From Flavobacteriales bacterium (GTDB lineage: Bacteria; Bacteroidota; Bacteroidia; Flavobacteriales_C; GCA-002722245), in the NCBI GenBank assembly GCA_947444925.1, contig CANFBW010000012.1, positions 4,281 to 68,280 on the forward strand: a DNA stretch of 64,000 nt. Direction: 5' to 3'. The position numbers and the translations under genes are program-made. The notes beneath the pieces were generated by a model, which was given only the letters and a program-made list of their open reading frames with translations, searched no databases and was not told the origin of the DNA. Positions 1 through 64,000 of the stretch are shown here, one piece after another; position 1 is the first letter of the stretch, and the number at the start of each line of letters is the position of its first letter.

Positions 1-347
1 TCGTAGTAGCAAAAGGAATCACAAGATGGAAAAAATGAATGTAAAATCAAAATTAATTTTCACACAATTGTTTTGCTTTGACTTGAAAAATGAAAATCAA
101 TATGCAGTGGTTTTTATTTTTATATTTTACTGATTGTTAGTTGTTTACATAGTAATTGTGCAGTGTTTTGGCATTTGCTTGTCTATTGTTGAAAAAGAAA
201 TCCATGTACTTGATTGTATTTTTTTTTGTTTGCTGAATATGGTGTCGCAGTTCCTGTGATCGTTTTTTTTGTATGCAAGTAATTTGAAAAATGAAGCGAG
301 TATGGCACGGTTTAACTGTAGCTTCGTCAAAAATTAAAAATAAGCAT

Positions 348-1124
348 ATGGCAACAGCACTGATTACAGGAGCGTCAAGTGGTATAGGAATGGAGTTGGC
401 GCGCGTGCACGCAGCGACTGGAGGGGATTTGGTGTTGGTGGCTCGAAACAAGAGCAAGTTGGAGGAGCTTAAATTGGAATTCGAAACATCCTGCAGCGTG
501 AAAGTGCTTGTGATTGAAAAAGATTTGTCATTGCCCAATGCGGCGCTGGAAGTGTATAATGAATTGAATAGTAAAAATGTTAGCATTGACTATTTGATCA
601 ACAACGCTGGTTTTGGTGACTTTGGCTTTTTTGCCGAAAGTGATTGGTTGAAGAATGAGCAAATGATTCATTTGAATATCACAACACTCACTCAGTTTAC
701 CCAACTTTTTTTGCGCGATATGCTGAAAAGAGGAAGTGGTAAAATAATGAATGTTGCTTCCGTTGCCGCTTTTTTACCCGGTCCGCTGATGGCTGTTTAT
801 TTCGCTACAAAGGCCTATGTGTTGAGTTTTTCGGAGGCTGTTGACAATGAAGTTAGATCCAAGGGGGTCAGTATTACTGTTTTGTGCCCGGGCGCCACCG
901 AAAGTGCTTTTAAGGTCGCAGCCGCCGCTGAAAACAGCCGCCTATTTAAAGGCAGGAAATTAGCAAGTTCAAAGGAAGTTGCTATTTACGGTTACCGTGC
1001 TATGTTGCAAGGTAAAAGTGTTGCGATTCATGGCGTGATGAATTTTATTATGGCCAATTCAGTGCGCTTTACGCCGCGCAAATTAGTAACTAAATTAGTG
1101 CGAATGATGCAAAGTAAAGTGTAG
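348..1124 (+). CDS. Short-chain dehydrogenase/reductase (SDR)
   Basis: TGASSGIG Rossmann motif, NNAG and YFATK (YxxxK). The ATG at 348 (MATALITG) is preferred over the ORF-track start at 291. Confidence 0.9.
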   Translation: MATALITGASSGIGMELARVHAATGGDLVLVARNKSKLEELKLEFETSCSVKVLVIEKDLSLPNAALEVYNELNSKNVSIDYLINNAGFGDFGFFAESDWLKNEQMIHLNITTLTQFTQLFLRDMLKRGSGKIMNVASVAAFLPGPLMAVYFATKAYVLSFSEAVDNEVRSKGVSITVLCPGATESAFKVAAAAENSRLFKGRKLASSKEVAIYGYRAMLQGKSVAIHGVMNFIMANSVRFTPRKLVTKLVRMMQSKV

Positions 1125-1130
1125 GTTTCT

Positions 1131-4100
1131 TTAGCGTATCAGTGACACTTTTCCGACACGATTGTGCTTTTGCAATTTTCCGTTTGCATTGATGAATTTA
1201 AAGTTCACTACATAAACATACACGTCAATTTGCGCGAGATTTCCTTTTGCAGTTTTTCCATTCCAGCCCGATGACAGATCGTTCGATGAAAAAATTTGTT
1301 CGCCCCAGCGGTTGAAAATCAACATTTCGTATTGGTCAATATTAGCAGCTTTTGGCAAGAAAATGTCATTTTTATTATCGTCGTTGGGAGTAAATGAATT
1401 TGGTAAATAAAATATAAAAGGGCAATCGTCACTTAGCGCAATAGTGTCATTTGTACTGCATTTTCCTTCGCTAACTTTTACCCAGTAATTGCCTGCTTGT
1501 GTTGCAGTGAAAGTTGGTGAAGTGCTTTGGTCTTGCCACATATACGATCGGTTGATTGATCCGCCGTTCAAGGTGATTTTATCGTTTTCGCAAAGTAGAG
1601 TGTCTTCTCCTAAATTGATTTCGGGTGGGGTGAGTACAGTAATTTTCACACTTTGTGTATCGTTGTCACAAGTGCCGTTGGTTATAGACCAGTGCATTAC
1701 AATAGTGCTTCCGGCACTTAAGTTTGAAATTGTGGCGTTTGGTGCTAAAACATCACTAATATTTGCATTGCCCGACACGAGTGTCCATGAGCCAGTGCCT
1801 ATTAAAGGAGTGCTGGCCGTCATGGTATCAGTGCTTTTACAAGTGCTGTGGTCAACGCCTGCTAAAGCCATCGATGGTTTACGGTCAATTACAATGTTGA
1901 CACTTGATGTTGTTGCAGTGCATAAGGCTTTGGATATGGTCCATACAAAAGTATTGGTGTCGGGAGACAGTTGGCTAACGGTCGATTTTGGATCAAATGG
2001 ATTGCTAATTATTGCAGCACCTTTTGTCACCGACCATTTACCTGTTCCGCTCGATGCAGCGTCAGCATCAAGCACAGAGTTGTTCAAGCACAGTTGTTGA
2101 TTGTTGCCTGCAACAGCTAAGGATGGACCACTGGTGCTTGTAATGTTGATTTGACTTTTTGAATCGGTACAAGTGCCATTGGAAATCGTCCATTCGAAAG
2201 TATTTGTGCCTAAGGTAAGGCCATCGACTTTCGCGTCAGCTGCTGTATCATCGCTGAAAATTCCTGAGCCTGCAACAACAGTCCATTTTCCTTTTCCAAT
2301 GATTGGTGTGTTTGCAGCTAAAGTATCTTTGTTGCCACATTTATTGTGATCGGCTCCAGCTATCGCCAACGAAGGGTTGTCATCGCGCACAATTTGCACA
2401 CTGTCTCTTGATACGGCGCAATCCCCTTTAGAAACAGTCCATACAAAAATATTGGTATCGATCGATAGATTGCTTACTGCTGTTTTTGGATCGAGTGAAT
2501 CGGCGATAGCGGCGAGTCCTGACGTGAAAGTCCATTTGCCTGTTCCTGAAATGGGAGTTGTTGCGTTGAGCAATGTGCTGTTGGAACACAATGTTTGCGC
2601 AGTGCCAGCTACGGCAGGAGAAATAGGATTGTCTTTTGTGATGGTAACCGAAGCCGACGCAAGCGGACATGCGCCATTAATGATTGACCATACAAAGGTG
2701 TTTGCGCCAATGGAGAGTGCACTCACGTTGGCTTTTGGGGCAGTGATGTTGTCAAAAATTGCGCTGCCCGCTGCGATGGTCCAAATGCCGGTTCCTGCTG
2801 TGGGGGTGTTGCCCTGTAGCGTGAAATTGCTTCCGCAAATGGTACTGTCGTTGCCTGCTTTGGCAATGACTAATTCGTCAACTAAAACACTGTCGACCTG
2901 ACCGATTTTTGAAAGTTGCGCGGTGTCGTTGACACACGCAGGGTCTGGTGCATTGATCATTACTGTACGGTAATAGTTCCATCCTTTGGTGGATGGGGTG
3001 ATGTTTACATTGTTGTCATTGTGAAAATTGCTAGGTCCAACGCGTTGTATTGTTGTCCAATTAATTTTATTGGTAGATTGTTGAAAGTCGACAATAGTGT
3101 CGCTGGTCATGATAATGAATTTTGAGGTAGAAGCACTAATGCTATTGCCCATGCATATGCGATTGCTGCTGAGTTTTATGTTTCCAACTGTGTCGCAACC
3201 GCAACTCGATACAGTGACCATGTCTTGCTCGCTCACATCGGCAGTGTCGTTACCGGGATGACAAATTAGATAGGGCTGTTTGAGGTATTCATTGAGCATT
3301 ACCACGCGGTAGTAAAATTTCCCCGTGCTGGTAGGGGTAACATTAACCGTAAGGGAGTCTTCTCCCGAGCGCACATTGTAAAGCTTGCTCCAGTTGATGC
3401 CGTCAGTGGAAACCTGGTATTCCATGGTAGTGTCTTTGTCGCACACTTTAAAGTTATGGTAATTCAGTTTGAAAGATTCGCCAATGCATATGCTGTGTTT
3501 GTCGGCAGTAACGGGACCGGTAGAGTCGGGGCCGAGCAAAGTGCAGGTAACCACGGTATCTTTAGGTAATTGCCAGCAAGTGCCATCGGTAAATTTCACT
3601 GTGCGCACAGGGTCACCAGGAGGATTGTACATCATATAATGTCGGTACCAAGTGTCGCAGGAATCTTTTTGAAAGATTCCGTAGCTGGTGATATTGGCAT
3701 GTATTGCTGCGCCTACATAAACGCCGCAACTGTCGAAGGTGTGCATCCAATGATAGGCGAAGGCGTAGCCATTGGGTGACCAGTTGCAGGAACCGCGGTA
3801 ATTATTGAAAGCTGCAATGGCGCCTTGTGGATCAGTGATGGCTTGTAGAGGAACAATTTCTCCGCCCATTGGTTTGGTGCTTCCTGTTCCTGCAGCAATG
3901 GGGTAATTGGGGTAGTTCAAACCCAGGTCGGCATAGTTGGCTGCTGAACCTGCGAAGTTGGTGCCACTCCAAATGGTAGAAGCTGACCACGGCAAGTAAT
4001 CGATCCAGACGCCAGCGACTGGATTGCCGCCAAAATAGGTGTCGTGCGTGCCACCAGCATCACCTGTTCGGCACATGTGTCGCCATGCGTAGGAGGTGCA

Positions 4101-6011
4101 GTAGTTTCCGTTGCTGGTGTTAGCGCCATTGACTTCGCCGTCAACATCATACCAATACTGTCTTCCAGCTTCTCCTTCCGTGATATAGAGAAGGGCGCCA
4201 AGATCTCGTAAATTGTCGTCGTGAATGGTTTCTCCCCAAAGGAAAACGCCAGAGGCAAATTGCATGGCTTCAGATATGGATTCTTGTCCACCTCCATTAG
4301 CGCCAGCATGCGAAAATCCTGCGTAGGGGTCGAAATATTTGAGGTAGGGAAACCAAGGGCGCACGGCGCCATTGCTCCCTGGGTCAGTCATGTCCTTGCT
4401 ATAATTATTGATGGATCGGATCATGGTTTCAACCATTCCTTTGTATTGCGTTACGAAAGTGGCGTCGTAGCGTGCAAGTATGGCTGCCGCCATAATAAAA
4501 TACCCAACGTGAAAGTGGCCGTCAACCATTGTTCCTGAAGAACCGAAGCCATTGGGATAGTGTGACATATGGTTGAATAGTGGGCTGTAGGCGAAGTACC
4601 TGTTGAAGCCAGTTTCTCCTGTGGGTGCAGTAAGCCAATCAATGAGGCGACTTTTTAATTCGGCAAGCATTTTATTTTTTGCTGTGAAATCATCAATTTG
4701 TTCTGCCAGTTGAATATGTGTCACGAGATCTCCAAATTGATCTTTGGCATAACCATCTGCTGCAGTGGGCATTGGATTAATTCCTGCAGCAAAATTATCA
4801 ATAAAGGTTTTGAGTTGCGCTCTGCTGCCATTGTTCGCCCAACCGAGATTGGGTAATATTCCCTGGTTGTCCATTACTGTGGTGAAGGTGTTGGTGGCGA
4901 GCATTTTCATTCTGCCTCGGGGAGAAAAATATACTAAGTTGGTGTTGGCAGTGCTGCTGGCTTCTGGACTATAGAGCCATTGGTGTCTATACAATACTTG
5001 CAGTGTTCCGTTGTTGTTTCCGCCATAAACATTGCTGGTGGTGGTGGCGAAGCTTGTGGTTAGTTTTGCTTGTGTTTCGTCGTACGAATAAGTGTGGTTG
5101 GTGGCGGTGATAAAGTTGAAGGCGTGTTGCGCAAAAAGCGTGAGCGACGCTAGTGTTTTATCAGGCATCACGGCAACAGATAGGTAGTTGTTGCCATTGG
5201 GTATGTCAATGGTGAAGTTGTTGGATACGGTTCCGCCAACAGCAGGTAATGAGGCGAAAGGGGTGCCGTTAATTAAGCAACCTTTTGGCAAAAATATCGC
5301 CATGGTTTGATCGGTTAATGGGTCGCCTTGTGGACTTGAAGTATACATTAAAGCATCAACGGTACCATCGGAATATTTGGCATTAATTCTCGCTGGTCCT
5401 CCAGGGTAGCTAACGGTGAAATCAGTGTTGCCTTGTCTTTGCAAAAACAAGTAGGGGCAACCCTTTGATGCTGTGGCGGTCAAAACATCACCATTCCATG
5501 CTTGTCTAAATACTGCATGCCAATCACCATATCCATCTACAGATGTTTCAGTAGCAGCTTGTCCGGTGAATCCAATGCGCATACCGGGGTTCCATGGGCC
5601 ATTAAGAATGTCATTGGCGCCACTGGTTTGATTGGCGTTGCTTCTATATAAAAGGTCGTAGCCATAGCTTTTTGCTGTAATGAGCAAGGGATCAGCAGTC
5701 ATCATTTTTGAATGCTTGTCACCTCTGTAGGTTATTTCGCCGTCGGTTCCATCACCTCTATTTACATTCCAAAGGGCGGAAGTCCACCACTGATGTGATT
5801 GAAAAGGTCCAACATAATTTGGGCCTTTGGTAATAAAGCTAGCTCCAGCAATGCCGCCACCAATTTCGTCAAAAGTATTTCCGCCTTGGTAGTCGTCAGG
5901 TGGAAGAGTTAAGTTGTAGGAGCCCAAACCACTTTGAAACACTTCTTGAGCGACAATTGTATTAAAAATAGCCAGTATTAGTAAAAGTGTACTTGTTAAT
6001 TTGGTTCTCAT
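1131..6011 (-). CDS. GH81-like endo-beta-1,3-glucanase with Ig-like repeats and a T9SS type B (gliding motility-associated) C-terminal domain
   Basis: Signal peptide; DGHFHVGYFIMAAAILARYD and QESISEAMQF match GH81 motifs; C-terminal FYLPNSFTPNDDNKNDIF...IFNRWGE...GKVSLIR. Confidence 0.8.
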   Translation of the reverse strand: MRTKLTSTLLLILAIFNTIVAQEVFQSGLGSYNLTLPPDDYQGGNTFDEIGGGIAGASFITKGPNYVGPFQSHQWWTSALWNVNRGDGTDGEITYRGDKHSKMMTADPLLITAKSYGYDLLYRSNANQTSGANDILNGPWNPGMRIGFTGQAATETSVDGYGDWHAVFRQAWNGDVLTATASKGCPYLFLQRQGNTDFTVSYPGGPARINAKYSDGTVDALMYTSSPQGDPLTDQTMAIFLPKGCLINGTPFASLPAVGGTVSNNFTIDIPNGNNYLSVAVMPDKTLASLTLFAQHAFNFITATNHTYSYDETQAKLTTSFATTTSNVYGGNNNGTLQVLYRHQWLYSPEASSTANTNLVYFSPRGRMKMLATNTFTTVMDNQGILPNLGWANNGSRAQLKTFIDNFAAGINPMPTAADGYAKDQFGDLVTHIQLAEQIDDFTAKNKMLAELKSRLIDWLTAPTGETGFNRYFAYSPLFNHMSHYPNGFGSSGTMVDGHFHVGYFIMAAAILARYDATFVTQYKGMVETMIRSINNYSKDMTDPGSNGAVRPWFPYLKYFDPYAGFSHAGANGGGQESISEAMQFASGVFLWGETIHDDNLRDLGALLYITEGEAGRQYWYDVDGEVNGANTSNGNYCTSYAWRHMCRTGDAGGTHDTYFGGNPVAGVWIDYLPWSASTIWSGTNFAGSAANYADLGLNYPNYPIAAGTGSTKPMGGEIVPLQAITDPQGAIAAFNNYRGSCNWSPNGYAFAYHWMHTFDSCGVYVGAAIHANITSYGIFQKDSCDTWYRHYMMYNPPGDPVRTVKFTDGTCWQLPKDTVVTCTLLGPDSTGPVTADKHSICIGESFKLNYHNFKVCDKDTTMEYQVSTDGINWSKLYNVRSGEDSLTVNVTPTSTGKFYYRVVMLNEYLKQPYLICHPGNDTADVSEQDMVTVSSCGCDTVGNIKLSSNRICMGNSISASTSKFIIMTSDTIVDFQQSTNKINWTTIQRVGPSNFHNDNNVNITPSTKGWNYYRTVMINAPDPACVNDTAQLSKIGQVDSVLVDELVIAKAGNDSTICGSNFTLQGNTPTAGTGIWTIAAGSAIFDNITAPKANVSALSIGANTFVWSIINGACPLASASVTITKDNPISPAVAGTAQTLCSNSTLLNATTPISGTGKWTFTSGLAAIADSLDPKTAVSNLSIDTNIFVWTVSKGDCAVSRDSVQIVRDDNPSLAIAGADHNKCGNKDTLAANTPIIGKGKWTVVAGSGIFSDDTAADAKVDGLTLGTNTFEWTISNGTCTDSKSQINITSTSGPSLAVAGNNQQLCLNNSVLDADAASSGTGKWSVTKGAAIISNPFDPKSTVSQLSPDTNTFVWTISKALCTATTSSVNIVIDRKPSMALAGVDHSTCKSTDTMTASTPLIGTGSWTLVSGNANISDVLAPNATISNLSAGSTIVMHWSITNGTCDNDTQSVKITVLTPPEINLGEDTLLCENDKITLNGGSINRSYMWQDQSTSPTFTATQAGNYWVKVSEGKCSTNDTIALSDDCPFIFYLPNSFTPNDDNKNDIFLPKAANIDQYEMLIFNRWGEQIFSSNDLSSGWNGKTAKGNLAQIDVYVYVVNFKFINANGKLQKHNRVGKVSLIR
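1637..2870 (-). repeat. Five tandem repeats of about 82 aa (Ig/PKD-like) inside the GH81 gene
   Basis: Recurring AxAGxxxxxC...GxGxW...F.W.IS.G.C units starting AKAGNDSTIC, AVAGTAQTLC, AIAGADHNKC, AVAGNNQQLC, ALAGVDHSTC. Boundaries are approximate. Confidence 0.75.
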
Positions 6012-6328
6012 CTAAGTCATTAATGTGGCACATTTGTTAAGCGCCGATTATCTAAACTTACCGTTGAGAGTAAAACAACTAAAAAAAACAGAAAGTTACT
6101 ATTTAAGTTGAAGCTTCGGAAACATGATTTTGCATTTAGCACACAATTTTCAGCTAACCTCATTACTTTAAATGCTTATGAATATTGATGTGTATTTAAT
6201 CGTGTATATAATTAATTGCTGTTAGGTCGCAATAAATAGTACGCTGAAGTCAAATAAAAAAAATAGATACTGTGCAAAAATTAAGTTTATGTGCTTCGAA
6301 CGCATTGTGTACGTGACGTAATTTATTG

Positions 6329-7321
6329 TTAGCGCATCTCTTTAATGTAATCGGGAAATGTTTTTTCTAGGTATGCTTTCTTTTCAAAGTAACTCAAAAG
6401 TGCTGCTAAATGTTTTTCGGTCAGATATTGTTTGATGGGTGCCAAGACCAATGCGTCTTCGTTAATGATGACCACGCTTGGGAATCCAATTTGATTTTGA
6501 AGCAGTCCATAAGCAATTTGGTGAATGCCTTTTCCGGGTGTAGGATTAATGAAGATATTGTTTTGAAAGCGAATAGTGTCACCCGTTAAAACGTCTATTT
6601 CTACGCAGTAGTAGTTGTTTAAAGCGTTGATGACTTCGGCTGATTCAAAAGAAGATCCACTCATAACGCGATCGCTGACAAAGGCATTGTTTTTCAAATG
6701 AACAAAAATCTTTTTTGGATTTTTCTTTTGAAAGACTACCGCTTCGTCTAGGGATATCCAATGAATTTTTGTGGAGTCGTTTCTTTTGCCTTCAAAAGCT
6801 TTTTTGAAATCGTTGTTGAAATCATTGATGTTGCTATTTAGGTGGAGTTGTTCAGCGTGGTAGATCAAAAAAGGAAGGGTTTGATTTACATCTAAATAAC
6901 CCGGAACTACTAGTGATGGCTGACTTTCGTTGTTGAGGTAAATGGTGGTGGGGTAGGATAGTTTTTCACCCATTAATACTGTGGCGAGTTCATGTGTAGA
7001 TCGCGTTGCGTTTGGATTTCTATTGCGGTAAGTTTTACCTTGAAATAAAATACTGTCTCTACTTTCCGCATTGAATTTAATGGCGTAAAAATTTCTTGAA
7101 ATGTAGCCGATAATATTTGGGTCGGCATAGGTAGTGGCATCGAGTCTTTTGCACCAACCGCACCAATCTGTGTATACGTCAATAATGACAGGGCGCTTTT
7201 CTTTTTTTTGCAAGACTTCCATTTGTTCAAAACTCAGCCAGTTGATCTTGTTTTGTGCAACGCTGTATTTTATTGTTGTTAAGCAGAACAACAGAAGCAG
7301 AAGGGGTGTTGTTTTTTTCAC
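6329..7321 (-). CDS. Exported tandem thioredoxin-fold protein
   Basis: Signal peptide and WCGWC (CxxC) in domain 1. A second homologous domain (KIHWISLDEA...) lacks CxxC. Confidence 0.75.
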   Translation of the reverse strand: MKKTTPLLLLLFCLTTIKYSVAQNKINWLSFEQMEVLQKKEKRPVIIDVYTDWCGWCKRLDATTYADPNIIGYISRNFYAIKFNAESRDSILFQGKTYRNRNPNATRSTHELATVLMGEKLSYPTTIYLNNESQPSLVVPGYLDVNQTLPFLIYHAEQLHLNSNINDFNNDFKKAFEGKRNDSTKIHWISLDEAVVFQKKNPKKIFVHLKNNAFVSDRVMSGSSFESAEVINALNNYYCVEIDVLTGDTIRFQNNIFINPTPGKGIHQIAYGLLQNQIGFPSVVIINEDALVLAPIKQYLTEKHLAALLSYFEKKAYLEKTFPDYIKEMR

Positions 7322-7638
7322 TTTGAATGTATTGGTATTTAAATGTAAGAAAAAGTTCTAAAATATTGAAGGTTTGATTGCTGCAGGTGATTTACCGTAA
7401 TTTAAATCTACGATTTAGGCTTACCTAAATAAATTATTTAAAATCCTTTGTTTTGTATTTAATTAATTATAAATTTGGATTAATCATAACTGTAATTTAT
7501 TTGTTTTAAAGTTGTAAAAATACAGTTTACAAATATTTAATTTTAAAAACAGGTGTTTAAATATTTTTGTTTTAATAATTAAAATTTAGTGAAGGCAATT
7601 GCAAGTTTTGAGACGTTGAATTTGATTTATATAGAAAT

Positions 7639-10146
7639 ATGAAAAAAGTTAAAATTGTAGTTATTGGAAATGGAATGGTGGGCTATAAGTTTTGCGAAAA
7701 GCTGATGAGCAAAGCGAGTGCCGATCAATTTGAAGTGGTGGTATTTGGCGAAGAGGTCCGACCAGCCTACGATAGAGTTCATCTTAGTGAATTCTTCGCT
7801 GGAAAAACTGCCGATGATCTTTCGATGGCAGGAGTAGACTGGTACTTAAATCAAGGTATCAAGTTGCATTTGGGTGATCCAGTGCAACAAATTGACCGCA
7901 GCAATAAAACAATACATTCTTACAAAGGTATTACTGAGTCATATGATTATATTGTTTTGGCGACAGGTTCGGCGGCTTTTGTACCAGCCATACCTGGTGT
8001 TGAAAAAAATGGTGTTTTCGTATACCGTACGATTGAAGATTTAGAAATGATTCGCGCGTATGCGCCTCGTGCAAAAAAAGGAGCTGTTATTGGAGGTGGA
8101 TTATTGGGATTGGAAGCCGCGAAAGCGATGCTTGACTTGGGTATAACAGACACCCATGTGATTGAGTTTGCACCTCGTTTGATGCCGCGACAAATTGATG
8201 AGGTTGGCTCAAAATTGTTGCAAGGTAAATTAGAGGCTTTAGGTCTTACTATTTTAACCAATACCAATACATTGGAAATCGCAGGTGAAGAGGCTATCAC
8301 TAAAATGAAATTTGCCAATGACACCAGTATTGATGTGGATATGTTGGTGATTTCAGCGGGTATTAAGCCTCGAGATGAAATTGCTAAGCTGTGCGGACTT
8401 GAAGTGGGACAACGCGGTGGAATTCAAGTGAATGAACAATTAGAAACAACTGATCCCTTTATTTTTGCCATTGGAGAATGTGCTTTGTATAAAGGAATGA
8501 TCTATGGTTTAATTGCTCCAGGTTATGAAATGGCAGAGGTTGTTGCTGCAAATTTATGTGGAGGCAAAAAAGAGTTTACTGGCTTTGACATGAGTACAAA
8601 GTTGAAGTTAATAGGCATTGATGTTGCAAGTTTTGGTGATCCATTTTCTCCGGCTTCTGAAGCGCGCGTTATTGTTTATGAAGACACAAACAAAGGAATC
8701 TACAAGCGCGTCAATATTTCTAAAGATGGCAAAGAATTACTGGGTGGGATATTGATTGGTGATGCAGAACAATACAACATGTTGCTGCAAACGTGCAAAA
8801 ATAAAATTGTGCTAGCAGCGAATCCTGAAGACTTGATTTTGGGATCACGCGGTGGCGAAAGTGAGGGAGGAGCTGGTGTTACAGGTTTGCCTGATGATGC
8901 CATGATTTGTAGTTGCGAAAGCGTATCGAAAGGAGATATCTGCAATGCAGTGATTGATGGCGCTGAAACAGTGGATAAAATAAAATCTTGTACCAAAGCT
9001 GGAACGGGTTGTGGCGGTTGCGTGCCAATGGTGAAAGACCTAATGGTGCACACCATGAAGGCACAAGGGAAGTATGTGCGCAATGTGGTGTGTGAGCATT
9101 TTGCTTACAGCCGACAAGAAATTTACGACTTAACGAAAATTGACAAACTGCAAACCTACAATGAGGTTTTAAACAAGCATGGAAAAGGAGATGGTTGCGA
9201 AATTTGCAAGCCAGTGGTTTCTTCTATTCTGGCGAGTTTGTGGAATGGAATGATTCTTCAAAAAGGAAACGATGTTGCGCAAGATTCTAACGATAGATTT
9301 TTAGCGAACATTCAAAAAGGAGGTACCTATTCTGTAGTGCCTCGAATACCAGGTGGTGAAATTACGCCTGATAAATTAATTGTTTTGGGGCAAGTTGCAA
9401 AGCAGTATAATTTATATACAAAGATCACTGGCGGACAACGAATTGATTTGTTTGGTGCGCACGTAAGTGATTTACCTGCGATATGGAAATTATTGGTTGA
9501 TGCTGGTTTTGAAACCGGACAAGCATACGGGAAATCGTTGCGTACTGTAAAAAGTTGCGTGGGTTCAACCTGGTGTCGCTTTGGATTGCACGACAGTGTT
9601 AGTTTTGCTATTGAAATAGAAGAAAGATATAGAGGTTTGAGATCTCCGCACAAATTGAAATCAGGTGTTTCAGGTTGTATTCGCGAATGTGCTGAAGCGC
9701 AATCAAAGGACTTTGGAATTATTGCTACCGAAAAAGGTTGGAACCTTTATGTGTGTGGCAACGGTGGATCAAAACCGCAACATGCACATTTAATTGCCAC
9801 AGATATCGACAGTGCGACACTCATTAAATATTTGGATCGCTTCCTTGTTTTTTACATCAAAACAGCCGATCCTTTAACGCGAACGGCTACGTGGTTGAAT
9901 AAAATGGAAGGCGGGATTGAGTACTTGAAAAACGTGGTGGTGAACGATAGTTTAGGTATCGCTGCTGAGTTGGAAAAAGAAATGCAAGCCTTGGTTGATG
10001 CCTATAAATGCGAGTGGAAGGAAGTGGTAGAGAGTCCTGAACTGCAAAAGAGATTCAATCATTTCGTCAACGCCCCGCAAGAAAATGATCCGAGTATTCA
10101 ATTCGTTGAAATGCGCGATCAGAAAAAAGTGGCCGATTGGAAATAG
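7639..10146 (+). CDS. nirB: Assimilatory NAD(P)H nitrite reductase, large subunit
   Basis: GNGMVG FAD motif, GGGLLGLE, BFD-like CSC...CGGC, siroheme/4Fe-4S CVGSTWC...GCIREC. Confidence 0.95.
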   Translation: MKKVKIVVIGNGMVGYKFCEKLMSKASADQFEVVVFGEEVRPAYDRVHLSEFFAGKTADDLSMAGVDWYLNQGIKLHLGDPVQQIDRSNKTIHSYKGITESYDYIVLATGSAAFVPAIPGVEKNGVFVYRTIEDLEMIRAYAPRAKKGAVIGGGLLGLEAAKAMLDLGITDTHVIEFAPRLMPRQIDEVGSKLLQGKLEALGLTILTNTNTLEIAGEEAITKMKFANDTSIDVDMLVISAGIKPRDEIAKLCGLEVGQRGGIQVNEQLETTDPFIFAIGECALYKGMIYGLIAPGYEMAEVVAANLCGGKKEFTGFDMSTKLKLIGIDVASFGDPFSPASEARVIVYEDTNKGIYKRVNISKDGKELLGGILIGDAEQYNMLLQTCKNKIVLAANPEDLILGSRGGESEGGAGVTGLPDDAMICSCESVSKGDICNAVIDGAETVDKIKSCTKAGTGCGGCVPMVKDLMVHTMKAQGKYVRNVVCEHFAYSRQEIYDLTKIDKLQTYNEVLNKHGKGDGCEICKPVVSSILASLWNGMILQKGNDVAQDSNDRFLANIQKGGTYSVVPRIPGGEITPDKLIVLGQVAKQYNLYTKITGGQRIDLFGAHVSDLPAIWKLLVDAGFETGQAYGKSLRTVKSCVGSTWCRFGLHDSVSFAIEIEERYRGLRSPHKLKSGVSGCIRECAEAQSKDFGIIATEKGWNLYVCGNGGSKPQHAHLIATDIDSATLIKYLDRFLVFYIKTADPLTRTATWLNKMEGGIEYLKNVVVNDSLGIAAELEKEMQALVDAYKCEWKEVVESPELQKRFNHFVNAPQENDPSIQFVEMRDQKKVADWK

Positions 10147-10186
10147 CATCGCTTAAAAAAAAGAGTTTCTAACAAAAAGAATAAAT

Positions 10187-10537
10187 ATGTCTGAATTAAA
10201 ATCTACAAAAGTGAATTGGTTTTATGCTTGTGAAACCATTGATGTTCCAGAGGATGGCGGTGTTTGCGTAAAGCATGGAACAGATCAAATTGCGCTTTTT
10301 AATTTCACACGTCGCGGTGAGTGGTATGCCACTTCAAATATGTGTCCGCACCGCCAGCAAATGGCGATCAGCAGGGGAATGATAGGCAGTGTTGAAGACG
10401 AGCCAAAAGTAGCTTGTCCCTTTCATAAAAAAACATTTTCATTGAAGTCGGGTGCTTGCTTGAGTGGCGACGATTATCAGCTGAAAACATATCCGGTTAA
10501 AATAGAAGATGGAAAAGTGTACATAGATGTAAAGTAA
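10187..10537 (+). CDS. nirD: Nitrite reductase small (Rieske) subunit
   Basis: CPH...CPFHK Rieske motifs; directly follows nirB. Confidence 0.93.
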   Translation: MSELKSTKVNWFYACETIDVPEDGGVCVKHGTDQIALFNFTRRGEWYATSNMCPHRQQMAISRGMIGSVEDEPKVACPFHKKTFSLKSGACLSGDDYQLKTYPVKIEDGKVYIDVK

Positions 10538-10539
10538 TT

Positions 10540-13500
10540 ATGAGCGAATCTTTTAAAACAACGTGCTGTTATTGTGGAGTAGGATGTGGAATTGTAGTTC
10601 ATAAAGATCGACAAGGAAAAATTTCCGTTGAAGGCGATAAAGACCATCCTGTCAACAAGGGCATGCTTTGTTCAAAAGGAATGAATTTGCATTATACTGT
10701 TGCAGATACGAGCGATAGATTGTTGCATCCCGAAATGCGTTACAGTAAAAATGCGCCGCGTCAAAGGGTTTCGTGGGATCAAGCATTGGAACGCACCGCG
10801 GCTGTTTTTAAAACCATTATCGATAAATATGGTCCTGATTCAGTTGCATTTTATGCTTCAGGACAATGCCTCACAGAAGAATATTACGTCATTAATAAAT
10901 TAATTAAAGGATATATAGGCAGCAACAATCTGGATACCAATTCAAGGTTGTGCATGAGCAGTGCCGTTGTAGGGTATAAATTGGCTTTGGGTGAAGACAG
11001 CGTGCCCTTGAGCTACGATGATTTAGAAATTGCCGATTGTATTTTTGTGGCAGGAGCCAATCCTGCTTGGTGTCATCCCATTATTTGGAGAAGAGTGGAG
11101 TTGGCGCGAGAGAAAAATCCGAACTTAAAAATTATAGTCAGTGATCCGCGCAAAACACAAACTTGTGCATATGCTGATGTTCATTTGCAGGTGAATCCGG
11201 GAACAGACATTACTTTACACCACGCCATTGGAAGATGTTTGATTGAAGATGGAAAAATCGATACTAATTTTATTTTAGATCACGCTGAAGGATTCGACAA
11301 GTACAGCGCCACCGTTATGGAACGCACGCTGGCTGAAGCTGCAGAGATTTGTGGTGTATCGGTAGAAAATATTCGTTTGGCTGCATCTTACATTGGAAAT
11401 GCCAAAGGATTTATCACCATGTGGACGATGGGCTTGAACCAAAGTGTGATTGGTGTAAATAAAAATTTAAGTTTAATCAACCTCAATTTAATTACAGGGC
11501 ACATTGGAAAACCAGGTTCTGGTCCGTTTTCATTAACAGGTCAGCCCAATGCGATGGGTGGACGTGAAGTTGGTGGAATGGCGAATTTATTGTCGGCACA
11601 CCGCAACTTAGCGGATCCTGCGCACCGTGCTGAAGTAGCTGCTTTTTGGGGTGTTCCAAGCGTTCCTGAAAAACCAGGATACACCGCCACTGAAATGTTT
11701 CAGGCCTTGAACGACGGTAAATTGAAAGCAGTGTGGATCGTATGCACCAATCCGCTCATCAGTTTACCCGATGTCCGCGTTGCGGAAGAAGGATTGAAAA
11801 AAGCCAAGTTTGTTGTCGTGCAAGATGTCTCCAATAAATTGGAAACTTTAAAATATGCCGACGTTGTTTTTCCGGCTGCAGCATGGACGGAGAAGGAAGG
11901 TACTATGACCAATGCAGAACGCCGTATTGGTCATTTAGCTAAAATGATAGATGCGCCAGGTGAAGCTTTGCCCGATTCAGAAATCATTTGTCGTTTCGCA
12001 AAAAAAATGAAATTTGCTGGGTTCGATTTTAAAAATGCTGCTGAAATTTACGACGAACATTGCGCTTCTACGGCTGGAACCAATATTGATATTTCAGGAT
12101 TGAGCTACGACATATTAAAGGAAAAAAGATCAGTGCAATGGCCTTATCCAAAAGGATCAACCGGGTTTGGAACCGCGCGTTTGTTTACCGATCAACAGTT
12201 TTTTACGCCATCAAAAAAAGCAATCATTCACAGTTTTTCCGATGAAAATCAGTCGGAAGCTTTGAGTGCCGATTTCCCGTTAGTGCTCACCAATGGTCGT
12301 ATTCGCGATCAATGGCACACAATGAGCAAAACTGGAAAAGTAAATAAGTTGAAACAACATATTTCGGAATCGTATGTTGAAATTCATCCTGAAGACGCAG
12401 CGGCGAGAGGTGTTGAAGAAAATACACTGGTAGATGTTGTTACAGTCAGAGGAAAAGTTAGGGTTAAAGCTAAGCTTTCGCTCGACATCAAAAGAGGCGT
12501 CGTGTTTATGCCAATGCATTGGGGGAAAGTGTTGACTAGCGATTTGAATCGCGTGAACAATCTCACCAATAATTTAGTGGATTCTCGATCAAAAGAACCC
12601 GATTTTAAATTCTCGGCTTCTCAAGTGTCGGTGTATAAAAAACACAAACAAAAAGTTATTGTAATTGGCGCTGGTGCCGGATCATACGGCTTTGTGAAAT
12701 CGTATAGAGAATTAAATAAAGAAGATGAAATAGTAATTTTCAGCAAAGAAAATTTCCCTTTTTACAACCGGGTGATGTTGCCCGATTACATCAGTGGTGC
12801 TCAAAAATGGGAACAGTTGGTGAAGATGAACGATGACGAAGAGAAATCACACAACATTACTTTACACCGTGGTGTTGGTGTTGACACCATTGATCGTCAA
12901 ATGAAAACCGTTACCGATAGTAAAGGTGATGTTCATCATTATGATGTTTTGCTGATGGCTACAGGCAGTAGAGCTGCGCTCTTAAGAGATATTCCGCCGA
13001 TGAAAGGAATTTTTTCGATGCGCAGTAAAGTAGATGCCGATGATTTTAAAAATCATGTTGATCCTGCCAAAGGAACTGTGGTGATATTGGGTGGTGGTTT
13101 ATTGGGAATTGAGTTGGCAGCATCTCTGCGAGAAGTAGGAGTTGAGGTGACGATAGTACAACGTATTTCGCGCTTGATGGATAGACAGTTGGATGCAATG
13201 GGCAGTCAATTGTTGTTTGAAGAGTTGCGCGACAAAGGCGTTGATTTTTATTTTAACGATGAAATTAGTAGATTCTTAGGTAGTGAAACGATAGAGGGTA
13301 TTGATTTGAAGAGCGGTTTAACTGTTCGCTGTCAAGCCATCGTCATCGCCATTGGTACTGTTCCAAATGTAGAAATTGCGAGAGCGGCAGGTATTGACGT
13401 TAAGCGAGGGGTAGTGGTAGATGAGTATTTGAAAACTTCGGATCCTAATATTTTTGCCATCGGTGAAATCGCCGAATTTAAAGGTTTCTTGTATGGCATT

Positions 13501-14049
13501 ACAGCCGCTGCTGAGCAACAGGCCGAAATTGTTGCACGCTATTTAAGTGGAGATATTTCAAAATATTACAGCGGTTCATTGCTGATGAATATTTTAAAAA
13601 TGCACGGCACAGATCTTTGTTCATTAGGTGATGTGGAGTGCCCCGATGATCCGGCATACGAAGAAGTGGTGTTTTTAGACAAGGCGAAACGCTATTATAA
13701 AAAATGCATCATTCACAACGACCGATTAATTGGAGCAATATTGATAGGTGATAAATCTGAGTTTTTAGAATTCCGTGAGTTGATTCAAAATAAAATGGAG
13801 TTGTCGGAAAAACGATTGAGCTTGCTGCGCTCAGGAAATAAGGTTGAACCTGTCGTTGGAAAATTGGTGTGCAGCTGTGGAAGTGTGGGTGAAGGAAATA
13901 TTGAAAATAAAGTAAAAGAAGGTTGTCATGATTTTAAAAAGCTTTGTCAATTGGCAGGAGCGGGCATGGGTTGTGGTAGCTGTAAGCCTGAAGTGCAGGC
14001 TATTTTTGATAGGGCAATGACAGAAATAACAGTGGAAGAAACGGTATAA
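10540..14049 (+). CDS. nasA: Assimilatory nitrate reductase (Mo-bisPGD) fused to a C-terminal FAD/NAD(P)H oxidoreductase and a BFD-like [2Fe-2S] domain
   Basis: CCYCGVGC...CSKG, NSRLCMSSA and GQPNAMGGRE, followed by GAGAGS, GGGLLGIE and CSC...GCGSC. Confidence 0.88.
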   Translation: MSESFKTTCCYCGVGCGIVVHKDRQGKISVEGDKDHPVNKGMLCSKGMNLHYTVADTSDRLLHPEMRYSKNAPRQRVSWDQALERTAAVFKTIIDKYGPDSVAFYASGQCLTEEYYVINKLIKGYIGSNNLDTNSRLCMSSAVVGYKLALGEDSVPLSYDDLEIADCIFVAGANPAWCHPIIWRRVELAREKNPNLKIIVSDPRKTQTCAYADVHLQVNPGTDITLHHAIGRCLIEDGKIDTNFILDHAEGFDKYSATVMERTLAEAAEICGVSVENIRLAASYIGNAKGFITMWTMGLNQSVIGVNKNLSLINLNLITGHIGKPGSGPFSLTGQPNAMGGREVGGMANLLSAHRNLADPAHRAEVAAFWGVPSVPEKPGYTATEMFQALNDGKLKAVWIVCTNPLISLPDVRVAEEGLKKAKFVVVQDVSNKLETLKYADVVFPAAAWTEKEGTMTNAERRIGHLAKMIDAPGEALPDSEIICRFAKKMKFAGFDFKNAAEIYDEHCASTAGTNIDISGLSYDILKEKRSVQWPYPKGSTGFGTARLFTDQQFFTPSKKAIIHSFSDENQSEALSADFPLVLTNGRIRDQWHTMSKTGKVNKLKQHISESYVEIHPEDAAARGVEENTLVDVVTVRGKVRVKAKLSLDIKRGVVFMPMHWGKVLTSDLNRVNNLTNNLVDSRSKEPDFKFSASQVSVYKKHKQKVIVIGAGAGSYGFVKSYRELNKEDEIVIFSKENFPFYNRVMLPDYISGAQKWEQLVKMNDDEEKSHNITLHRGVGVDTIDRQMKTVTDSKGDVHHYDVLLMATGSRAALLRDIPPMKGIFSMRSKVDADDFKNHVDPAKGTVVILGGGLLGIELAASLREVGVEVTIVQRISRLMDRQLDAMGSQLLFEELRDKGVDFYFNDEISRFLGSETIEGIDLKSGLTVRCQAIVIAIGTVPNVEIARAAGIDVKRGVVVDEYLKTSDPNIFAIGEIAEFKGFLYGITAAAEQQAEIVARYLSGDISKYYSGSLLMNILKMHGTDLCSLGDVECPDDPAYEEVVFLDKAKRYYKKCIIHNDRLIGAILIGDKSEFLEFRELIQNKMELSEKRLSLLRSGNKVEPVVGKLVCSCGSVGEGNIENKVKEGCHDFKKLCQLAGAGMGCGSCKPEVQAIFDRAMTEITVEETV

Positions 14050-14053
14050 TAAA

Positions 14054-15547
14054 ATGGTAAAAAAAGGATTCATAAAAGTAAATTTTCTAGGAGGAATTAT
14101 TTCTCCGGGTTCTTTGAAAAAGATTTTGCTTGCCGCTCAAAAAGGCAGAATTTCTCACGTTAGTTTTGGCTTGCGTCAGCAACTGATCATGGAAACTGGG
14201 GTAGATAATTATTTTGATTTGAGAAATACTTTGCAAGATTTAAATCTTCCATTTGAAGAAAATGAAGTGCGCTTTCCCAATATTGTCAGCTCGTACCCAG
14301 CCGTCGAAGCATTTATAAATAAAACGTGGTTGAGTGAAGGTGTTTACAAAGATATTTTTGATTTGCTAGACTACATTCCAAAATTGAAAATTAACATCTC
14401 TGATAGTAATCAAAGTTTTACACCCTTGTACACCGGTAACATCAATTGGGTGGCTTCCAGTAGTATGCATTTTTGGCATGTTTTTGTGCGCTTTCCCAAA
14501 ACAAATGTTATTTACGAATGGCCAGAAACGGTGTACACGAATGATGTTGTGGCAGTGTCAAAAAAATTAGAAGAAATTATATTTGACAAAGCATCGTTGT
14601 TTGTGAAGAACGATGAAGCGAGTGGTGAATTGCTTTTTAAAATGTTGATGGAAACCGGGCATTACAATACCAAACCATCGGAGACAATGGTGCAGCCCTT
14701 GGAGTTTCGATTGCCGTATTACGAAGGATTCAATCGCTACAACAACAATTTCTTTTGGTTGGGAATATACCGTCGCGATGAATTGTTCGATATTGATTTC
14801 TTGTTGGAGATATGTGATTTGTGTTTGCATACAAAAGTTGGTCAGTTGTGTTCAACACCTTGGAAATCGCTGATGATTAAAGGTATTGAAGACAAGGATA
14901 GAGCGCTGTGGGATGTGATTTTAGCAAAGTATTTGATCAACGTTCGACATGCTGCAAATGAATTGAATTTTCAAGTGGAGGATTTTAGTGCCAATGCATT
15001 AAAGCTGAAACAATACATTGTGAAGCATTTTAGCAAAGATGACATTAGAACTTTTGCTATCTGCTTTGGAATTAAAATACAAACCAAGAGTGAGATTTTT
15101 TCAAGTATTTTGATTAAAAGAAAAGCCTTACTCAAACTTGGACAGCGCGAGTTTTTCTTCGTGTACGATATATTGTGCGCGCAAGATTTTAATCCGAATG
15201 AAAGAACAGGTTATGTGTTTCGGAAAAATATTTTAAAAATGTTTTTGCCTAGAGAATTGAAAAAAGCAGCGCAAGAGTTTTATCAATTTAAAGCCAAAAA
15301 TTCCGATGAAATAGTTTTTGCACCAAAAAAAGAAAAGGAAGTGGAGGAAACAATTGTTGTATTAGTGCATCAATGTCCTAATTGCTTATCAGTATATGAT
15401 GCAAGTGTTGGGGATGCTGAGAGCGACGTAGAAATAGGTGTTTCGTTTGCTTTGTTGCCAGTTAATTATTGCTGTGCTTTATGTGGAACAGAAAAAAACT
15501 ACTTTAAGGAAATATCAAAATCGAGTCTTGGAGTGCACATAAGTTAA
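14054..15547 (+). CDS. Uncharacterised protein with nitrite/sulfite reductase ferredoxin-like half-domains and a C-terminal rubredoxin domain
   Basis: N-terminal GGIISPGSL resembles the NirB GGEITPDKL segment; C-terminal CPNC...YD...GD...LP...CALC rubredoxin pattern. Confidence 0.7.
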   Translation: MVKKGFIKVNFLGGIISPGSLKKILLAAQKGRISHVSFGLRQQLIMETGVDNYFDLRNTLQDLNLPFEENEVRFPNIVSSYPAVEAFINKTWLSEGVYKDIFDLLDYIPKLKINISDSNQSFTPLYTGNINWVASSSMHFWHVFVRFPKTNVIYEWPETVYTNDVVAVSKKLEEIIFDKASLFVKNDEASGELLFKMLMETGHYNTKPSETMVQPLEFRLPYYEGFNRYNNNFFWLGIYRRDELFDIDFLLEICDLCLHTKVGQLCSTPWKSLMIKGIEDKDRALWDVILAKYLINVRHAANELNFQVEDFSANALKLKQYIVKHFSKDDIRTFAICFGIKIQTKSEIFSSILIKRKALLKLGQREFFFVYDILCAQDFNPNERTGYVFRKNILKMFLPRELKKAAQEFYQFKAKNSDEIVFAPKKEKEVEETIVVLVHQCPNCLSVYDASVGDAESDVEIGVSFALLPVNYCCALCGTEKNYFKEISKSSLGVHIS

Positions 15548-15584
15548 TTATGAATTGTAAATTACACTTCTATAAACCATTTGA

Positions 15585-16565
15585 ATGCTGATAGACAACC
15601 ATCATAGAGTTCACAATTATTTGCGAGTATCACTCACGAACAACTGTAACTTGAGATGCTTCTACTGCATGCCCAACGAAGAGCTGCCTTATACTCCCCC
15701 CGCTAGTTTGATGCAGGTGGATGAAATTGAGGTTATCGCCAAAACATTTGTTGATTTGGGAGTTACTAAAATTAGGCTGACTGGAGGCGAACCTCTGGTG
15801 CGCAAAGATGCGGCCGAAATTATAGAGCGTTTGTCAAAATATCCTGTGGAATTAACGATTACGACCAATGCTGTGCGTTTGCACGATTTTTTCGATTTGT
15901 TCATTAAGACAGGAATACGATCGCTAAATATTAGTTTAGATACCTTGCAGTCTCAAAGATTTAAGGACATCACAAAAAGAGATAATTTTCAATTGGTGTA
16001 TGATAATTTGCTGCGTGCGGTAGAATTGGGATTCTCTGTAAAAGTAAATGTAGTGACCATGAAAGGCGTCAATGACGACGAGATTTTGCAATTTGTGGAG
16101 CTTACCAAAAACCTGCGTTTGCATATCCGATTTATAGAATTCATGCCCTTTAGCGGCAATCAATGGAAGAATGAAAATGTAATAGGTTGGCAGGAAATAT
16201 TGAAAATTGTTGGTGATGCTTACGACATGGTTCCGCTTGTTCGCAACGCGCACGACACTGCAAAAAAATACAAAGTTATTGGGCACGAAGGTACATTTGC
16301 CGTGATCAGTACGATGACTTCTCCATTCTGCGGCGACTGCAATCGCATGCGTTTGACGGCCGATGGTAAAATGAAAAACTGTTTGTTTTCAAAAGGTGAA
16401 AACGATTTGCTTGCTGCTTTGCGTCGTGGTGATGATATTCAACCGTTGATTCTACAAAACATTAAAAGTAAAGCGGCTGAGCGTGGTGGTCAAATCACAA
16501 AAGATTTTAAAACAGCAGATGCTTTCACAATGGAAAATCGAAGCATGATAAATATAGGAGGATAG
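15585..16565 (+). CDS. moaA: GTP 3',8-cyclase (radical SAM)
   Basis: CNLRCFYC, TGGEP, C-terminal CGDCNR...CLF and terminal IGG. Confidence 0.95.
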   Translation: MLIDNHHRVHNYLRVSLTNNCNLRCFYCMPNEELPYTPPASLMQVDEIEVIAKTFVDLGVTKIRLTGGEPLVRKDAAEIIERLSKYPVELTITTNAVRLHDFFDLFIKTGIRSLNISLDTLQSQRFKDITKRDNFQLVYDNLLRAVELGFSVKVNVVTMKGVNDDEILQFVELTKNLRLHIRFIEFMPFSGNQWKNENVIGWQEILKIVGDAYDMVPLVRNAHDTAKKYKVIGHEGTFAVISTMTSPFCGDCNRMRLTADGKMKNCLFSKGENDLLAALRRGDDIQPLILQNIKSKAAERGGQITKDFKTADAFTMENRSMINIGG

Positions 16566-17750
16566 ATGATTGATGTAAAAACAGCCCGAGATTTAATTCA
16601 GCAGCATACACAAGCTTTACCAGCTGTTCGTATGGCATTGCATGAAAGTTTAGGCTTTGTTTTGGCTGAAGATGTTGTGGCGCCAATTCATACACCCCCT
16701 TTTGATCAATCGGCGATGGATGGTTATGCTTTTTGCTTTGCCGATTGGCAAGAGGGAAAAGCATTGCGTGTTGCTGGAATCGTTGCTGCTGGTGACAGCG
16801 GAGAAAGTGCCTTGGTGCATGGCACTGCATGCCGAATCTTCACAGGTGCTCCTGTTCCTTGTGGCGCCGATACTGTGGTGATGCAAGAAAAAGTAACCTT
16901 AAGCGAAAATGGTTTACTGATTTTAGATCAAGCAATTCAAAAGGCGGCCAATGTTCGTCCTTTGGGTTCTGAAACAAATAAAGGTGATGTTGCGATGCTT
17001 AGCCATACGCAATTGACACCTGCTGCAATTGGCTATTTGGCTAATTTAGGAATAACAGAACTTCTTGTTTTTGCACATCCACGCATCAGTATTATTATTA
17101 CTGGTAAAGAGCTGAGTCAGCCGGGAGATTTTTTGTTGCCAGGAAAAGTATATGAAAGTAATTCTTTTAGTCTTAGTGCGGCATTGCAGCAGCAACAACT
17201 TGATCGACCAACTATTTTATTTGTAGACGACGACAAAGACGCTACAAAATTGATCATTGAGAAAGCACTTATGGAATGCGATTTATTGCTGTTAACTGGA
17301 GGGATTTCTGTTGGTGATTACGACTATGTTGGCGAATCTTTGTTGGCGTGTGGTGTAGAACAAGTCTTTCATAAAATAAAACAAAAGCCTGGAAAACCTT
17401 TGTATTTTGGTAAAAAAGGAAATCTCCCTGTTTTTGCCTTGCCTGGAAATCCCGCTGCTGTGCTTACTTGCTTTTATGAATATGTATTGCCTTGCATCAA
17501 ATTGTTGCAAGGAAATACGAATGCTCCTTTGACTTTGTATTTGCCATTGTTAAAGGCCTACCACAAGAAAAAAGGACTCACTCATTTCTTAAAAGGAAGG
17601 GTGGAAGGTCGGGGCGTTTTGCCTCTGTCTGCGCAAGAGTCCTATAAATTGAATTCGTTTTCATTGGCCAACAGCATCATTGAACTGGATGAAGAAAAGG
17701 AAAATTTTATGGAAGGCGAATTGGTTAAAGTTAGTATGATATGGAATTAA
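16566..17750 (+). CDS. moeA: Molybdopterin molybdotransferase
   Basis: SAMDGYA, IFTGAPVP, TGGISVGDYD, KPGKP and LPGNP motifs. Confidence 0.93.
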   Translation: MIDVKTARDLIQQHTQALPAVRMALHESLGFVLAEDVVAPIHTPPFDQSAMDGYAFCFADWQEGKALRVAGIVAAGDSGESALVHGTACRIFTGAPVPCGADTVVMQEKVTLSENGLLILDQAIQKAANVRPLGSETNKGDVAMLSHTQLTPAAIGYLANLGITELLVFAHPRISIIITGKELSQPGDFLLPGKVYESNSFSLSAALQQQQLDRPTILFVDDDKDATKLIIEKALMECDLLLLTGGISVGDYDYVGESLLACGVEQVFHKIKQKPGKPLYFGKKGNLPVFALPGNPAAVLTCFYEYVLPCIKLLQGNTNAPLTLYLPLLKAYHKKKGLTHFLKGRVEGRGVLPLSAQESYKLNSFSLANSIIELDEEKENFMEGELVKVSMIWN

Positions 17751-18472
17751 ATATTTTGTTTTTTGTGTTGCTGTTGCTTGTCGCGTTTTTGTACTCCTCG
17801 GTGGGGCATGGCGGTGCCAGTGGCTATTTAGCATTAATGGCATTGTTTAGTTTTAGTCCCGACGTGATGAAGCCTACAGCGCTGCTGCTAAATGTTTTTG
17901 TGTCGGCCATTGCTTTTTTTCAATTTTACAGAGCCAAGCATTTCAATTGGAAAATGTTTGCTCCATTAGCGATCACCTCTATTCCTGCTGCTTTTATAGG
18001 TGGTTTGATGGTGATAGAGGGCAGCGTGTACAAGCAGATTTTAGGAGTGCTGCTTCTTTTGCCAGTGCTTCGTTTTGTTTTTTTTAGCAAGATCAACGTT
18101 GAATATAAAAAACCGTTTTCGGTAAAAGGATTGTTGCTTTTAGGAGGGAGTATTGGTTTGCTTTCAGGCATGATAGGAATTGGTGGAGGGATTATTTTGT
18201 CGCCAATATTGTTGCTGTTGCATTGGTCTGATCAAAAACAAACTGCGGCCATTAGTGCCTTGTTTATTTTTGTGAATTCGTTCGCAGGTTTAAGTGGCCA
18301 AATTGCAAAAGGAATTTCATTCAGCGCTGAAATGTATGCTTTTGTTGGTGTGGCGGTGATTGGTGGAGTGATGGGGGCTTATTTAGGCGCCATGCGTTTT
18401 GATCAAAAAATATTGATGCGTATTTTAGCGAGCGTGTTATTGATTGCATCTGTAAAATTGCTATTGGTATGA
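17741..18472 (+). CDS. TauE/SafE (TSUP) family membrane transporter
   Basis: Hydrophobic protein with duplicated glycine-rich motifs VGHGGASG and GIGGGIIL. Confidence 0.8.
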   Translation: MELNILFFVLLLLVAFLYSSVGHGGASGYLALMALFSFSPDVMKPTALLLNVFVSAIAFFQFYRAKHFNWKMFAPLAITSIPAAFIGGLMVIEGSVYKQILGVLLLLPVLRFVFFSKINVEYKKPFSVKGLLLLGGSIGLLSGMIGIGGGIILSPILLLLHWSDQKQTAAISALFIFVNSFAGLSGQIAKGISFSAEMYAFVGVAVIGGVMGAYLGAMRFDQKILMRILASVLLIASVKLLLV

Positions 18473-18708
18473 GTTCTTCAATTAATATAATTGCCTTCGG
18501 TAGAATTGCTGAAATCATAGGAACTTCATCTCGTAGTTTTCCACATGTAGCAACAACAAATGAGTTAAAGGAATTTTTAAATGTGAAATTTCCTGAATTG
18601 AAAAAAGTGAAATACGCTATTGCGCTAAATAAGAAATTAATTACTACAGATGCTGCTATTGAAGTATCTGCAAACATTGCTTTATTGCCACCGTTTTCGG
18701 GAGGATAG
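18469..18708 (+). CDS. moaD: Molybdopterin synthase sulfur carrier
   Basis: 79 aa ubiquitin-like protein ending LLPPFSGG. Confidence 0.9.
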   Translation: MSSSINIIAFGRIAEIIGTSSRSFPHVATTNELKEFLNVKFPELKKVKYAIALNKKLITTDAAIEVSANIALLPPFSGG

Positions 18709-18713
18709 CTATT

Positions 18714-19160
18714 ATGGAAAAAAAGAAAGTTAAAAATATTTTTGTTGAAGGACCTATCTCCGCCGCATTCATTGGGGAGTCGATAGCCAAGCACAGCAGC
18801 AATACGAATATTGGTGCGCACAGTATTTTTTTAGGTCAAGTGCGTAGTGATGTACTGGGTGAAAATGTGGTTCAATCTATTGAATACACCACTTATGCAG
18901 ATATGGCATTGGAGAAGATGGCGGAAATTCGCGAAGAGATTTTTGCCAAACATGCGCTTACTTGTATGCACATTCACCATAGTTTGGGAATTATTTCTGC
19001 AGGAGAAATTTGCCTGTTTGTATTTACTTCTTCAAAACGAAGAAGAGCTGCAGTGGACGCCTGCACGGAAGTAGTCGAAAGAATAAAAAATGAACTGCCT
19101 GTTTGGGGAAAAGAAATTTTTGCCGACAAAACCCACCAATGGAAAGAAAATACATTATGA
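18714..19160 (+). CDS. moaE: Molybdopterin synthase catalytic subunit
   Basis: FLGQVR, HSLG and PVWGKE motifs within a Moco gene cluster. Confidence 0.9.
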   Translation: MEKKKVKNIFVEGPISAAFIGESIAKHSSNTNIGAHSIFLGQVRSDVLGENVVQSIEYTTYADMALEKMAEIREEIFAKHALTCMHIHHSLGIISAGEICLFVFTSSKRRRAAVDACTEVVERIKNELPVWGKEIFADKTHQWKENTL

Positions 19161-20071
19161 ATGACATTACCTTTAAAATAAGTAGTTTAAGAAAAGCCAC
19201 TGCTACTGCCATTGTTAGGGTTTCAAAACCCGAAACCATTGAAGCGGTGAAAAACAAGATGGTTCCGAAGGGTGATGTTTTTGAATTTTCACGAGCTGCC
19301 GGTTTGCTGGGGATTAAAAAAACCAGTGATTTAATTCCCGACTGTCATCCGCTTCCCATTGAGTTTGCAAAAATTCAACACAGTGTGGATGGTCTGAATA
19401 TTGTCATTACAGTGGAAGTGCACACTATTTACAAAACGGGAGTAGAAGTGGAGGCGATGCACGGAGCATCAATAGTAGCGCTTACGATATATGATATGCT
19501 GAAGCCTATTGATAAAGGAGTTGAAATTCAAAACATTAAATTACTGCATAAAAAAGGAGGGAAATCGGATTTTGCCGATCGACCAATGAAGACTTTGAAA
19601 ACAGCAGTGATTGTTTGTTCCGACAGTATTTCGGCGGGGAGCAAGCAGGATTTCGCAGGAAAAGCAGTGATTGAGCGCTTGCAAAAAAACAATATCCATG
19701 GTGTTGCCTACGAAATCATTCCTGATGAAGAAATTGAAATTCAAAGTAAAGTGAAACAGCTGTGCGCGGCTAATTTTGATTTAATTTTATTTTGTGGTGG
19801 AACAGGTCTGTCGCCGCGCGATGTTACACCTGAAGCCATTAAGCCATTGATAGAACGCGATATTCCGGGGATTATGGAAGCAGCAAGATCTTATGGTCAG
19901 GATAGAACACCGTATGCGATGCTCTCTCGAGGGGTAGCTGGTTTTATTGGTGCTTCGTTGATTATCACGTTGCCAGGTTCCACCAAAGGTGCTGCAGAAA
20001 CGATGGATGCATTGTTTCCTGCAGTGTTGCATATTTTTAAAGTTGCTGAAGGTGCAAGACATGATCAATAA
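19157..20071 (+). CDS. moaCB: Bifunctional MoaC/MoaB(MogA) protein
   Basis: LIPDCHPL, TGVEVEAM and YDMLKPIDK (MoaC), then GGTGLSPRDVTPEA and LPGS (MoaB). The ATG at 19157 overlaps the moaE stop. Confidence 0.9.
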   Translation: MNDITFKISSLRKATATAIVRVSKPETIEAVKNKMVPKGDVFEFSRAAGLLGIKKTSDLIPDCHPLPIEFAKIQHSVDGLNIVITVEVHTIYKTGVEVEAMHGASIVALTIYDMLKPIDKGVEIQNIKLLHKKGGKSDFADRPMKTLKTAVIVCSDSISAGSKQDFAGKAVIERLQKNNIHGVAYEIIPDEEIEIQSKVKQLCAANFDLILFCGGTGLSPRDVTPEAIKPLIERDIPGIMEAARSYGQDRTPYAMLSRGVAGFIGASLIITLPGSTKGAAETMDALFPAVLHIFKVAEGARHDQ

Positions 20072-20651
20072 AACAAATATATTGGGTTTGGTGCTGTGTG
20101 GCGGGCAAAGCACGCGCATGGGAAAAGACAAAGGTATGCTCAAAAAAGGAGACCGCACTTGGGCTGAAATTGCTCGCGAAAAATTATTGGCCTTGAAGAT
20201 ACCTGCCGTTGTGTCGGTGAACGATGATCAAGTGGATGAATACGAAAAGGTGTTTTCTATTTCTGATTTGGTGATTGACGAAGAGTTTGAAGTAGGTGGA
20301 CCTTTGCTTGGTTTACTGAGTGCGCACCATCGCTTTCCCGACAAAGATATTTTTGTATTGGCATGTGATATCGTAGAAATGAAAACCGAAGTGATGGAGC
20401 ATTTAGTAGATCGATATGCAGCGCCAGCGACAGTTTTTAAAAATGAATATTTTGCTGAACCACTTTGCGGAATATATTCGCACGAGGCCTTGGCTATTGT
20501 TTTGGAAGCACTCCAAAATTACGAATTGAGAAGCCACAGCATGATGAATATTTTGAAGTTGATTTCGGCAAATACTATAGAAATCGATAAAAGTTGGTAC
20601 CAACTTTTCAATAATTTCAATACGCCCATAGAAGTAAAAGGAATAATATAG
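20061..20651 (+). CDS. mobA: Molybdenum cofactor guanylyltransferase
   Basis: LCGGQSTRMGKDK, GGPLLG, ACD and FNNFNTP motifs; ATG at 20061. Confidence 0.88.
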   Translation: MINKTNILGLVLCGGQSTRMGKDKGMLKKGDRTWAEIAREKLLALKIPAVVSVNDDQVDEYEKVFSISDLVIDEEFEVGGPLLGLLSAHHRFPDKDIFVLACDIVEMKTEVMEHLVDRYAAPATVFKNEYFAEPLCGIYSHEALAIVLEALQNYELRSHSMMNILKLISANTIEIDKSWYQLFNNFNTPIEVKGII

Positions 20652-20658
20652 TAAAGGA

Positions 20659-21363
20659 ATGAAAAAAGAAGCCGCAGGAAATTGTTCGACTTGTAGAAAT
20701 CAGTCGTGTTTAATCAAGAAAAATTACGGCGCCCACAACTATGATGTGGTGCAAGAAAATCACATTGTTATCGAATGCAAAAAAGGACAATCCTTTATCA
20801 TTGAAGGTGCTCCTGTTCACGGAATGTATTTTGTTTATTCTGGAAAGGCCAAAGTCACGAAATCTGGCTACCACGGCAAAGAACAAATTCTGCGCTTGGC
20901 TGCAGAGGGAGATATCATTGGTTTGCGCGGTTACAATCACCGCAAGGTATATCCAATTGCAGCAACTGCTTGGGAAGCAACTACCTTGTGCTACTTTCCA
21001 AATAAATTTTTCACGCAAGAGTTGCAAACGCACCATACTTTGGCTTATGAGTTGATGCTTTTTTACGCTGAGGAATTGGATAAAACAGAAGAACGCGTGA
21101 AGAAATTTGCGCAAATGACTGTTCGTGAAAAGGTAGTGGACGCATTGCTCAATATTTACGATCGTTTTGGACAAGATGAAGTAGGTTTGAAATTATTGCT
21201 TTCGCGCAGTGATCTTGCCAACCTTGCCGGTACCAACAGCGAACAGGTGATTAGGGTATTGATGACTTTGAAAAATGAAAAAAATATCAACTGTGAAGGC
21301 AAAAATATTTTTCTCGATAAAATTGACGTCTTGCGTAAAGAAGTGAGAGAGTATAATTATTAA
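20659..21363 (+). CDS. Crp/Fnr-family transcriptional regulator with N-terminal CxxCxxxxC (paralog 1)
   Basis: cNMP-binding fold (GKEQILRL..GDIIG), HTH LSRSDLANLAGTNSEQVIR, and CSTCRNQSC. Confidence 0.9.
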   Translation: MKKEAAGNCSTCRNQSCLIKKNYGAHNYDVVQENHIVIECKKGQSFIIEGAPVHGMYFVYSGKAKVTKSGYHGKEQILRLAAEGDIIGLRGYNHRKVYPIAATAWEATTLCYFPNKFFTQELQTHHTLAYELMLFYAEELDKTEERVKKFAQMTVREKVVDALLNIYDRFGQDEVGLKLLLSRSDLANLAGTNSEQVIRVLMTLKNEKNINCEGKNIFLDKIDVLRKEVREYNY

Positions 21364-21576
21364 ATGATTATCCGCAATTGTACCAGACTTGTGACAGAAG
21401 TGGCGCTAGATCCTTCAAAGACCGAAACTTCGTTTCTCCTCTTAATCTCAAATCTCAGGAAGACAATCATTCTCGAAAAACCTATGTGGAAAATCGTTTG
21501 CATTTGTCCTCCTGAGGTACTCCGAAGGATCTATCGCCCTAAACATAAATCTACTGGTACGATTCCGGATAATCAT
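21364..21576. repeat. 213-bp nested inverted-repeat element, copy 1
   Basis: IR1 ATGATTATCCG 21364-74/21566-76; IR2 TACCAG 21381-86/21554-59; IR3 GGCG(C/A)TAGATCCTTC 21402-16/21524-38; IR4 CTCAGGA 21454-60/21510-16. Confidence 0.92.
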
Positions 21577-21606
21577 ATTATTAATATTCTTCCTGTATTG
21601 ATGTAA
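21364..21606 (+). CDS. Putative small ORF (80 aa) running through the nested-IR element
   Basis: ATG directly follows the Crp/Fnr stop (TAAATG) and a homologous ORF lies in copy 2. Coding status is unproven. Confidence 0.35.
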   Translation: MIIRNCTRLVTEVALDPSKTETSFLLLISNLRKTIILEKPMWKIVCICPPEVLRRIYRPKHKSTGTIPDNHIINILPVLM

Positions 21607-21622
21607 TTGTGCTGATTGGTGT

Positions 21623-21662
21623 AAACAAAAAAACCTGTCGTTTTCGACAGGTTTTTTTGTTT
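21623..21662. terminator. Bidirectional intrinsic terminator
   Basis: AAACAAAAAAACCTGTCG-TTTT-CGACAGGTTTTTTTGTTT, a perfect 18-bp stem between convergent genes. Confidence 0.85.
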
Positions 21663-21675
21663 GTCACAACTTTTT

Positions 21676-24663
21676 TTATTCAATTTTCACGATGCGTATA
21701 TTGCTTTTTTGATCGAGGTATTGTGCTTCAACGAAATACATTCCCTGCGCTAAATTTTTTCCAAATACAATATTTTCATTGCTATTGAAATCATTGCCCT
21801 CAAAAACAAGAGCACCTTTGTAGTCGTAGATCTTGATCGCTACTTTTTCGTTTTGCGCATGCTCGAATCGCAAAATTGTTTCGTTGTAAAAAGGATTTGG
21901 AAAAGCGCTGGCCGGTGTGTTGCTATTTACTTCAATGATGCGGTCGTGATACAGCGCCGAACAATTATTGCCGATGCCTATCCAGTCTATGGTCACTGAG
22001 CCTGCAAAGGAGCTGTTGTACACCGCGTTTTTTCCAGTGATTGGATAGGTGTGGTAGCCGGGATTTAAATTAAATAGTAGTTTGCTAACATTACTGCTGT
22101 CCACTGATCCAGATGGATTGCCATTTGTGTTTTTAAAATGCTTGCTGAAATCTATGGTGAATGTTTGGTAGCTGGTTGTGAGTTCTAAATCAAGTGCTGT
22201 GTAATTGTCAGCAGCCATGTTGGCGCCATCTTGCATGGTCATACGCAATAATACATTAGACGAAGCTTTGGCTGTTATTTTTGCAATCGCGGCATACGAC
22301 GAACATGAAAAATCAATTGGCATGGCAGTGCTTCCGTCGTTTAGGCTATAGCTAAAGCTGTCCCATTCTTGATGGCCGTTAGCAGATACTTTCCATGAAT
22401 GATTGCTTTCTGTATGCGTAAATGCACTTGGCGTGGGAGACATCCATTTAACGCTGTTGTCGCTGAATTCGTCGCTAAACAAACACGAGGTAGGTTGAGG
22501 TCCAACGGTAACGTAGTTGATTTTTGTTTTGCTGCTGTTTGGACTGCTTCCGCCGATGGTAAGTGAAATGGTTTTACTGCCACTAGCACTGTATTGCACT
22601 TGCACAGGTCCAGCGCTTGTTGAGCTTGCTGGATTTGCACCTGCACCAAAATTCCATAGGTAGGTTTCGCCGCCCAATTTACCGGCGGTTAAATCGGTGA
22701 AGGTGATGGACGAGTTTAAACAAGTATTGATTTTGTTGGCTGAGAAATCAACTGTCAATGGGCAATTTCCACTCAGTGAAATTGCCAATGTTTTGGTGCT
22801 GCCTGAACACAATGCGCCATTGATTTCTGTAACAGTGATATCGCCACTATTAATAACAAAGTCGACTGTAATGGCTTTGCTTCCTTGCCCAGAAACAATG
22901 GTGGCACCCGCTGGAACCGTCCATGTAAAAGTAGATCCTGTTGAGCCTGTTACTGAATATGCTGCGCCTTTTAAGTTAAGGCATGTACTTGCTGGTCCAC
23001 TGATGGCTGAAGTGGCAGGCGTGCTACCTTGTGCTTTAAGATTATCAAAATAATATTGATGGTTGGTATAACTGTTTGGATTAAATAGCATTTGCATTTT
23101 GTCAACATCGCTGCCGTTTAAAGTCGGGTCAGGTGTTGCCAACCAACTAAAAGTAAGTGTTGTCCAGGTATTGCTTGCTCCAGTTTTTGCAGTGTATTGA
23201 CTGTGTATGCCGTTGGGATAGCCCTGTGGTGATTTTGCACTGTTGAGAAATTCAATGGTGATTGATGTTCCTGACGGCGCGCTACTGCGCACATCCATTG
23301 TGAATTTGCGCACGCCGGTTTTAAAATCGTCAGGATTTCCTACTTTAAATGAGGTGAAGGAAAGTACGTCGTATTGCACACCTGCATTGCGCGAATAGGA
23401 TGCACAGGTAGCAGAGGAATTGCTTCCGCCTGCACCTGGATTATTGCTATTGTTGCTGTATGAACCATCTGAATTGTTGCTGCCCAGATTACTGTTGTTT
23501 TCAAAATCACTGATGATTAGCGAGCAGGTATTGGTGATTGCTTTTACTGGGAATGAAACGTTTACTGGACTGCATGCATTGGCATTGCCATTGCCATCGG
23601 CATCAATGATCACCGATACATTTGCTGACAATGGAGCGTTGTATGCTACGCTGATTGTTTTGCTTCCTTGTCCGCTTAAAATACTTGCGCCTATTGGTAC
23701 CGACCAAGAATAAGTAGCGCTAGGTCCGGCATCGCTTGCGCTGTAGCTTTGTGTTTCGCCAACAAAAGAAATTTTTGGTCCTGTTACAGAAAGTGGGGAG
23801 CCGTTGCTGTACACGCGAACATAATCCACATACATTGAAACAGGGTAGTCGGCATTTACAGGCACAGCATTTCCGGTGTATGATCCACCGACAGCGAGGT
23901 TTAAAATCAAGAAGAAATCTTTTGCATCAAAAGGCCAGTCACTGGATTTCGCACCGGTGGAGCCTATGGTGGTAGGTGTGTGGGTTGCTGTGACAACACC
24001 ATCTACAGAGAAAATAATTTTTGCGGGTGACCAATCTACGGCATATACATGATAGTCGAGTGACCAGTCGGTGCCTGTATTGTAACTGTTGTAGTTGTAT
24101 TGGTGATTGCCACAAGGGGTACAGTAATAATGCACCGTTTGCGTTGCGTTTTTTGGTGTTTTGTTTTGGGTTTCCATAACATCGATTTCACCGCCGTAAG
24201 GCCAAGTGCCACTTGTAGGTAGCATCCAGAAGGCTGGCCAAATGGCAGAGGTGGATGGTACTTTGATGCGTGCTTCATAGCGCCCATATTTCCAAGATTG
24301 TTTGCCAACGGTTTCGATTTTACCCGATGTGAAGTCGCTGCCTGAATTGTTGTAATTCACTTGTCGACGTGCAGTGAGTACTAAATTGCCGCCAGTGACA
24401 TTTACATTGTTGGTGCTGTTGGTATAATATTGTCTTTCTCCGTTTCCAAATCCGCATCCCGATGAACCGTTGCAACCATTGCCTATTACATAGGACCAGT
24501 TGTTGGTGTTGAGTACTGATCCGTCAAATTCATCTGACCATACAAGGTTGTTGCATTGTGAAAATGATTGATGAGAAAGGAGTGTTAGCAAAGTAAAAGA
24601 AAATGTTTTGCACCATTTTTTTGTACTTTCTAAGTTGATTTTGTTGAGTACTTGTTCTTTCAT
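21676..24663 (-). CDS. GH16 laminarinase-like beta-1,3-glucanase with PKD/CBM-like modules and a T9SS type A C-terminal domain
   Basis: LVWSDEF, WPAFWMLP and GEIDVME catalytic motif; C-terminal AFPNPF...GMYFV...RIVKIE. Confidence 0.88.
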   Translation of the reverse strand: MKEQVLNKINLESTKKWCKTFSFTLLTLLSHQSFSQCNNLVWSDEFDGSVLNTNNWSYVIGNGCNGSSGCGFGNGERQYYTNSTNNVNVTGGNLVLTARRQVNYNNSGSDFTSGKIETVGKQSWKYGRYEARIKVPSTSAIWPAFWMLPTSGTWPYGGEIDVMETQNKTPKNATQTVHYYCTPCGNHQYNYNSYNTGTDWSLDYHVYAVDWSPAKIIFSVDGVVTATHTPTTIGSTGAKSSDWPFDAKDFFLILNLAVGGSYTGNAVPVNADYPVSMYVDYVRVYSNGSPLSVTGPKISFVGETQSYSASDAGPSATYSWSVPIGASILSGQGSKTISVAYNAPLSANVSVIIDADGNGNANACSPVNVSFPVKAITNTCSLIISDFENNSNLGSNNSDGSYSNNSNNPGAGGSNSSATCASYSRNAGVQYDVLSFTSFKVGNPDDFKTGVRKFTMDVRSSAPSGTSITIEFLNSAKSPQGYPNGIHSQYTAKTGASNTWTTLTFSWLATPDPTLNGSDVDKMQMLFNPNSYTNHQYYFDNLKAQGSTPATSAISGPASTCLNLKGAAYSVTGSTGSTFTWTVPAGATIVSGQGSKAITVDFVINSGDITVTEINGALCSGSTKTLAISLSGNCPLTVDFSANKINTCLNSSITFTDLTAGKLGGETYLWNFGAGANPASSTSAGPVQVQYSASGSKTISLTIGGSSPNSSKTKINYVTVGPQPTSCLFSDEFSDNSVKWMSPTPSAFTHTESNHSWKVSANGHQEWDSFSYSLNDGSTAMPIDFSCSSYAAIAKITAKASSNVLLRMTMQDGANMAADNYTALDLELTTSYQTFTIDFSKHFKNTNGNPSGSVDSSNVSKLLFNLNPGYHTYPITGKNAVYNSSFAGSVTIDWIGIGNNCSALYHDRIIEVNSNTPASAFPNPFYNETILRFEHAQNEKVAIKIYDYKGALVFEGNDFNSNENIVFGKNLAQGMYFVEAQYLDQKSNIRIVKIE

Positions 24664-25104
24664 AGCAGGGGTATTGGTTTGGGGTTTTATTTTGGGTTTG
24701 TGAATTTAAATTGCGTTTTGATCTCAATAGTGTGAACGTATAAAATTCTTGTTTTCAATGTGTTGGCGTAATTGGAAAAAATCGTACACGCGCTTGCGTA
24801 GCACTTTAATTATTTGCACAATAGAATTTGTATCTGATATTTTCATATCAATTTGCTTTAGTGCCATCAAACATGGCGGTTAATAAAAGTATTTGTGAAT
24901 TGTGTTTTTGCGGGAAATCAATGTATGTGTAAAGCGAAGTTTTGCTGACTTTACATTTTGATGTTCCTGAGTCGAGGACTTAAGGTGGGAATTATTTTTG
25001 AATAGGCAAAATAAAAACGCACTGAAAGCAGTGCGTTTTATTTTTTTGATGTATGCTTTTATTTGATAGATTTTTTTTTGCAAACAGCTGCTGTAGAAAT
25101 GCAG

Positions 25105-25692
25105 TTATTTCGTTTCTTCTTTTTTAGTGGTTTCTGTACTGAATTTGTAAACGACGCTAAATGCTAAGCCACTTGTTGAGAAACCAGAGCTGATACCTGC
25201 TAAAGTTTTACCTGAAAGAGCTCCCACAGATGCACTGATGCTTGGTATTGCCTCAAGGTTAATGTACATTTTAGGTGAAAGGTCATATTGCAAACCCAGC
25301 ACATAGCCGAGTCCGAGCATAAAGGTTGCATTGCTGTTTAAAGAGTAGGCCATCAATGAAAAAGCAGGTTCGAAACCGTGGATGAATTGCAGATTGGGAG
25401 CAATATTTTTTCTTTTTTCTGTACCAATGGCAAATTGAGCGTTGAACTGACCCTGTGTAGAGCCTCCTAATGTTGATAATCCAATATTCGCAGCGCCCAA
25501 GCGGTATCTTCTGAATTTATTTTCGGCTTTTTGTGTTTTGTACACGAAGTCAAATGAACTAAGGTCAGAGAAGCGCACACCTACTTCTCTGTTTTGAACT
25601 TGTGCATTGCTGTTTGTTGCCATAAATAAAGAAAGTGCTAAGCTCCATTTTGTCATTGCACGAAGTCTTGTAAAAAATGTTTTTGATTTCAT
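25105..25692 (-). CDS. Exported hypothetical protein, probably a small outer-membrane beta-barrel
   Basis: Signal peptide ending NAQ, amphipathic beta-strands, and a C-terminal FSVVYKF strand. Confidence 0.55.
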   Translation of the reverse strand: MKSKTFFTRLRAMTKWSLALSLFMATNSNAQVQNREVGVRFSDLSSFDFVYKTQKAENKFRRYRLGAANIGLSTLGGSTQGQFNAQFAIGTEKRKNIAPNLQFIHGFEPAFSLMAYSLNSNATFMLGLGYVLGLQYDLSPKMYINLEAIPSISASVGALSGKTLAGISSGFSTSGLAFSVVYKFSTETTKKEETK

Positions 25693-25988
25693 TTGTTCGT
25701 TTCAATTTAAGTTTAGGTTTATTGATGCTTTGTGCACCAAATTTTTTCAACTGCTGTTTGTAGCAAAGAGCTTGTTATTATGGTTTGTAGCTAATAAATA
25801 GACTAAATTATTTAAGGATAATATCTGCCATTTGGCAGTTAAATTCACTTCAAATGCAGTCTTTTATTTTGTGAATTAACATTCTGTATACTGCATCCTG
25901 TCATTGAATTCGCGTGCCTCTCCTCATAACTTTGTTTCATCAAATCGATCGAAAGTAAAGTACCTATTATAAACTAAAACCGAAGAAG

Positions 25989-27377
25989 ATGAAAAAAAGA
26001 TTACTGATTTTAGCCACGGCTTGGTTGAGCATTGTTTCAACTGCGACAGTGCAAGCGCAATTGACAGCTGGTGCACAAATTCGAACAAGAGGTGAATACC
26101 GCAACGGACAAGGGACGTTGTTGAGTAAAAATGCAAACATTTATCCCGATTATTTTATTTCGCAACGAACACGAATGTTTGCTGGATACACAGGATATCG
26201 TTTTAAAACTTACGCTTCGATTCAAGATGTGAGGGTTTGGGGACAAGATTCATCAACCATAAACAGAACCACATCGGGATTGCTGAATGGCATTTTAGTA
26301 AATGAGGCTTGGGGTGAGATCATGTTAAATGACACTGCGCCGAAAAGTAAAATTGAAAATTTGTCACTAAAAATTGGTCGACAAGAAATTGCTTACGATG
26401 ACCAAAAAATTCTAGGATCGTTGGATTGGTTGCAGCAAGCGCGTAGGCATGATGCAGCGGTGCTGAAATTCTCAAACAAAGGATGGACCGCTGATTTGGG
26501 GGCGGCCTACAATCAAAATGCAGAAAGCGGCAAGGATATTTCCTACAATGGAAGTCCCTCTTCATACGCTGCCGGCACAAATGCCATTGGCACCATGTAC
26601 AAATCAATGCAGTATTTGTATTTAGGTAAAAAGTTTTTCTTTGGTGATGCCTCTTTACTTTGTTTTAAAGATGACTTTAGTAAATATACCAAACCTAGTG
26701 CGGCGTCTCCAATAAAAAATTACGGTAATGCCGTATGGAGCAGAATCACCACAGGTGCATATATCAACGCTACTATTAAAAGAAGATTGTTGGTGACAGC
26801 TTCGTATTATCACCAAATGGGACAAGACAAAGATGGTGTGACAATGGATGCAAACTTGGTATCGATCACCACTTCCATGCAACTTGGAAGAAAATTGTTT
26901 GTTGGACCAGGAGTGGATTATTTATCTGGAAACGACGGCACAAAAGCACTTACGGCAAGTTCTACCAATCAACGTTTTGACCCCTTGTATGGCACGCCTC
27001 ACAAATTTTGGGGAACGATGGATTATTTCTACGTAGCTAGCGGTTCAGGCAAACAAGGTTTGGTAGATATGTTTTTTAAAATCAAATACAATCTTAAAGA
27101 CAATCTGACTTTGTTGCTCGATGTGCATGGATTTGAAGTGGCCAATACTTTGTCGAATGGTAAAGGAGGAGCACAAAATCCTTACTTGGGAACCGAAGTT
27201 GATTTCACACTAAAATACAATATGACAAAAATCATCAATATAGAAGCAGGTTACTCGTACATGGCGGCAACAAATTCAATGGCGTCAGCGCAAGTTAAAA
27301 ATGTTGCAAACCCTAATTTGAGTGCGTCTTGGGCCTATGTTATGGTGTCAATCAAACCTAATTTTTTAGCGAAATAA
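25989..27377 (+). CDS. Alginate-export (AlgE-like) family outer-membrane porin
   Basis: RTRGEYRNG, SQRTR, QDVRVWG, GRQEIAYDD, W.QQARRHDA and YGTPHKFWG motifs; first gene of the nitrate transport operon. Confidence 0.82.
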   Translation: MKKRLLILATAWLSIVSTATVQAQLTAGAQIRTRGEYRNGQGTLLSKNANIYPDYFISQRTRMFAGYTGYRFKTYASIQDVRVWGQDSSTINRTTSGLLNGILVNEAWGEIMLNDTAPKSKIENLSLKIGRQEIAYDDQKILGSLDWLQQARRHDAAVLKFSNKGWTADLGAAYNQNAESGKDISYNGSPSSYAAGTNAIGTMYKSMQYLYLGKKFFFGDASLLCFKDDFSKYTKPSAASPIKNYGNAVWSRITTGAYINATIKRRLLVTASYYHQMGQDKDGVTMDANLVSITTSMQLGRKLFVGPGVDYLSGNDGTKALTASSTNQRFDPLYGTPHKFWGTMDYFYVASGSGKQGLVDMFFKIKYNLKDNLTLLLDVHGFEVANTLSNGKGGAQNPYLGTEVDFTLKYNMTKIINIEAGYSYMAATNSMASAQVKNVANPNLSASWAYVMVSIKPNFLAK

Positions 27378-27404
27378 TAGATCAGCTCATCAACAATTAA
27401 TCTT

Positions 27405-28634
27405 ATGAAAATGAAAAAAATAGTAAATAAAATAAAAGCAAAAATCACCACCAAGGCGTGGGCGTTAATGCTGCTAACAACAAGTGCTTTATCTGTAGAA
27501 GCATCCGAACCTGTTAAGTTGGGATTTATTCCGCTCACCGACTGTTCGCCAATTGTGATGGCAAAAGAATTGGGCCTGTTTAAAAAATATGGTGTTGAAG
27601 TGATTGTTACGAAAGAAGCTTCGTGGGCCAATGTGCGTGATAAAATATTAACTGGTGAATTGGATGGCGCACACTGTTTGTTCTCTATGCCTTTCTCAGT
27701 GTACACAGGTGTTGGAGGTAAAGCCGGATCTGAAATGAAAATTGCAATGATGCTCAATGTAAACGGTCAGGCAATTACTTTGTCAAATGACTTTTGCGGC
27801 AAAGTAGGATTTCGTCAAATGAACAAAGTAGCACCGGTGGTAGCTGCTAAATTGAAAGCTGAAAGAGAAGTGACTTTTGCGATGACTTTTCCTGGTGGAA
27901 CGCATGATTTGTGGTTGCGCAACTGGATGGCGATTGCAGGTGTGAGCCAAAAAACATCAAAAATTATCACCATTCCACCACCGCAAATGGTAGCGAATAT
28001 GAAAGTTGGAAACATGGATGGATATTGCGTTGGTGAACCATGGGGAGGTGTAGCGGTGAAGCAAGGAATTGGATTTACACAAATTGCTTCTCAAGACATT
28101 TGGAAAGATCATCCTGAAAAAGCACTCGTGGTAAACAAAGACTTTAGCGTGCAACGCAGAGAAGATTTGAAGAAAGTAATGATGGCTATTTTAGAGGCAT
28201 GTATTTGGTTAGACAATCCTGCCAATCGTAAAAAAGCAGCGGCCATCATAGGTAAAGCGCCTTATGTTAACGCTCCTGCCGATGTTATTGAATCTCGTTT
28301 GATGGGTAATTATGATTTGGGATGCAGTCAAGGGATTCAGGTTTATGCAAAAGATTACATGTTGTTTCACAAAGGCGGCATGGTGAATTTTCCTCGTAAA
28401 TCATATGGCATTTGGGCGATGGCACAATACGTAAGATTCGGAATGCTAGATGAAATTCCGAATTACAAAGCGATAGCAGATAAATTGATTTTACAGGACT
28501 TGTACAAAGAGGTTGCTGCAGCAATGAAGGTGAAAGTACCAGACGACGATATGAAGCCTTTCGCACTCACTTTGGATAAAACGGTTTTTGATCCACTGAA
28601 TCCAGCTGCGTATTTGAAAGTAGCTACTAAATAG
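27405..28634 (+). CDS. nrtA: CmpA/NrtA-family nitrate ABC transporter substrate-binding protein
   Basis: LGFIPLTDC, SWANVRD, TFPGGTH, PPPQMVAN, CVGEPW and IWKDHPEK motifs. Confidence 0.88.
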   Translation: MKMKKIVNKIKAKITTKAWALMLLTTSALSVEASEPVKLGFIPLTDCSPIVMAKELGLFKKYGVEVIVTKEASWANVRDKILTGELDGAHCLFSMPFSVYTGVGGKAGSEMKIAMMLNVNGQAITLSNDFCGKVGFRQMNKVAPVVAAKLKAEREVTFAMTFPGGTHDLWLRNWMAIAGVSQKTSKIITIPPPQMVANMKVGNMDGYCVGEPWGGVAVKQGIGFTQIASQDIWKDHPEKALVVNKDFSVQRREDLKKVMMAILEACIWLDNPANRKKAAAIIGKAPYVNAPADVIESRLMGNYDLGCSQGIQVYAKDYMLFHKGGMVNFPRKSYGIWAMAQYVRFGMLDEIPNYKAIADKLILQDLYKEVAAAMKVKVPDDDMKPFALTLDKTVFDPLNPAAYLKVATK

Positions 28635-28738
28635 AAAAAAAATAATGCTTACATAAAAGGAGGGTGGTGCAAAAGGATGGAGGTGGCGCCACCACTTTTT
28701 ACAAAAGAAAAATAGTCAACACATTAAATTTAGATGAA

Positions 28739-29620
28739 ATGTCAGAAACTGAAACATTAACAATGACGGAAAGCGAAAACGTAGAAAGTGCAATTCCATT
28801 AAAAGAAGAAACACAAAAAGAGAATAAGATGAAATATTATTTATCTATAGTTATTGATAAAAGTAAATCGCTCTTCTTTGCCTGTATTGGTTTGTTGCTC
28901 TTTGGCGGGTTTTGGAGTTTTATGAGTAGCTATACTGAAAATGAATTGCCTGGACCAGTTGCCACATTAACAGTGATGCAAGAAATGTTGAGTGATCCGT
29001 TTTACGATTATGGACCTAACGACAAAGGCATTGGGTTGTTGTTGGTGGCCTCTGTAGGTACCGTTCTTTCAGGGTTTTTAATCGGATCGGTAGTGGCGAT
29101 CCCCTTGGGTATACTGATGGGTGCAAGCAAAACATTCAAACAGATTTTATATCCCTTGGTACAATTGCTAAAACCAGTTTCTCCTTTGGCATGGTTTCCA
29201 ATTGGACTCGTAGTTTTTAAAGATACGGGCATGGCGACAATTTTTATCGTTTTTATTACTTCGCTATGGTCAACAGTAATCAATACTTCTTTTGGTATTG
29301 GTTCTATTCCGCAAGATCACAAAAACGTAGCGAAGGCTTTTGGTTTTTCAAAATGGCGCTATCTCACTAAAATATTAATTCCGTTTAGTTTACCGCACAT
29401 CATCACAGGTTTGCGCTTGAGTATTGGCGTAGCGTGGCTGGTGATTGTGGCAGGTGAAATGCTTTCAGGTGCATCTGGTATAGGTTTCTTTGTTTGGGAC
29501 AGTTGGAATGCGTTGAGTTTAGAAAAGGTGATTTCTGCCATTCTGATTATCGGTATAGTGGGTTTGCTTTTTGACAAGCTCTTTACATTTATCGAAAACA
29601 AAGTTTCTTACAAAGCCTAA
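28739..29620 (+). CDS. nrtB: Nitrate ABC transporter permease
   Basis: PFYDYGPNDKGIG, KPVSPLAWFP and TGLRLSIGVAWLVIVAGEM. The start at 28739 is uncertain. Confidence 0.88.
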   Translation: MSETETLTMTESENVESAIPLKEETQKENKMKYYLSIVIDKSKSLFFACIGLLLFGGFWSFMSSYTENELPGPVATLTVMQEMLSDPFYDYGPNDKGIGLLLVASVGTVLSGFLIGSVVAIPLGILMGASKTFKQILYPLVQLLKPVSPLAWFPIGLVVFKDTGMATIFIVFITSLWSTVINTSFGIGSIPQDHKNVAKAFGFSKWRYLTKILIPFSLPHIITGLRLSIGVAWLVIVAGEMLSGASGIGFFVWDSWNALSLEKVISAILIIGIVGLLFDKLFTFIENKVSYKA

Positions 29621-29641
29621 AAAAACATTTAAAAAATTATT

Positions 29642-30448
29642 ATGAGCTATTTAGAAATTAAGGATTTGGAAATTTCTTTTCCAACACCAGAAGGAAAATA
29701 CGTTGCGGTGCGCGACATCAATCTGTCGATTGAAAAGGGAGAAATTATTTCTATCATCGGACACTCTGGGTGCGGTAAATCAACCATTATGAATGCCATT
29801 GGAGGAATGACTATTCCAACAGGTGGTTCTGTAGAATTGGCTGGTAAAAAAATTAAAGGTCCCGGTCCAGACAGAGGTATCGTATTTCAGAATTATTCTC
29901 TTTTACCGTGGTTGACGGTTTATCAAAATATCTTTCAAGCTGTTGATGCGGTAATGGATTGTTCTAAAAAAGAAAAGCAAGAAATTGTGACGAACAATTT
30001 GAGCATGGTGAGCTTGTTGCAGCACAAAGACAAGTTGCCAGGACAGTTGTCTGGTGGTATGAAGCAACGCGTTGCCATCGCAAGAGCTTTTGCGATTAAT
30101 CCGGGAGTGCTTTTACTTGATGAGCCCTTTGGTGCTTTGGATGCACTCACTAAAGGTACAATGCAATTGGAATTACTTAAGCTTTGGAATTTAAGCGGTC
30201 GTGATAAAACAATTGTGATGATCACACACGATATTGAAGAAGCTATATTTTTATCGGATAGGATTGTGGTGTTGAACAACGGACCAGCGTCTACCATCAG
30301 AGAGATTGAGAATGTTCATTTACCGCGCCCGCGCAACAAAATTGAAATTGTGAAAATGCCTGAATACCTTGAAATAAGAGACCGATTGTTGCATTTGCTT
30401 ACCGATAAGTTTTCGGTTGAAGACATGGGTGTGGTTTATAAAAAATAG
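29642..30448 (+). CDS. nrtD: Nitrate ABC transporter ATP-binding subunit
   Basis: GHSGCGKS, LSGGMKQR and LLDEPFGALDALT motifs. Confidence 0.85.
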   Translation: MSYLEIKDLEISFPTPEGKYVAVRDINLSIEKGEIISIIGHSGCGKSTIMNAIGGMTIPTGGSVELAGKKIKGPGPDRGIVFQNYSLLPWLTVYQNIFQAVDAVMDCSKKEKQEIVTNNLSMVSLLQHKDKLPGQLSGGMKQRVAIARAFAINPGVLLLDEPFGALDALTKGTMQLELLKLWNLSGRDKTIVMITHDIEEAIFLSDRIVVLNNGPASTIREIENVHLPRPRNKIEIVKMPEYLEIRDRLLHLLTDKFSVEDMGVVYKK

Positions 30449-30452
30449 AGAG

Positions 30453-30635
30453 ATGAAGCAATTTGTAATCATTGGTGCTGCTTGTATGACTTTGGCATCG
30501 GCAATTCAATTGAAAGCAGAATTTTCTGCGCCCAGCGCTATTGAAACTGGAACAGAAATGAGAAAGGGAAAGCGATTGGCAAAGTCAAAGTTGCGATCTC
30601 TTCTTTTTTTAAGTACTTCAAAAGGCACTAAATAA
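30453..30635 (+). CDS. Small ORF (60 aa) with a signal-peptide-like start; possible porin N-terminal remnant
   Basis: Fills the gap between nrtD and Crp/Fnr-2 and begins MKQFVIIGAACMTLASA. Confidence 0.3.
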   Translation: MKQFVIIGAACMTLASAIQLKAEFSAPSAIETGTEMRKGKRLAKSKLRSLLFLSTSKGTK

Positions 30636-30641
30636 ATTACT

Positions 30642-31331
30642 ATGGGAGATTGTTTTTCATGTCAAAATAGCAATTGCTTTATGAAGAAGAATTATGATGC
30701 GCATTCCTATGGCGAAGTGGTTAAGAATAGATTTTTATTGGATTGTAAAAAAGGACAGTCTTTTATAATTGAAGGCAGTCCAGTGCAAGGGATTTACTTT
30801 GTTTATTCGGGTCGGGCAAAAGTTACCCGCACTGGATCTAATGGAAAGGAGCAGGTGATTCGATTGGCAACTGATGGAGATATTATTGGTCACCGTGGTT
30901 TTAATCGTGGAACCGTTTATCCTATCGCGGCAACTGCGCTTGAAAACACTAAGCTTTGTTATTTTCATAACAAATATTTCACTGAAGAATTGCAAACGCA
31001 TAGTACGTTAACTTATGACATGATGTTGTTTTATGCCGATGAGCTGGATAAGAGTGAAGCGCGTTCAAAAAAATATGCGCAAATGAGTGTGCGTGAAAAG
31101 GTAATAGATACGCTCTTGGATATTTACGATCGTTTTGGACAAGACAGTAAAGGCTTGACTTTTGTGTTGTCACGCACTGAATTGGCAAATGTTGCAGGTA
31201 CAAAAAGCGAACAAACCATTCGTGTGCTCACTGCTCTTAAAAATGAAGGATTAATTCAATGTGAAAGCAAATATATTTTCATGCTTAATACAGTGGCATT
31301 GCGTGCTGAAATTGAAAAGTTTAATTTATGA
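30642..31331 (+). CDS. Crp/Fnr-family transcriptional regulator with N-terminal CxxCxxxxC (paralog 2)
   Basis: Colinear paralog of 20659-21363 with CFSCQNSNC and HTH LSRTELANVAGTKSEQTIR. Confidence 0.9.
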   Translation: MGDCFSCQNSNCFMKKNYDAHSYGEVVKNRFLLDCKKGQSFIIEGSPVQGIYFVYSGRAKVTRTGSNGKEQVIRLATDGDIIGHRGFNRGTVYPIAATALENTKLCYFHNKYFTEELQTHSTLTYDMMLFYADELDKSEARSKKYAQMSVREKVIDTLLDIYDRFGQDSKGLTFVLSRTELANVAGTKSEQTIRVLTALKNEGLIQCESKYIFMLNTVALRAEIEKFNL

Positions 31332-31540
31332 TTATCCGGAATCGTACCAGTAGATTCATGTATAGGGCGATAGATCCTTCAAAGACCGAAACTTCGTTTC
31401 TCCTCTTAATATCAAATCTCAGGAGGACAAATGCGAACAATTTTCTACATAGGTTTTTCGAGAATGATTGTCTTCCTGAGGTACTCCGAAGGATCTATCG
31501 CCACTTCTGTCACAAGACTGGTATAATTACGGATAATCAT
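31328..31540. repeat. 213-bp nested inverted-repeat element, copy 2
   Basis: IR1 31328-38/31530-40; IR2 31345-50/31518-23; IR3 GGCGATAGATCCTTC 31366-80/31488-502; IR4 31418-24/31474-80. Confidence 0.92.
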
Positions 31541-31552
31541 TTTAATTTTTAA
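31328..31552 (+). CDS. Putative small ORF (74 aa) running through the nested-IR element
   Basis: ATGA overlap with the Crp/Fnr-2 stop; shares MIIRN, DPSKTETSFLLLISNLR, PEVLRRIYR and DNH with the copy 1 ORF. Confidence 0.35.
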   Translation: MIIRNRTSRFMYRAIDPSKTETSFLLLISNLRRTNANNFLHRFFENDCLPEVLRRIYRHFCHKTGIITDNHFNF

Positions 31553-31688
31553 AATTACAGTGCACCTTTCCCGTATGGTGCATTTTGAAGGTCAAAGTTT
31601 AGCGGATACCGCTGCCAAGCGGCGAAGTATACCCTATGCGTTCCGCAACTTTGGCCTTTTTCTATAAATGTTCATGGTATTAAATTAA

Positions 31689-31717
31689 AAATGCGCACAG
31701 CCTCGCTGTGCGCATTT
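31689..31717. terminator. Intrinsic terminator hairpin
   Basis: AAATGCGCACAG-CCTCG-CTGTGCGCATTT, with A/T tracts on both sides. Confidence 0.75.
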
Positions 31718-31754
31718 CTATTTATTTATAAGCGACGATTTTACTTTACATCGA

Positions 31755-34184
31755 TTATTTTTGAATTGTGATTTGTTTTACTACATCACTGCTTCCGCTT
31801 TTTATATGCAAGAAGTAGAGACCATTGTCAATATCACTAACATTTAATTCAAGAATGTTAGATACATTGTTTTTTTGTTCATGTAAAACTACTCTGTTGA
31901 ATATGTCTGTTATTTCAACAGTTACCATTCCTTCTAAAGGCAAACTAAATTGTAAATTCAATTGACCTTGAGTTGGATTTGGATATACGATAATGTTTTG
32001 CGATGCAACTGTTGCAATGCTAGAGGATGCTTCAGCATATTGAACGGTAATACTTCCGCTATTAGTAGTGGTAGTTGCAGCTACAGGTGCATTTGTTCCG
32101 CAGTTCCCTACGATGAACGAATGAGGTGCATTGCTTGAGTTACGCTCAATACCAGTATTTCCAACACGATAAGTAAAGTAGAAAGTCACTGTTGATCCAG
32201 TTCCTATCGCAATTGATTTAGTGAAGTTGCTTCCTGATGGATCCATGTACATTCCAATAATTCCGCCATTGTCTATTTTATAGTAAATCAACGCCATTGT
32301 GCATCCAGCAATTGGAGCTCCCGGAATAAATTTGAAAGTACTCACTCCGCTTTGTGATGATACTTCATAAGTATAATCTCCGTTAGCTGCCGCACCCGTG
32401 CATCCTGTAGGATTATTGATTATACCTTCGCAGTTACCCATGATAAATGAATGGGGTGAAGCGCTGGAGTTTCTTTCTATACCTGTGTTTCCAACTCGGT
32501 ATGTGAAGTAAAAAGTAACGGTTGATCCTACAGGAGCAGATATAGTTTTAATGAAATTACTTCCTGATGCGTCCATGTACGTGCCGAAGATTGCACCGTT
32601 GTTGATTTTATAGTAAATCAATGCCATGCTGCATCCGGCGATTGGCGCACTTGGAATAAATTTGATCACAGTTGATCCATTTAATTTGCCCACTTCATAA
32701 GTGTAATCTCCGTTTGCTGCACTACCAGTACATACACCACCCGCAGGCGGAACATTACCTGATAATACGTAGTTGCCCATAGATCCGTAGTCAGAATATC
32801 CAGTTGTAGATACCGTTGGTCTTCCTGCGCCATCAACATAAACGTAGTAATCCCCTGCAGGTATACTCGGAAAATCTATTACTGCCGAAAGAACCGCATC
32901 TGGATTTACGGTTTGAATTGGAATACCGTTGACATCTGTTAATGTTAATGCGATATCTAAATCGGGTTGCGAAGATGCTGGACTTGCTTGCAGATGTAGC
33001 GGACCTCCTATGGTATGAAAGCGGAAAACATCTCTGTCAGCTGCAGTTGTTACTACGCCATTTACAAGAACGATACCATCGTTGTTTGGGTCAATATTTG
33101 CTGCAGAACCATCAAGATTATTGCTGTAGTCATCAGTGCGGAAAGTGAATCCATTAGTGGTGCCAATGACGTTGATGTCATTTTCTAAGTTATTGGCTGA
33201 AGGGTATTCGCCTTTGCTGAATTGAACCATATTTACATAGTAACCCACACCCATAATCGGTGCCCAGTTGCCATTGCCTTGGTAGTATGATTCAGGAGGA
33301 CTGATTCTGCCGTCGTGGCCCAAACCTAAAGTGTGTCCTGCTTCATGAGAACCAGCCTCGCCAGCTCCTTTTAAGCCACCATTGAAAACCCAACAAGGTG
33401 TTTCATTGCCCCATGTGAAACTGCCAATATATGCTACACCACCTGATCCCGGTGCTGCAGTATTTGTTGGTGTGAAAATCACGCGCATACGACGGTTGAT
33501 TGGGGCAGCATTGTAAACACTTTCATTGGTAGTGACATTCAGGTTGAAAGGGCGATAATCTTCGCTCATCATTTCCCAAATTTGTTGTACCAATAAATCG
33601 CTAAATCCAGATGGCGCTGCATTTATTGTGACTCCGCCATTCCAGTAAATACTTGTCACCACTTGTCCGTCAAAGTCAAGCAATAATGTAGCGGGCGCTG
33701 ATGGCCAACTTTGCAGGTTGGATACATCTATTGAAGCAAGGGTGTTGTTGCCTTTTACTACACTCGGTTTTTCATGGTGCTCATTTAATTCAATACACAA
33801 CAATTTATTAATGTCAGTAGCATCGATGTGTGCATTGCCATTTGCATCAGTTGTTAGTGAATAAGCCTGTTTTTGGTCTTTCAAAATAAAGGCTCCGCTT
33901 AAGTTTTTAGCATTGCCTTGCAAATAGAAAGAGGAATTGGGTGTGTTGGCAATAGAGCCACTGATGGAGGCGGCACCGTTATTCAATTTACTGACATTGA
34001 TGTTCAGTTCAAAGCTTTGATTTGCCGAAATTTGAATTTGCTGTGAATTCGAGGTTTTTCCCGAACTCGTTAGTTTGCCTAAAATAGAGGCGCTTGATTC
34101 AGTAGAATACGACTGTGCGTAGCCAGCTGAAATTTGCAGTATTAAAGTGCATAGCACTAAAAAACTACGTTTGATTTGTTTCAT
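31755..34184 (-). CDS. Metzincin (M12/reprolysin-like) metalloprotease with a PPC domain, two repeated beta-sandwich modules and a T9SS type A C-terminal domain
   Basis: HEAGHTLGLGHD zinc motif, WAPIMG Met-turn, and VYPNPT...GLYFL...KQITIQK. Confidence 0.82.
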   Translation of the reverse strand: MKQIKRSFLVLCTLILQISAGYAQSYSTESSASILGKLTSSGKTSNSQQIQISANQSFELNINVSKLNNGAASISGSIANTPNSSFYLQGNAKNLSGAFILKDQKQAYSLTTDANGNAHIDATDINKLLCIELNEHHEKPSVVKGNNTLASIDVSNLQSWPSAPATLLLDFDGQVVTSIYWNGGVTINAAPSGFSDLLVQQIWEMMSEDYRPFNLNVTTNESVYNAAPINRRMRVIFTPTNTAAPGSGGVAYIGSFTWGNETPCWVFNGGLKGAGEAGSHEAGHTLGLGHDGRISPPESYYQGNGNWAPIMGVGYYVNMVQFSKGEYPSANNLENDINVIGTTNGFTFRTDDYSNNLDGSAANIDPNNDGIVLVNGVVTTAADRDVFRFHTIGGPLHLQASPASSQPDLDIALTLTDVNGIPIQTVNPDAVLSAVIDFPSIPAGDYYVYVDGAGRPTVSTTGYSDYGSMGNYVLSGNVPPAGGVCTGSAANGDYTYEVGKLNGSTVIKFIPSAPIAGCSMALIYYKINNGAIFGTYMDASGSNFIKTISAPVGSTVTFYFTYRVGNTGIERNSSASPHSFIMGNCEGIINNPTGCTGAAANGDYTYEVSSQSGVSTFKFIPGAPIAGCTMALIYYKIDNGGIIGMYMDPSGSNFTKSIAIGTGSTVTFYFTYRVGNTGIERNSSNAPHSFIVGNCGTNAPVAATTTTNSGSITVQYAEASSSIATVASQNIIVYPNPTQGQLNLQFSLPLEGMVTVEITDIFNRVVLHEQKNNVSNILELNVSDIDNGLYFLHIKSGSSDVVKQITIQK

Positions 34185-34558
34185 TTTTGTAAAAATTTAT
34201 AGGTTAATAAATGAATTGAGAATGCTATCTATTTGTTTCCGCGATCACCGATACAATGCCCGTTTTTGTATTGATGAATTAAAAAGAAGTTTAAATAAAT
34301 AGCACTCTTTTTTTAGTTGCTTCAATATTAAATTCTTTAGCTTGATGCACTAGTGATCTTGTCATGCTTTTCTTTTGATCTGCGTCACTCAGACAATATT
34401 CATCTCCGTAGTTTTGGGATAAGTCTCAAAGAAATTCTACTGAAGATTTATTTGTGCTTGAAAGGCGTCTTTTTGGGAAATACTTAGCGCACGAAAGGGG
34501 GATATTAAGAGGTGGCTATTTGTCGGGACGTGTTGCCCATGGTTTTGTTGTAAATAAT

Positions 34559-34588
34559 AAATGCGCACAGTGTTCACTGTGCGCATTT
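34559..34588 (-). terminator. Intrinsic terminator hairpin with the same stem as 31689-31717
   Basis: AAATGCGCACAG-TGTTCA-CTGTGCGCATTT. Confidence 0.75.
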
Positions 34589-34612
34589 AGATTAAAGAAA
34601 AGTGAAAATCGC

Positions 34613-37303
34613 TTATTTTTGAATAACGATTTGTTTCACGATATCGCTGCTTCCATTGCTAATGTGAAGGAAGTAGAGTCCATTGTCGAGTGTAGTTGTA
34701 TTGATTTCAACTGTACTAGAAATGTATTTTTGTTCGTTATGCAATACAACTCTATTGAAAATATCAGACATTTCAATAGTGATTTTCCCTTCAGTAGGAT
34801 TGCTAAATTGTACGTTCAACTGATTTTGTGTTGGATTAGGATAAACTGCAATGTTTTGCGCTGCAATATTTTCAACATTGGTAGCTTCTCCTGCTTGTGC
34901 ATTGGCTCCGCAATTTCCAACAACAAATGAATGTGGCGCTGCACTTGAGTTTCTCTCGGCGCCAGTTGTTCCAACGCGATAAGTGAAGTAGAAGGTAAGT
35001 GTAGAGCCGGTGGCAACACTAATTGATTTGGTGAAATTTGCTCCTGATGGATCCATGTAGGTGCCGATAATTCCGCCATTGTCAATTTTGTAATAAATCA
35101 ATGCCATGTTGCATCCCGCGATTGGCGCTCCAGGGATAAATTTGATGCTACTCACTCCGCTTTGTGAATTGGCTTCATAGGTGTAGTCACCATTGGCTGC
35201 AGAACCAGTGCATCCTGGTGGATTGTTGATTACGCCGTCACAATTTCCAACAGTAAATGAATGTGGGGTAAGGCTTGAATTTCTTTCAATTCCAGTGTTT
35301 CCTGCTCGGTACGTGAAGTAGAAAGTAACTATAGATCCCGCAGGAGCAGAGAAGGTTTTGATGAAATTGCTTCCTGATGCTTCCATGTAAGCTCCTATGA
35401 TGGCTCCATTGTCAATTTTGTAATAGATCAATGCTGCTGTACATCCAGCGATTGGTGTTCCAGGAATAAATTTTATTTCTGTTGAACCATTTGATTTTCC
35501 TGCTTCGTAAGTATAGTCGCCGTTCGCTGCAGAGCCAGTGCAAACACCAGAACTAATTGGGTCTATATATATTACTACAGGGGCTGATACTGTGAATAAT
35601 TGAGGTGCTCCATTGTCGTAAGCAATTGCGCTTAAACGGTGTGAGCCAACTGTGTTAGAAGAAAAATTGATGCTGTATGGAGCAGCAGTCAGTGTTGCCA
35701 ATAAAGTGCTGTTGTCAAAAATTTCAACTTTTACAACACTGCCGTCAACATCGTTTGCAGTAACGTTAATTGGTATGTTGGCATTAGCGGCAAAATGTTG
35801 TGCTGCTATAGGATTCGTAATCACCACAGTTGGGGCTTGGTTAGTAGCGGAATAAGGAGGCACAGTGCCTTCTATTATGAAACTTCCAATTGATGCGTAA
35901 TCTGAATAACCATATGTGTTTACACTTGGTTTTCCAACGCCATCAATATAAACATAGTACGTTCCAGCAGGTAAATTTGGAAAAATTAAAGTTGCTGAAA
36001 GAATGTCGTCAGGACTAATGGTTTGCAATATTGTGCCATTGGCTGTTGTAAGTGTGAGTGCAATGTCCAAATTGGGTTGCGCAGAAGCTGTATGTGCATA
36101 TAAATTTAATGAGCCTCCACTGGTTTGAAAAGAAAATACATCTTGATCAGATTGTTTTTCAATTACACCGTTGATCAACACCGATCCATTGTGGTCCGGA
36201 TCAATAGCAGTTGCACTGCTTGGGAAATTGGAGTAGTCGTCGCTGCGGAAAGTAAATCCGTTTCCATTGCTAATGATGGCAATATCGTCTTCTTGATTAT
36301 TGGCAGCTGGGTATTCGCCTTTGCTGAATTGAACCATATTGACGTAGTAACCCACACCCATAATAGGTGCCCAGTTGCCATTTCCACCGTAGTATTGTTC
36401 AGCAGGACTATTTCTGCCATCGTGGCGCAAACCAACTGTGTGACCAAGTTCATGAGAGCCGGCTTCTCCAGCACCTTTCAATCCGCCATTGAAAACCCAG
36501 CAAGGCGTTTCGTTACCCCAAGAGAAACTACCAATATATGCTACGCCTCCTGATCCAGGTGCAGCGGTATTTGTTGGCGTAAATATGATGCGCATGCGTT
36601 GATTAGCAGGCGCGGCGTTGTAAACACTTTCACTGGTTGTGATGTTTAGGTTGAAAGGACGATAATCTTCGCTCATCATTTCCCAAATCTGTTGAATAAG
36701 CACATCGCTAAATCCCGATGGAGCAGCATTGATTGTGCTGCCATTGTTCCAGTAAATGCTATTTACCACTTGACCGTCGAAGTCTAGCAATACTGTAGCT
36801 GATGCTGATGGCCAGCTTTGTAAGTTTGAAATATCAGTACCTGCAAGTGTATTGTTTCCTCTAACTATGCTGTTTTTTTCATGATGTTCCTGCAATTCTG
36901 TACATAACAATTTATTGATGTCACTTGCTGCAATATGCGCATTTCCATAAGCATCTGTTGTCAATGTATAAGCTTGTTTTTGGTCTCTCAAAATGAAGGC
37001 GCCATTTAAATTTTTAGCGTTGCCTTGCAAATAAAATGAAGAGTTGGACTTGTTTGCAATTGCACCGCTGATGTTGGCGCTTCCATTGTTTAATTTGCTG
37101 ATATTGATGTTGAGTTCAAAGCTTTGGTTCGCCGAGATTTGAATGTGTTGTGATGTTGAGGTTTTTCCTGAGCTAATTAGTTGGCCTAATATGGACGCAC
37201 TCGATCCAATCGAGTAGTCTTGTGCTTGAGCGCAAACTGAATACACTATCCCTAGGGAGAGCGTAATTCCGCGCAGTAAATTTTGGAAACGATTTGTTTT
37301 CAT
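34613..37303 (-). CDS. Paralogous metzincin metalloprotease with an extra bacterial Ig-like domain and a T9SS type A C-terminal domain
   Basis: HELGHTVGLRHD, WAPIMG and an inserted NQAPTVVITNP...ANDVDGSVVKVE...APY module; otherwise colinear with 31755-34184. Confidence 0.82.
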   Translation of the reverse strand: MKTNRFQNLLRGITLSLGIVYSVCAQAQDYSIGSSASILGQLISSGKTSTSQHIQISANQSFELNINISKLNNGSANISGAIANKSNSSFYLQGNAKNLNGAFILRDQKQAYTLTTDAYGNAHIAASDINKLLCTELQEHHEKNSIVRGNNTLAGTDISNLQSWPSASATVLLDFDGQVVNSIYWNNGSTINAAPSGFSDVLIQQIWEMMSEDYRPFNLNITTSESVYNAAPANQRMRIIFTPTNTAAPGSGGVAYIGSFSWGNETPCWVFNGGLKGAGEAGSHELGHTVGLRHDGRNSPAEQYYGGNGNWAPIMGVGYYVNMVQFSKGEYPAANNQEDDIAIISNGNGFTFRSDDYSNFPSSATAIDPDHNGSVLINGVIEKQSDQDVFSFQTSGGSLNLYAHTASAQPNLDIALTLTTANGTILQTISPDDILSATLIFPNLPAGTYYVYIDGVGKPSVNTYGYSDYASIGSFIIEGTVPPYSATNQAPTVVITNPIAAQHFAANANIPINVTANDVDGSVVKVEIFDNSTLLATLTAAPYSINFSSNTVGSHRLSAIAYDNGAPQLFTVSAPVVIYIDPISSGVCTGSAANGDYTYEAGKSNGSTEIKFIPGTPIAGCTAALIYYKIDNGAIIGAYMEASGSNFIKTFSAPAGSIVTFYFTYRAGNTGIERNSSLTPHSFTVGNCDGVINNPPGCTGSAANGDYTYEANSQSGVSSIKFIPGAPIAGCNMALIYYKIDNGGIIGTYMDPSGANFTKSISVATGSTLTFYFTYRVGTTGAERNSSAAPHSFVVGNCGANAQAGEATNVENIAAQNIAVYPNPTQNQLNVQFSNPTEGKITIEMSDIFNRVVLHNEQKYISSTVEINTTTLDNGLYFLHISNGSSDIVKQIVIQK

Positions 37304-38106
37304 GCAATAGGTTTAGGTTTGTGATTAGATAATTGAAAGCGATATTTTCTTTCATTTTTGTGCAATGATAAGTACTGCATCTTTAGTTGGCAAGAAAAAA
37401 CAAATAAATATTTTTATTTAAGTACCTGTTAATCAGTTATTTAAGTGTAATTTATTTGCGCTTTATAAGCAATTTGCACTTTAGCTAAAGAGTTGATACG
37501 TAACACTTTTGACATGTGCCTCTATGTTTTCTTTTACACGTAAGAAACAATTATTGCATTATGAATGGAAACATTAGTAGGAAATGGATGTGTTTGTGTA
37601 AGATGCGAAGAAGGGGGGGGGTGTGTAGAAAGTTAAGTTTTCTGTCTTTTTATTGAGTGTCGTTCTATTGATTTTTTCTACGCTAAAAATTGATCAGCAT
37701 AATCTTATTGGTGCAAAATCATAAATGCCAGCCATCATTGGATCTGGCAATAGGTTAGCTGTTAACTTGTCCTTGTACGGAGTTAACAAGGGGTAGCGCG
37801 TTTGATGTTGTGTAGATATTTTTTAGCACGCGCGGCTTCGTCAGTTAATTTTAGAGGACTGTTTTCATTTTGTTGCTTATGTAGCAATACATGTGCATAA
37901 CCATCAAATTAAATAATATTTTTGGGAATTTGGCGGGTCGTTGAAATTCAAATAATTGGGTATGCTCCTTTGGCAACGACAAGGAGCTTAATTTAAGTAG
38001 CATAACTTCTTTCATTAATTGCCATGGTATCGGTTCGATTTTTTTAATTTGCTCTCGATCAATAGATCGTTAGCTTTTGTTGCTGCAATGCCTCTGCTAT
38101 CAATGC

Positions 38107-39465
38107 TTAAATGTATTGATTGATGATGTTTTCGAAGAGCTCTTGTTTTCCGCTTTTTAATAAAGGTTCTGGACTATTGGCGGCAATGTTTCTTAAGTCC
38201 TCAAAATTCAACTCTCCTTTTTCAAATCGGGCGCCATCGCCTCTGTCAAATGAAGCATATCTGTCGCTTCGCATTTTTTTGTAATCAGAATCTTCCAATA
38301 TGTTGTTGGCGACCAGCAATGCTCGGGCAAATATGTCCATACCTCCAATGTGAGCAATGAATAGGTCGTTTAAGTCTGTTGAATTTCGTTGTGTTTTCGC
38401 ATTAAAATTGATTCCGCCACCTTGAATCCCTCCATTTTCTAACAGTATCAGCATGGCTTCCGTGACCTCGCCGATATTGTTAGGGAATTGATTCGTGTCC
38501 CATCCATTTTGATAGTCGCCTCTGTTTGCATTTATGCTGCCTAATAAACAATGATCAGCCGCTATTTGTAATTCATGAGAGAAGGTATGTGAAGCCAACG
38601 TAGCATGGTTTGCCTCAATATTTAGTTTGAAGTCATTTAGTAAATTGAATTCTCTCAAAAACCCAATCACTGTTGCGCTATCAAAGTCATATTGGTGTTT
38701 AGATGGCGCCATTGGTTTTGGTTCAATAAGAAAAGACCCTTCAAAACCAATGCTTCTTCCATAGTCTCTAGCCATTTGTAAAAAACGAGCCATGTGTTCA
38801 AGTTCTCGCTTGGTATTTGTGTTCAAAAGCGACATGTATCCTTCTCTGCCGCCCCAAAAAACATAGTTTTTCCCACCCAAAGCGACTGTGGCGTCAAGCG
38901 CTGCTTTTACTTGCGCAGCGGCAAAAGACAGCACTGAAAAATCGGGATTTGTTGAAGCGCCATTCATATAGCGCGGATTTGAAAAGCAGTTGGCGGTTCC
39001 CCACAACAATTTAATTCCAGAAGCGGCCTGTTTTTGTTTAGCGTACTCCACCATTGTTGCTAAATTTTTTTCTGACTCAGAAACTGATTTTCCTTCTGGT
39101 GCTAAGTCAAAGTCGTGCCAGCAATAATACGGAACACCCAGTTTTGTCATAAATTCAAATGCAGCATCCATTTTGTTTTTTGCCATTTGAATTGGATTTC
39201 CTTTTTGCGTCCAGGGAAATTGTTTGGTGGCACAACCAAAAGAATCTCCACCTGCTTCACATAATGTTTGCCAGTAAGCTACTGAAAAACGCAAATGTTC
39301 TCTCATTGTTTTTCCAGCAACTACTCTGTTTGCATAGTAGTATTTAAAAGCCAATGGATTTCTTGAATCTTTGCCTTCGTAATGAATTTGATTGACTCCA
39401 GGGAAATATTCGTTGTCGCCAAGAATTACTCTAGAGGATCTTGTTTTAGTTTTAGTAAGTGGCAT
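38107..39465 (-). CDS. xylA: Class II xylose isomerase homologue with substituted metal ligands
   Basis: [21 protein letters not shown] and NIEANHA motifs are present, but it has GSINAN, WDTNQF and NFNAK in place of GSIDAN, WDTDQF and NFDAK. Confidence 0.85.
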
Positions 39466-39956
39466 AAAGAAACAATTATAGACTTAGAGAATTAGGTTTA
39501 GGCTTAAAGTTTAGGTTCTTGCTCGATTGCTATAAAAAACTGAGAGTCGTTGTTTCGGTATTTTTTTGTAATAATAAGCACTGATTTTTAGCTTATCAAA
39601 GAAAAACGAATATTTTTTACATCTAAATTACTGCTTGTCAGTTAGTTGCGGTGCTTTGGTTTGCGGGTACGTAACATGAATGCGAAGTTTAAAAACAGCG
39701 TCAAATATGATTTTTTTTGACTTAATTTCAAGTTGTTTTTACGTCTAAGAAACAAGTGGCGCCACATTAAAAAATAATACGAGTGAAATTTGGGGAATCA
39801 GCATGTTGCATGCAAAAAAAGATGCTGAAAAATTGAGGAAATAGATTGTTTTGCTATGATAATTGTTTGTTCCTTAAACGAAAATGGAGAAATTATTCAG
39901 TTTTAAGGTGAAAGAGTAAATGCAATGTTGTTTGCTTGAAGTATTAGAATTGTTTA

Positions 39957-40841
39957 TTAATTAGGAATTCTCCAAGAGACTCCAGCAGAAACAAAATAAT
40001 TGGGTGAAATTTCACTTATTCCAATTCCGCCTTCTAAATCGAGTTGCAAGTTGCTTTGCAATAAATAGACAAAACCAGCATCGCAGCGAAAATCGTTGGT
40101 GAAATTGCCATTGGCACTGGCGACTCCATTTTCAATGAAAAACCCATAAATTTCGCCATAGACGGAAAGTGGACCTGCAATTTTTTGAGTCAAAGAAACA
40201 GCATAAAAATAACTCACGTTGGCGGAATATCCTCCCCAGTCTGGACCAAAATTGTATTCTAATTCGGTGTTTTTCCCCAATTCATGTTCGCACAAGAGGC
40301 GCAGTGTTCCTCCTGTATAATTGGGTCTGAAGTCTTTTCTGCCAAAGTAAGGCAGATAAATTTCGGCCATCAAACTAATTTTAGGCAAAAAAACAGATCC
40401 TTTATACAAAAACTTTTTTCCGCCAAAAGAGAGACCAGAAAACCCGTTAAGTTTATTGATTAAGGTGTCTCTTCTGTAAGATTTATTGCTGAGGTAGTCA
40501 AAGTTAACGCGCAAATCCATGCCGCTTCCAATGCCATATTTTAGTAACAATGAATTGTAAGCGATATTTTCTTCTTTAATAATTCCGCTTCTGTCCACCT
40601 CAAAAGAAAATCCACTTTCTACTTGAAAGTGTTTGTAGGGAACTATTTCGGCAGTTTCAGTTTGGTGGGGTCGATCTGTAAAAATATCAACGTTATTCGA
40701 ACGGATGTCTTTAGAAGGGAAGTAGTACTTCAGTACGTCGTTATAATCTTTTTTAGAGATGGTGACAGTGGTGTCGTTTTGCGCATGCAATACTGCAGAG
40801 GAGAGTGTTAGCGCCACGAGTGCATAAAAACGATTGAACAT
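39957..40841 (-). CDS. Outer-membrane 'transporter' family beta-barrel (MetA-pathway-of-phenol-degradation-like)
   Basis: TDRPHQTET...FQVESG N-terminal motif and terminal SAGVSWRI strand. Confidence 0.7.
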   Translation of the reverse strand: MFNRFYALVALTLSSAVLHAQNDTTVTISKKDYNDVLKYYFPSKDIRSNNVDIFTDRPHQTETAEIVPYKHFQVESGFSFEVDRSGIIKEENIAYNSLLLKYGIGSGMDLRVNFDYLSNKSYRRDTLINKLNGFSGLSFGGKKFLYKGSVFLPKISLMAEIYLPYFGRKDFRPNYTGGTLRLLCEHELGKNTELEYNFGPDWGGYSANVSYFYAVSLTQKIAGPLSVYGEIYGFFIENGVASANGNFTNDFRCDAGFVYLLQSNLQLDLEGGIGISEISPNYFVSAGVSWRIPN

Positions 40842-41130
40842 TATTTTTATTTTATGATTTGTCGCAAGATAAAATAATTTATTAAGTACTAGATTGCCTT
40901 CAAGTTATAAAATCAATAGTTGTGGTATGCTTGCTAGTAAAGTACTATAGCAGGACGCTAAGAATGATAGAAAAAAAAATATACTAATGGGTATAATTGC
41001 GAATAATTATCGTTGTTTTTAAAGGTATTTCTTTATCAAGTGGGATCTGACTAAGAATTTAGTACATATTGTCACTCAATAAAGAAGCTGCATTTTACTT
41101 TAAATGCAAGCCGTTTGGGTGAAGTTTCAT

Positions 41131-42693
41131 TTAAAACAAAGAATTCTTTTTTCGTCTTGTTGCGCTTCTTTTAGGACTTCCAAACAACACGCCAAACAAA
41201 CCTCTTGTCAGCTCTCTTACTATGGTTTTGGTGATGCTGCTGCCGGCAACCGCTTTTATGGTGTCGCTGATACTAGAGGAAGTTTCATTTGGTTTTTCCT
41301 CTACTATTTTTTCTTCTTGTTCGGGCATTTCTTCTTGCGCCGCGGAGAGTTTTCCTTTCAGAATTTCATAGGCGCTTTGTCGGTCGATGACCTCGTTGTA
41401 TTCACTTGCAATAGCAGAAGCTGCAATGATTTCGTCTTGCTCTTTTGAGCTGAGCACGTCCATGCGCGATTGTGGTGCGCACATCATCGTGTGCACCAGT
41501 GGAGTAGGAATTCCTTTTTCGCTAAGCACCGTTACCAATGCTTCACCAATTCCGAGTTCAGTAATCAGTTCGTCGGTTTTGTAGAAGTCGCTTGACGGAA
41601 AATTTTCGGCAACCAGTTTGATGTCTTTTCGGTCTTTTGCTGTAAAGGCGCGTAGTGCATGTTGTACTTTGGCGCCGAGTTGACTCAAAATAACATCTGG
41701 AATATCGGCGGGTGATTGCGTACAAAAGAAAATGCCAACACCTTTGCTTCGAATCAGCTTGATGATGGTTTCCAATTGCTGCATTAAACTTTTTGACGCT
41801 TCTTTAAATATCAAGTGCGCTTCGTCGATGAAGATCACCAACTTGGGTTCGCCCTTGTCGCCAATTTCGGGAAACTTGTTGTAGATCTCCGCCAGTAAGC
41901 AAAGCATAAAGGTGGAGAACAATTTCGGACGGTCTTGAATATCTGTCAAACGCAAGATATTGATGAAAGCGACACCTCTATCGTCTTTTTGCAAAAGATC
42001 TTCCACCTCAAAAGATTTTTCACCAAAAAACTGATCGCCCCCTTGCATTTCAAGCTCAAGTAATTTACGCATGATCACGCCTGATGAAGCAGTAGAAATG
42101 GCACCGTAGCTTTCGCTGATTTCTTTTTTGCCATCACCATCAGTAAGGTGTTGCAACGCAGCGCGAAAATCTTTGATGTCGAGAAGTGGTAACTTTTTGT
42201 CGTCGCAGTATTTAAAAATAATAGCAACAGCGCCTTCTTGACTTTCGTTGAGCTCCAATACTTTTGAAAAAAGAACAGGTCCGAATTCCGAAATAGTGGC
42301 ACGCATGCGTACGCCCCTCTCTTTTGAAATCGTCATGAGTTCTGTAGGATATTCACGGGGCGACCATGCGGCGCCAATGCTATCCATTCGCTCTTTAATT
42401 TTTGAATTGTCACTACCTGCTTTTGAAATCCCACTAATGTCACCTTTGATGTCCATCAACAAAACATTCACGCCTTGTTCTGACAGTGCTTCGGCAATGC
42501 GCTGAATGGATTTTGTTTTTCCAGTGCCGGTTGCGCCAGCAATTAGTCCGTGGCGATTGATCGTAGAAAGTGGTATTTTGACTTGCAGACCTTTAATATT
42601 TTTTTTGTCAAAGGCAGCACCACCTACTAAAATACTTTTGCCTGAAAATTGGAAGGCGGTGCTAATTTCTTCTGTAAATTGTTCAATGCTCAT
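41131..42693 (-). CDS. HerA-like ATPase (DUF853/YjgR family)
   Basis: NRHGLIAGATGTGKT, DIKGDISG, FIDEAHL, RSKGVG and QHALRAFT motifs. Confidence 0.88.
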   Translation of the reverse strand: MSIEQFTEEISTAFQFSGKSILVGGAAFDKKNIKGLQVKIPLSTINRHGLIAGATGTGKTKSIQRIAEALSEQGVNVLLMDIKGDISGISKAGSDNSKIKERMDSIGAAWSPREYPTELMTISKERGVRMRATISEFGPVLFSKVLELNESQEGAVAIIFKYCDDKKLPLLDIKDFRAALQHLTDGDGKKEISESYGAISTASSGVIMRKLLELEMQGGDQFFGEKSFEVEDLLQKDDRGVAFINILRLTDIQDRPKLFSTFMLCLLAEIYNKFPEIGDKGEPKLVIFIDEAHLIFKEASKSLMQQLETIIKLIRSKGVGIFFCTQSPADIPDVILSQLGAKVQHALRAFTAKDRKDIKLVAENFPSSDFYKTDELITELGIGEALVTVLSEKGIPTPLVHTMMCAPQSRMDVLSSKEQDEIIAASAIASEYNEVIDRQSAYEILKGKLSAAQEEMPEQEEKIVEEKPNETSSSISDTIKAVAGSSITKTIVRELTRGLFGVLFGSPKRSATRRKKNSLF

Positions 42694-42710
42694 GTAGAAA
42701 AGTATAAGTT

Positions 42711-43139
42711 TTATTCAGAAATGGTGGCGTCAGCAAATTCTTTTCTGGCCTTCCTTTTGTCAATGTATTCAAAAGCGCGGCGGGTAAGAAAAAGGGCTGT
42801 GAGTCCCATTGCGGCACAAATGTAGAGATAGCCCCATTCAAAAATATTAAAGATCAATGAAATAATAAAATAGATGTTTACGTGCAATACGATGCCCAGT
42901 AGCAATTGCAAATACAAGCGCGTTTTAAAACTTTTTTCAGTAATTAAGCGTTCTTCTTCAAGCTCATTTTGGGTGTTAAGGTCTTTAGCGATAGCAAATT
43001 GAATTGCAAAATGGCGTTTAATTTTCTTGTAAACACGGAAGCTGATCGACGTCAAAATAAAATAACCAAGGGCAACGACAATAGCAAGCCCAATGAGCCA
43101 CCACAAATTGCTGCGATCCGTAGTTAGTGTCAAATACAT
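42711..43139 (-). CDS. Hypothetical membrane protein
   Basis: Three hydrophobic segments; co-oriented with the HerA-like gene with a 17-bp gap. Confidence 0.6.
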   Translation of the reverse strand: MYLTLTTDRSNLWWLIGLAIVVALGYFILTSISFRVYKKIKRHFAIQFAIAKDLNTQNELEEERLITEKSFKTRLYLQLLLGIVLHVNIYFIISLIFNIFEWGYLYICAAMGLTALFLTRRAFEYIDKRKARKEFADATISE

Positions 43140-43248
43140 CTTTCCTAAATCAATTTTAATAGTAACTTAAACTATAATATAGCGGGAAGATACTGAAAAT
43201 TGAAAAAAAAAATCGAATTTCATATAGACGAACATTTAAAAACACACG

Positions 43249-44739
43249 ATGTTAACAAAAGACATACAAACAATATTGATTGCAAATCGTGGCGAAATAG
43301 CGCTGCGTGTGATTCGCTCTGCAAAGGAGATGGGTATTCGCACGGTAGCCATTTATTCTGATGTTGATAAAAATATGCCTTTTGTGAAATTGGCCGACAG
43401 GGCTGTGGCTATTGGTGGACAAACATCAAGGGAATCTTATCTCGATATTGATAAAATTATAAAAGTATGCAAAGAGCAGCAAGTAGATGCGGTGCATCCA
43501 GGCTACGGTTTTTTGTCGGAAAACCCAATTTTTGCTGAGCGATTGGAGGCGGAGAACATTAGACTGATAGGGCCTTCAGCTCATTCAATGAAAATAATGG
43601 GCGATAAATTGTCGTCAAAAGATGCGGTGCGCGAATTTGCAGTGCCTGTAATTCCGGGTTCAGCTGGTGCAATTAGCGACTACAAAGCGCTCTTGGAAAT
43701 CGCACAAAAAATTGGTTATCCACTGTTGATCAAAGCATCGGCAGGCGGTGGCGGAAAAGGGATGCGCGTGGTTTCTAGTGACGACGAATTGCAGTCGTCT
43801 TTTGAACGAGCTACGAGTGAGGCGGAGGCGTCGTTTGGCAATGGTGCTGTTTTCGTTGAAAAGTATGTCATCAATCCAAAGCACATTGAGTTTCAAATAA
43901 TGGCCGATATGCATGGCAATGTATTGCATTTGTTTGAGCGCGATTGTTCGGTGCAGCGTCGACACCAAAAGGTAGTGGAGGAAGCACCATCACTGATTTT
44001 GAATGCTGATTTGCGACAAAAAATGGGAGCATGTGCGGTGAATGTAGCGAAGTCATGCAATTATGTGGGAGCAGGAACAGTTGAGTTTATTGTGGATGAA
44101 CAAAAGAATTTTTACTTCCTTGAAATGAATACCCGCTTGCAAGTAGAGCATCCGGTGACGGAAATGATTACAGGTTTGGATTTGGTGAAGGAGCAAATTA
44201 AGGTCGCGCGAGGGGAAGCGCTTTCTTTCAAACAAAGTGATTTAACTATAAATGGGCATGCCATTGAGGTTCGCGTATATGCTGAAGATGTGGCCAATGA
44301 CTTTGCGCCAGATAGCGGCACTTTGAAGCATTATCGTGTTCCCAATGGATCAGGTGTGCGCGTTGACGATGGTTTTGAGCAGGGTGGTGAAGTATCTGTG
44401 TTTTACGATTCAATGATTGCCAAATTGATTACGCATGGCACCACACGTGCTGAAGCTATTGCAAAAATGAAATTGGCCATCACCGAATACCGCGTCAGCG
44501 GTGTGAAAACTACCTTGGGTTTTGCACTCATGGTGCTTGATCATGACGACTTTGTAAGTGGGCGCTACGGCACTTCTTTTATTGCCAATAATTTCACCAA
44601 GGATTCAATGGAAAGTGCTGAAAATAGAGATGTTGTAGCATTGTTTGCCGCCTTATGGCAACAAAAAAATACGGTCGAGGTAAAAAAATATTCGACTTTG
44701 ACAGACCAAAATGCGTGGCAGCAACGTAGTCGTGAATAA
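43249..44739 (+). CDS. Biotin carboxylase subunit of an acyl-CoA carboxylase
   Basis: ANRGEIA, HPGYGFLSEN, GGGGKGMR, RDCSVQRRHQK and EMNTRLQVEH motifs. Confidence 0.92.
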   Translation: MLTKDIQTILIANRGEIALRVIRSAKEMGIRTVAIYSDVDKNMPFVKLADRAVAIGGQTSRESYLDIDKIIKVCKEQQVDAVHPGYGFLSENPIFAERLEAENIRLIGPSAHSMKIMGDKLSSKDAVREFAVPVIPGSAGAISDYKALLEIAQKIGYPLLIKASAGGGGKGMRVVSSDDELQSSFERATSEAEASFGNGAVFVEKYVINPKHIEFQIMADMHGNVLHLFERDCSVQRRHQKVVEEAPSLILNADLRQKMGACAVNVAKSCNYVGAGTVEFIVDEQKNFYFLEMNTRLQVEHPVTEMITGLDLVKEQIKVARGEALSFKQSDLTINGHAIEVRVYAEDVANDFAPDSGTLKHYRVPNGSGVRVDDGFEQGGEVSVFYDSMIAKLITHGTTRAEAIAKMKLAITEYRVSGVKTTLGFALMVLDHDDFVSGRYGTSFIANNFTKDSMESAENRDVVALFAALWQQKNTVEVKKYSTLTDQNAWQQRSRE

Positions 44740-44756
44740 TAGGAGTTGCACGGTGT

Positions 44757-45386
44757 TTGCTTGAGCTAGTTGAATCAAAGTGTATGCGTTGTAAAATGAT
44801 TTTAGTGGTGATGACGTTTATCGGCATTTTTGCCGCTGGCTCTTGCTTTGGCCAGATCATGGGTGAAAACGGATACATGCAATGGGAAATTCGCTCTGGT
44901 GACACCGTGTTGGTGACCTATCTTAAAGAAATTCACATTCGTATTGCTAAAAAAGGTGCGCTTAAAATTAAGCCTCAATACCGCGAATATTTGCGCTTGC
45001 AAAGATATGTGAAGAAGGTGTATCCATATGCGCTTTTGGCTGCGAGTAAATTGAAAGAATACCAAGTTGAGTTAGATGCTTCAACATCAGATTCAGAGCG
45101 CCGACGCGTTATGAAGAAGGTTGAAAAAGCTTTGGTTGACAAATACGGCGCTGAAATGAAGAACTTAACCATCAATCAGGGACAAATTCTGCTGAAACTC
45201 ATCGATCGAGAAACAGGGCGCTCGTCGTACGAACTGCTCAGCGAAATGCGCGGCGCTTTTCCGGCTGTGATTTGGCAGGGTTTGGCTTCCATCTTTGGAC
45301 AGAATTTAAAAAGCACATTTGATGCGAAGGGCGAGGACAAAGACATTGAGGAAATCATTTTGAAGATTCAGCGTGGTTTGATTTAA
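44757..45386 (+). CDS. DUF4294-like Bacteroidota protein
   Basis: VKKVYPYA and QGQILLKLIDRETG..SYEL motifs. The start is uncertain. Confidence 0.7.
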   Translation: MLELVESKCMRCKMILVVMTFIGIFAAGSCFGQIMGENGYMQWEIRSGDTVLVTYLKEIHIRIAKKGALKIKPQYREYLRLQRYVKKVYPYALLAASKLKEYQVELDASTSDSERRRVMKKVEKALVDKYGAEMKNLTINQGQILLKLIDRETGRSSYELLSEMRGAFPAVIWQGLASIFGQNLKSTFDAKGEDKDIEEIILKIQRGLI

Positions 45387-45465
45387 GGATTAATTGCGCC
45401 AAGTTTTTAACAACATTCTATTAGAGGAAGATAAATTTATATTTTAGCGCCATAAATAAAAAAAG

Positions 45466-46665
45466 ATGGCTAAAATTTTAATTATCGGAGCGGGAGGCGT
45501 AAGTAACGTTGTTACTAAAAAGTGTGCCCGCATGACTGACGTTTTTACGGAAATTGTATTGGCGAGCAGAACAAAATCTAAATGCGACGCAATTGCTGCT
45601 GAAATTGGCGGTAACCGTATTAAAACAGAACAAGTTGACGCCGATTACGCTGAAAATGTAATTGCCCTGATTCAAAAATACACTCCAGATATCGTTTTGA
45701 ATATAGCGCTTCCTTACCAGGATTTGGCGATCATGGATGCTTGTTTGGCTACAAAAACACATTATTTGGATACGGCCAATTACGAACCTAAAGACGTGGC
45801 TAAGTTCGAATACAGCTGGCAGTGGGCTTATAAAAAGCGTTTTGAAGATGCTGGTATCATGGCTCTTTTGGGTTGTGGTTTTGACCCAGGGGTAACAGGT
45901 GTTTTTACAGCCTATGCTGCAAAACATTATTTTGATGAAATTCACTATTTAGATATTATCGACTGCAATGCAGGTGATCACGGTAAAGCTTTTGCAACAA
46001 ACTTTAATCCTGAAATCAATATTCGTGAAATCACACAGAGGGGAAAATATTGGGAGAATGGAGAGTGGAAAGAAACTGATCCACTAACGGTGCACAAAGC
46101 GGTGAATTACCCAGAAGTTGGTCCGAAAGAAAGTTACTTGCTCTTTCATGAAGAGTTGGAATCGTTGGTGAAAAATTTCCCTACTTTGAAAAGAGCACGT
46201 TTCTGGATGACTTTTGGTCAAGAATACCTTACGCATTTGCGCGTGATGGAAAACATTGGAATTACGAGCATTAAGCCCATCAAATTTCAAGGTCACGATA
46301 TAGTGCCTATTGAATTTTTAAAAGCCTTGTTGCCTGAGCCAGGATCATTGGGTGAAAACTACACGGGTCAAACTTCTATCGGTTGTCAAATTCGTGGCGT
46401 GAAAGACGGCAAAGAAGCGACGTACTTTATTTGGAACAATTGCAAACATCAAGATGCATACAATGACGTTCAAGGGCAAGGTGTTGCTTATACTACAGGT
46501 GTTCCTGCAATGATTGGAGCCTTGTTGATGGCTACCGGAAAATGGATGAAACCAGGGGTGTGGAACGTAGAAGATTTCAATCCAGATCCTTTCTTGGAGG
46601 TTTTGGGACAATACGGTTTGCCTTGGCACGAAGCGGTGAATCAGCCCTTGGAATTTGAAAAATAG
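45466..46665 (+). CDS. Saccharopine dehydrogenase family protein, probably carboxy(nor)spermidine dehydrogenase
   Basis: GAGGV, YLDTANYE, GFDPG and FATNFNPEINIRE motifs; adjacent to nspC. Confidence 0.9.
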   Translation: MAKILIIGAGGVSNVVTKKCARMTDVFTEIVLASRTKSKCDAIAAEIGGNRIKTEQVDADYAENVIALIQKYTPDIVLNIALPYQDLAIMDACLATKTHYLDTANYEPKDVAKFEYSWQWAYKKRFEDAGIMALLGCGFDPGVTGVFTAYAAKHYFDEIHYLDIIDCNAGDHGKAFATNFNPEINIREITQRGKYWENGEWKETDPLTVHKAVNYPEVGPKESYLLFHEELESLVKNFPTLKRARFWMTFGQEYLTHLRVMENIGITSIKPIKFQGHDIVPIEFLKALLPEPGSLGENYTGQTSIGCQIRGVKDGKEATYFIWNNCKHQDAYNDVQGQGVAYTTGVPAMIGALLMATGKWMKPGVWNVEDFNPDPFLEVLGQYGLPWHEAVNQPLEFEK

Positions 46666-46745
46666 AATTCAGGATGTAAGCTGCGCAATGAGCAATTGCG
46701 CGGATTTACGTGGAATTTGAGTAGTATAACTTTAAGTATTGAACA

Positions 46746-47885
46746 TTGAGCGTTGATTTAACTAAATTGCCTAACCCCTGCTACGTTTTAGATGAAGTGA
46801 AATTCATTCAAAACATGGAGAAATTAAAATACGTGCAAGATGCAAGTGGAGCTAAAATTCTATGTGCATTGAAGGGCTTTGCCATGTGGAGTACTTTTCC
46901 TATAATGAAGAAATATCTATCAGGATGCACCGCCAGTTCTCTTTTTGAAAGTCGATTGTGTTTTGAAGAAATGGGGCGCGACTCGCACGCTTGCGCCGTG
47001 ATTTATCAAGAAAATGAAATCAACGACTATATCAAATACAACTCACATCTCACGTTCAATTCTATTTCTCAATGGGATGCCTTGAAGGGTAAAGTATTGA
47101 AAAATAAGAAAAAAGTAAAATGTGCTTTGCGCATCAATCCTGAATATTCAGATGTAGATACCGCAATATACAATCCTTGTGCGCCCGGTTCGCGCTTGGG
47201 TATTACGGCTGAGCACATGCCAAAGCATTTGCCAAAAGGCATTACTGGTTTGCATTTTCATGCGCTGTGCGAAAGCAATTCTGATTCTTTGGAAAGAGTG
47301 CTGGAGGCAGTTGAAGCAAAATTTGGTCACTTGCTGCATGAAGCGGATTGGGTTAATTTTGGAGGTGGGCACCACATTACCCGCGAAGATTACGATACTG
47401 ATTTATTGATTGAACTGATTCGAAATTTCAAGGAAAATTATAAAGTGGAGGTCTTTCTTGAGCCAGGTGAAGCCATTGGGTGGAAGACAGGTTTTTTGTT
47501 GGCTAAGGTCGACGATATCGTGGAAGCGAACAAGGAAAAAACGGTGATTATGAATGTGTCGTTTACTTGCCATATGCCCGATTGTTTGGAAATGCCTTAT
47601 AAACCGGCTGTTCGTGGCGCTTCAATCGCTAAAAAAGCCAAGCATGTGTATACTTTTGGGGGACCTACCTGCTTGTCGGGTGATTTTATCAAAGGTTTTG
47701 GTTTTGACAATGCCTTGAAGGTGGGCGATACTTTGATTTTTGAAGACATGATGCACTATACCTTTGTGAAAACAACCATGTTTAATGGCGTGAATCACCC
47801 GGCCATTGGCATTTTAAAAAGCAATGGTAAATTCAAGTCGGTACGCTCTTTTGGCTACGAAGACTATAAGGGGCGAATGTCGTAG
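46746..47885 (+). CDS. nspC: Carboxynorspermidine decarboxylase
   Basis: ALKGF PLP lysine, RINPE, GLHFH, NFGGGH, EPGEA, HMPD and VKTTMFNG motifs; TTG start. Confidence 0.92.
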   Translation: MSVDLTKLPNPCYVLDEVKFIQNMEKLKYVQDASGAKILCALKGFAMWSTFPIMKKYLSGCTASSLFESRLCFEEMGRDSHACAVIYQENEINDYIKYNSHLTFNSISQWDALKGKVLKNKKKVKCALRINPEYSDVDTAIYNPCAPGSRLGITAEHMPKHLPKGITGLHFHALCESNSDSLERVLEAVEAKFGHLLHEADWVNFGGGHHITREDYDTDLLIELIRNFKENYKVEVFLEPGEAIGWKTGFLLAKVDDIVEANKEKTVIMNVSFTCHMPDCLEMPYKPAVRGASIAKKAKHVYTFGGPTCLSGDFIKGFGFDNALKVGDTLIFEDMMHYTFVKTTMFNGVNHPAIGILKSNGKFKSVRSFGYEDYKGRMS

Positions 47886-48082
47886 TTTGAGTTATTGCAC
47901 AATTATTTGTTGTGTTGTAACTTTTACTTTCTTACATTGTTCCACATAAGTGGCATCCTAGATGCAACTATGAAAAACTACTACTAATTGCTATTGTAAA
48001 AGAATTGCTTTTTCTCTAAAGCACTTTTTTTCCTTAGTTGACGACGCTACTGTTATTGTTGAATTTTACTTACTGTATCGCA

Positions 48083-51000
48083 ATGGGGGACACAAATTTC
48101 TTTTTAAGAAGGTTAAGAATAGTATCTATATTCTTTTTTTTATCTATTCATTCTTTTTCATTATTTTCTGCTGACATCACCTTGAATTTTTGTCCCGTCA
48201 CTAAAATACAAGCTGCAAAGGATTGGTCTGCAACTTTTACAATTCAAAACAATACAGCGGTAGTTTTGGATTTTGCCACTAATAAATTCTCAATGGTATG
48301 GCCCAGTTTGGTGACATTGCCATATCCTTTTAGTCACGGTGTTCAATCCGATATCACTTGGAGTTTTAATATCGATGGTGTTTACGATTGGCAGTCGAAG
48401 TTGCCTGTTGGAGCAACTTATTCGAAGGCCTTCACTGGAGGGAAGTTTTCTGGCGTATTGCAGTTTCCTACATCAGGCACCTTTACGCAAGGTGGTATTA
48501 CTTATACTGTTGAGGTTAAAAATTGTAATCAAACGCAGAATTTTGAGTTGTACGATGCAACATTTAAATTTAAAAGAGAGTGTTTCATATACTCTCCTGC
48601 TAAATTGTGTTTGGGTCAAGGTGCAACAGAAATTTGGCGAGGTGAAGGGGTTTTTGATGCAATGATTCCCACAGACCGACCTAGTTGGGCTATTGCAGAT
48701 ATGGTCGCCCACCGTTTGTTTACCAATTTAGTGGGGCAAGATATAGTGTCGCCCAATTTTTGGATGGCGACCGCAATGAATGAATCACGAATGACCTGTG
48801 ACCCTACCATAGTGCCAAACGCGACTGGAGGGCACTGCAAAATCAATTCAATGGCCAATACTTGTGTAGGTATTTCAAATACCACCAACAATTGTTTTCA
48901 AGTACTCAACATAGGTTATTCTCAAATTTCAAACAATCAGCCGGATTTATTCTCTCAAACAAATACTTACGGCACTGCATCTTTTTCTAATGTAATCGAC
49001 AATGGTAATTGGGAAACTGGAGCACTTGCAGTGGCTTATTATCATTATCAGGATATTCGCTACTGGGATCAAATCTATTGCTTTAATATTCCCAAAACAT
49101 GGAAGGATGCTAAGGACCCTTATGCCATTGAGAAAATATTTTACCACGCTTATCATGATGGTCCTAATGCGGGTATTTCCCTATTGAATGACATTAAGGC
49201 CAATTATGCGGCCGCAACAAGTGCAACGAATATGAATACTGTGATCGGTACTGGAGGAACTTGGAGTCAGATTCTTTCAGGCGGAAGCAGTCAGAAAGTT
49301 GGAAATTTCACCTCTTTGCTCGACGGCGGAAGTGCCACTTTGTACCCGACAAGTAAAGTTGATAATACTACTCAATATCTAGGATGTTACAATGCACCAA
49401 CCAAGTGGACTGATGTTTTGTACTATCTTGACCGCATTAAAATTTTATATCCTCAAGTAAAAACTCCAGCTATTGAAGCAACTATAAAAGCAGTTTACGA
49501 CGGAATTAACGGCGGAGCAACAGTGAATTTTGAAGACCTTGGACCTGTTATTGACGAGATAGTGATACAGATGGGTGGACATGATCCTTCAAAATACATT
49601 GCCACACAATTCAGTGCATCAAAAACGTGTCCGGTAAATGCTTTAGGTATTTCTCTTCGTACCAATGATACTATTTGTCCAGGAACAACAGGTACTTTGC
49701 AAGTGTGGTTGTCGGGGGATAAAAATTTTAAAGTGATTTTAAAATATCCCGATAATTCTCTCCACACCTTTTCAAATATTGATTATTCTCCATACAACAT
49801 TCCCATAACGCAGCCTGGTGCCTATGAAGTGACTTATTTCGAGGACAATGCTACAGTGGGCAATCCAAATTGCTTATTTAGTAAACTCACAGTACAAAGT
49901 AAAAATGGAAATGTGGTCACCTGGGACAAAACAAAGGTAACAGGGACTGGTAACTCCAAATGTGCAACAGGAGATTTGATCTTAAAAAATACGGGCCCTT
50001 CTGCCGTAACAATTACTTATAAGAAGGATGGTGGAGCTCCGAAAACAGTAAATATTGGGGCTGGTGTGCTGTCAAAAACCGTTCTTTCACCGGCAACTGC
50101 TGGACAGTACATAATTACTGCAATGACACCTAACTCTTGTGGGACACCCATTAATGATACGATTAATATTTGCGGATCATGTATTAAGCCTTCAGCGGTA
50201 ATATCAGGTGGAGCAGCAATTTGTCCGGGCGATAGCGTTAGGCTTAGTGTTGAATTAACTGGTGCTCCAAATTGGAAATTAAGAATTAAAAATGGCGCAA
50301 GTATCATTAAGGTTACGAATATTACGAGCAGTCCTTATCAATTTTATGCAAAAAGCGCGGGTACTTATTTGATTGATACCGTATGGGATGCTAATTGCGA
50401 CACATTGGGAAAAGGAATTGGAACGACGGTTTCTTTGAAATCGATTCCTACAGCAACTATTAGCGGTACGGCAACGATTTGTCAGGGAGACAGCACACAA
50501 TTGAGTGTCGCATTGACTGGTGCTGCAAACTGGAAATTAAAGATCAAATCTGGAACTAATGTGTATTCTACTGTAAGTGGAATTTCAGCGATTCCCTATT
50601 CTTTTTGGGTGAAAACAGCGGGTATTTACAAGGTGGATTCTGTGTGGGATAATGTTTGTCGAAATGCAGGCGATGTCGCAACAGCTGTTGTAACTGTAAA
50701 TCCATTGCCAACGATAGTGGTCAGCGGAGATACCAGTATTTGTCCGAAAGACACAGCGAAACTTACTTTGACACTAACTGGAACTGCACCTTACAATATC
50801 AAAGCTTCTTTAGGGTTAATATCGCTGAATTTAACTTCTGCAACAAACACCTATTTGGTGCCGTTGACGGAATTAGGAACCTACACTTTACTCGTTACTG
50901 ATGCCAAAGGATGTAAAAAGAGTAAGCAAGTTAGCATCATCGCACATACGCCGCCCACTGTTAGCATTGGCGATACTATTAAGTATTGTACTGGCGGTAG

Positions 51001-53005
51001 TACTTTGGTCACTGCTACGGCGGGCTTTAGTTCTTATTTGTGGTCTACAGGATCTGTACTTAACACACAAACGGTGAATGGCGCAACTGCATCTCCATTG
51101 TGGCTACAGGTAACAGACGCCAATGGTTGCAAGGCGCGCGATAGCGCAGTGACGAAGCAGGCACAACTGTCGGTGAATATTGGTCCAGCCGATACCACTT
51201 TGTGTTTTGGCGCAAGTGTGACGCTGGATCCAGGTACAACATTCAATACTTATTCGTGGACGGGTGTTAAAGTAGCCGGCACCAAAAGTATTGTTGCATC
51301 TTCGGCTGGATATCACAAGTTAAAAGTTACTGATATTGCCGGCTGCAGCGCTGTTGACAGTATTAACGTAATCATCAATCCTCAGCTCACGATTAGTTTG
51401 GGCACGTCAGATACCTTGTACATTTGTCCGGGAGGATCGGTGACCATCACTCCGGTGGTGTCGCCAGGAGTTTTGACTTATGCCTGGTCTAATAAAGCCA
51501 GTGGTACTGCAAGTTTTTACAATGCAACACTTGTTGGTTGGCATACCGTTAAAATCAGCGACGCTTTGACTTGCAGCAACAAAGACAGTGTGTACGTGAA
51601 AGAGAATGGTAAGCTGCTTTTTTCAATGCCCAATAAAACAATTTGTGTGGGTGATAGCACGGTATTGAATCCCGGATATTCGGGGGCAGGGTATACCTTT
51701 GCTTGGAATACGGGAGATGTCACGCCAACGAAAACAATTAAAACCAATGGTGTATATGGCGTAGTGGTGACGTACAACGGAACTTGTTCGGGAAGTGATT
51801 CTATGACTTTGACTTCATTTCCGGTTGCCGACGTTGATTTGGGCGCCGACAGTATTAAGATTTGTGCTGGTACCACAACCTCTATCGACGCCGGCGGGGC
51901 GTTTGTGTCCTATGTATGGTCGAGCACTGAAAACACCAAGATAATTAACAATAAGGGCGCTGGGAAATACATTGTGAATGTAATTGACAACAATGGCTGT
52001 AGAGACAAAGACTCTGTGATCGTTGATGTACGCGCCTTGCCAACAGTCGCGTTAGGTCGCGATATCGATACGTGTGCGGGTGTAACGATTGTGCTCCCCA
52101 ATTTATCTTCGCAAAATGGAGTGACTTATTCATGGACTAAATTAAGTGGGGGTGCTGCAGTTTCAACCCCAACTTTGAATATCTCCACCAGCGATACGTA
52201 CATATTAATGGTGACCGATCTAAATTTGTGTAGTAAAAAAGACAGTGTTGTCGCTAATTTTAGAGCAGTGCCAATTGCTGATCTCGGTTTTGCAAACGAT
52301 ACGACAACAGTTTGTGTTGGTGATGTGCTGACACTCGACGCGAAAAACCCGGGCATGACCTATCTCTGGAATGATGGCACAAAGAACCCAACATTGAGCA
52401 GTGATGGTGAAGGCTTGTACTTTGTTGAGGTGCGCAACGGAATGTGCCATGATGCCGATTCAATTTATATCAAAGAGATTACTTTGCCTCATGACGTATT
52501 GAATGATACTTTAAATGCGGTGTCTGTGAATTACTGTTTTGCAGAAGAGACAGCCCACCTTTCGGCGGCGAGTATCGACGGGGTTACCTATGATTATTTG
52601 TGGAGTACCGGATCAAGCGCTCAGTCAATTGACGCTAAGGCTGAAGGTGTTTACGATGTTACGATATCGGCCAACAGCTGTTCTACGCGCAGTGAGTGGA
52701 CCTTCATTGATTATTGTCCAACTACTTTTTATGTGCCCAATTCATTTACGCCTAACGGCGATGCGCACAACGAAACATTTGCCGTGGTTGGTTTGAATAT
52801 GGAAGAATTTGAAATGCTGATCTTCAATAGGTGGGGAGAGTTGATTTACAAAAGCAACAATCCGCAGGAGGCCTGGGATGGAAATGTAAATGGCAGAAAA
52901 GTGCAGCAAGACGTTTATGTTTGGCGCATACATTACGGCGTGAATTTGCCAAGCGGTAAAATACAGAATCGCGAAAGAATTGGTCACGTTACTGTGCTGT
53001 ATTGA
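48083..53005 (+). CDS. Large secreted protein with a possible lysozyme-like catalytic domain, Ig-like repeats and a T9SS type B C-terminal domain
   Basis: Signal-like N-terminus, repeated LG.D..IC modules, and FYVPNSFTPNGD...IFNRWGE...GHVTVLY. The start is uncertain (48038 or 48083). Confidence 0.75.
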   Translation: MGDTNFFLRRLRIVSIFFFLSIHSFSLFSADITLNFCPVTKIQAAKDWSATFTIQNNTAVVLDFATNKFSMVWPSLVTLPYPFSHGVQSDITWSFNIDGVYDWQSKLPVGATYSKAFTGGKFSGVLQFPTSGTFTQGGITYTVEVKNCNQTQNFELYDATFKFKRECFIYSPAKLCLGQGATEIWRGEGVFDAMIPTDRPSWAIADMVAHRLFTNLVGQDIVSPNFWMATAMNESRMTCDPTIVPNATGGHCKINSMANTCVGISNTTNNCFQVLNIGYSQISNNQPDLFSQTNTYGTASFSNVIDNGNWETGALAVAYYHYQDIRYWDQIYCFNIPKTWKDAKDPYAIEKIFYHAYHDGPNAGISLLNDIKANYAAATSATNMNTVIGTGGTWSQILSGGSSQKVGNFTSLLDGGSATLYPTSKVDNTTQYLGCYNAPTKWTDVLYYLDRIKILYPQVKTPAIEATIKAVYDGINGGATVNFEDLGPVIDEIVIQMGGHDPSKYIATQFSASKTCPVNALGISLRTNDTICPGTTGTLQVWLSGDKNFKVILKYPDNSLHTFSNIDYSPYNIPITQPGAYEVTYFEDNATVGNPNCLFSKLTVQSKNGNVVTWDKTKVTGTGNSKCATGDLILKNTGPSAVTITYKKDGGAPKTVNIGAGVLSKTVLSPATAGQYIITAMTPNSCGTPINDTINICGSCIKPSAVISGGAAICPGDSVRLSVELTGAPNWKLRIKNGASIIKVTNITSSPYQFYAKSAGTYLIDTVWDANCDTLGKGIGTTVSLKSIPTATISGTATICQGDSTQLSVALTGAANWKLKIKSGTNVYSTVSGISAIPYSFWVKTAGIYKVDSVWDNVCRNAGDVATAVVTVNPLPTIVVSGDTSICPKDTAKLTLTLTGTAPYNIKASLGLISLNLTSATNTYLVPLTELGTYTLLVTDAKGCKKSKQVSIIAHTPPTVSIGDTIKYCTGGSTLVTATAGFSSYLWSTGSVLNTQTVNGATASPLWLQVTDANGCKARDSAVTKQAQLSVNIGPADTTLCFGASVTLDPGTTFNTYSWTGVKVAGTKSIVASSAGYHKLKVTDIAGCSAVDSINVIINPQLTISLGTSDTLYICPGGSVTITPVVSPGVLTYAWSNKASGTASFYNATLVGWHTVKISDALTCSNKDSVYVKENGKLLFSMPNKTICVGDSTVLNPGYSGAGYTFAWNTGDVTPTKTIKTNGVYGVVVTYNGTCSGSDSMTLTSFPVADVDLGADSIKICAGTTTSIDAGGAFVSYVWSSTENTKIINNKGAGKYIVNVIDNNGCRDKDSVIVDVRALPTVALGRDIDTCAGVTIVLPNLSSQNGVTYSWTKLSGGAAVSTPTLNISTSDTYILMVTDLNLCSKKDSVVANFRAVPIADLGFANDTTTVCVGDVLTLDAKNPGMTYLWNDGTKNPTLSSDGEGLYFVEVRNGMCHDADSIYIKEITLPHDVLNDTLNAVSVNYCFAEETAHLSAASIDGVTYDYLWSTGSSAQSIDAKAEGVYDVTISANSCSTRSEWTFIDYCPTTFYVPNSFTPNGDAHNETFAVVGLNMEEFEMLIFNRWGELIYKSNNPQEAWDGNVNGRKVQQDVYVWRIHYGVNLPSGKIQNRERIGHVTVLY

Positions 53006-53022
53006 ATTCAATAAGTAAAAGG

Positions 53023-53057
53023 AAAGCCAAAAAGAAAATTCTTTTTGGCTTTTTTTT
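53023..53057 (+). terminator. Intrinsic terminator
   Basis: AAAGCCAAAAAGA-AAAT-TCTTTTTGGCTTT followed by a T tract. Confidence 0.75.
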
Positions 53058-53144
53058 GCAACATCTGCTGCAGTGACCGCGCAAAATAGTAGAATATCCA
53101 AAATTGCTCGCGCTTTGTTGTTATTTTAGCTGCAAATTTCACAG

Positions 53145-54026
53145 ATGTTTCGGGCCGTAATAGTATTGTTTGTTTTGTTTTCTCCTGCTTTAAATGCGCA
53201 GCAGAACAGCCTTTTGTGGGAGGTTTCGGGCAATGGTCTCACCCAGTCGTCATATCTTTTCGGAACCATTCATTTGCAAGATAAGCGCGTATTTTGTTTT
53301 CCCGATTCGCTAGCAAACGCGATGGACAGTGTAAAAGTTGTTGCGCTGGAAATAGTGGTGAATTTCGACGATCCAAAGGCTTTGCTTGATAAAATAATAT
53401 TGAAGGATGAAGGGAAGTCGCTGAAGAAAATACTGACCAAACAGGAATATAAAAAAGTAAAAAAAGCAGTGGCGGCCAATTGTGCTTTGTCGATGACTTT
53501 GATGATGGACAAGGTTTTACCTGTACTTGTGGCTGCTGAGCTGATGTCGTCGCAAACCCATAAGGATGAAAAATATCCGATGGATTTATACCTCCAAAAA
53601 AGAGCGGAGAAAAAAGGCAAGACTTTGCTTTCATTGGAAAGTATTGAATCGCAATTTTCTGTTTTAGACCGCATTCCAATTGAAAAGCAAAAAGAAGAAT
53701 TATTGGCAGTGGTCGACAGTTTGGAGTATTACAAAATTTTGACCGACAGCATGATTTCACTTTATCAGCAGCAAAATGTACAAGCACTTTTTACGATGAG
53801 TGATGATTACAATTCGGCCTTCGATGCGGCATGGCAAGTAGATCTGCTTGACAATAGAAATTTAGCGATGGCAGAAAAAATAATAGCGCAAATGCCTTTG
53901 GCCAATATGCTGGTAGCTGTTGGTGCGGCCCATTTGCCTGGGCCAAAAGGCTTGGTCAAACTATTGCAACAAGCAGGTTATACTGTTCGTCCTTTGTATT
54001 CTCTTTGTTCAAATCAAGAAAAATGA
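53145..54026 (+). CDS. TraB/GumN family protein
   Basis: SLLWEVSG...SYLFGTIH, LES..SQ, RNLAM and AVGAAHL.G..G motifs. Confidence 0.88.
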   Translation: MFRAVIVLFVLFSPALNAQQNSLLWEVSGNGLTQSSYLFGTIHLQDKRVFCFPDSLANAMDSVKVVALEIVVNFDDPKALLDKIILKDEGKSLKKILTKQEYKKVKKAVAANCALSMTLMMDKVLPVLVAAELMSSQTHKDEKYPMDLYLQKRAEKKGKTLLSLESIESQFSVLDRIPIEKQKEELLAVVDSLEYYKILTDSMISLYQQQNVQALFTMSDDYNSAFDAAWQVDLLDNRNLAMAEKIIAQMPLANMLVAVGAAHLPGPKGLVKLLQQAGYTVRPLYSLCSNQEK

Positions 54027-54886
54027 AAATTGCCGACAACACGATTGCTGCTGCTGAGCAGTATTTGCTGAACAATTTACAAGATGTTTACGGTGTGCGT
54101 GAAATTGCATCGTTCACTGATTTGCTTTTTGAAGATCTCCTGTCGTTGAGCAAAACAGATCGTTTTTTGTCACCTGAAAAACGATTGTCTGAATCAGAGC
54201 TTCTTCAAATTATTTATGCTTGCAAGGATTTAAAAAAGCAGGTTCCCGTTCAGCATATAACTGGTAAGGTACTTTTTAGAAATCTGTGGCTCAAGGTGAA
54301 TAAGCACGTGTTGATTCCGCGACCCGAAACAGAAGAATTGCTGAGTAACATCATTCGTGATCATAAAAATATTGCAAGTGCTGTTGATTGTTGCACAGGT
54401 AGCGGATGCATTGCGTTGGCGCTGAAAAGCGCATTTCCATTGGCGTCAGTTGTTGCTGTTGATGTGTCACAAGAGGCGCTGAACGTGGCACAGCAAAATG
54501 CTGCGCTGAATAATTTGCATGTTGATTTTATGCTGCAGGATGTGCTTTCGAATGAAATGCCATTTGCGGCTGAAAGTATTGATCTTATTGTTTCTAATCC
54601 TCCCTATGTTTTAGAAAGTGACAAGCAAAAGATGTCGCTTAACGTGCTGCAATACGAACCGCATTTGGCATTGTTTGTTCCTGATGAAGACGCCCTTAAG
54701 TTTTATGCAGTGCTCACTAAAAATGCACAATTTTCCTTAAAAAAAGGAGGGATGCTGTATTTTGAAATTCACGAAGAAAAAGGAAAAGATGTGCGCGATT
54801 TAATGCTAGCCTGCGGATTTATTGAGGTTCAAATTACAAAAGACATGTACGACAAAGAAAGGTTTGTGCACGGCAAAAAAGCATAA
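54023..54886 (+). CDS. prmC: Release factor glutamine methyltransferase
   Basis: VLIPRPETEEL, DCCTGSGCI and SNPPY motifs; ATGA overlap at 54023. Confidence 0.92.
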   Translation: MKIADNTIAAAEQYLLNNLQDVYGVREIASFTDLLFEDLLSLSKTDRFLSPEKRLSESELLQIIYACKDLKKQVPVQHITGKVLFRNLWLKVNKHVLIPRPETEELLSNIIRDHKNIASAVDCCTGSGCIALALKSAFPLASVVAVDVSQEALNVAQQNAALNNLHVDFMLQDVLSNEMPFAAESIDLIVSNPPYVLESDKQKMSLNVLQYEPHLALFVPDEDALKFYAVLTKNAQFSLKKGGMLYFEIHEEKGKDVRDLMLACGFIEVQITKDMYDKERFVHGKKA

Positions 54887-54902
54887 GCGCAAAAGCTCTT
54901 TG

Positions 54903-56669
54903 TTACATTCGCTCTACCATTTCAATTCCAAGTATTTTCATGCCTTGCGCCAATGTGTCTCCAACGGTTTTCGATAAGGCGATGCGAAAGTTTCTAACGT
55001 TTTGATCTTCTGATTTCAAAATTTGGTGGTCGGCCCAAAACGCACTGTATTCGCGCGCCAACTCGTAACAGTAGTTGGCGATGATGGCCGGACTGTAAAG
55101 TTTTGCTGCTTCTAACACAACGTTGTGAAAATCGCCTGTTTTCTTGATCAATTCTTTTTCTTTAGCACTGATTTCGCTGATGGTGTAGTGTAAGTCTTCA
55201 CCTGCCGTTTTGCGCAGCAAAGAACGGGTGCGCACATAAATGTATTGAATGAAAGGTCCCGTGTTTCCATTGAAGTCAATGGATTCTTCAGGATTGAAAA
55301 GCATGCTTTTTTTAGGGTCGACTTTCAGCATAAAATACTTCAAGGCGCCAATGGCTATTTTGCGTACCACTTCGCTTTTTTCGGTACTGTTGAGTTCGCT
55401 TAATTTGCCTTTTTCTTCAGTGGCTTGGCCCGCCGTGGCGATCATTTCTTCAATCAAGTCATCGGCATCAACTACCGTTCCTTCGCGTGTTTTCATGCGG
55501 CCGGTAGGCAATTCCACCATGCCGTATGACAAATGAAACAGTCCTTCCCAAAAAGAATAGCCCATTTTTTGCAGCACTAAAAACAATACTTTGAAATGGT
55601 AGTCTTGTTCGTTTGCAACGGTATAAATAATGCCGTCTACTTGAAAATCTTTGTAGCGGTCAACGGCAGTTCCAATGTCTTGCGTGATATACACCGCAGT
55701 GCCGTCAGAGCGCAGCAGGAGTTTTTCGTCAAGACCTTCGGCCGTCAAATCTATCCATACAGAACTGTCTTCACGTTGGTAAAAAACACCTTTTGCCAAG
55801 CCTTCTTCAATGATTTTCTTGCCCAGTAAATAGGTTTGCGACTCGAAATAGATTTTATCGAAATCAACGCCAAATTTTTTGTAAGTTTCTTCAAATCCTT
55901 CGTAAACCCAACTGTTCATGGTTTTCCAAAGCGCTACTGTTTGCTGATCGCCGGCTTCCCATTGGCGCAATAAATTTGAAGCTTCTTGAAATAGAGGCGC
56001 TTTTGTTTTGGCATCTTTTTCAGACACTCCTTGTGCGATCAATGCTTGTTGTTCTTTTTTGTAATTTTGCTCAAACAACACGTAGTAGCGGCCCACAAAG
56101 TGGTCTCCTTTTTCTTGGGTTGATGCAGGTGTTTCTCCATTGCCCCAAGTCATCCATGCATACATTGACTTGCAAATATGGATGCCTCGGTCATTGATGA
56201 TTTGAGTTTTAATGACTTTGTTTCCAGCGGCTTCTAAGATGTTGGCAACGGCATAGCCCAAGAAATTATTTCTAACGTGACCCAAGTGCAGTGGTTTGTT
56301 GGTGTTGGGCGATGAATATTCCACCATCAGTTTTTTGGCGTGGTCGTTTTGCAGCGGCAAACTGTTGTTTAATTCTGAAAAAGATTTGATCCAATATTCT
56401 TCGCTGATAGAAAGGTTCAAAAAACCTTTCACCACGTTAAAGGTCGAAACCTCTGCTGTTGCTGCCTGAATGGCTGCGCCCAAATCTTTGGCGGTTTCTT
56501 CGGGTGTTTTTTTTGAGATTTTCAACAATGGAAAAACAACTATCGTCAGGTCACCTTCAAACTCAGGTTTTGTGCTTTGCAGCTGAATTTGCTGCGCAGT
56601 GAGCGCTGTGTTGTAAAGATTTTGCACGGCTTGTAAAGCTGCTGATGTTAGTATGGATTCAATGCTCAT
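54903..56669 (-). CDS. argS: Arginine--tRNA ligase
   Basis: EYSSPNTNKPLHLGH, MKTREG, GNTGPFIQY and terminal ERM. Confidence 0.95.
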   Translation of the reverse strand: MSIESILTSAALQAVQNLYNTALTAQQIQLQSTKPEFEGDLTIVVFPLLKISKKTPEETAKDLGAAIQAATAEVSTFNVVKGFLNLSISEEYWIKSFSELNNSLPLQNDHAKKLMVEYSSPNTNKPLHLGHVRNNFLGYAVANILEAAGNKVIKTQIINDRGIHICKSMYAWMTWGNGETPASTQEKGDHFVGRYYVLFEQNYKKEQQALIAQGVSEKDAKTKAPLFQEASNLLRQWEAGDQQTVALWKTMNSWVYEGFEETYKKFGVDFDKIYFESQTYLLGKKIIEEGLAKGVFYQREDSSVWIDLTAEGLDEKLLLRSDGTAVYITQDIGTAVDRYKDFQVDGIIYTVANEQDYHFKVLFLVLQKMGYSFWEGLFHLSYGMVELPTGRMKTREGTVVDADDLIEEMIATAGQATEEKGKLSELNSTEKSEVVRKIAIGALKYFMLKVDPKKSMLFNPEESIDFNGNTGPFIQYIYVRTRSLLRKTAGEDLHYTISEISAKEKELIKKTGDFHNVVLEAAKLYSPAIIANYCYELAREYSAFWADHQILKSEDQNVRNFRIALSKTVGDTLAQGMKILGIEMVERM

Positions 56670-56735
56670 TGTCTTATATTTGAAGCGCTAAGTTAGTAAA
56701 CGAAATAAAATACACTATTTTACTGTTTTATTATT

Positions 56736-57680
56736 GTGCTGCGATTTCTTCTCTTTTATGGTATGGTGTTCTTGCAACAAGCTATTGTGGCGCAGGTTGA
56801 TTCGTCTTTTCTGAAATACAAAACGTTAAACGATAACGAGTACCGTTTGCTTGATTATAAGGATTCAGACGATGATCTGTTGTTGAAAATTAAACAATTG
56901 GAGTTTATCAATAGGAGTCGCAGGCAGTATAAAATGTCACCAGTACAATTGGATATTTTGGCCTGTCGTCTCGCCAACCAAAACAGTAAGGAAGCGGCAC
57001 TCTATAAATACTTAGGTCATTATAATTTAGCGGGAGCGAAGCCCTACCAGCGCTACGCGGCCATTGGCGGTAAAGACCATATCACCGAAAATACTGCGGG
57101 GTACTGGTCGAGCGAACAAATTCCTAAGGACAGTGCTGCTACTTCGCGTAAAATAGCTGAAATGCACCGCTCGTTTATGACTGAACTGCCTCCAAACGAT
57201 GGACACAAAAAAACCTGCATCGATCCAGCGCACAATTATGTAGGCATCGGATTTTTTAATAGTGGAAACGACTTTCGCTACTATGAGGAATACATTGATC
57301 GTTATCTCGTTTTTGTGAACGCACCCGACACTGTGTCTATTGGAGAGGAATTTAAGTTGTTGGTTAAGCCGGCTGCAAAGCAGTATTTGTATGCCATGCT
57401 GGTGTATTGGGAAAAAACACCCAGGCCGATGACGGCAGCCGCAATAAGCAAAATAAAGACATATGCTGATTTCTCTCCAAATATTGAGAATGAGCTGTGG
57501 ACCAATGAAATGGCACAGTTTAGAAAGGGGGAGGTGTATGAAATTCCACTGCGATTTGCGAAGGCTGGAATGTACTACGTTCATCTGTATCAGGACAACA
57601 AAGAATATCTGCAGGCACCGAAGCGTGCTTCAACGAAGGACAAGCTGCAAGCCAGCGGTCTCTTGATTGTTGTACGTTAG
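56736..57680 (+). CDS. Exported CAP/SCP-domain protein
   Basis: INRSR, ENTA and GH..TCIDP.HNYVGIG CAP-like motifs. Confidence 0.65.
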   Translation: MLRFLLFYGMVFLQQAIVAQVDSSFLKYKTLNDNEYRLLDYKDSDDDLLLKIKQLEFINRSRRQYKMSPVQLDILACRLANQNSKEAALYKYLGHYNLAGAKPYQRYAAIGGKDHITENTAGYWSSEQIPKDSAATSRKIAEMHRSFMTELPPNDGHKKTCIDPAHNYVGIGFFNSGNDFRYYEEYIDRYLVFVNAPDTVSIGEEFKLLVKPAAKQYLYAMLVYWEKTPRPMTAAAISKIKTYADFSPNIENELWTNEMAQFRKGEVYEIPLRFAKAGMYYVHLYQDNKEYLQAPKRASTKDKLQASGLLIVVR

Positions 57681-57753
57681 CGCAAATATTTTAGAGGCTT
57701 CATAGCCAATAAGCAGCCGACTTTTTGTATTTTAGCGCCTTCAATTTTGTATT

Positions 57754-59085
57754 ATGTTCGATAGTTTATCAGATAAGTTAGATAGGGCGCTGAAAGTGCT
57801 GAAAGGACAAGGGAAAATCACCGATATCAATGTCGCTGAAACCTTGAAAGAAGTGCGCAAAGCATTGTTGGATGCCGACGTTAGTTTTAAGGTCGCCAAG
57901 GATTTTGCGGAACGCGTGAAAGAAAAGGCTTTGGGTCAAAACGTTTTGACGGCAGTAAGTCCAAGTCAATTGTTGGTGAAGATTGTGCACGATGAACTTA
58001 CTGAATTGATGGGGGGTACGGAAACCGACATCAATCTGAAAGGTCATCCGGCCATCATACTCATAGCTGGATTACAGGGTTCGGGTAAAACTACTTTTAC
58101 AGGGAAATTTGCAAATTATTTAAAAACCAAGAAGGGTAAAAATCCATTGCTTGTTGCAGCCGACGTATACCGTCCTGCAGCGATTGACCAATTAGAAGTG
58201 CTTGGAGGGCAAATAGGATGTAAAGTATTTACCAATCGCGACAGCAAAGACCCTGTTGCCATTGCCAAAGCTGCTGTTGAGTTCGCTAAACAAAACAACC
58301 ACAACGTAGTGATTATTGATACCGCGGGACGATTGGCGGTGGACGAAAAAATGATGGACGAAATTGCCAATGTAAAAAGTGCAATCAATCCTGGTGAGAT
58401 TTTGTTTGTTGTTGATTCAATGACAGGTCAAGATGCCGTGAATACAGCGAAAGCTTTCAACGATCGATTGAATTTTGACGGTGTTGTATTGACAAAATTA
58501 GATGGTGATACACGCGGTGGTGCTGCTTTGTCTATTAGAGAAGTGGTGAACAAACCGATTAAGTTTGTGGGAACTGGCGAAAAGATGGAGGCGCTTGATG
58601 TGTTTTACCCAAAACGTATGGCCGACCGTATTTTAGGAATGGGCGATATCGTGAGTTTGGTGGAGCGTGCACAAGAACAATTCGACGAAGATGCAGCGCG
58701 GAAATTGCAAAAGAAAATTCACAAAAATGAATTCAATTTCAATGACTTTATAGAACAAATTCAGCAAATCAAAAAGATGGGTAACATCAAAGATTTGATG
58801 GGCATGATTCCAGGAATAGGAAAAGCGATGAAAGGCGTTGAAATCAATGACGACGCTTTCAAAGGAATTGAGGCAATCATTCAAAGTATGACGCCGGAAG
58901 AACGTGAAAATCCGACTTTACTGAATGGCAATAGAAAGAAGAGAATCGCCAGTGGAAGCGGACAAAATATTCAAGAGGTAAACAAACTCATCAAGCAATT
59001 TGAAGATACATCGAAGATGATGAAGATGATGTCGAACAAATCGAACATGATGAAAATGATGAAGAATTTTCCTGGAATGGGATAA
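57754..59085 (+). CDS. ffh: Signal recognition particle protein
   Basis: GLQGSGKTT, DTAGR and TKLDGDTRGG motifs plus a Met-rich M domain. Confidence 0.96.
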   Translation: MFDSLSDKLDRALKVLKGQGKITDINVAETLKEVRKALLDADVSFKVAKDFAERVKEKALGQNVLTAVSPSQLLVKIVHDELTELMGGTETDINLKGHPAIILIAGLQGSGKTTFTGKFANYLKTKKGKNPLLVAADVYRPAAIDQLEVLGGQIGCKVFTNRDSKDPVAIAKAAVEFAKQNNHNVVIIDTAGRLAVDEKMMDEIANVKSAINPGEILFVVDSMTGQDAVNTAKAFNDRLNFDGVVLTKLDGDTRGGAALSIREVVNKPIKFVGTGEKMEALDVFYPKRMADRILGMGDIVSLVERAQEQFDEDAARKLQKKIHKNEFNFNDFIEQIQQIKKMGNIKDLMGMIPGIGKAMKGVEINDDAFKGIEAIIQSMTPEERENPTLLNGNRKKRIASGSGQNIQEVNKLIKQFEDTSKMMKMMSNKSNMMKMMKNFPGMG

Positions 59086-59153
59086 TGCTGGTTCAAAGTT
59101 TTAAAGTTGGCAGATCTGAAAAGGCTGGCAATGAAATCACTTAAAATAGAAAT

Positions 59154-60035
59154 ATGATTTTATTAGATGGCAAAAAAATATCGGCTGAAGTCAAGGCTGA
59201 AATCAAAATTGAGGTGGATCAATTGCGCGCGAGCGGAGGTAAAATTCCGCATTTGGCCGCTGTTTTAGTGGGTACCGATGGCGCAAGTGAAACGTATGTT
59301 GGCAGCAAAGTGCGCTCTTGTGAAGAGGTGGGTTTTCGCTCTACCTTAATCAGAATGGAAGCTTCGACAACGGAAGATGAATTAATGCAGGTGATTGAGG
59401 GCCTTAATAACGATATTGATGTCGATGGATTTATTGTACAATTGCCTTTGCCCAAGCATATCAATGAAGAAAAAGTAACGCAAGCTATTTTACCCAATAA
59501 GGATGTAGATGGATTTCATCCGGTAAACGTTGGGCGAATGACCTTGGGACAACCTTCTTATATTTCTGCAACGCCCTATGGCATTGTTCAAATGTTGGAA
59601 AAATACAACATTGAAACAGCAGGAAAACACTGTGTTGTAGTGGGAAGAAGCAATATTGTTGGACGACCAATGAGTATTTTAATGTCGCAAACTACTGCAT
59701 TTTCCAATTGCACAGTTACTTTGTGTCACAGCAGAACTAAGGATTTGGCGAGTTTTACACGAATGGCTGATATTCTAATTGTTGCTTTGGGCAAGGCTGA
59801 ATTTGTGACGGCCGACATGGTGAAAGATGGCGCGGTGGTGATTGATGTTGGTATCACACGTGTTGCTGATGCAACGAAGAAAAGTGGCTATGCCATAAAA
59901 GGAGACGTAAACTTTGAGCAAGTGGCGCCAAAGTGTTCATACATCACGCCGGTGCCTGGTGGTGTGGGATTGATGACTGTGGCTTCTTTGATGAAGAATA
60001 CTTTGTTGTCGGCTAAAAAAGTGATTTACAAATAA
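59154..60035 (+). CDS. folD: Methylenetetrahydrofolate dehydrogenase/cyclohydrolase
   Basis: [23 protein letters not shown] and TPVPGGVG motifs. Confidence 0.95.
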
Positions 60036-60041
60036 GCACAT

Positions 60042-60944
60042 ATGTTTAAGGCAGGATGTTTTGCGGGCGTACTGCTTTTTCTTTTTTCTTGCGGAGGTGT
60101 TGAAGACAGCGCAGTGATCGTACAAAACAACATTCAAGAACTTATCGCAGCCGGAGATCTTTTGAAGGCTGAAGAACTTCTTCGACTCGAACTCCATGAC
60201 GATTCTTCTAATATTTCGGTGCATCTATTGCTGGCCGATGTGCTGCTTAAAAAAGAAAATTTCAGTGAATCTTTTTCTTTTCTACAAAGGTCGCGTGCGT
60301 TGGATTCAAACAATGTAGAAGTGAATTTGAAACTCAGTCAGTTTTATCTTTTTTTAAAACAGAGCGAGCCCTCGATTGCACGTGCAAATGATGTATTGAA
60401 GGTGGATAGAAACAACGCAAAAGCTTATTTTTTAAAGGGAATGGCTTTCAAGGATGTTGGCGATACAACAAAAGCGTTGTCGAATTTTCAGACAGCAGTA
60501 GAGCAAAATCCTGATTTTTACGAAGCCTTTATTCAGTTGGGAATGATCAGCAGTGCTCGGCACGACCCGCTGGCTTTGGATTATTTTAATTCAGCTTTGA
60601 TTCTTCGTCCCTCATCTTCAGAAGCCATTTATGCCAAAGCATGGTTTTACCAAAGAGAAGGTCGACATGGAGAGGCTTTGGATTTGTATCAATTGATACC
60701 GCAGTCGCAAGCGCAGTATTTTAACGCTCAATACAATTCGGGGTATTTGCATTTTATCAATAAAAATTACGACAAGGCACTTCTTTATTTTAGCGTTGCA
60801 GCTCAATTTAAAGTAGCGAAAGCACAATATATGAAAGGCCAGGTGTTCAGTGCTCTCGGCAAAAAAGATTCTGCATCTTTCTATTACCGCCGCTGTTTGG
60901 CTTTGGATTCAACCTTTGTAGATGCTGAAAATCGACTGAGGTAA
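60042..60944 (+). CDS. Tetratricopeptide repeat lipoprotein
   Basis: Lipobox-like LFSC and multiple TPR units. Confidence 0.75.
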   Translation: MFKAGCFAGVLLFLFSCGGVEDSAVIVQNNIQELIAAGDLLKAEELLRLELHDDSSNISVHLLLADVLLKKENFSESFSFLQRSRALDSNNVEVNLKLSQFYLFLKQSEPSIARANDVLKVDRNNAKAYFLKGMAFKDVGDTTKALSNFQTAVEQNPDFYEAFIQLGMISSARHDPLALDYFNSALILRPSSSEAIYAKAWFYQREGRHGEALDLYQLIPQSQAQYFNAQYNSGYLHFINKNYDKALLYFSVAAQFKVAKAQYMKGQVFSALGKKDSASFYYRRCLALDSTFVDAENRLR

Positions 60945-60948
60945 GTGC

Positions 60949-62736
60949 TTAGTTTTTAAATTGCATTTCGCTCAGTTTTCTATACAGTCCATTTTCCTTT
61001 TGAGAAAGTTCTAAGTGCGTACCCAATTCGACAACTTGTCCATCATTGATCACAGCAATTTGATCGGCTTTCTTAATGGTTGCCAAACGGTGGGCAATGA
61101 CTATTGATGTTCGGTTTTGCATCAGTTTGTCGAGGGCGTCTTGCACCAAGTGTTCTGACTCTGAGTCGAGAGCGCTTGTAGCTTCATCGAGAATCAGTAC
61201 CGATGGGTTTTTTAGCACCGCGCGTGCAATGGCGACGCGCTGTTTTTGCCCGCCCGACAATTGTATTCCTCTATCGCCCACCAAGGTTTTATAGCCTTCG
61301 GGAAAGCCTGTGATGAAGTCGTGTGCATTTGCTTTTTTAGCTGCCTCAACTACTTCTTCATCGCTTGCGTTGGGTTTGCCGTAACGGATATTTTCGGCAA
61401 TGCTTCCTCCAAATAAAATCACTTCTTGCGGCACATAAGCAATGTGACTGCGCAGTGCGCTTAGTCCATAGTTATTGAAGCCTTTATCGTCGATCAGTAT
61501 TTCGCCGCTTACGGGTTGGTAAAAACCAAGAAGGAGTGAGGCAATGGTTGATTTTCCTGAGCCGGAAGCGCCAACAAGTGCCAGTGTTTGTCCTGCATTT
61601 ACTTTTAAATTAATCTTGTTCAAAACGGTAACGCTCGGCCGTGATTCATAAAAGAAGCTCACCGTTTTTAATTCAATGTCTCCTTTTATTTTAAAGTCGG
61701 CTTTTACAGGAGTTGCAGTTGTTATGGCTTCTGTAGGCTCCAGCATCATGTTCATTAAGTTTTCAGTGGCACCAATTGTTTTTTGAATTTTAGCATAAAG
61801 GTCCGGAAACGACCCTATCGAGGTGCCAAGCATCACTGTAATAAATATGAATTGAAAAAATTCAGCCTGAGAAATCTCACCGGTTTGCACCAATTCAATG
61901 CCTTGCCAAATAATGAATACCACCGATCCGAGCATCACAGTGAGGATGAACGCAATGAATATTCCGCGCCAAAGCGCTGATTTTAAAGAAGTGCTGCGGA
62001 TATTGTTGATGGCGTCAGTATAGGAGCTGATTTCGAAAAATTCATTGGTGTACGCTTTTAAATTTTTGATGCCCACCAAAGATTCTTCGAGGACAGAATT
62101 GGATTGGGCGGCTTCGTCTTGCGCTTTGCGCGATAATTTCTTGATAAACTTACCAAAGATCATGGCTGAAATGGCTACCAATGGTACTATGGCCAGCATG
62201 ATGAGTGACAATTGTGGAGAGAAGTAGAAGATGAGTCCGAGTCCAGCAGCAATCACAATAATTTGTCGCACGAATTCGGCCAAGGTGGTCGCTAATGTTT
62301 CTTCAATTTGTTGCGTATCGGTGGCGATGCGGGAGGTCAGTTCGCCCACTTTGTTTTTGTCGAAGAAAGACATAGGCGACGACACCAAGTGCTGAAAAGC
62401 AGCAAGACGCAAGTCGCGCAAGGTACTTTGCGTTACATAACTAAAGGTGTATACTCTAAAAAACGAAAAAATAGCTTGGGCGGGAAGAAGTATGGCTAAC
62501 ATCATTAAAATGTTGCCCATGTTGTCACTTTGGTTGACGTGTATATCGATCGGCACAGATGCGCCATAGTTGGTGCCCAATAGTTTTCCAAGCAAAACGG
62601 GAAGTGCGATGGATGTTATGCTCGTCAATACTAAAAATACAAAGCCCACCGCATACCACGAGGAATAAGGTTTTAAGTAAATTAAAAAGCTTTTTGCTTT
62701 TTTAAAATCGGCTTTTGGTTTTTTCTCTTTAGACAT
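60949..62736 (-). CDS. ABC exporter with fused transmembrane and ATP-binding domains (MsbA/ABCB-like)
   Basis: Six-TM N-terminus, GASGSGKS, LSGGQKQR and LDEATSALD motifs. Confidence 0.9.
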   Translation of the reverse strand: MSKEKKPKADFKKAKSFLIYLKPYSSWYAVGFVFLVLTSITSIALPVLLGKLLGTNYGASVPIDIHVNQSDNMGNILMMLAILLPAQAIFSFFRVYTFSYVTQSTLRDLRLAAFQHLVSSPMSFFDKNKVGELTSRIATDTQQIEETLATTLAEFVRQIIVIAAGLGLIFYFSPQLSLIMLAIVPLVAISAMIFGKFIKKLSRKAQDEAAQSNSVLEESLVGIKNLKAYTNEFFEISSYTDAINNIRSTSLKSALWRGIFIAFILTVMLGSVVFIIWQGIELVQTGEISQAEFFQFIFITVMLGTSIGSFPDLYAKIQKTIGATENLMNMMLEPTEAITTATPVKADFKIKGDIELKTVSFFYESRPSVTVLNKINLKVNAGQTLALVGASGSGKSTIASLLLGFYQPVSGEILIDDKGFNNYGLSALRSHIAYVPQEVILFGGSIAENIRYGKPNASDEEVVEAAKKANAHDFITGFPEGYKTLVGDRGIQLSGGQKQRVAIARAVLKNPSVLILDEATSALDSESEHLVQDALDKLMQNRTSIVIAHRLATIKKADQIAVINDGQVVELGTHLELSQKENGLYRKLSEMQFKN

Positions 62737-63001
62737 GCTGCAAATTTATTGTAAACTATAGTGAATCTGTCACGATTGTGTTATTTTCTTTTTAAAAGTG
62801 AAGAGCTTGTACTTTGTTTTGCATTCTTATCTTTGTGTTGCTGTACAAGTGCAAAATGGCTTGCATACAATTATTTGCAATACTCTAGTGTTTGTTTTAA
62901 AGATGTATGTGTCATGCGGAAAACACAAGTTTTTGGATTGCCATAGTTTAGGGGATTTTTTTGCGTTTGTAAAATAATCTTTCAACTTATTTTACAAATG
63001 T

Positions 63002-63032
63002 TTTGCAGATCACGGAAAAACTCCTACATTTG
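63002..63032 (+). promoter_or_regulatory. Bacteroidota housekeeping promoter of rpmH
   Basis: TTTG (63002-05), a 19-bp spacer, then TACATTTG (63025-32), matching the -33/-7 consensus. Confidence 0.7.
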
Positions 63033-63066
63033 CCACCCTGTTACAAGGAATTAAAAATTTATAGCA

Positions 63067-63225
63067 ATGTTAAGAACATTTCAACCTTCCGTTAGGAAAA
63101 GAAAAAATAAGCACGGATTCCGTTCAAGAATGGAAACTGCGAATGGCCGTAGAGTATTAGCTAAGAGAAGAGCTAAAGGCAGAAAAAAATTAACTGTATC
63201 TGACGAGAGAAGACACAAACGTTAA
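63067..63225 (+). CDS. rpmH: 50S ribosomal protein L34 (absent from the ORF track)
   Basis: Translated by hand: [52 protein letters not shown]. Confidence 0.96.
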
Positions 63226-63249
63226 TATGATTTGACGATTGATATATTT

Positions 63250-63280
63250 AAAAAAGGAAGTTGAAAAACTTCCTTTTTTT
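63250..63280 (+). terminator. Intrinsic terminator after rpmH
   Basis: AAAAAAGGAAGTT-GAAA-AACTTCCTTTTTTT. Confidence 0.8.
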
Positions 63281-63449
63281 ATGTGTAAAACTTTGGAAAA
63301 CTTGTTCGTTGAAACAAAGGTGATAAAATTAATTTTGCAAAATAATACAATGCGTTTAAAGAACACTGTACAAAGAGTAAAGTTGCCCGCTTCAGCCTGA
63401 CTTTATTTGAATACAAGCACTTTGAACCTAAACTTTGAACTAAATAGAT

Positions 63450-64000
63450 ATGCCTAGAGATACTTCCATCAAATCGGTCCTCATTATTGGTAGCGGCCCC
63501 ATCATTATCGGACAAGCGTGTGAATTCGACTATGCCGGATCACAAGCATCACGTTCATTGAGAGATGAAGGTATTGAAGTGTCATTGATCAACTCCAATC
63601 CTGCAACAATTATGACCGACCCGGTGGTGGCCGATCACGTTTACTTGTTGCCCTTGACGGTGGAGTCGATTGAGTTGATTTTAAAGGAAAGAAAAATTGA
63701 TGCGGTTTTGCCAACAATGGGTGGACAAACGGCATTGAACCTTTGTATTGAATGTGATAAAGTTGGTTTGTGGAAAAAATACAACATCAAAATGATTGGT
63801 GTTGATATTGACGCTATTGAAATCACTGAAAATAGAGATAAGTTTCGTCAGTTGATGGATCAAATAGGTATTGGTCAAGCTCCTTCTCGCATTGTTCGTT
63901 CGTTTTTGGAAGGAAAAGAATTTGCGCAAGAGATCGGTTTTCCTTTAGTGATCCGTCCTTCCTATACTTTGGGTGGAACAGGCGCAGCATTTGTGCATGT
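63450..64000 (+). CDS. carB: Carbamoyl-phosphate synthase large subunit (5' part, runs off the window)
   Basis: Translated by hand: MPRDTSIKSVLIIGSGPIIIGQACEFDYAGSQA...NSNPATIMTD...PTMGGQTALN...RPSYTLGG. Confidence 0.95.
   Translation, partial: MPRDTSIKSVLIIGSGPIIIGQACEFDYAGSQASRSLRDEGIEVSLINSNPATIMTDPVVADHVYLLPLTVESIELILKERKIDAVLPTMGGQTALNLCIECDKVGLWKKYNIKMIGVDIDAIEITENRDKFRQLMDQIGIGQAPSRIVRSFLEGKEFAQEIGFPLVIRPSYTLGGTGAAFVH

Follow-up and report, generated by a model that had tools for sequence, protein, structure and literature searches.

Two 213 bp palindromic sequences in the 64,000 nt stretch of Flavobacteriales DNA analysed here (the window) are two of about 22 copies of a non-autonomous, transposon-like palindromic repeat, or MITE, in a freshwater Bacteroidia genome. 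The favoured interpretation, to which a probability of roughly two in three can be attached, is that this MITE family has a mosaic interior that has been reshuffled by templated conversion, both between the arms of one element and between copies, rather than by site-specific inversion. As the main difference between copies is the arm on which a 37 nt core module, termed M, is located, the family looks like the product of templated reshuffling and not like a programmed switch.

Both window copies, 21364..21576 (copy 1) and 31328..31540 (copy 2) on the forward strand, have the 213 bp layout 11-6-6-15-15-37-7-49-7-7-15-15-6-6-11 that had been read from the sequence alone. The layers of copy 1 are, on the left, T (21364-21374), a6 (21375-21380), S2 (21381-21386), X (21387-21401) and S3 (21402-21416); in the middle, M on the 5' arm (21417..21453, forward strand), S4 (21454-21460), the central loop C (21461-21509), S4' (21510-21516) and u7 (21517-21523); and on the right, S3' (21524-21538), Y (21539-21553), S2' (21554-21559), b6 (21560-21565) and T' (21566-21576). 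Those of copy 2 are T (31328-31338), a6 (31339-31344), S2 (31345-31350), Y' (31351-31365) and S3 (31366-31380); M (31381-31417), S4 (31418-31424), C' (31425-31473), S4' (31474-31480) and u7 (31481-31487); and S3' (31488-31502), X' (31503-31517), S2' (31518-31523), b6 (31524-31529) and T' (31530-31540). The inverted repeats pair where they had been placed, at 21402-21416 with 21524-21538 and 21454-21466 with 21504-21516 in copy 1, and at 31366-31380 with 31488-31502 and 31418-31430 with 31468-31480 in copy 2. Folded as DNA, copy 1 has a predicted nested hairpin fold of -38.7 kcal/mol (z = -7.0), and copy 2 as RNA one of -83.8 kcal/mol (z = -8.6), in each case with 0/200 shuffles as good.

The sequence-only reading had regarded copy 2 as a layer-by-layer inversion of copy 1, and its base-level comparison holds: between the copies, the 15 nt spacers have changed places and are reverse-complemented (14/15 and 13/15 identical), the 49 nt centre is reverse-complemented (46/49), the 37 nt and 7 nt spacers are direct (36/37 and 7/7), and normalising the layers leaves the same ten substitutions as first counted. 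Its conclusion that several inversions must separate the two does not survive, nor does the view of the structure as a two-copy feature, a dispersed family having been found in the genome. Once one window copy is reverse-complemented, the outer bubble and central loop of both agree, and the minimal structural difference is one layer rather than three, with M and u7 on opposite arms. It is because copies differ mainly in the arm bearing M that copy 2 resembles a layer-by-layer inversion.

Each window copy lies at the 3' end of a Crp/Fnr-type regulator gene, among nitrate-uptake and molybdopterin genes, and its M reads in the same direction as that gene. The first gene (20659..21363, forward strand; cNMP_binding, 9.7e-15; HTH_Crp_2, 2.9e-8) ends in a stop codon that abuts copy 1 and falls within the left target-site duplication (TSD; 21356..21363, ATTATTAA), which is repeated at 21577..21584. 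The second, a paralogue (30642..31331, forward strand), now terminates at a TGA that copy 2 provides within its first four bases; this insertion is flanked by TTTAATTT at 31320..31327 and 31541..31548, the latter followed by the original TAA of the gene. A terminator scan identified a hairpin at 31689..31717 (forward strand), and copy 2 is therefore situated between a stop codon and a terminator-like site. A similar hairpin and T-run are visible in the sequence past copy 1 (~21627-21659), where the scanner made no call. As the copies occupy the 3' regions of Crp/Fnr regulator genes of a nitrate-uptake cluster, with copy 2 supplying a stop codon, an effect on mRNA stability is plausible.

Across the genome, 59 matches to M were found with at most seven mismatches, and a 29-mer from M had 53 matches with at most two mismatches, against none for the reversed-pattern control. 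The search with the 37 nt core that the sequence-only reading had proposed thus yields 53-59 copies, and arrangements of the layers could be tabulated for 22 aligned copies. Pairs of T and T' numbered 22, of which 19 delimit units of 183-214 bp; all 19 have the 11 bp terminal inverted repeats (TIRs) ATGATTATCCG / CGGATAATCAT at both ends, often extended through NAATYGTACCAG. Insertions are flanked by 8 bp TSDs that are perfect in 9/21 copies and match at 7/8 positions or better in 12/21, five more reaching at least 7/8 with a 1 nt shift, whereas no perfect match occurred in 420 mismatched pairs of flanks; the sequence flanking insertions is 88% AT. Empty sites for family insertions are present in the related genomes G007 and G001, in orthologues that are only 66-74% identical. 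At the orthologous gene end, both genomes have single-copy equivalents of the copy 1 duplication, and locus L040 of G007 has a single TTTAATTT followed by TTAA where copy 2 is inserted; loci L046 and L044 contain a single ATTATTAG / ATTATTGA. The combination of TIRs, AT-rich 8 bp TSDs and empty sites in related species identifies the unit as a MITE-like element. The full-length units, about 22 in number and 183-214 bp long, are small and multi-copy, and their through-going open reading frames have neither a Pfam match nor codon-position bias.

An autonomous IS with the same ends was sought in the genome, and none of the T ends has a transposase gene next to it. Self-BLAST of the genome recovered no repeat longer than 300 bp resembling an IS, the only such matches being overlaps of contig ends, and five Pfam families, including PF01609, PF12762, PF00872 and PF01610, have no matches in it. 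There are two matches to rve: the one on contig C73 reads, from its sequence, as an IS3-like element with an orfA of HTH type ahead of an rve orfB, and the other, on C114, has no blastn match to it. With no autonomous transposase with matching ends found, the case for mobility is made by the TSDs and empty sites, and the draft metagenome-assembled genome may simply lack the autonomous element. The statement that no recombinase or transposase is encoded in the window was checked against eight Pfam families, none of whose matches is on its contig, C12.

The earlier judgement that this is not a described element is borne out as far as the searches reached: at gathering score Rfam has no match anywhere in the window, the element has no match in phages, plasmids or viral contigs, and literature searches on MITEs or REPs of Flavobacterium and on strings derived from M, covering main texts, recovered no description of the family. 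The RepRanger paper mentions Flavobacterium only in a table of genomes (PMC12306157). Structurally, by contrast, it is of a known kind, belonging with mosaic palindromic repeats of the MITE and BIME type. At relaxed thresholds, Rfam returned two weak, unrelated matches for copy 1 (E up to 10) and only generic miRNA-hairpin models for the loci of eight relatives (E up to 1); hammerhead and other ribozyme cores, compared by eye with their consensus sequences, did not fit. On the M strand, frame 1 is free of stop codons in 15/19 units, the other four carrying indels. A small protein was nonetheless rejected, on the grounds that variants are spread evenly over the codon positions (23/26/21 and 11/13/11) and that there is no Pfam match; no stop-creating variants were seen in frame 1 against ~3.7 expected (P about 0.02).

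Among the 22 aligned copies four arrangements, or states, can be distinguished: nine copies are s1, like copy 1; ten are s3, like copy 2; one is s2; and two are s4. When s1 and s3 copies are both oriented with X on the left, their outer bubbles match, as do their centres with the flanking A...C bits, and only M and u7 change arms. Flips of the central loop are rare, accounting for the 1 + 2 remaining copies: the s2 copy, C108, is best explained by inversion of the core of the loop, from GACAA on one side to TTGTC on the other, the flanking bits keeping the orientation of the outer layer, and the s4 subfamily has a centre inverted relative to X and Y. One further copy is symmetric, 183 bp long and devoid of M. 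Of the paired units in the genome, 34/39 have M on one arm, 5/39 have none and 0/39 have it on both, and the same loop-versus-M flip is found in a second shell family (C89 compared with C116). The arm state is at odds with the phylogeny of the shell. In a tree built from 125 shell columns, with S3, M, S4 and u7 left out, s1 and s3 need seven changes each, no better than shuffled labels, and the AU test rejects s1 as a single clade whether shell columns (p = 0.0067) or all columns (p = 0.0057) are used. Copy 1, an s1 element, is four substitutions from the s3 copy C73_1890 and 13 from the nearest s1 copy. The branches nesting s1 copies within s3 groups have moderate bootstrap values of 83-93%, and the sole strongly supported branch does not force more than one origin.

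The copy 1 locus could also be compared with a ~95%-identical population, represented by metagenome contigs L037 and L038, in which the flanks are 92-96% identical and the same insertion is found with the same TSD. These alleles share X, C, Y and a copy-specific S3 variant with copy 1, from which they differ by three substitutions in 176 shared positions, and yet M is absent: they read S3-GGAATAC-S4 ... S4'-GTATTCC-S3' where copy 1 has M and GTACTCC. Since the insertion is the same, M has been acquired or removed at the site itself. None of the copies in the genome studied here has the complementary GGAATAC/GTATTCC variant, which agrees with one arm having served as the template for the other.

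The interior is a mosaic of two modules, a symmetric palindrome, S3-u7'-S4-loop-S4'-u7-S3', and M, which in this genome takes the place of the 7 nt u7' on a single arm. By motif counts, the two are found apart in sister species and combined only here: the u7 palindrome motif has 72, 48, 38 and 36 matches in G008, G003, G002 and G005, where M has 2, 3, 0 and 2, and M has 10 and 7 matches in G004 and G007, where the u7 motif has none. M is also found in the loop of an unrelated REP-like hairpin flanking a Y1 transposase. Templated copying in the course of replication or repair, with the 15 nt S3 and 7-13 nt S4 repeats supplying short homologies, would have three outcomes: copying from arm to arm would erase M and give symmetric 183 bp forms, copying from another M-bearing copy would reinstall it on either arm, and occasional template-switch events would invert the central loop. 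Two reports describe template switching between short inverted repeats as homogenising arms and inverting loops (PMC8794818; PMC8604942). Such a mechanism, with a two-step route between states, is most likely, and is close to the suggestion, made in the sequence-only reading, of a hairpin that swaps strands by replication template switching while keeping its stems. Some observations count against it. Getting from s1 to s3 takes two steps, as neither one template switch nor one conversion achieves it, and the expected intermediates are rare, with one M-less copy in the 19 T-bounded units, one s2 among the 22 aligned copies and, as noted, no double-M units. The conservation of M and of S4'-u7, together with an excess of G:T mismatches, also hints at a strand-specific function beyond purely neutral reshuffling.

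It may be asked whether the M layer, S3-M-S4 ... S4'-u7-S3', has a function as a folded single strand, on the M strand, either as a 3'-UTR RNA element (a stabiliser, processing site or ribozyme) or as an ssDNA hairpin recognised by a Y1/HUH enzyme, with selection keeping the orientation of M while the shell is free. This proposal is compatible with templated copying, and its probability is rated as low. M comprises a 5 bp mini-hairpin (GAAAC-TTC-GTTTC) and a near-invariant single-stranded tail. Changes on both sides are seen in 3/5 pairs of the mini-hairpin, giving a covariation score of 0.160 against 0.072 in shuffles, none of 500 of which reach it, and slid controls are all lower; template switching in DNA, however, can also yield covariation and arm symmetry, according to one of these reports (PMC8794818). 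Diversity (pi) is 0.070 in M, 0.000 in S4' and 0.024 in u7, compared with 0.10-0.25 elsewhere in the unit. Stem mismatches on the M strand comprise 52 G:T against 27 A:C, although the relatedness of the copies means that these cannot be counted as independent. In the window, each copy has M in sense and sits between a stop codon and a terminator-like hairpin, and among 13 T-bounded copies within 60 nt of a gene 3' end, ten are sense and three antisense; against this, the orientation of M in tandem contexts is not significantly biased (14 sense, 9 antisense), and no Rfam family beyond the generic hairpin miRNA models is matched. A role as a Y1 substrate would be in keeping with the three Y1_Tnp genes in the genome, but S3/u7 palindromes flank none of these, nor any of 17 Y1_Tnp loci in five relatives, and one Y1_Tnp type is flanked by a different repeat, R59.

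A second proposal concerns M itself, which might be a guest module, specific to one strand, that inserts into the arms or loops of hairpins unrelated to one another, whether as a minimal mobile element targeting DNA hairpins or as a structured RNA or ssDNA motif using host hairpins as scaffolds. M is confined to one genus. Its hosts would be the u7 palindrome, a REP associated with a RAYT, and further stems in sister species; it would always settle on a single arm, could move or be lost at a given site, and would have expanded from 0-10 copies in the sisters to about 53 in this genome. As an account of M this is doubtful, if worth entertaining.

True nested inversions, at S3 and then S4, by hairpin- or cruciform-mediated template switching would derive copy 2 from an ancestor like copy 1, the product being historically fixed and then spread by transposition. 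All four relative states do exist, the C108 loop core and the s4 centre are inverted, and inversion of a loop by template switching is documented in a published study (PMC8794818). Nevertheless, the single-inversion states that this route requires are rare (one s2 and two divergent s4 copies), although s1 and s3, which a double inversion would relate, are both frequent (nine and ten copies); state sorts with neither the shell tree nor the centre sequence; and the one direct comparison at a fixed locus differs in the presence of M and not in orientation. Such a history is unlikely.

The multi-layer switch offered as one alternative in the sequence-only reading, taken here as a programmed concentric shufflon with up to eight states per locus that is driven by a recombinase in trans and regulates nitrate and Crp/Fnr genes, is unsupported and very improbable. 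Nested inverted repeats flank each layer, several states exist among the copies, and both window copies abut Crp/Fnr genes in the nitrate-uptake and molybdopterin neighbourhood. Yet the approximately 22 copies, flanked by TSDs, are dispersed among unrelated genes, copies most often differ in having M and u7 exchanged from arm to arm rather than in the inversion of a layer with its contents, and the ~95%-identical population at the copy 1 locus differs in the presence and not the orientation of M. Serine recombinases (Resolvase) have no matches in the genome; the clear tyrosine recombinases are two ~300 aa genes on C16 and C30 (160.6 and 140.8 bits), a third Phage_integrase match on C52 is weak at 22.4 bits, under the Pfam cut-off, and none of the three is on a stretch with a mapped element. 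Of the 59 M cores, 48 are flanked on both sides by open reading frames of at least 150 aa, in 21 convergent and 4 divergent settings besides the tandem ones, the remaining 11 being at contig edges. The elements thus follow genes, in intergenic regions of convergent type where a promoter switch would not be expected, and sigma-70-type promoter matches in them are at chance level, Bacteroidota promoter motifs having been inspected by eye only. Contigs from three independent studies keep the outer-arm junctions of the assembly, running from unique flank into the outer arms at 20945-21405 (run X2), 21547-31355 (X1), and 30708-31355 and 31500-31966 (X3). The 22 runs found are available as contigs, and in the four of them examined (X1, X2, X3 and X5) no metagenome contig bridges a whole element, where depth is ~20-fold that of the flanks; the contig joints listed match other family copies and include no strand-changing joint, rare orientations being beyond these data. 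Orientation as a regulated switch is thus disfavoured, no evidence for it having been seen.

An assembly artefact, in which the states would be chimeric routes taken through a repeat when the metagenome-assembled genome was put together, has a negligible probability: the genome is a 123-contig draft, and Logan contigs end within the elements and accumulate there ~20-fold, but two independent metagenome assemblies are identical full-length through the copy 1 locus with the same shell arrangement, ordinary reads should be able to span from unique flank into the centre of a ~213 bp unit, and 8 bp TSDs with a consistent architecture across 19 units are unlike misjoins.

If templated copying is indeed responsible, the family would constitute a natural record of the evolution of an imperfect palindrome, in which replication or repair acting on short nested repeats has moved, erased and reinstalled modules without a recombinase. 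Its recombinase-free products would mimic programmed multi-state switches, which calls for caution with inverton-finding pipelines, as these would flag such loci. It would also offer a compact system for testing template switching and arm conversion in Bacteroidota, with about 22 dated copies and an orthologous M-less allele. Separately, M is a conserved, structured and invariably single-armed motif that lends itself to direct test.

Bacterial MITEs, of which the Correia or NEMIS elements of Neisseria are an example, are the closest in kind: the element is small (213 bp), non-coding and multi-copy, and has TIRs, a TSD of fixed length, AT-rich intergenic targets by gene ends, and empty sites. 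It is unlike them in that no cognate autonomous IS was found, in that its interior is a three-layer imperfect palindrome with heterologous bubbles that vary between copies, and in that M and the u7 palindrome exist without the TIR shell in sister species.

The BIMEs of Escherichia coli are extragenic mosaics of palindromic units and extra motifs, and the present element is likewise an extragenic mosaic of a hairpin doublet, enriched downstream of genes. As in REPINs, two inverted conserved units and a spacer form a long hairpin, and the genome contains a RAYT-like gene with its own flanking inverted repeats, which host M in some copies. Transposition by Y1/HUH enzymes makes no 8 bp TSDs, whereas the 213 bp unit does; for this reason, and for want of a Y1 gene flanked by the repeat, membership of the REPIN/RAYT system is not supported. 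Like the present element, repeats of the REP and REPIN type are predicted, in one report, to fold in ssDNA or mRNA (PMC3116915).

Segments bounded by short inverted repeats and present in both orientations are shared with Hin/Gin, fim, the invertons of Bacteroides and plasmid shufflons. These differ from the present family, in which no adjacent or dedicated recombinase was found, the repeats are concentric rather than serial, and mobile copies bounded by TSDs lie downstream of genes.

In parvoviruses, flip/flop reverses all of the sequence enclosed by the outer stem with every round of hairpin-primed replication, and similarly produces two forms of an imperfect palindrome with unpaired parts inverted and stems kept. 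Here, however, the middle bubble varies on its own, without regard to the inner loop or the outer bubble, and there is no indication of rolling-hairpin replication.

Template-switch mutations, as described in one study, resemble the changes in this family in inverting loops without altering length and in making multi-base compensatory changes on both arms (PMC8794818). Cases of this kind are the loop-core flip of C108, the GGAATAC/GTATTCC pair in L038, and the presence of ATTGGTCC on both arms of C23_30944. The main change here is nonetheless different, being the movement between arms of an asymmetric 37 nt/7 nt bubble, which no single event makes and which recurs throughout the family.

Each of the two copies of the element in the window (21364-21576; 31328-31540) is 213 bp long, and stems common to both divide it into segments of 11-6-6-15-15-37-7-49-7-7-15-15-6-6-11 nt, named in order T, a6, S2, X, S3, M (37 nt), S4, C (49 nt), S4', u7 (7 nt), S3', Y, S2', b6 and T'. 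T and T' are the ends, S2-S4 the nested stems, X and Y the spacers of the outer bubble, C the centre and M a conserved module lying opposite u7. A separate search recovered the nested inverted repeats at the positions given by the sequence-only reading, which described a real structure correctly: between the copies, the 15-nt spacers are swapped and reverse-complemented (14/15 and 13/15 identical) and the centre is reverse-complemented (46/49), M and u7 are in direct orientation in both (36/37 and 7/7), and 10 substitutions separate the copies once the flips are undone. A nested hairpin is predicted, with z scores against 200 shuffles of -7.0 for copy 1 as DNA and -8.6 for copy 2 as RNA.

The target site duplications that bound the window copies are ATTATTAA and TTTAATTT. 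In the related genomes G007 and G001, the orthologues of the flanking pair of Crp/Fnr genes carry single versions of these sites (an unbroken ...AAATTTAATTTTTAA... in G007, and ...ATTATTAG and ...ATTATTGA in G007 and G001), which are empty sites, though the Crp/Fnr genes are just 66-74% identical. The present stop codon of the Crp/Fnr gene at copy 2 comes from the insertion (ATGA), the original TAA lying directly past the right duplication. At this junction (window:31320-31552), the TGA is supplied by the element's first bases and the last residue is changed, from ...K F N F* in the reconstructed empty site to ...K F N L*. The neighbourhood (window:17741-31331) encodes a TauE-like exporter, MoaC/MoCF and MobA-like molybdopterin genes, a Crp/Fnr regulator, a T9SS-sorted GH16 protein, a porin-like protein, a nitrate-uptake-like set of NMT1_2-type binding protein, ABC permease and ATPase, as well as a further Crp/Fnr paralogue; each of these two regulators has an element copy at its stop codon.

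Rather than the two-copy feature first supposed, the element is a dispersed family within its own genome (3.24 Mb in 123 contigs, 41% G+C). M has 59 matches there at up to 7 mismatches, and its 29-mer has 53 at up to 2, the reversed-pattern control giving 0. There are 22 T...T' pairs 60-4000 bp apart, of which 19 are units of 183-214 bp and 11 are exactly 213 bp; three near-complete copies and a degenerate one (C91_462) were added by hand. Identical 8 bp sequences occur on both flanks in 9 of 21 copies (0 of 420 mismatched left/right pairs), at least 7 of the 8 bases match in 12 of 21, and five more reach that level with a 1-nt shift. The flanks are 88% A+T, and elements favour positions downstream of genes, the 59 M cores being distributed as 21 convergent, 14 tandem-sense, 9 tandem-antisense, 4 divergent and 11 at contig edges. 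Compound arrays of head-to-head or tandem units are found elsewhere in the genome (C24:4300-4700, C34:6075-6290, C9:1823-2062, C27:39751-40282 and C10:26400-26662), the central loop of one unit being enlarged by a tandem repeat of approximately 30 bp. The best overall explanation is a MITE-like repeat family reshuffled by templated copying.

It is possible, if doubtful, that M is also functional on its folded strand, which would be compatible with that reading. An alignment of 29 distinct M sequences, from nine genomes and a Flavobacterium record, includes a 5-bp mini-hairpin whose pairing is preserved by double changes of three kinds (GAAAC/GTTTC, GAAAG/CTTTC, GAAGC/GCTTC and GGAAG/CTTCC), with 96.6% of cells paired; its covariation score of 0.160, against 0.072 when shuffled, was reached by 0 of 500 shuffles and exceeded every slid control, and the TCCTCTTAAT.TCAAAT that follows is close to invariant. 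Across twelve 213-bp copies, diversity is lowest in S4' (0.000), u7 (0.024), T/T' (0.06) and M (0.070), other parts ranging from 0.10 to 0.25, and S3/S4 stem mismatches on the M strand are G:T in 52 cases and A:C in 27 among 44 units. Such patterns hint that the folded M strand is under selection, either as RNA or as single-stranded DNA. However, the copies are kin, which bears on the M-strand counts, and compensatory changes are also made by template switching itself, as described in PMC8794818. Furthermore, the Rfam search proposed at the outset found no family matching the element, and M shows no significant orientation bias relative to genes (14 tandem-sense against 9 tandem-antisense). 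The least variable part of the unit is S4'-u7-S3' (TCCTGAG GTACTCC GAAGG...; window:21510-21538 and 31474-31502; pi 0.000-0.077), which is better conserved than its pairing partners S4 (0.139) and S3 (0.107).

With M drawn left to right, copies fall into four states: s1 (X M C Y; nine, including window copy 1), s3 (Y' M C' X'; ten, including copy 2), s2 (Y' M C X'; one, on contig C108) and s4 (X M C' Y; two of a divergent subfamily, plus a 207-bp relative outside the trees). A symmetric M-less copy of 183 bp (C21_52180) is also outside the trees. Because a MITE may enter its target either way round, no extra event is needed for the whole unit to be reversed; when s3 is reverse-complemented, its outer bubble (X...Y), C and the A...C bits beside C are all as in s1, and the sole change is that M and u7 are on swapped arms. 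The three layers of structural difference originally perceived between the window copies are thereby reduced to one. That the copies are related by two successive true inversions is unlikely, as more s2 and s4 copies would be predicted than are observed. In C108, an inversion bounded by GACAA and TTGTC affects the core of C, while the bits on either side keep to the outer layer; this is probably an ordinary hairpin-loop flip. No site in C sorts s1 from s3, the centres of C72 (s3) and C14_40557 (s1) being identical, so a single conversion tract spanning M and C fails to explain the pattern. A second shell family (C89, C116), the shell being the outer layers plus C, has a loop likewise reverse-complemented relative to M. 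In all four states, frame 1, counted from the ATG of the element itself, tends to be open (stop-free in 15 of 19 units; window:21364-21606 and 31328-31552), other frames usually having 1-8 stops; around 3.7 stop-creating variants were expected in frame 1 and none seen, and this frame has neither codon-position bias nor a Pfam match.

The arm state of M appears not to be inherited along with the shell. On a tree of 22 copies with all layers normalised, s1 and s3 each required 7 changes, a value as low being obtained with shuffled labels in 294/500 and 220/500 cases respectively, and the best tree with s1 as one group was rejected (AU p = 0.0057). A tree of the shell only (125 columns from the outer layers and C, leaving out S3, M, S4 and u7) again required 7 and 7 changes (AU p = 0.0067). 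There are 4 substitutions between window copy 1 (s1) and C73_1890 (s3), against 13 to the nearest s1 copy, and C25_14590 (s1) is also placed inside s3 copies; the relevant branches have 83-93% support, and the one strong internal branch is compatible with a single origin.

Searching with the junction of copy 1's left flank and T identified two metagenome contigs (L037 and L038) aligning to window 10883-25004 at 92-96% identity. Both have an element at the same site, sharing the ATTATTAA duplication, X, C, Y and copy 1's own S3 variant, in a 183-bp unit with GGAATAC in place of M and GTATTCC in place of GTACTCC; outside those two places, 3 of 176 positions differ. M has thus been gained or lost in place after the split of two populations approximately 5% apart. 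GGAATAC and GTATTCC are perfect complements found nowhere in the window's genome and, by parsimony, their simplest history would be one substitution with arm-to-arm copying that also erased M. Contigs of public runs containing the locus break inside the repeat.

These data fit homology-guided templated copying at nested short repeats. Copying from arm to arm would delete M, as in C21_52180 and the L037/L038 allele; another M-bearing unit, used as template through S3/S4 homology, could install M on either equivalent arm, which would account for the 9:10 ratio of s1 to s3 and for the missing phylogenetic signal; and infrequent loop inversions would generate C108 and the s4 subfamily. This account is weak in that s1 to s3 takes two steps, that intermediates are scarce and that, among 39 paired units in the genome, 34 have M opposite u7, five lack M and no double-M unit occurs: either so long and perfect a palindrome is unstable, or the arms are not used at random.

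The multi-layer invertible switch originally proposed is not upheld, the copies being dispersed and MITE-like with 8-bp duplications, and the genome having no serine recombinase. Its tyrosine recombinase matches, two genes of approximately 300 aa and a weak third, are all off the window's contig. No transposase gene follows any T end, no IS-like long repeat is present in the assembled sequence, and searches of the genome for the DDE_Tnp_1, IS1595, IS256-type and ISL3 families gave 0 matches; rve gave two, the one on C73 reading as an IS3-like element from its sequence. The mobilising enzyme may be missing from the draft MAG.

The 213-bp unit is a chimera of modules with separate histories. Among relatives, the u7 palindrome motif and M respectively number 72 and 2 in G008, 48 and 3 in G003, 38 and 0 in G002, 36 and 2 in G005, 0 and 10 in G004, and 0 and 7 in G007; in the first four, the motif is mostly in minus/plus pairs spaced 55-90 nt apart, forming symmetric M-less palindromes. 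M is also housed in hairpins of unrelated sequence, the C89/C116 family among them: the stems flanking it in the sister species are of wholly different sequence, and at three loci in the window's genome (C31:10322, C59:13260 and C92:4647) M lies inside the loop of a REP-like hairpin, R59. This repeat (...ACCACTCCCAAAGCCTTCGGCTT...) is distinct from the element, and inverted M-less copies of it flank a RAYT-like Y1 transposase of 188-190 aa in G000 (the window's genome), G002 and G008 (L083:1385-2140, L085:1053-1840 and, in G000, C59 ~13900-14760). A short GAAGTTAGCGAC-like motif recurs beside M or 3' of Crp/Fnr orthologues in the sister species (L006:1540-1580, L044:2330-2360 and L046:2190-2230), which suggests that the genus has more mosaic repeat modules. 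Of 401 genomes sampled from the class, the core search advocated earlier found M in 7, all belonging to genus g1, the window's own; 13 further genomes of the order gave none. One exact 29-mer was found, in a Flavobacterium chuncheonense record, as a lone exact M (L036:5236-5272) in a different palindromic context; its presence there could reflect horizontal transfer or a chance survivor; this record apart, M is restricted to the genus within the searched data.

As first suspected, Rfam, the phage, plasmid and viral collections and the main texts of the literature yielded no described counterpart. The element is MITE-like and belongs to a mosaic of palindromic repeats that extends across the genus; its notable trait is a conserved guest module, M, that is single-armed, changes arms and can vanish in place.
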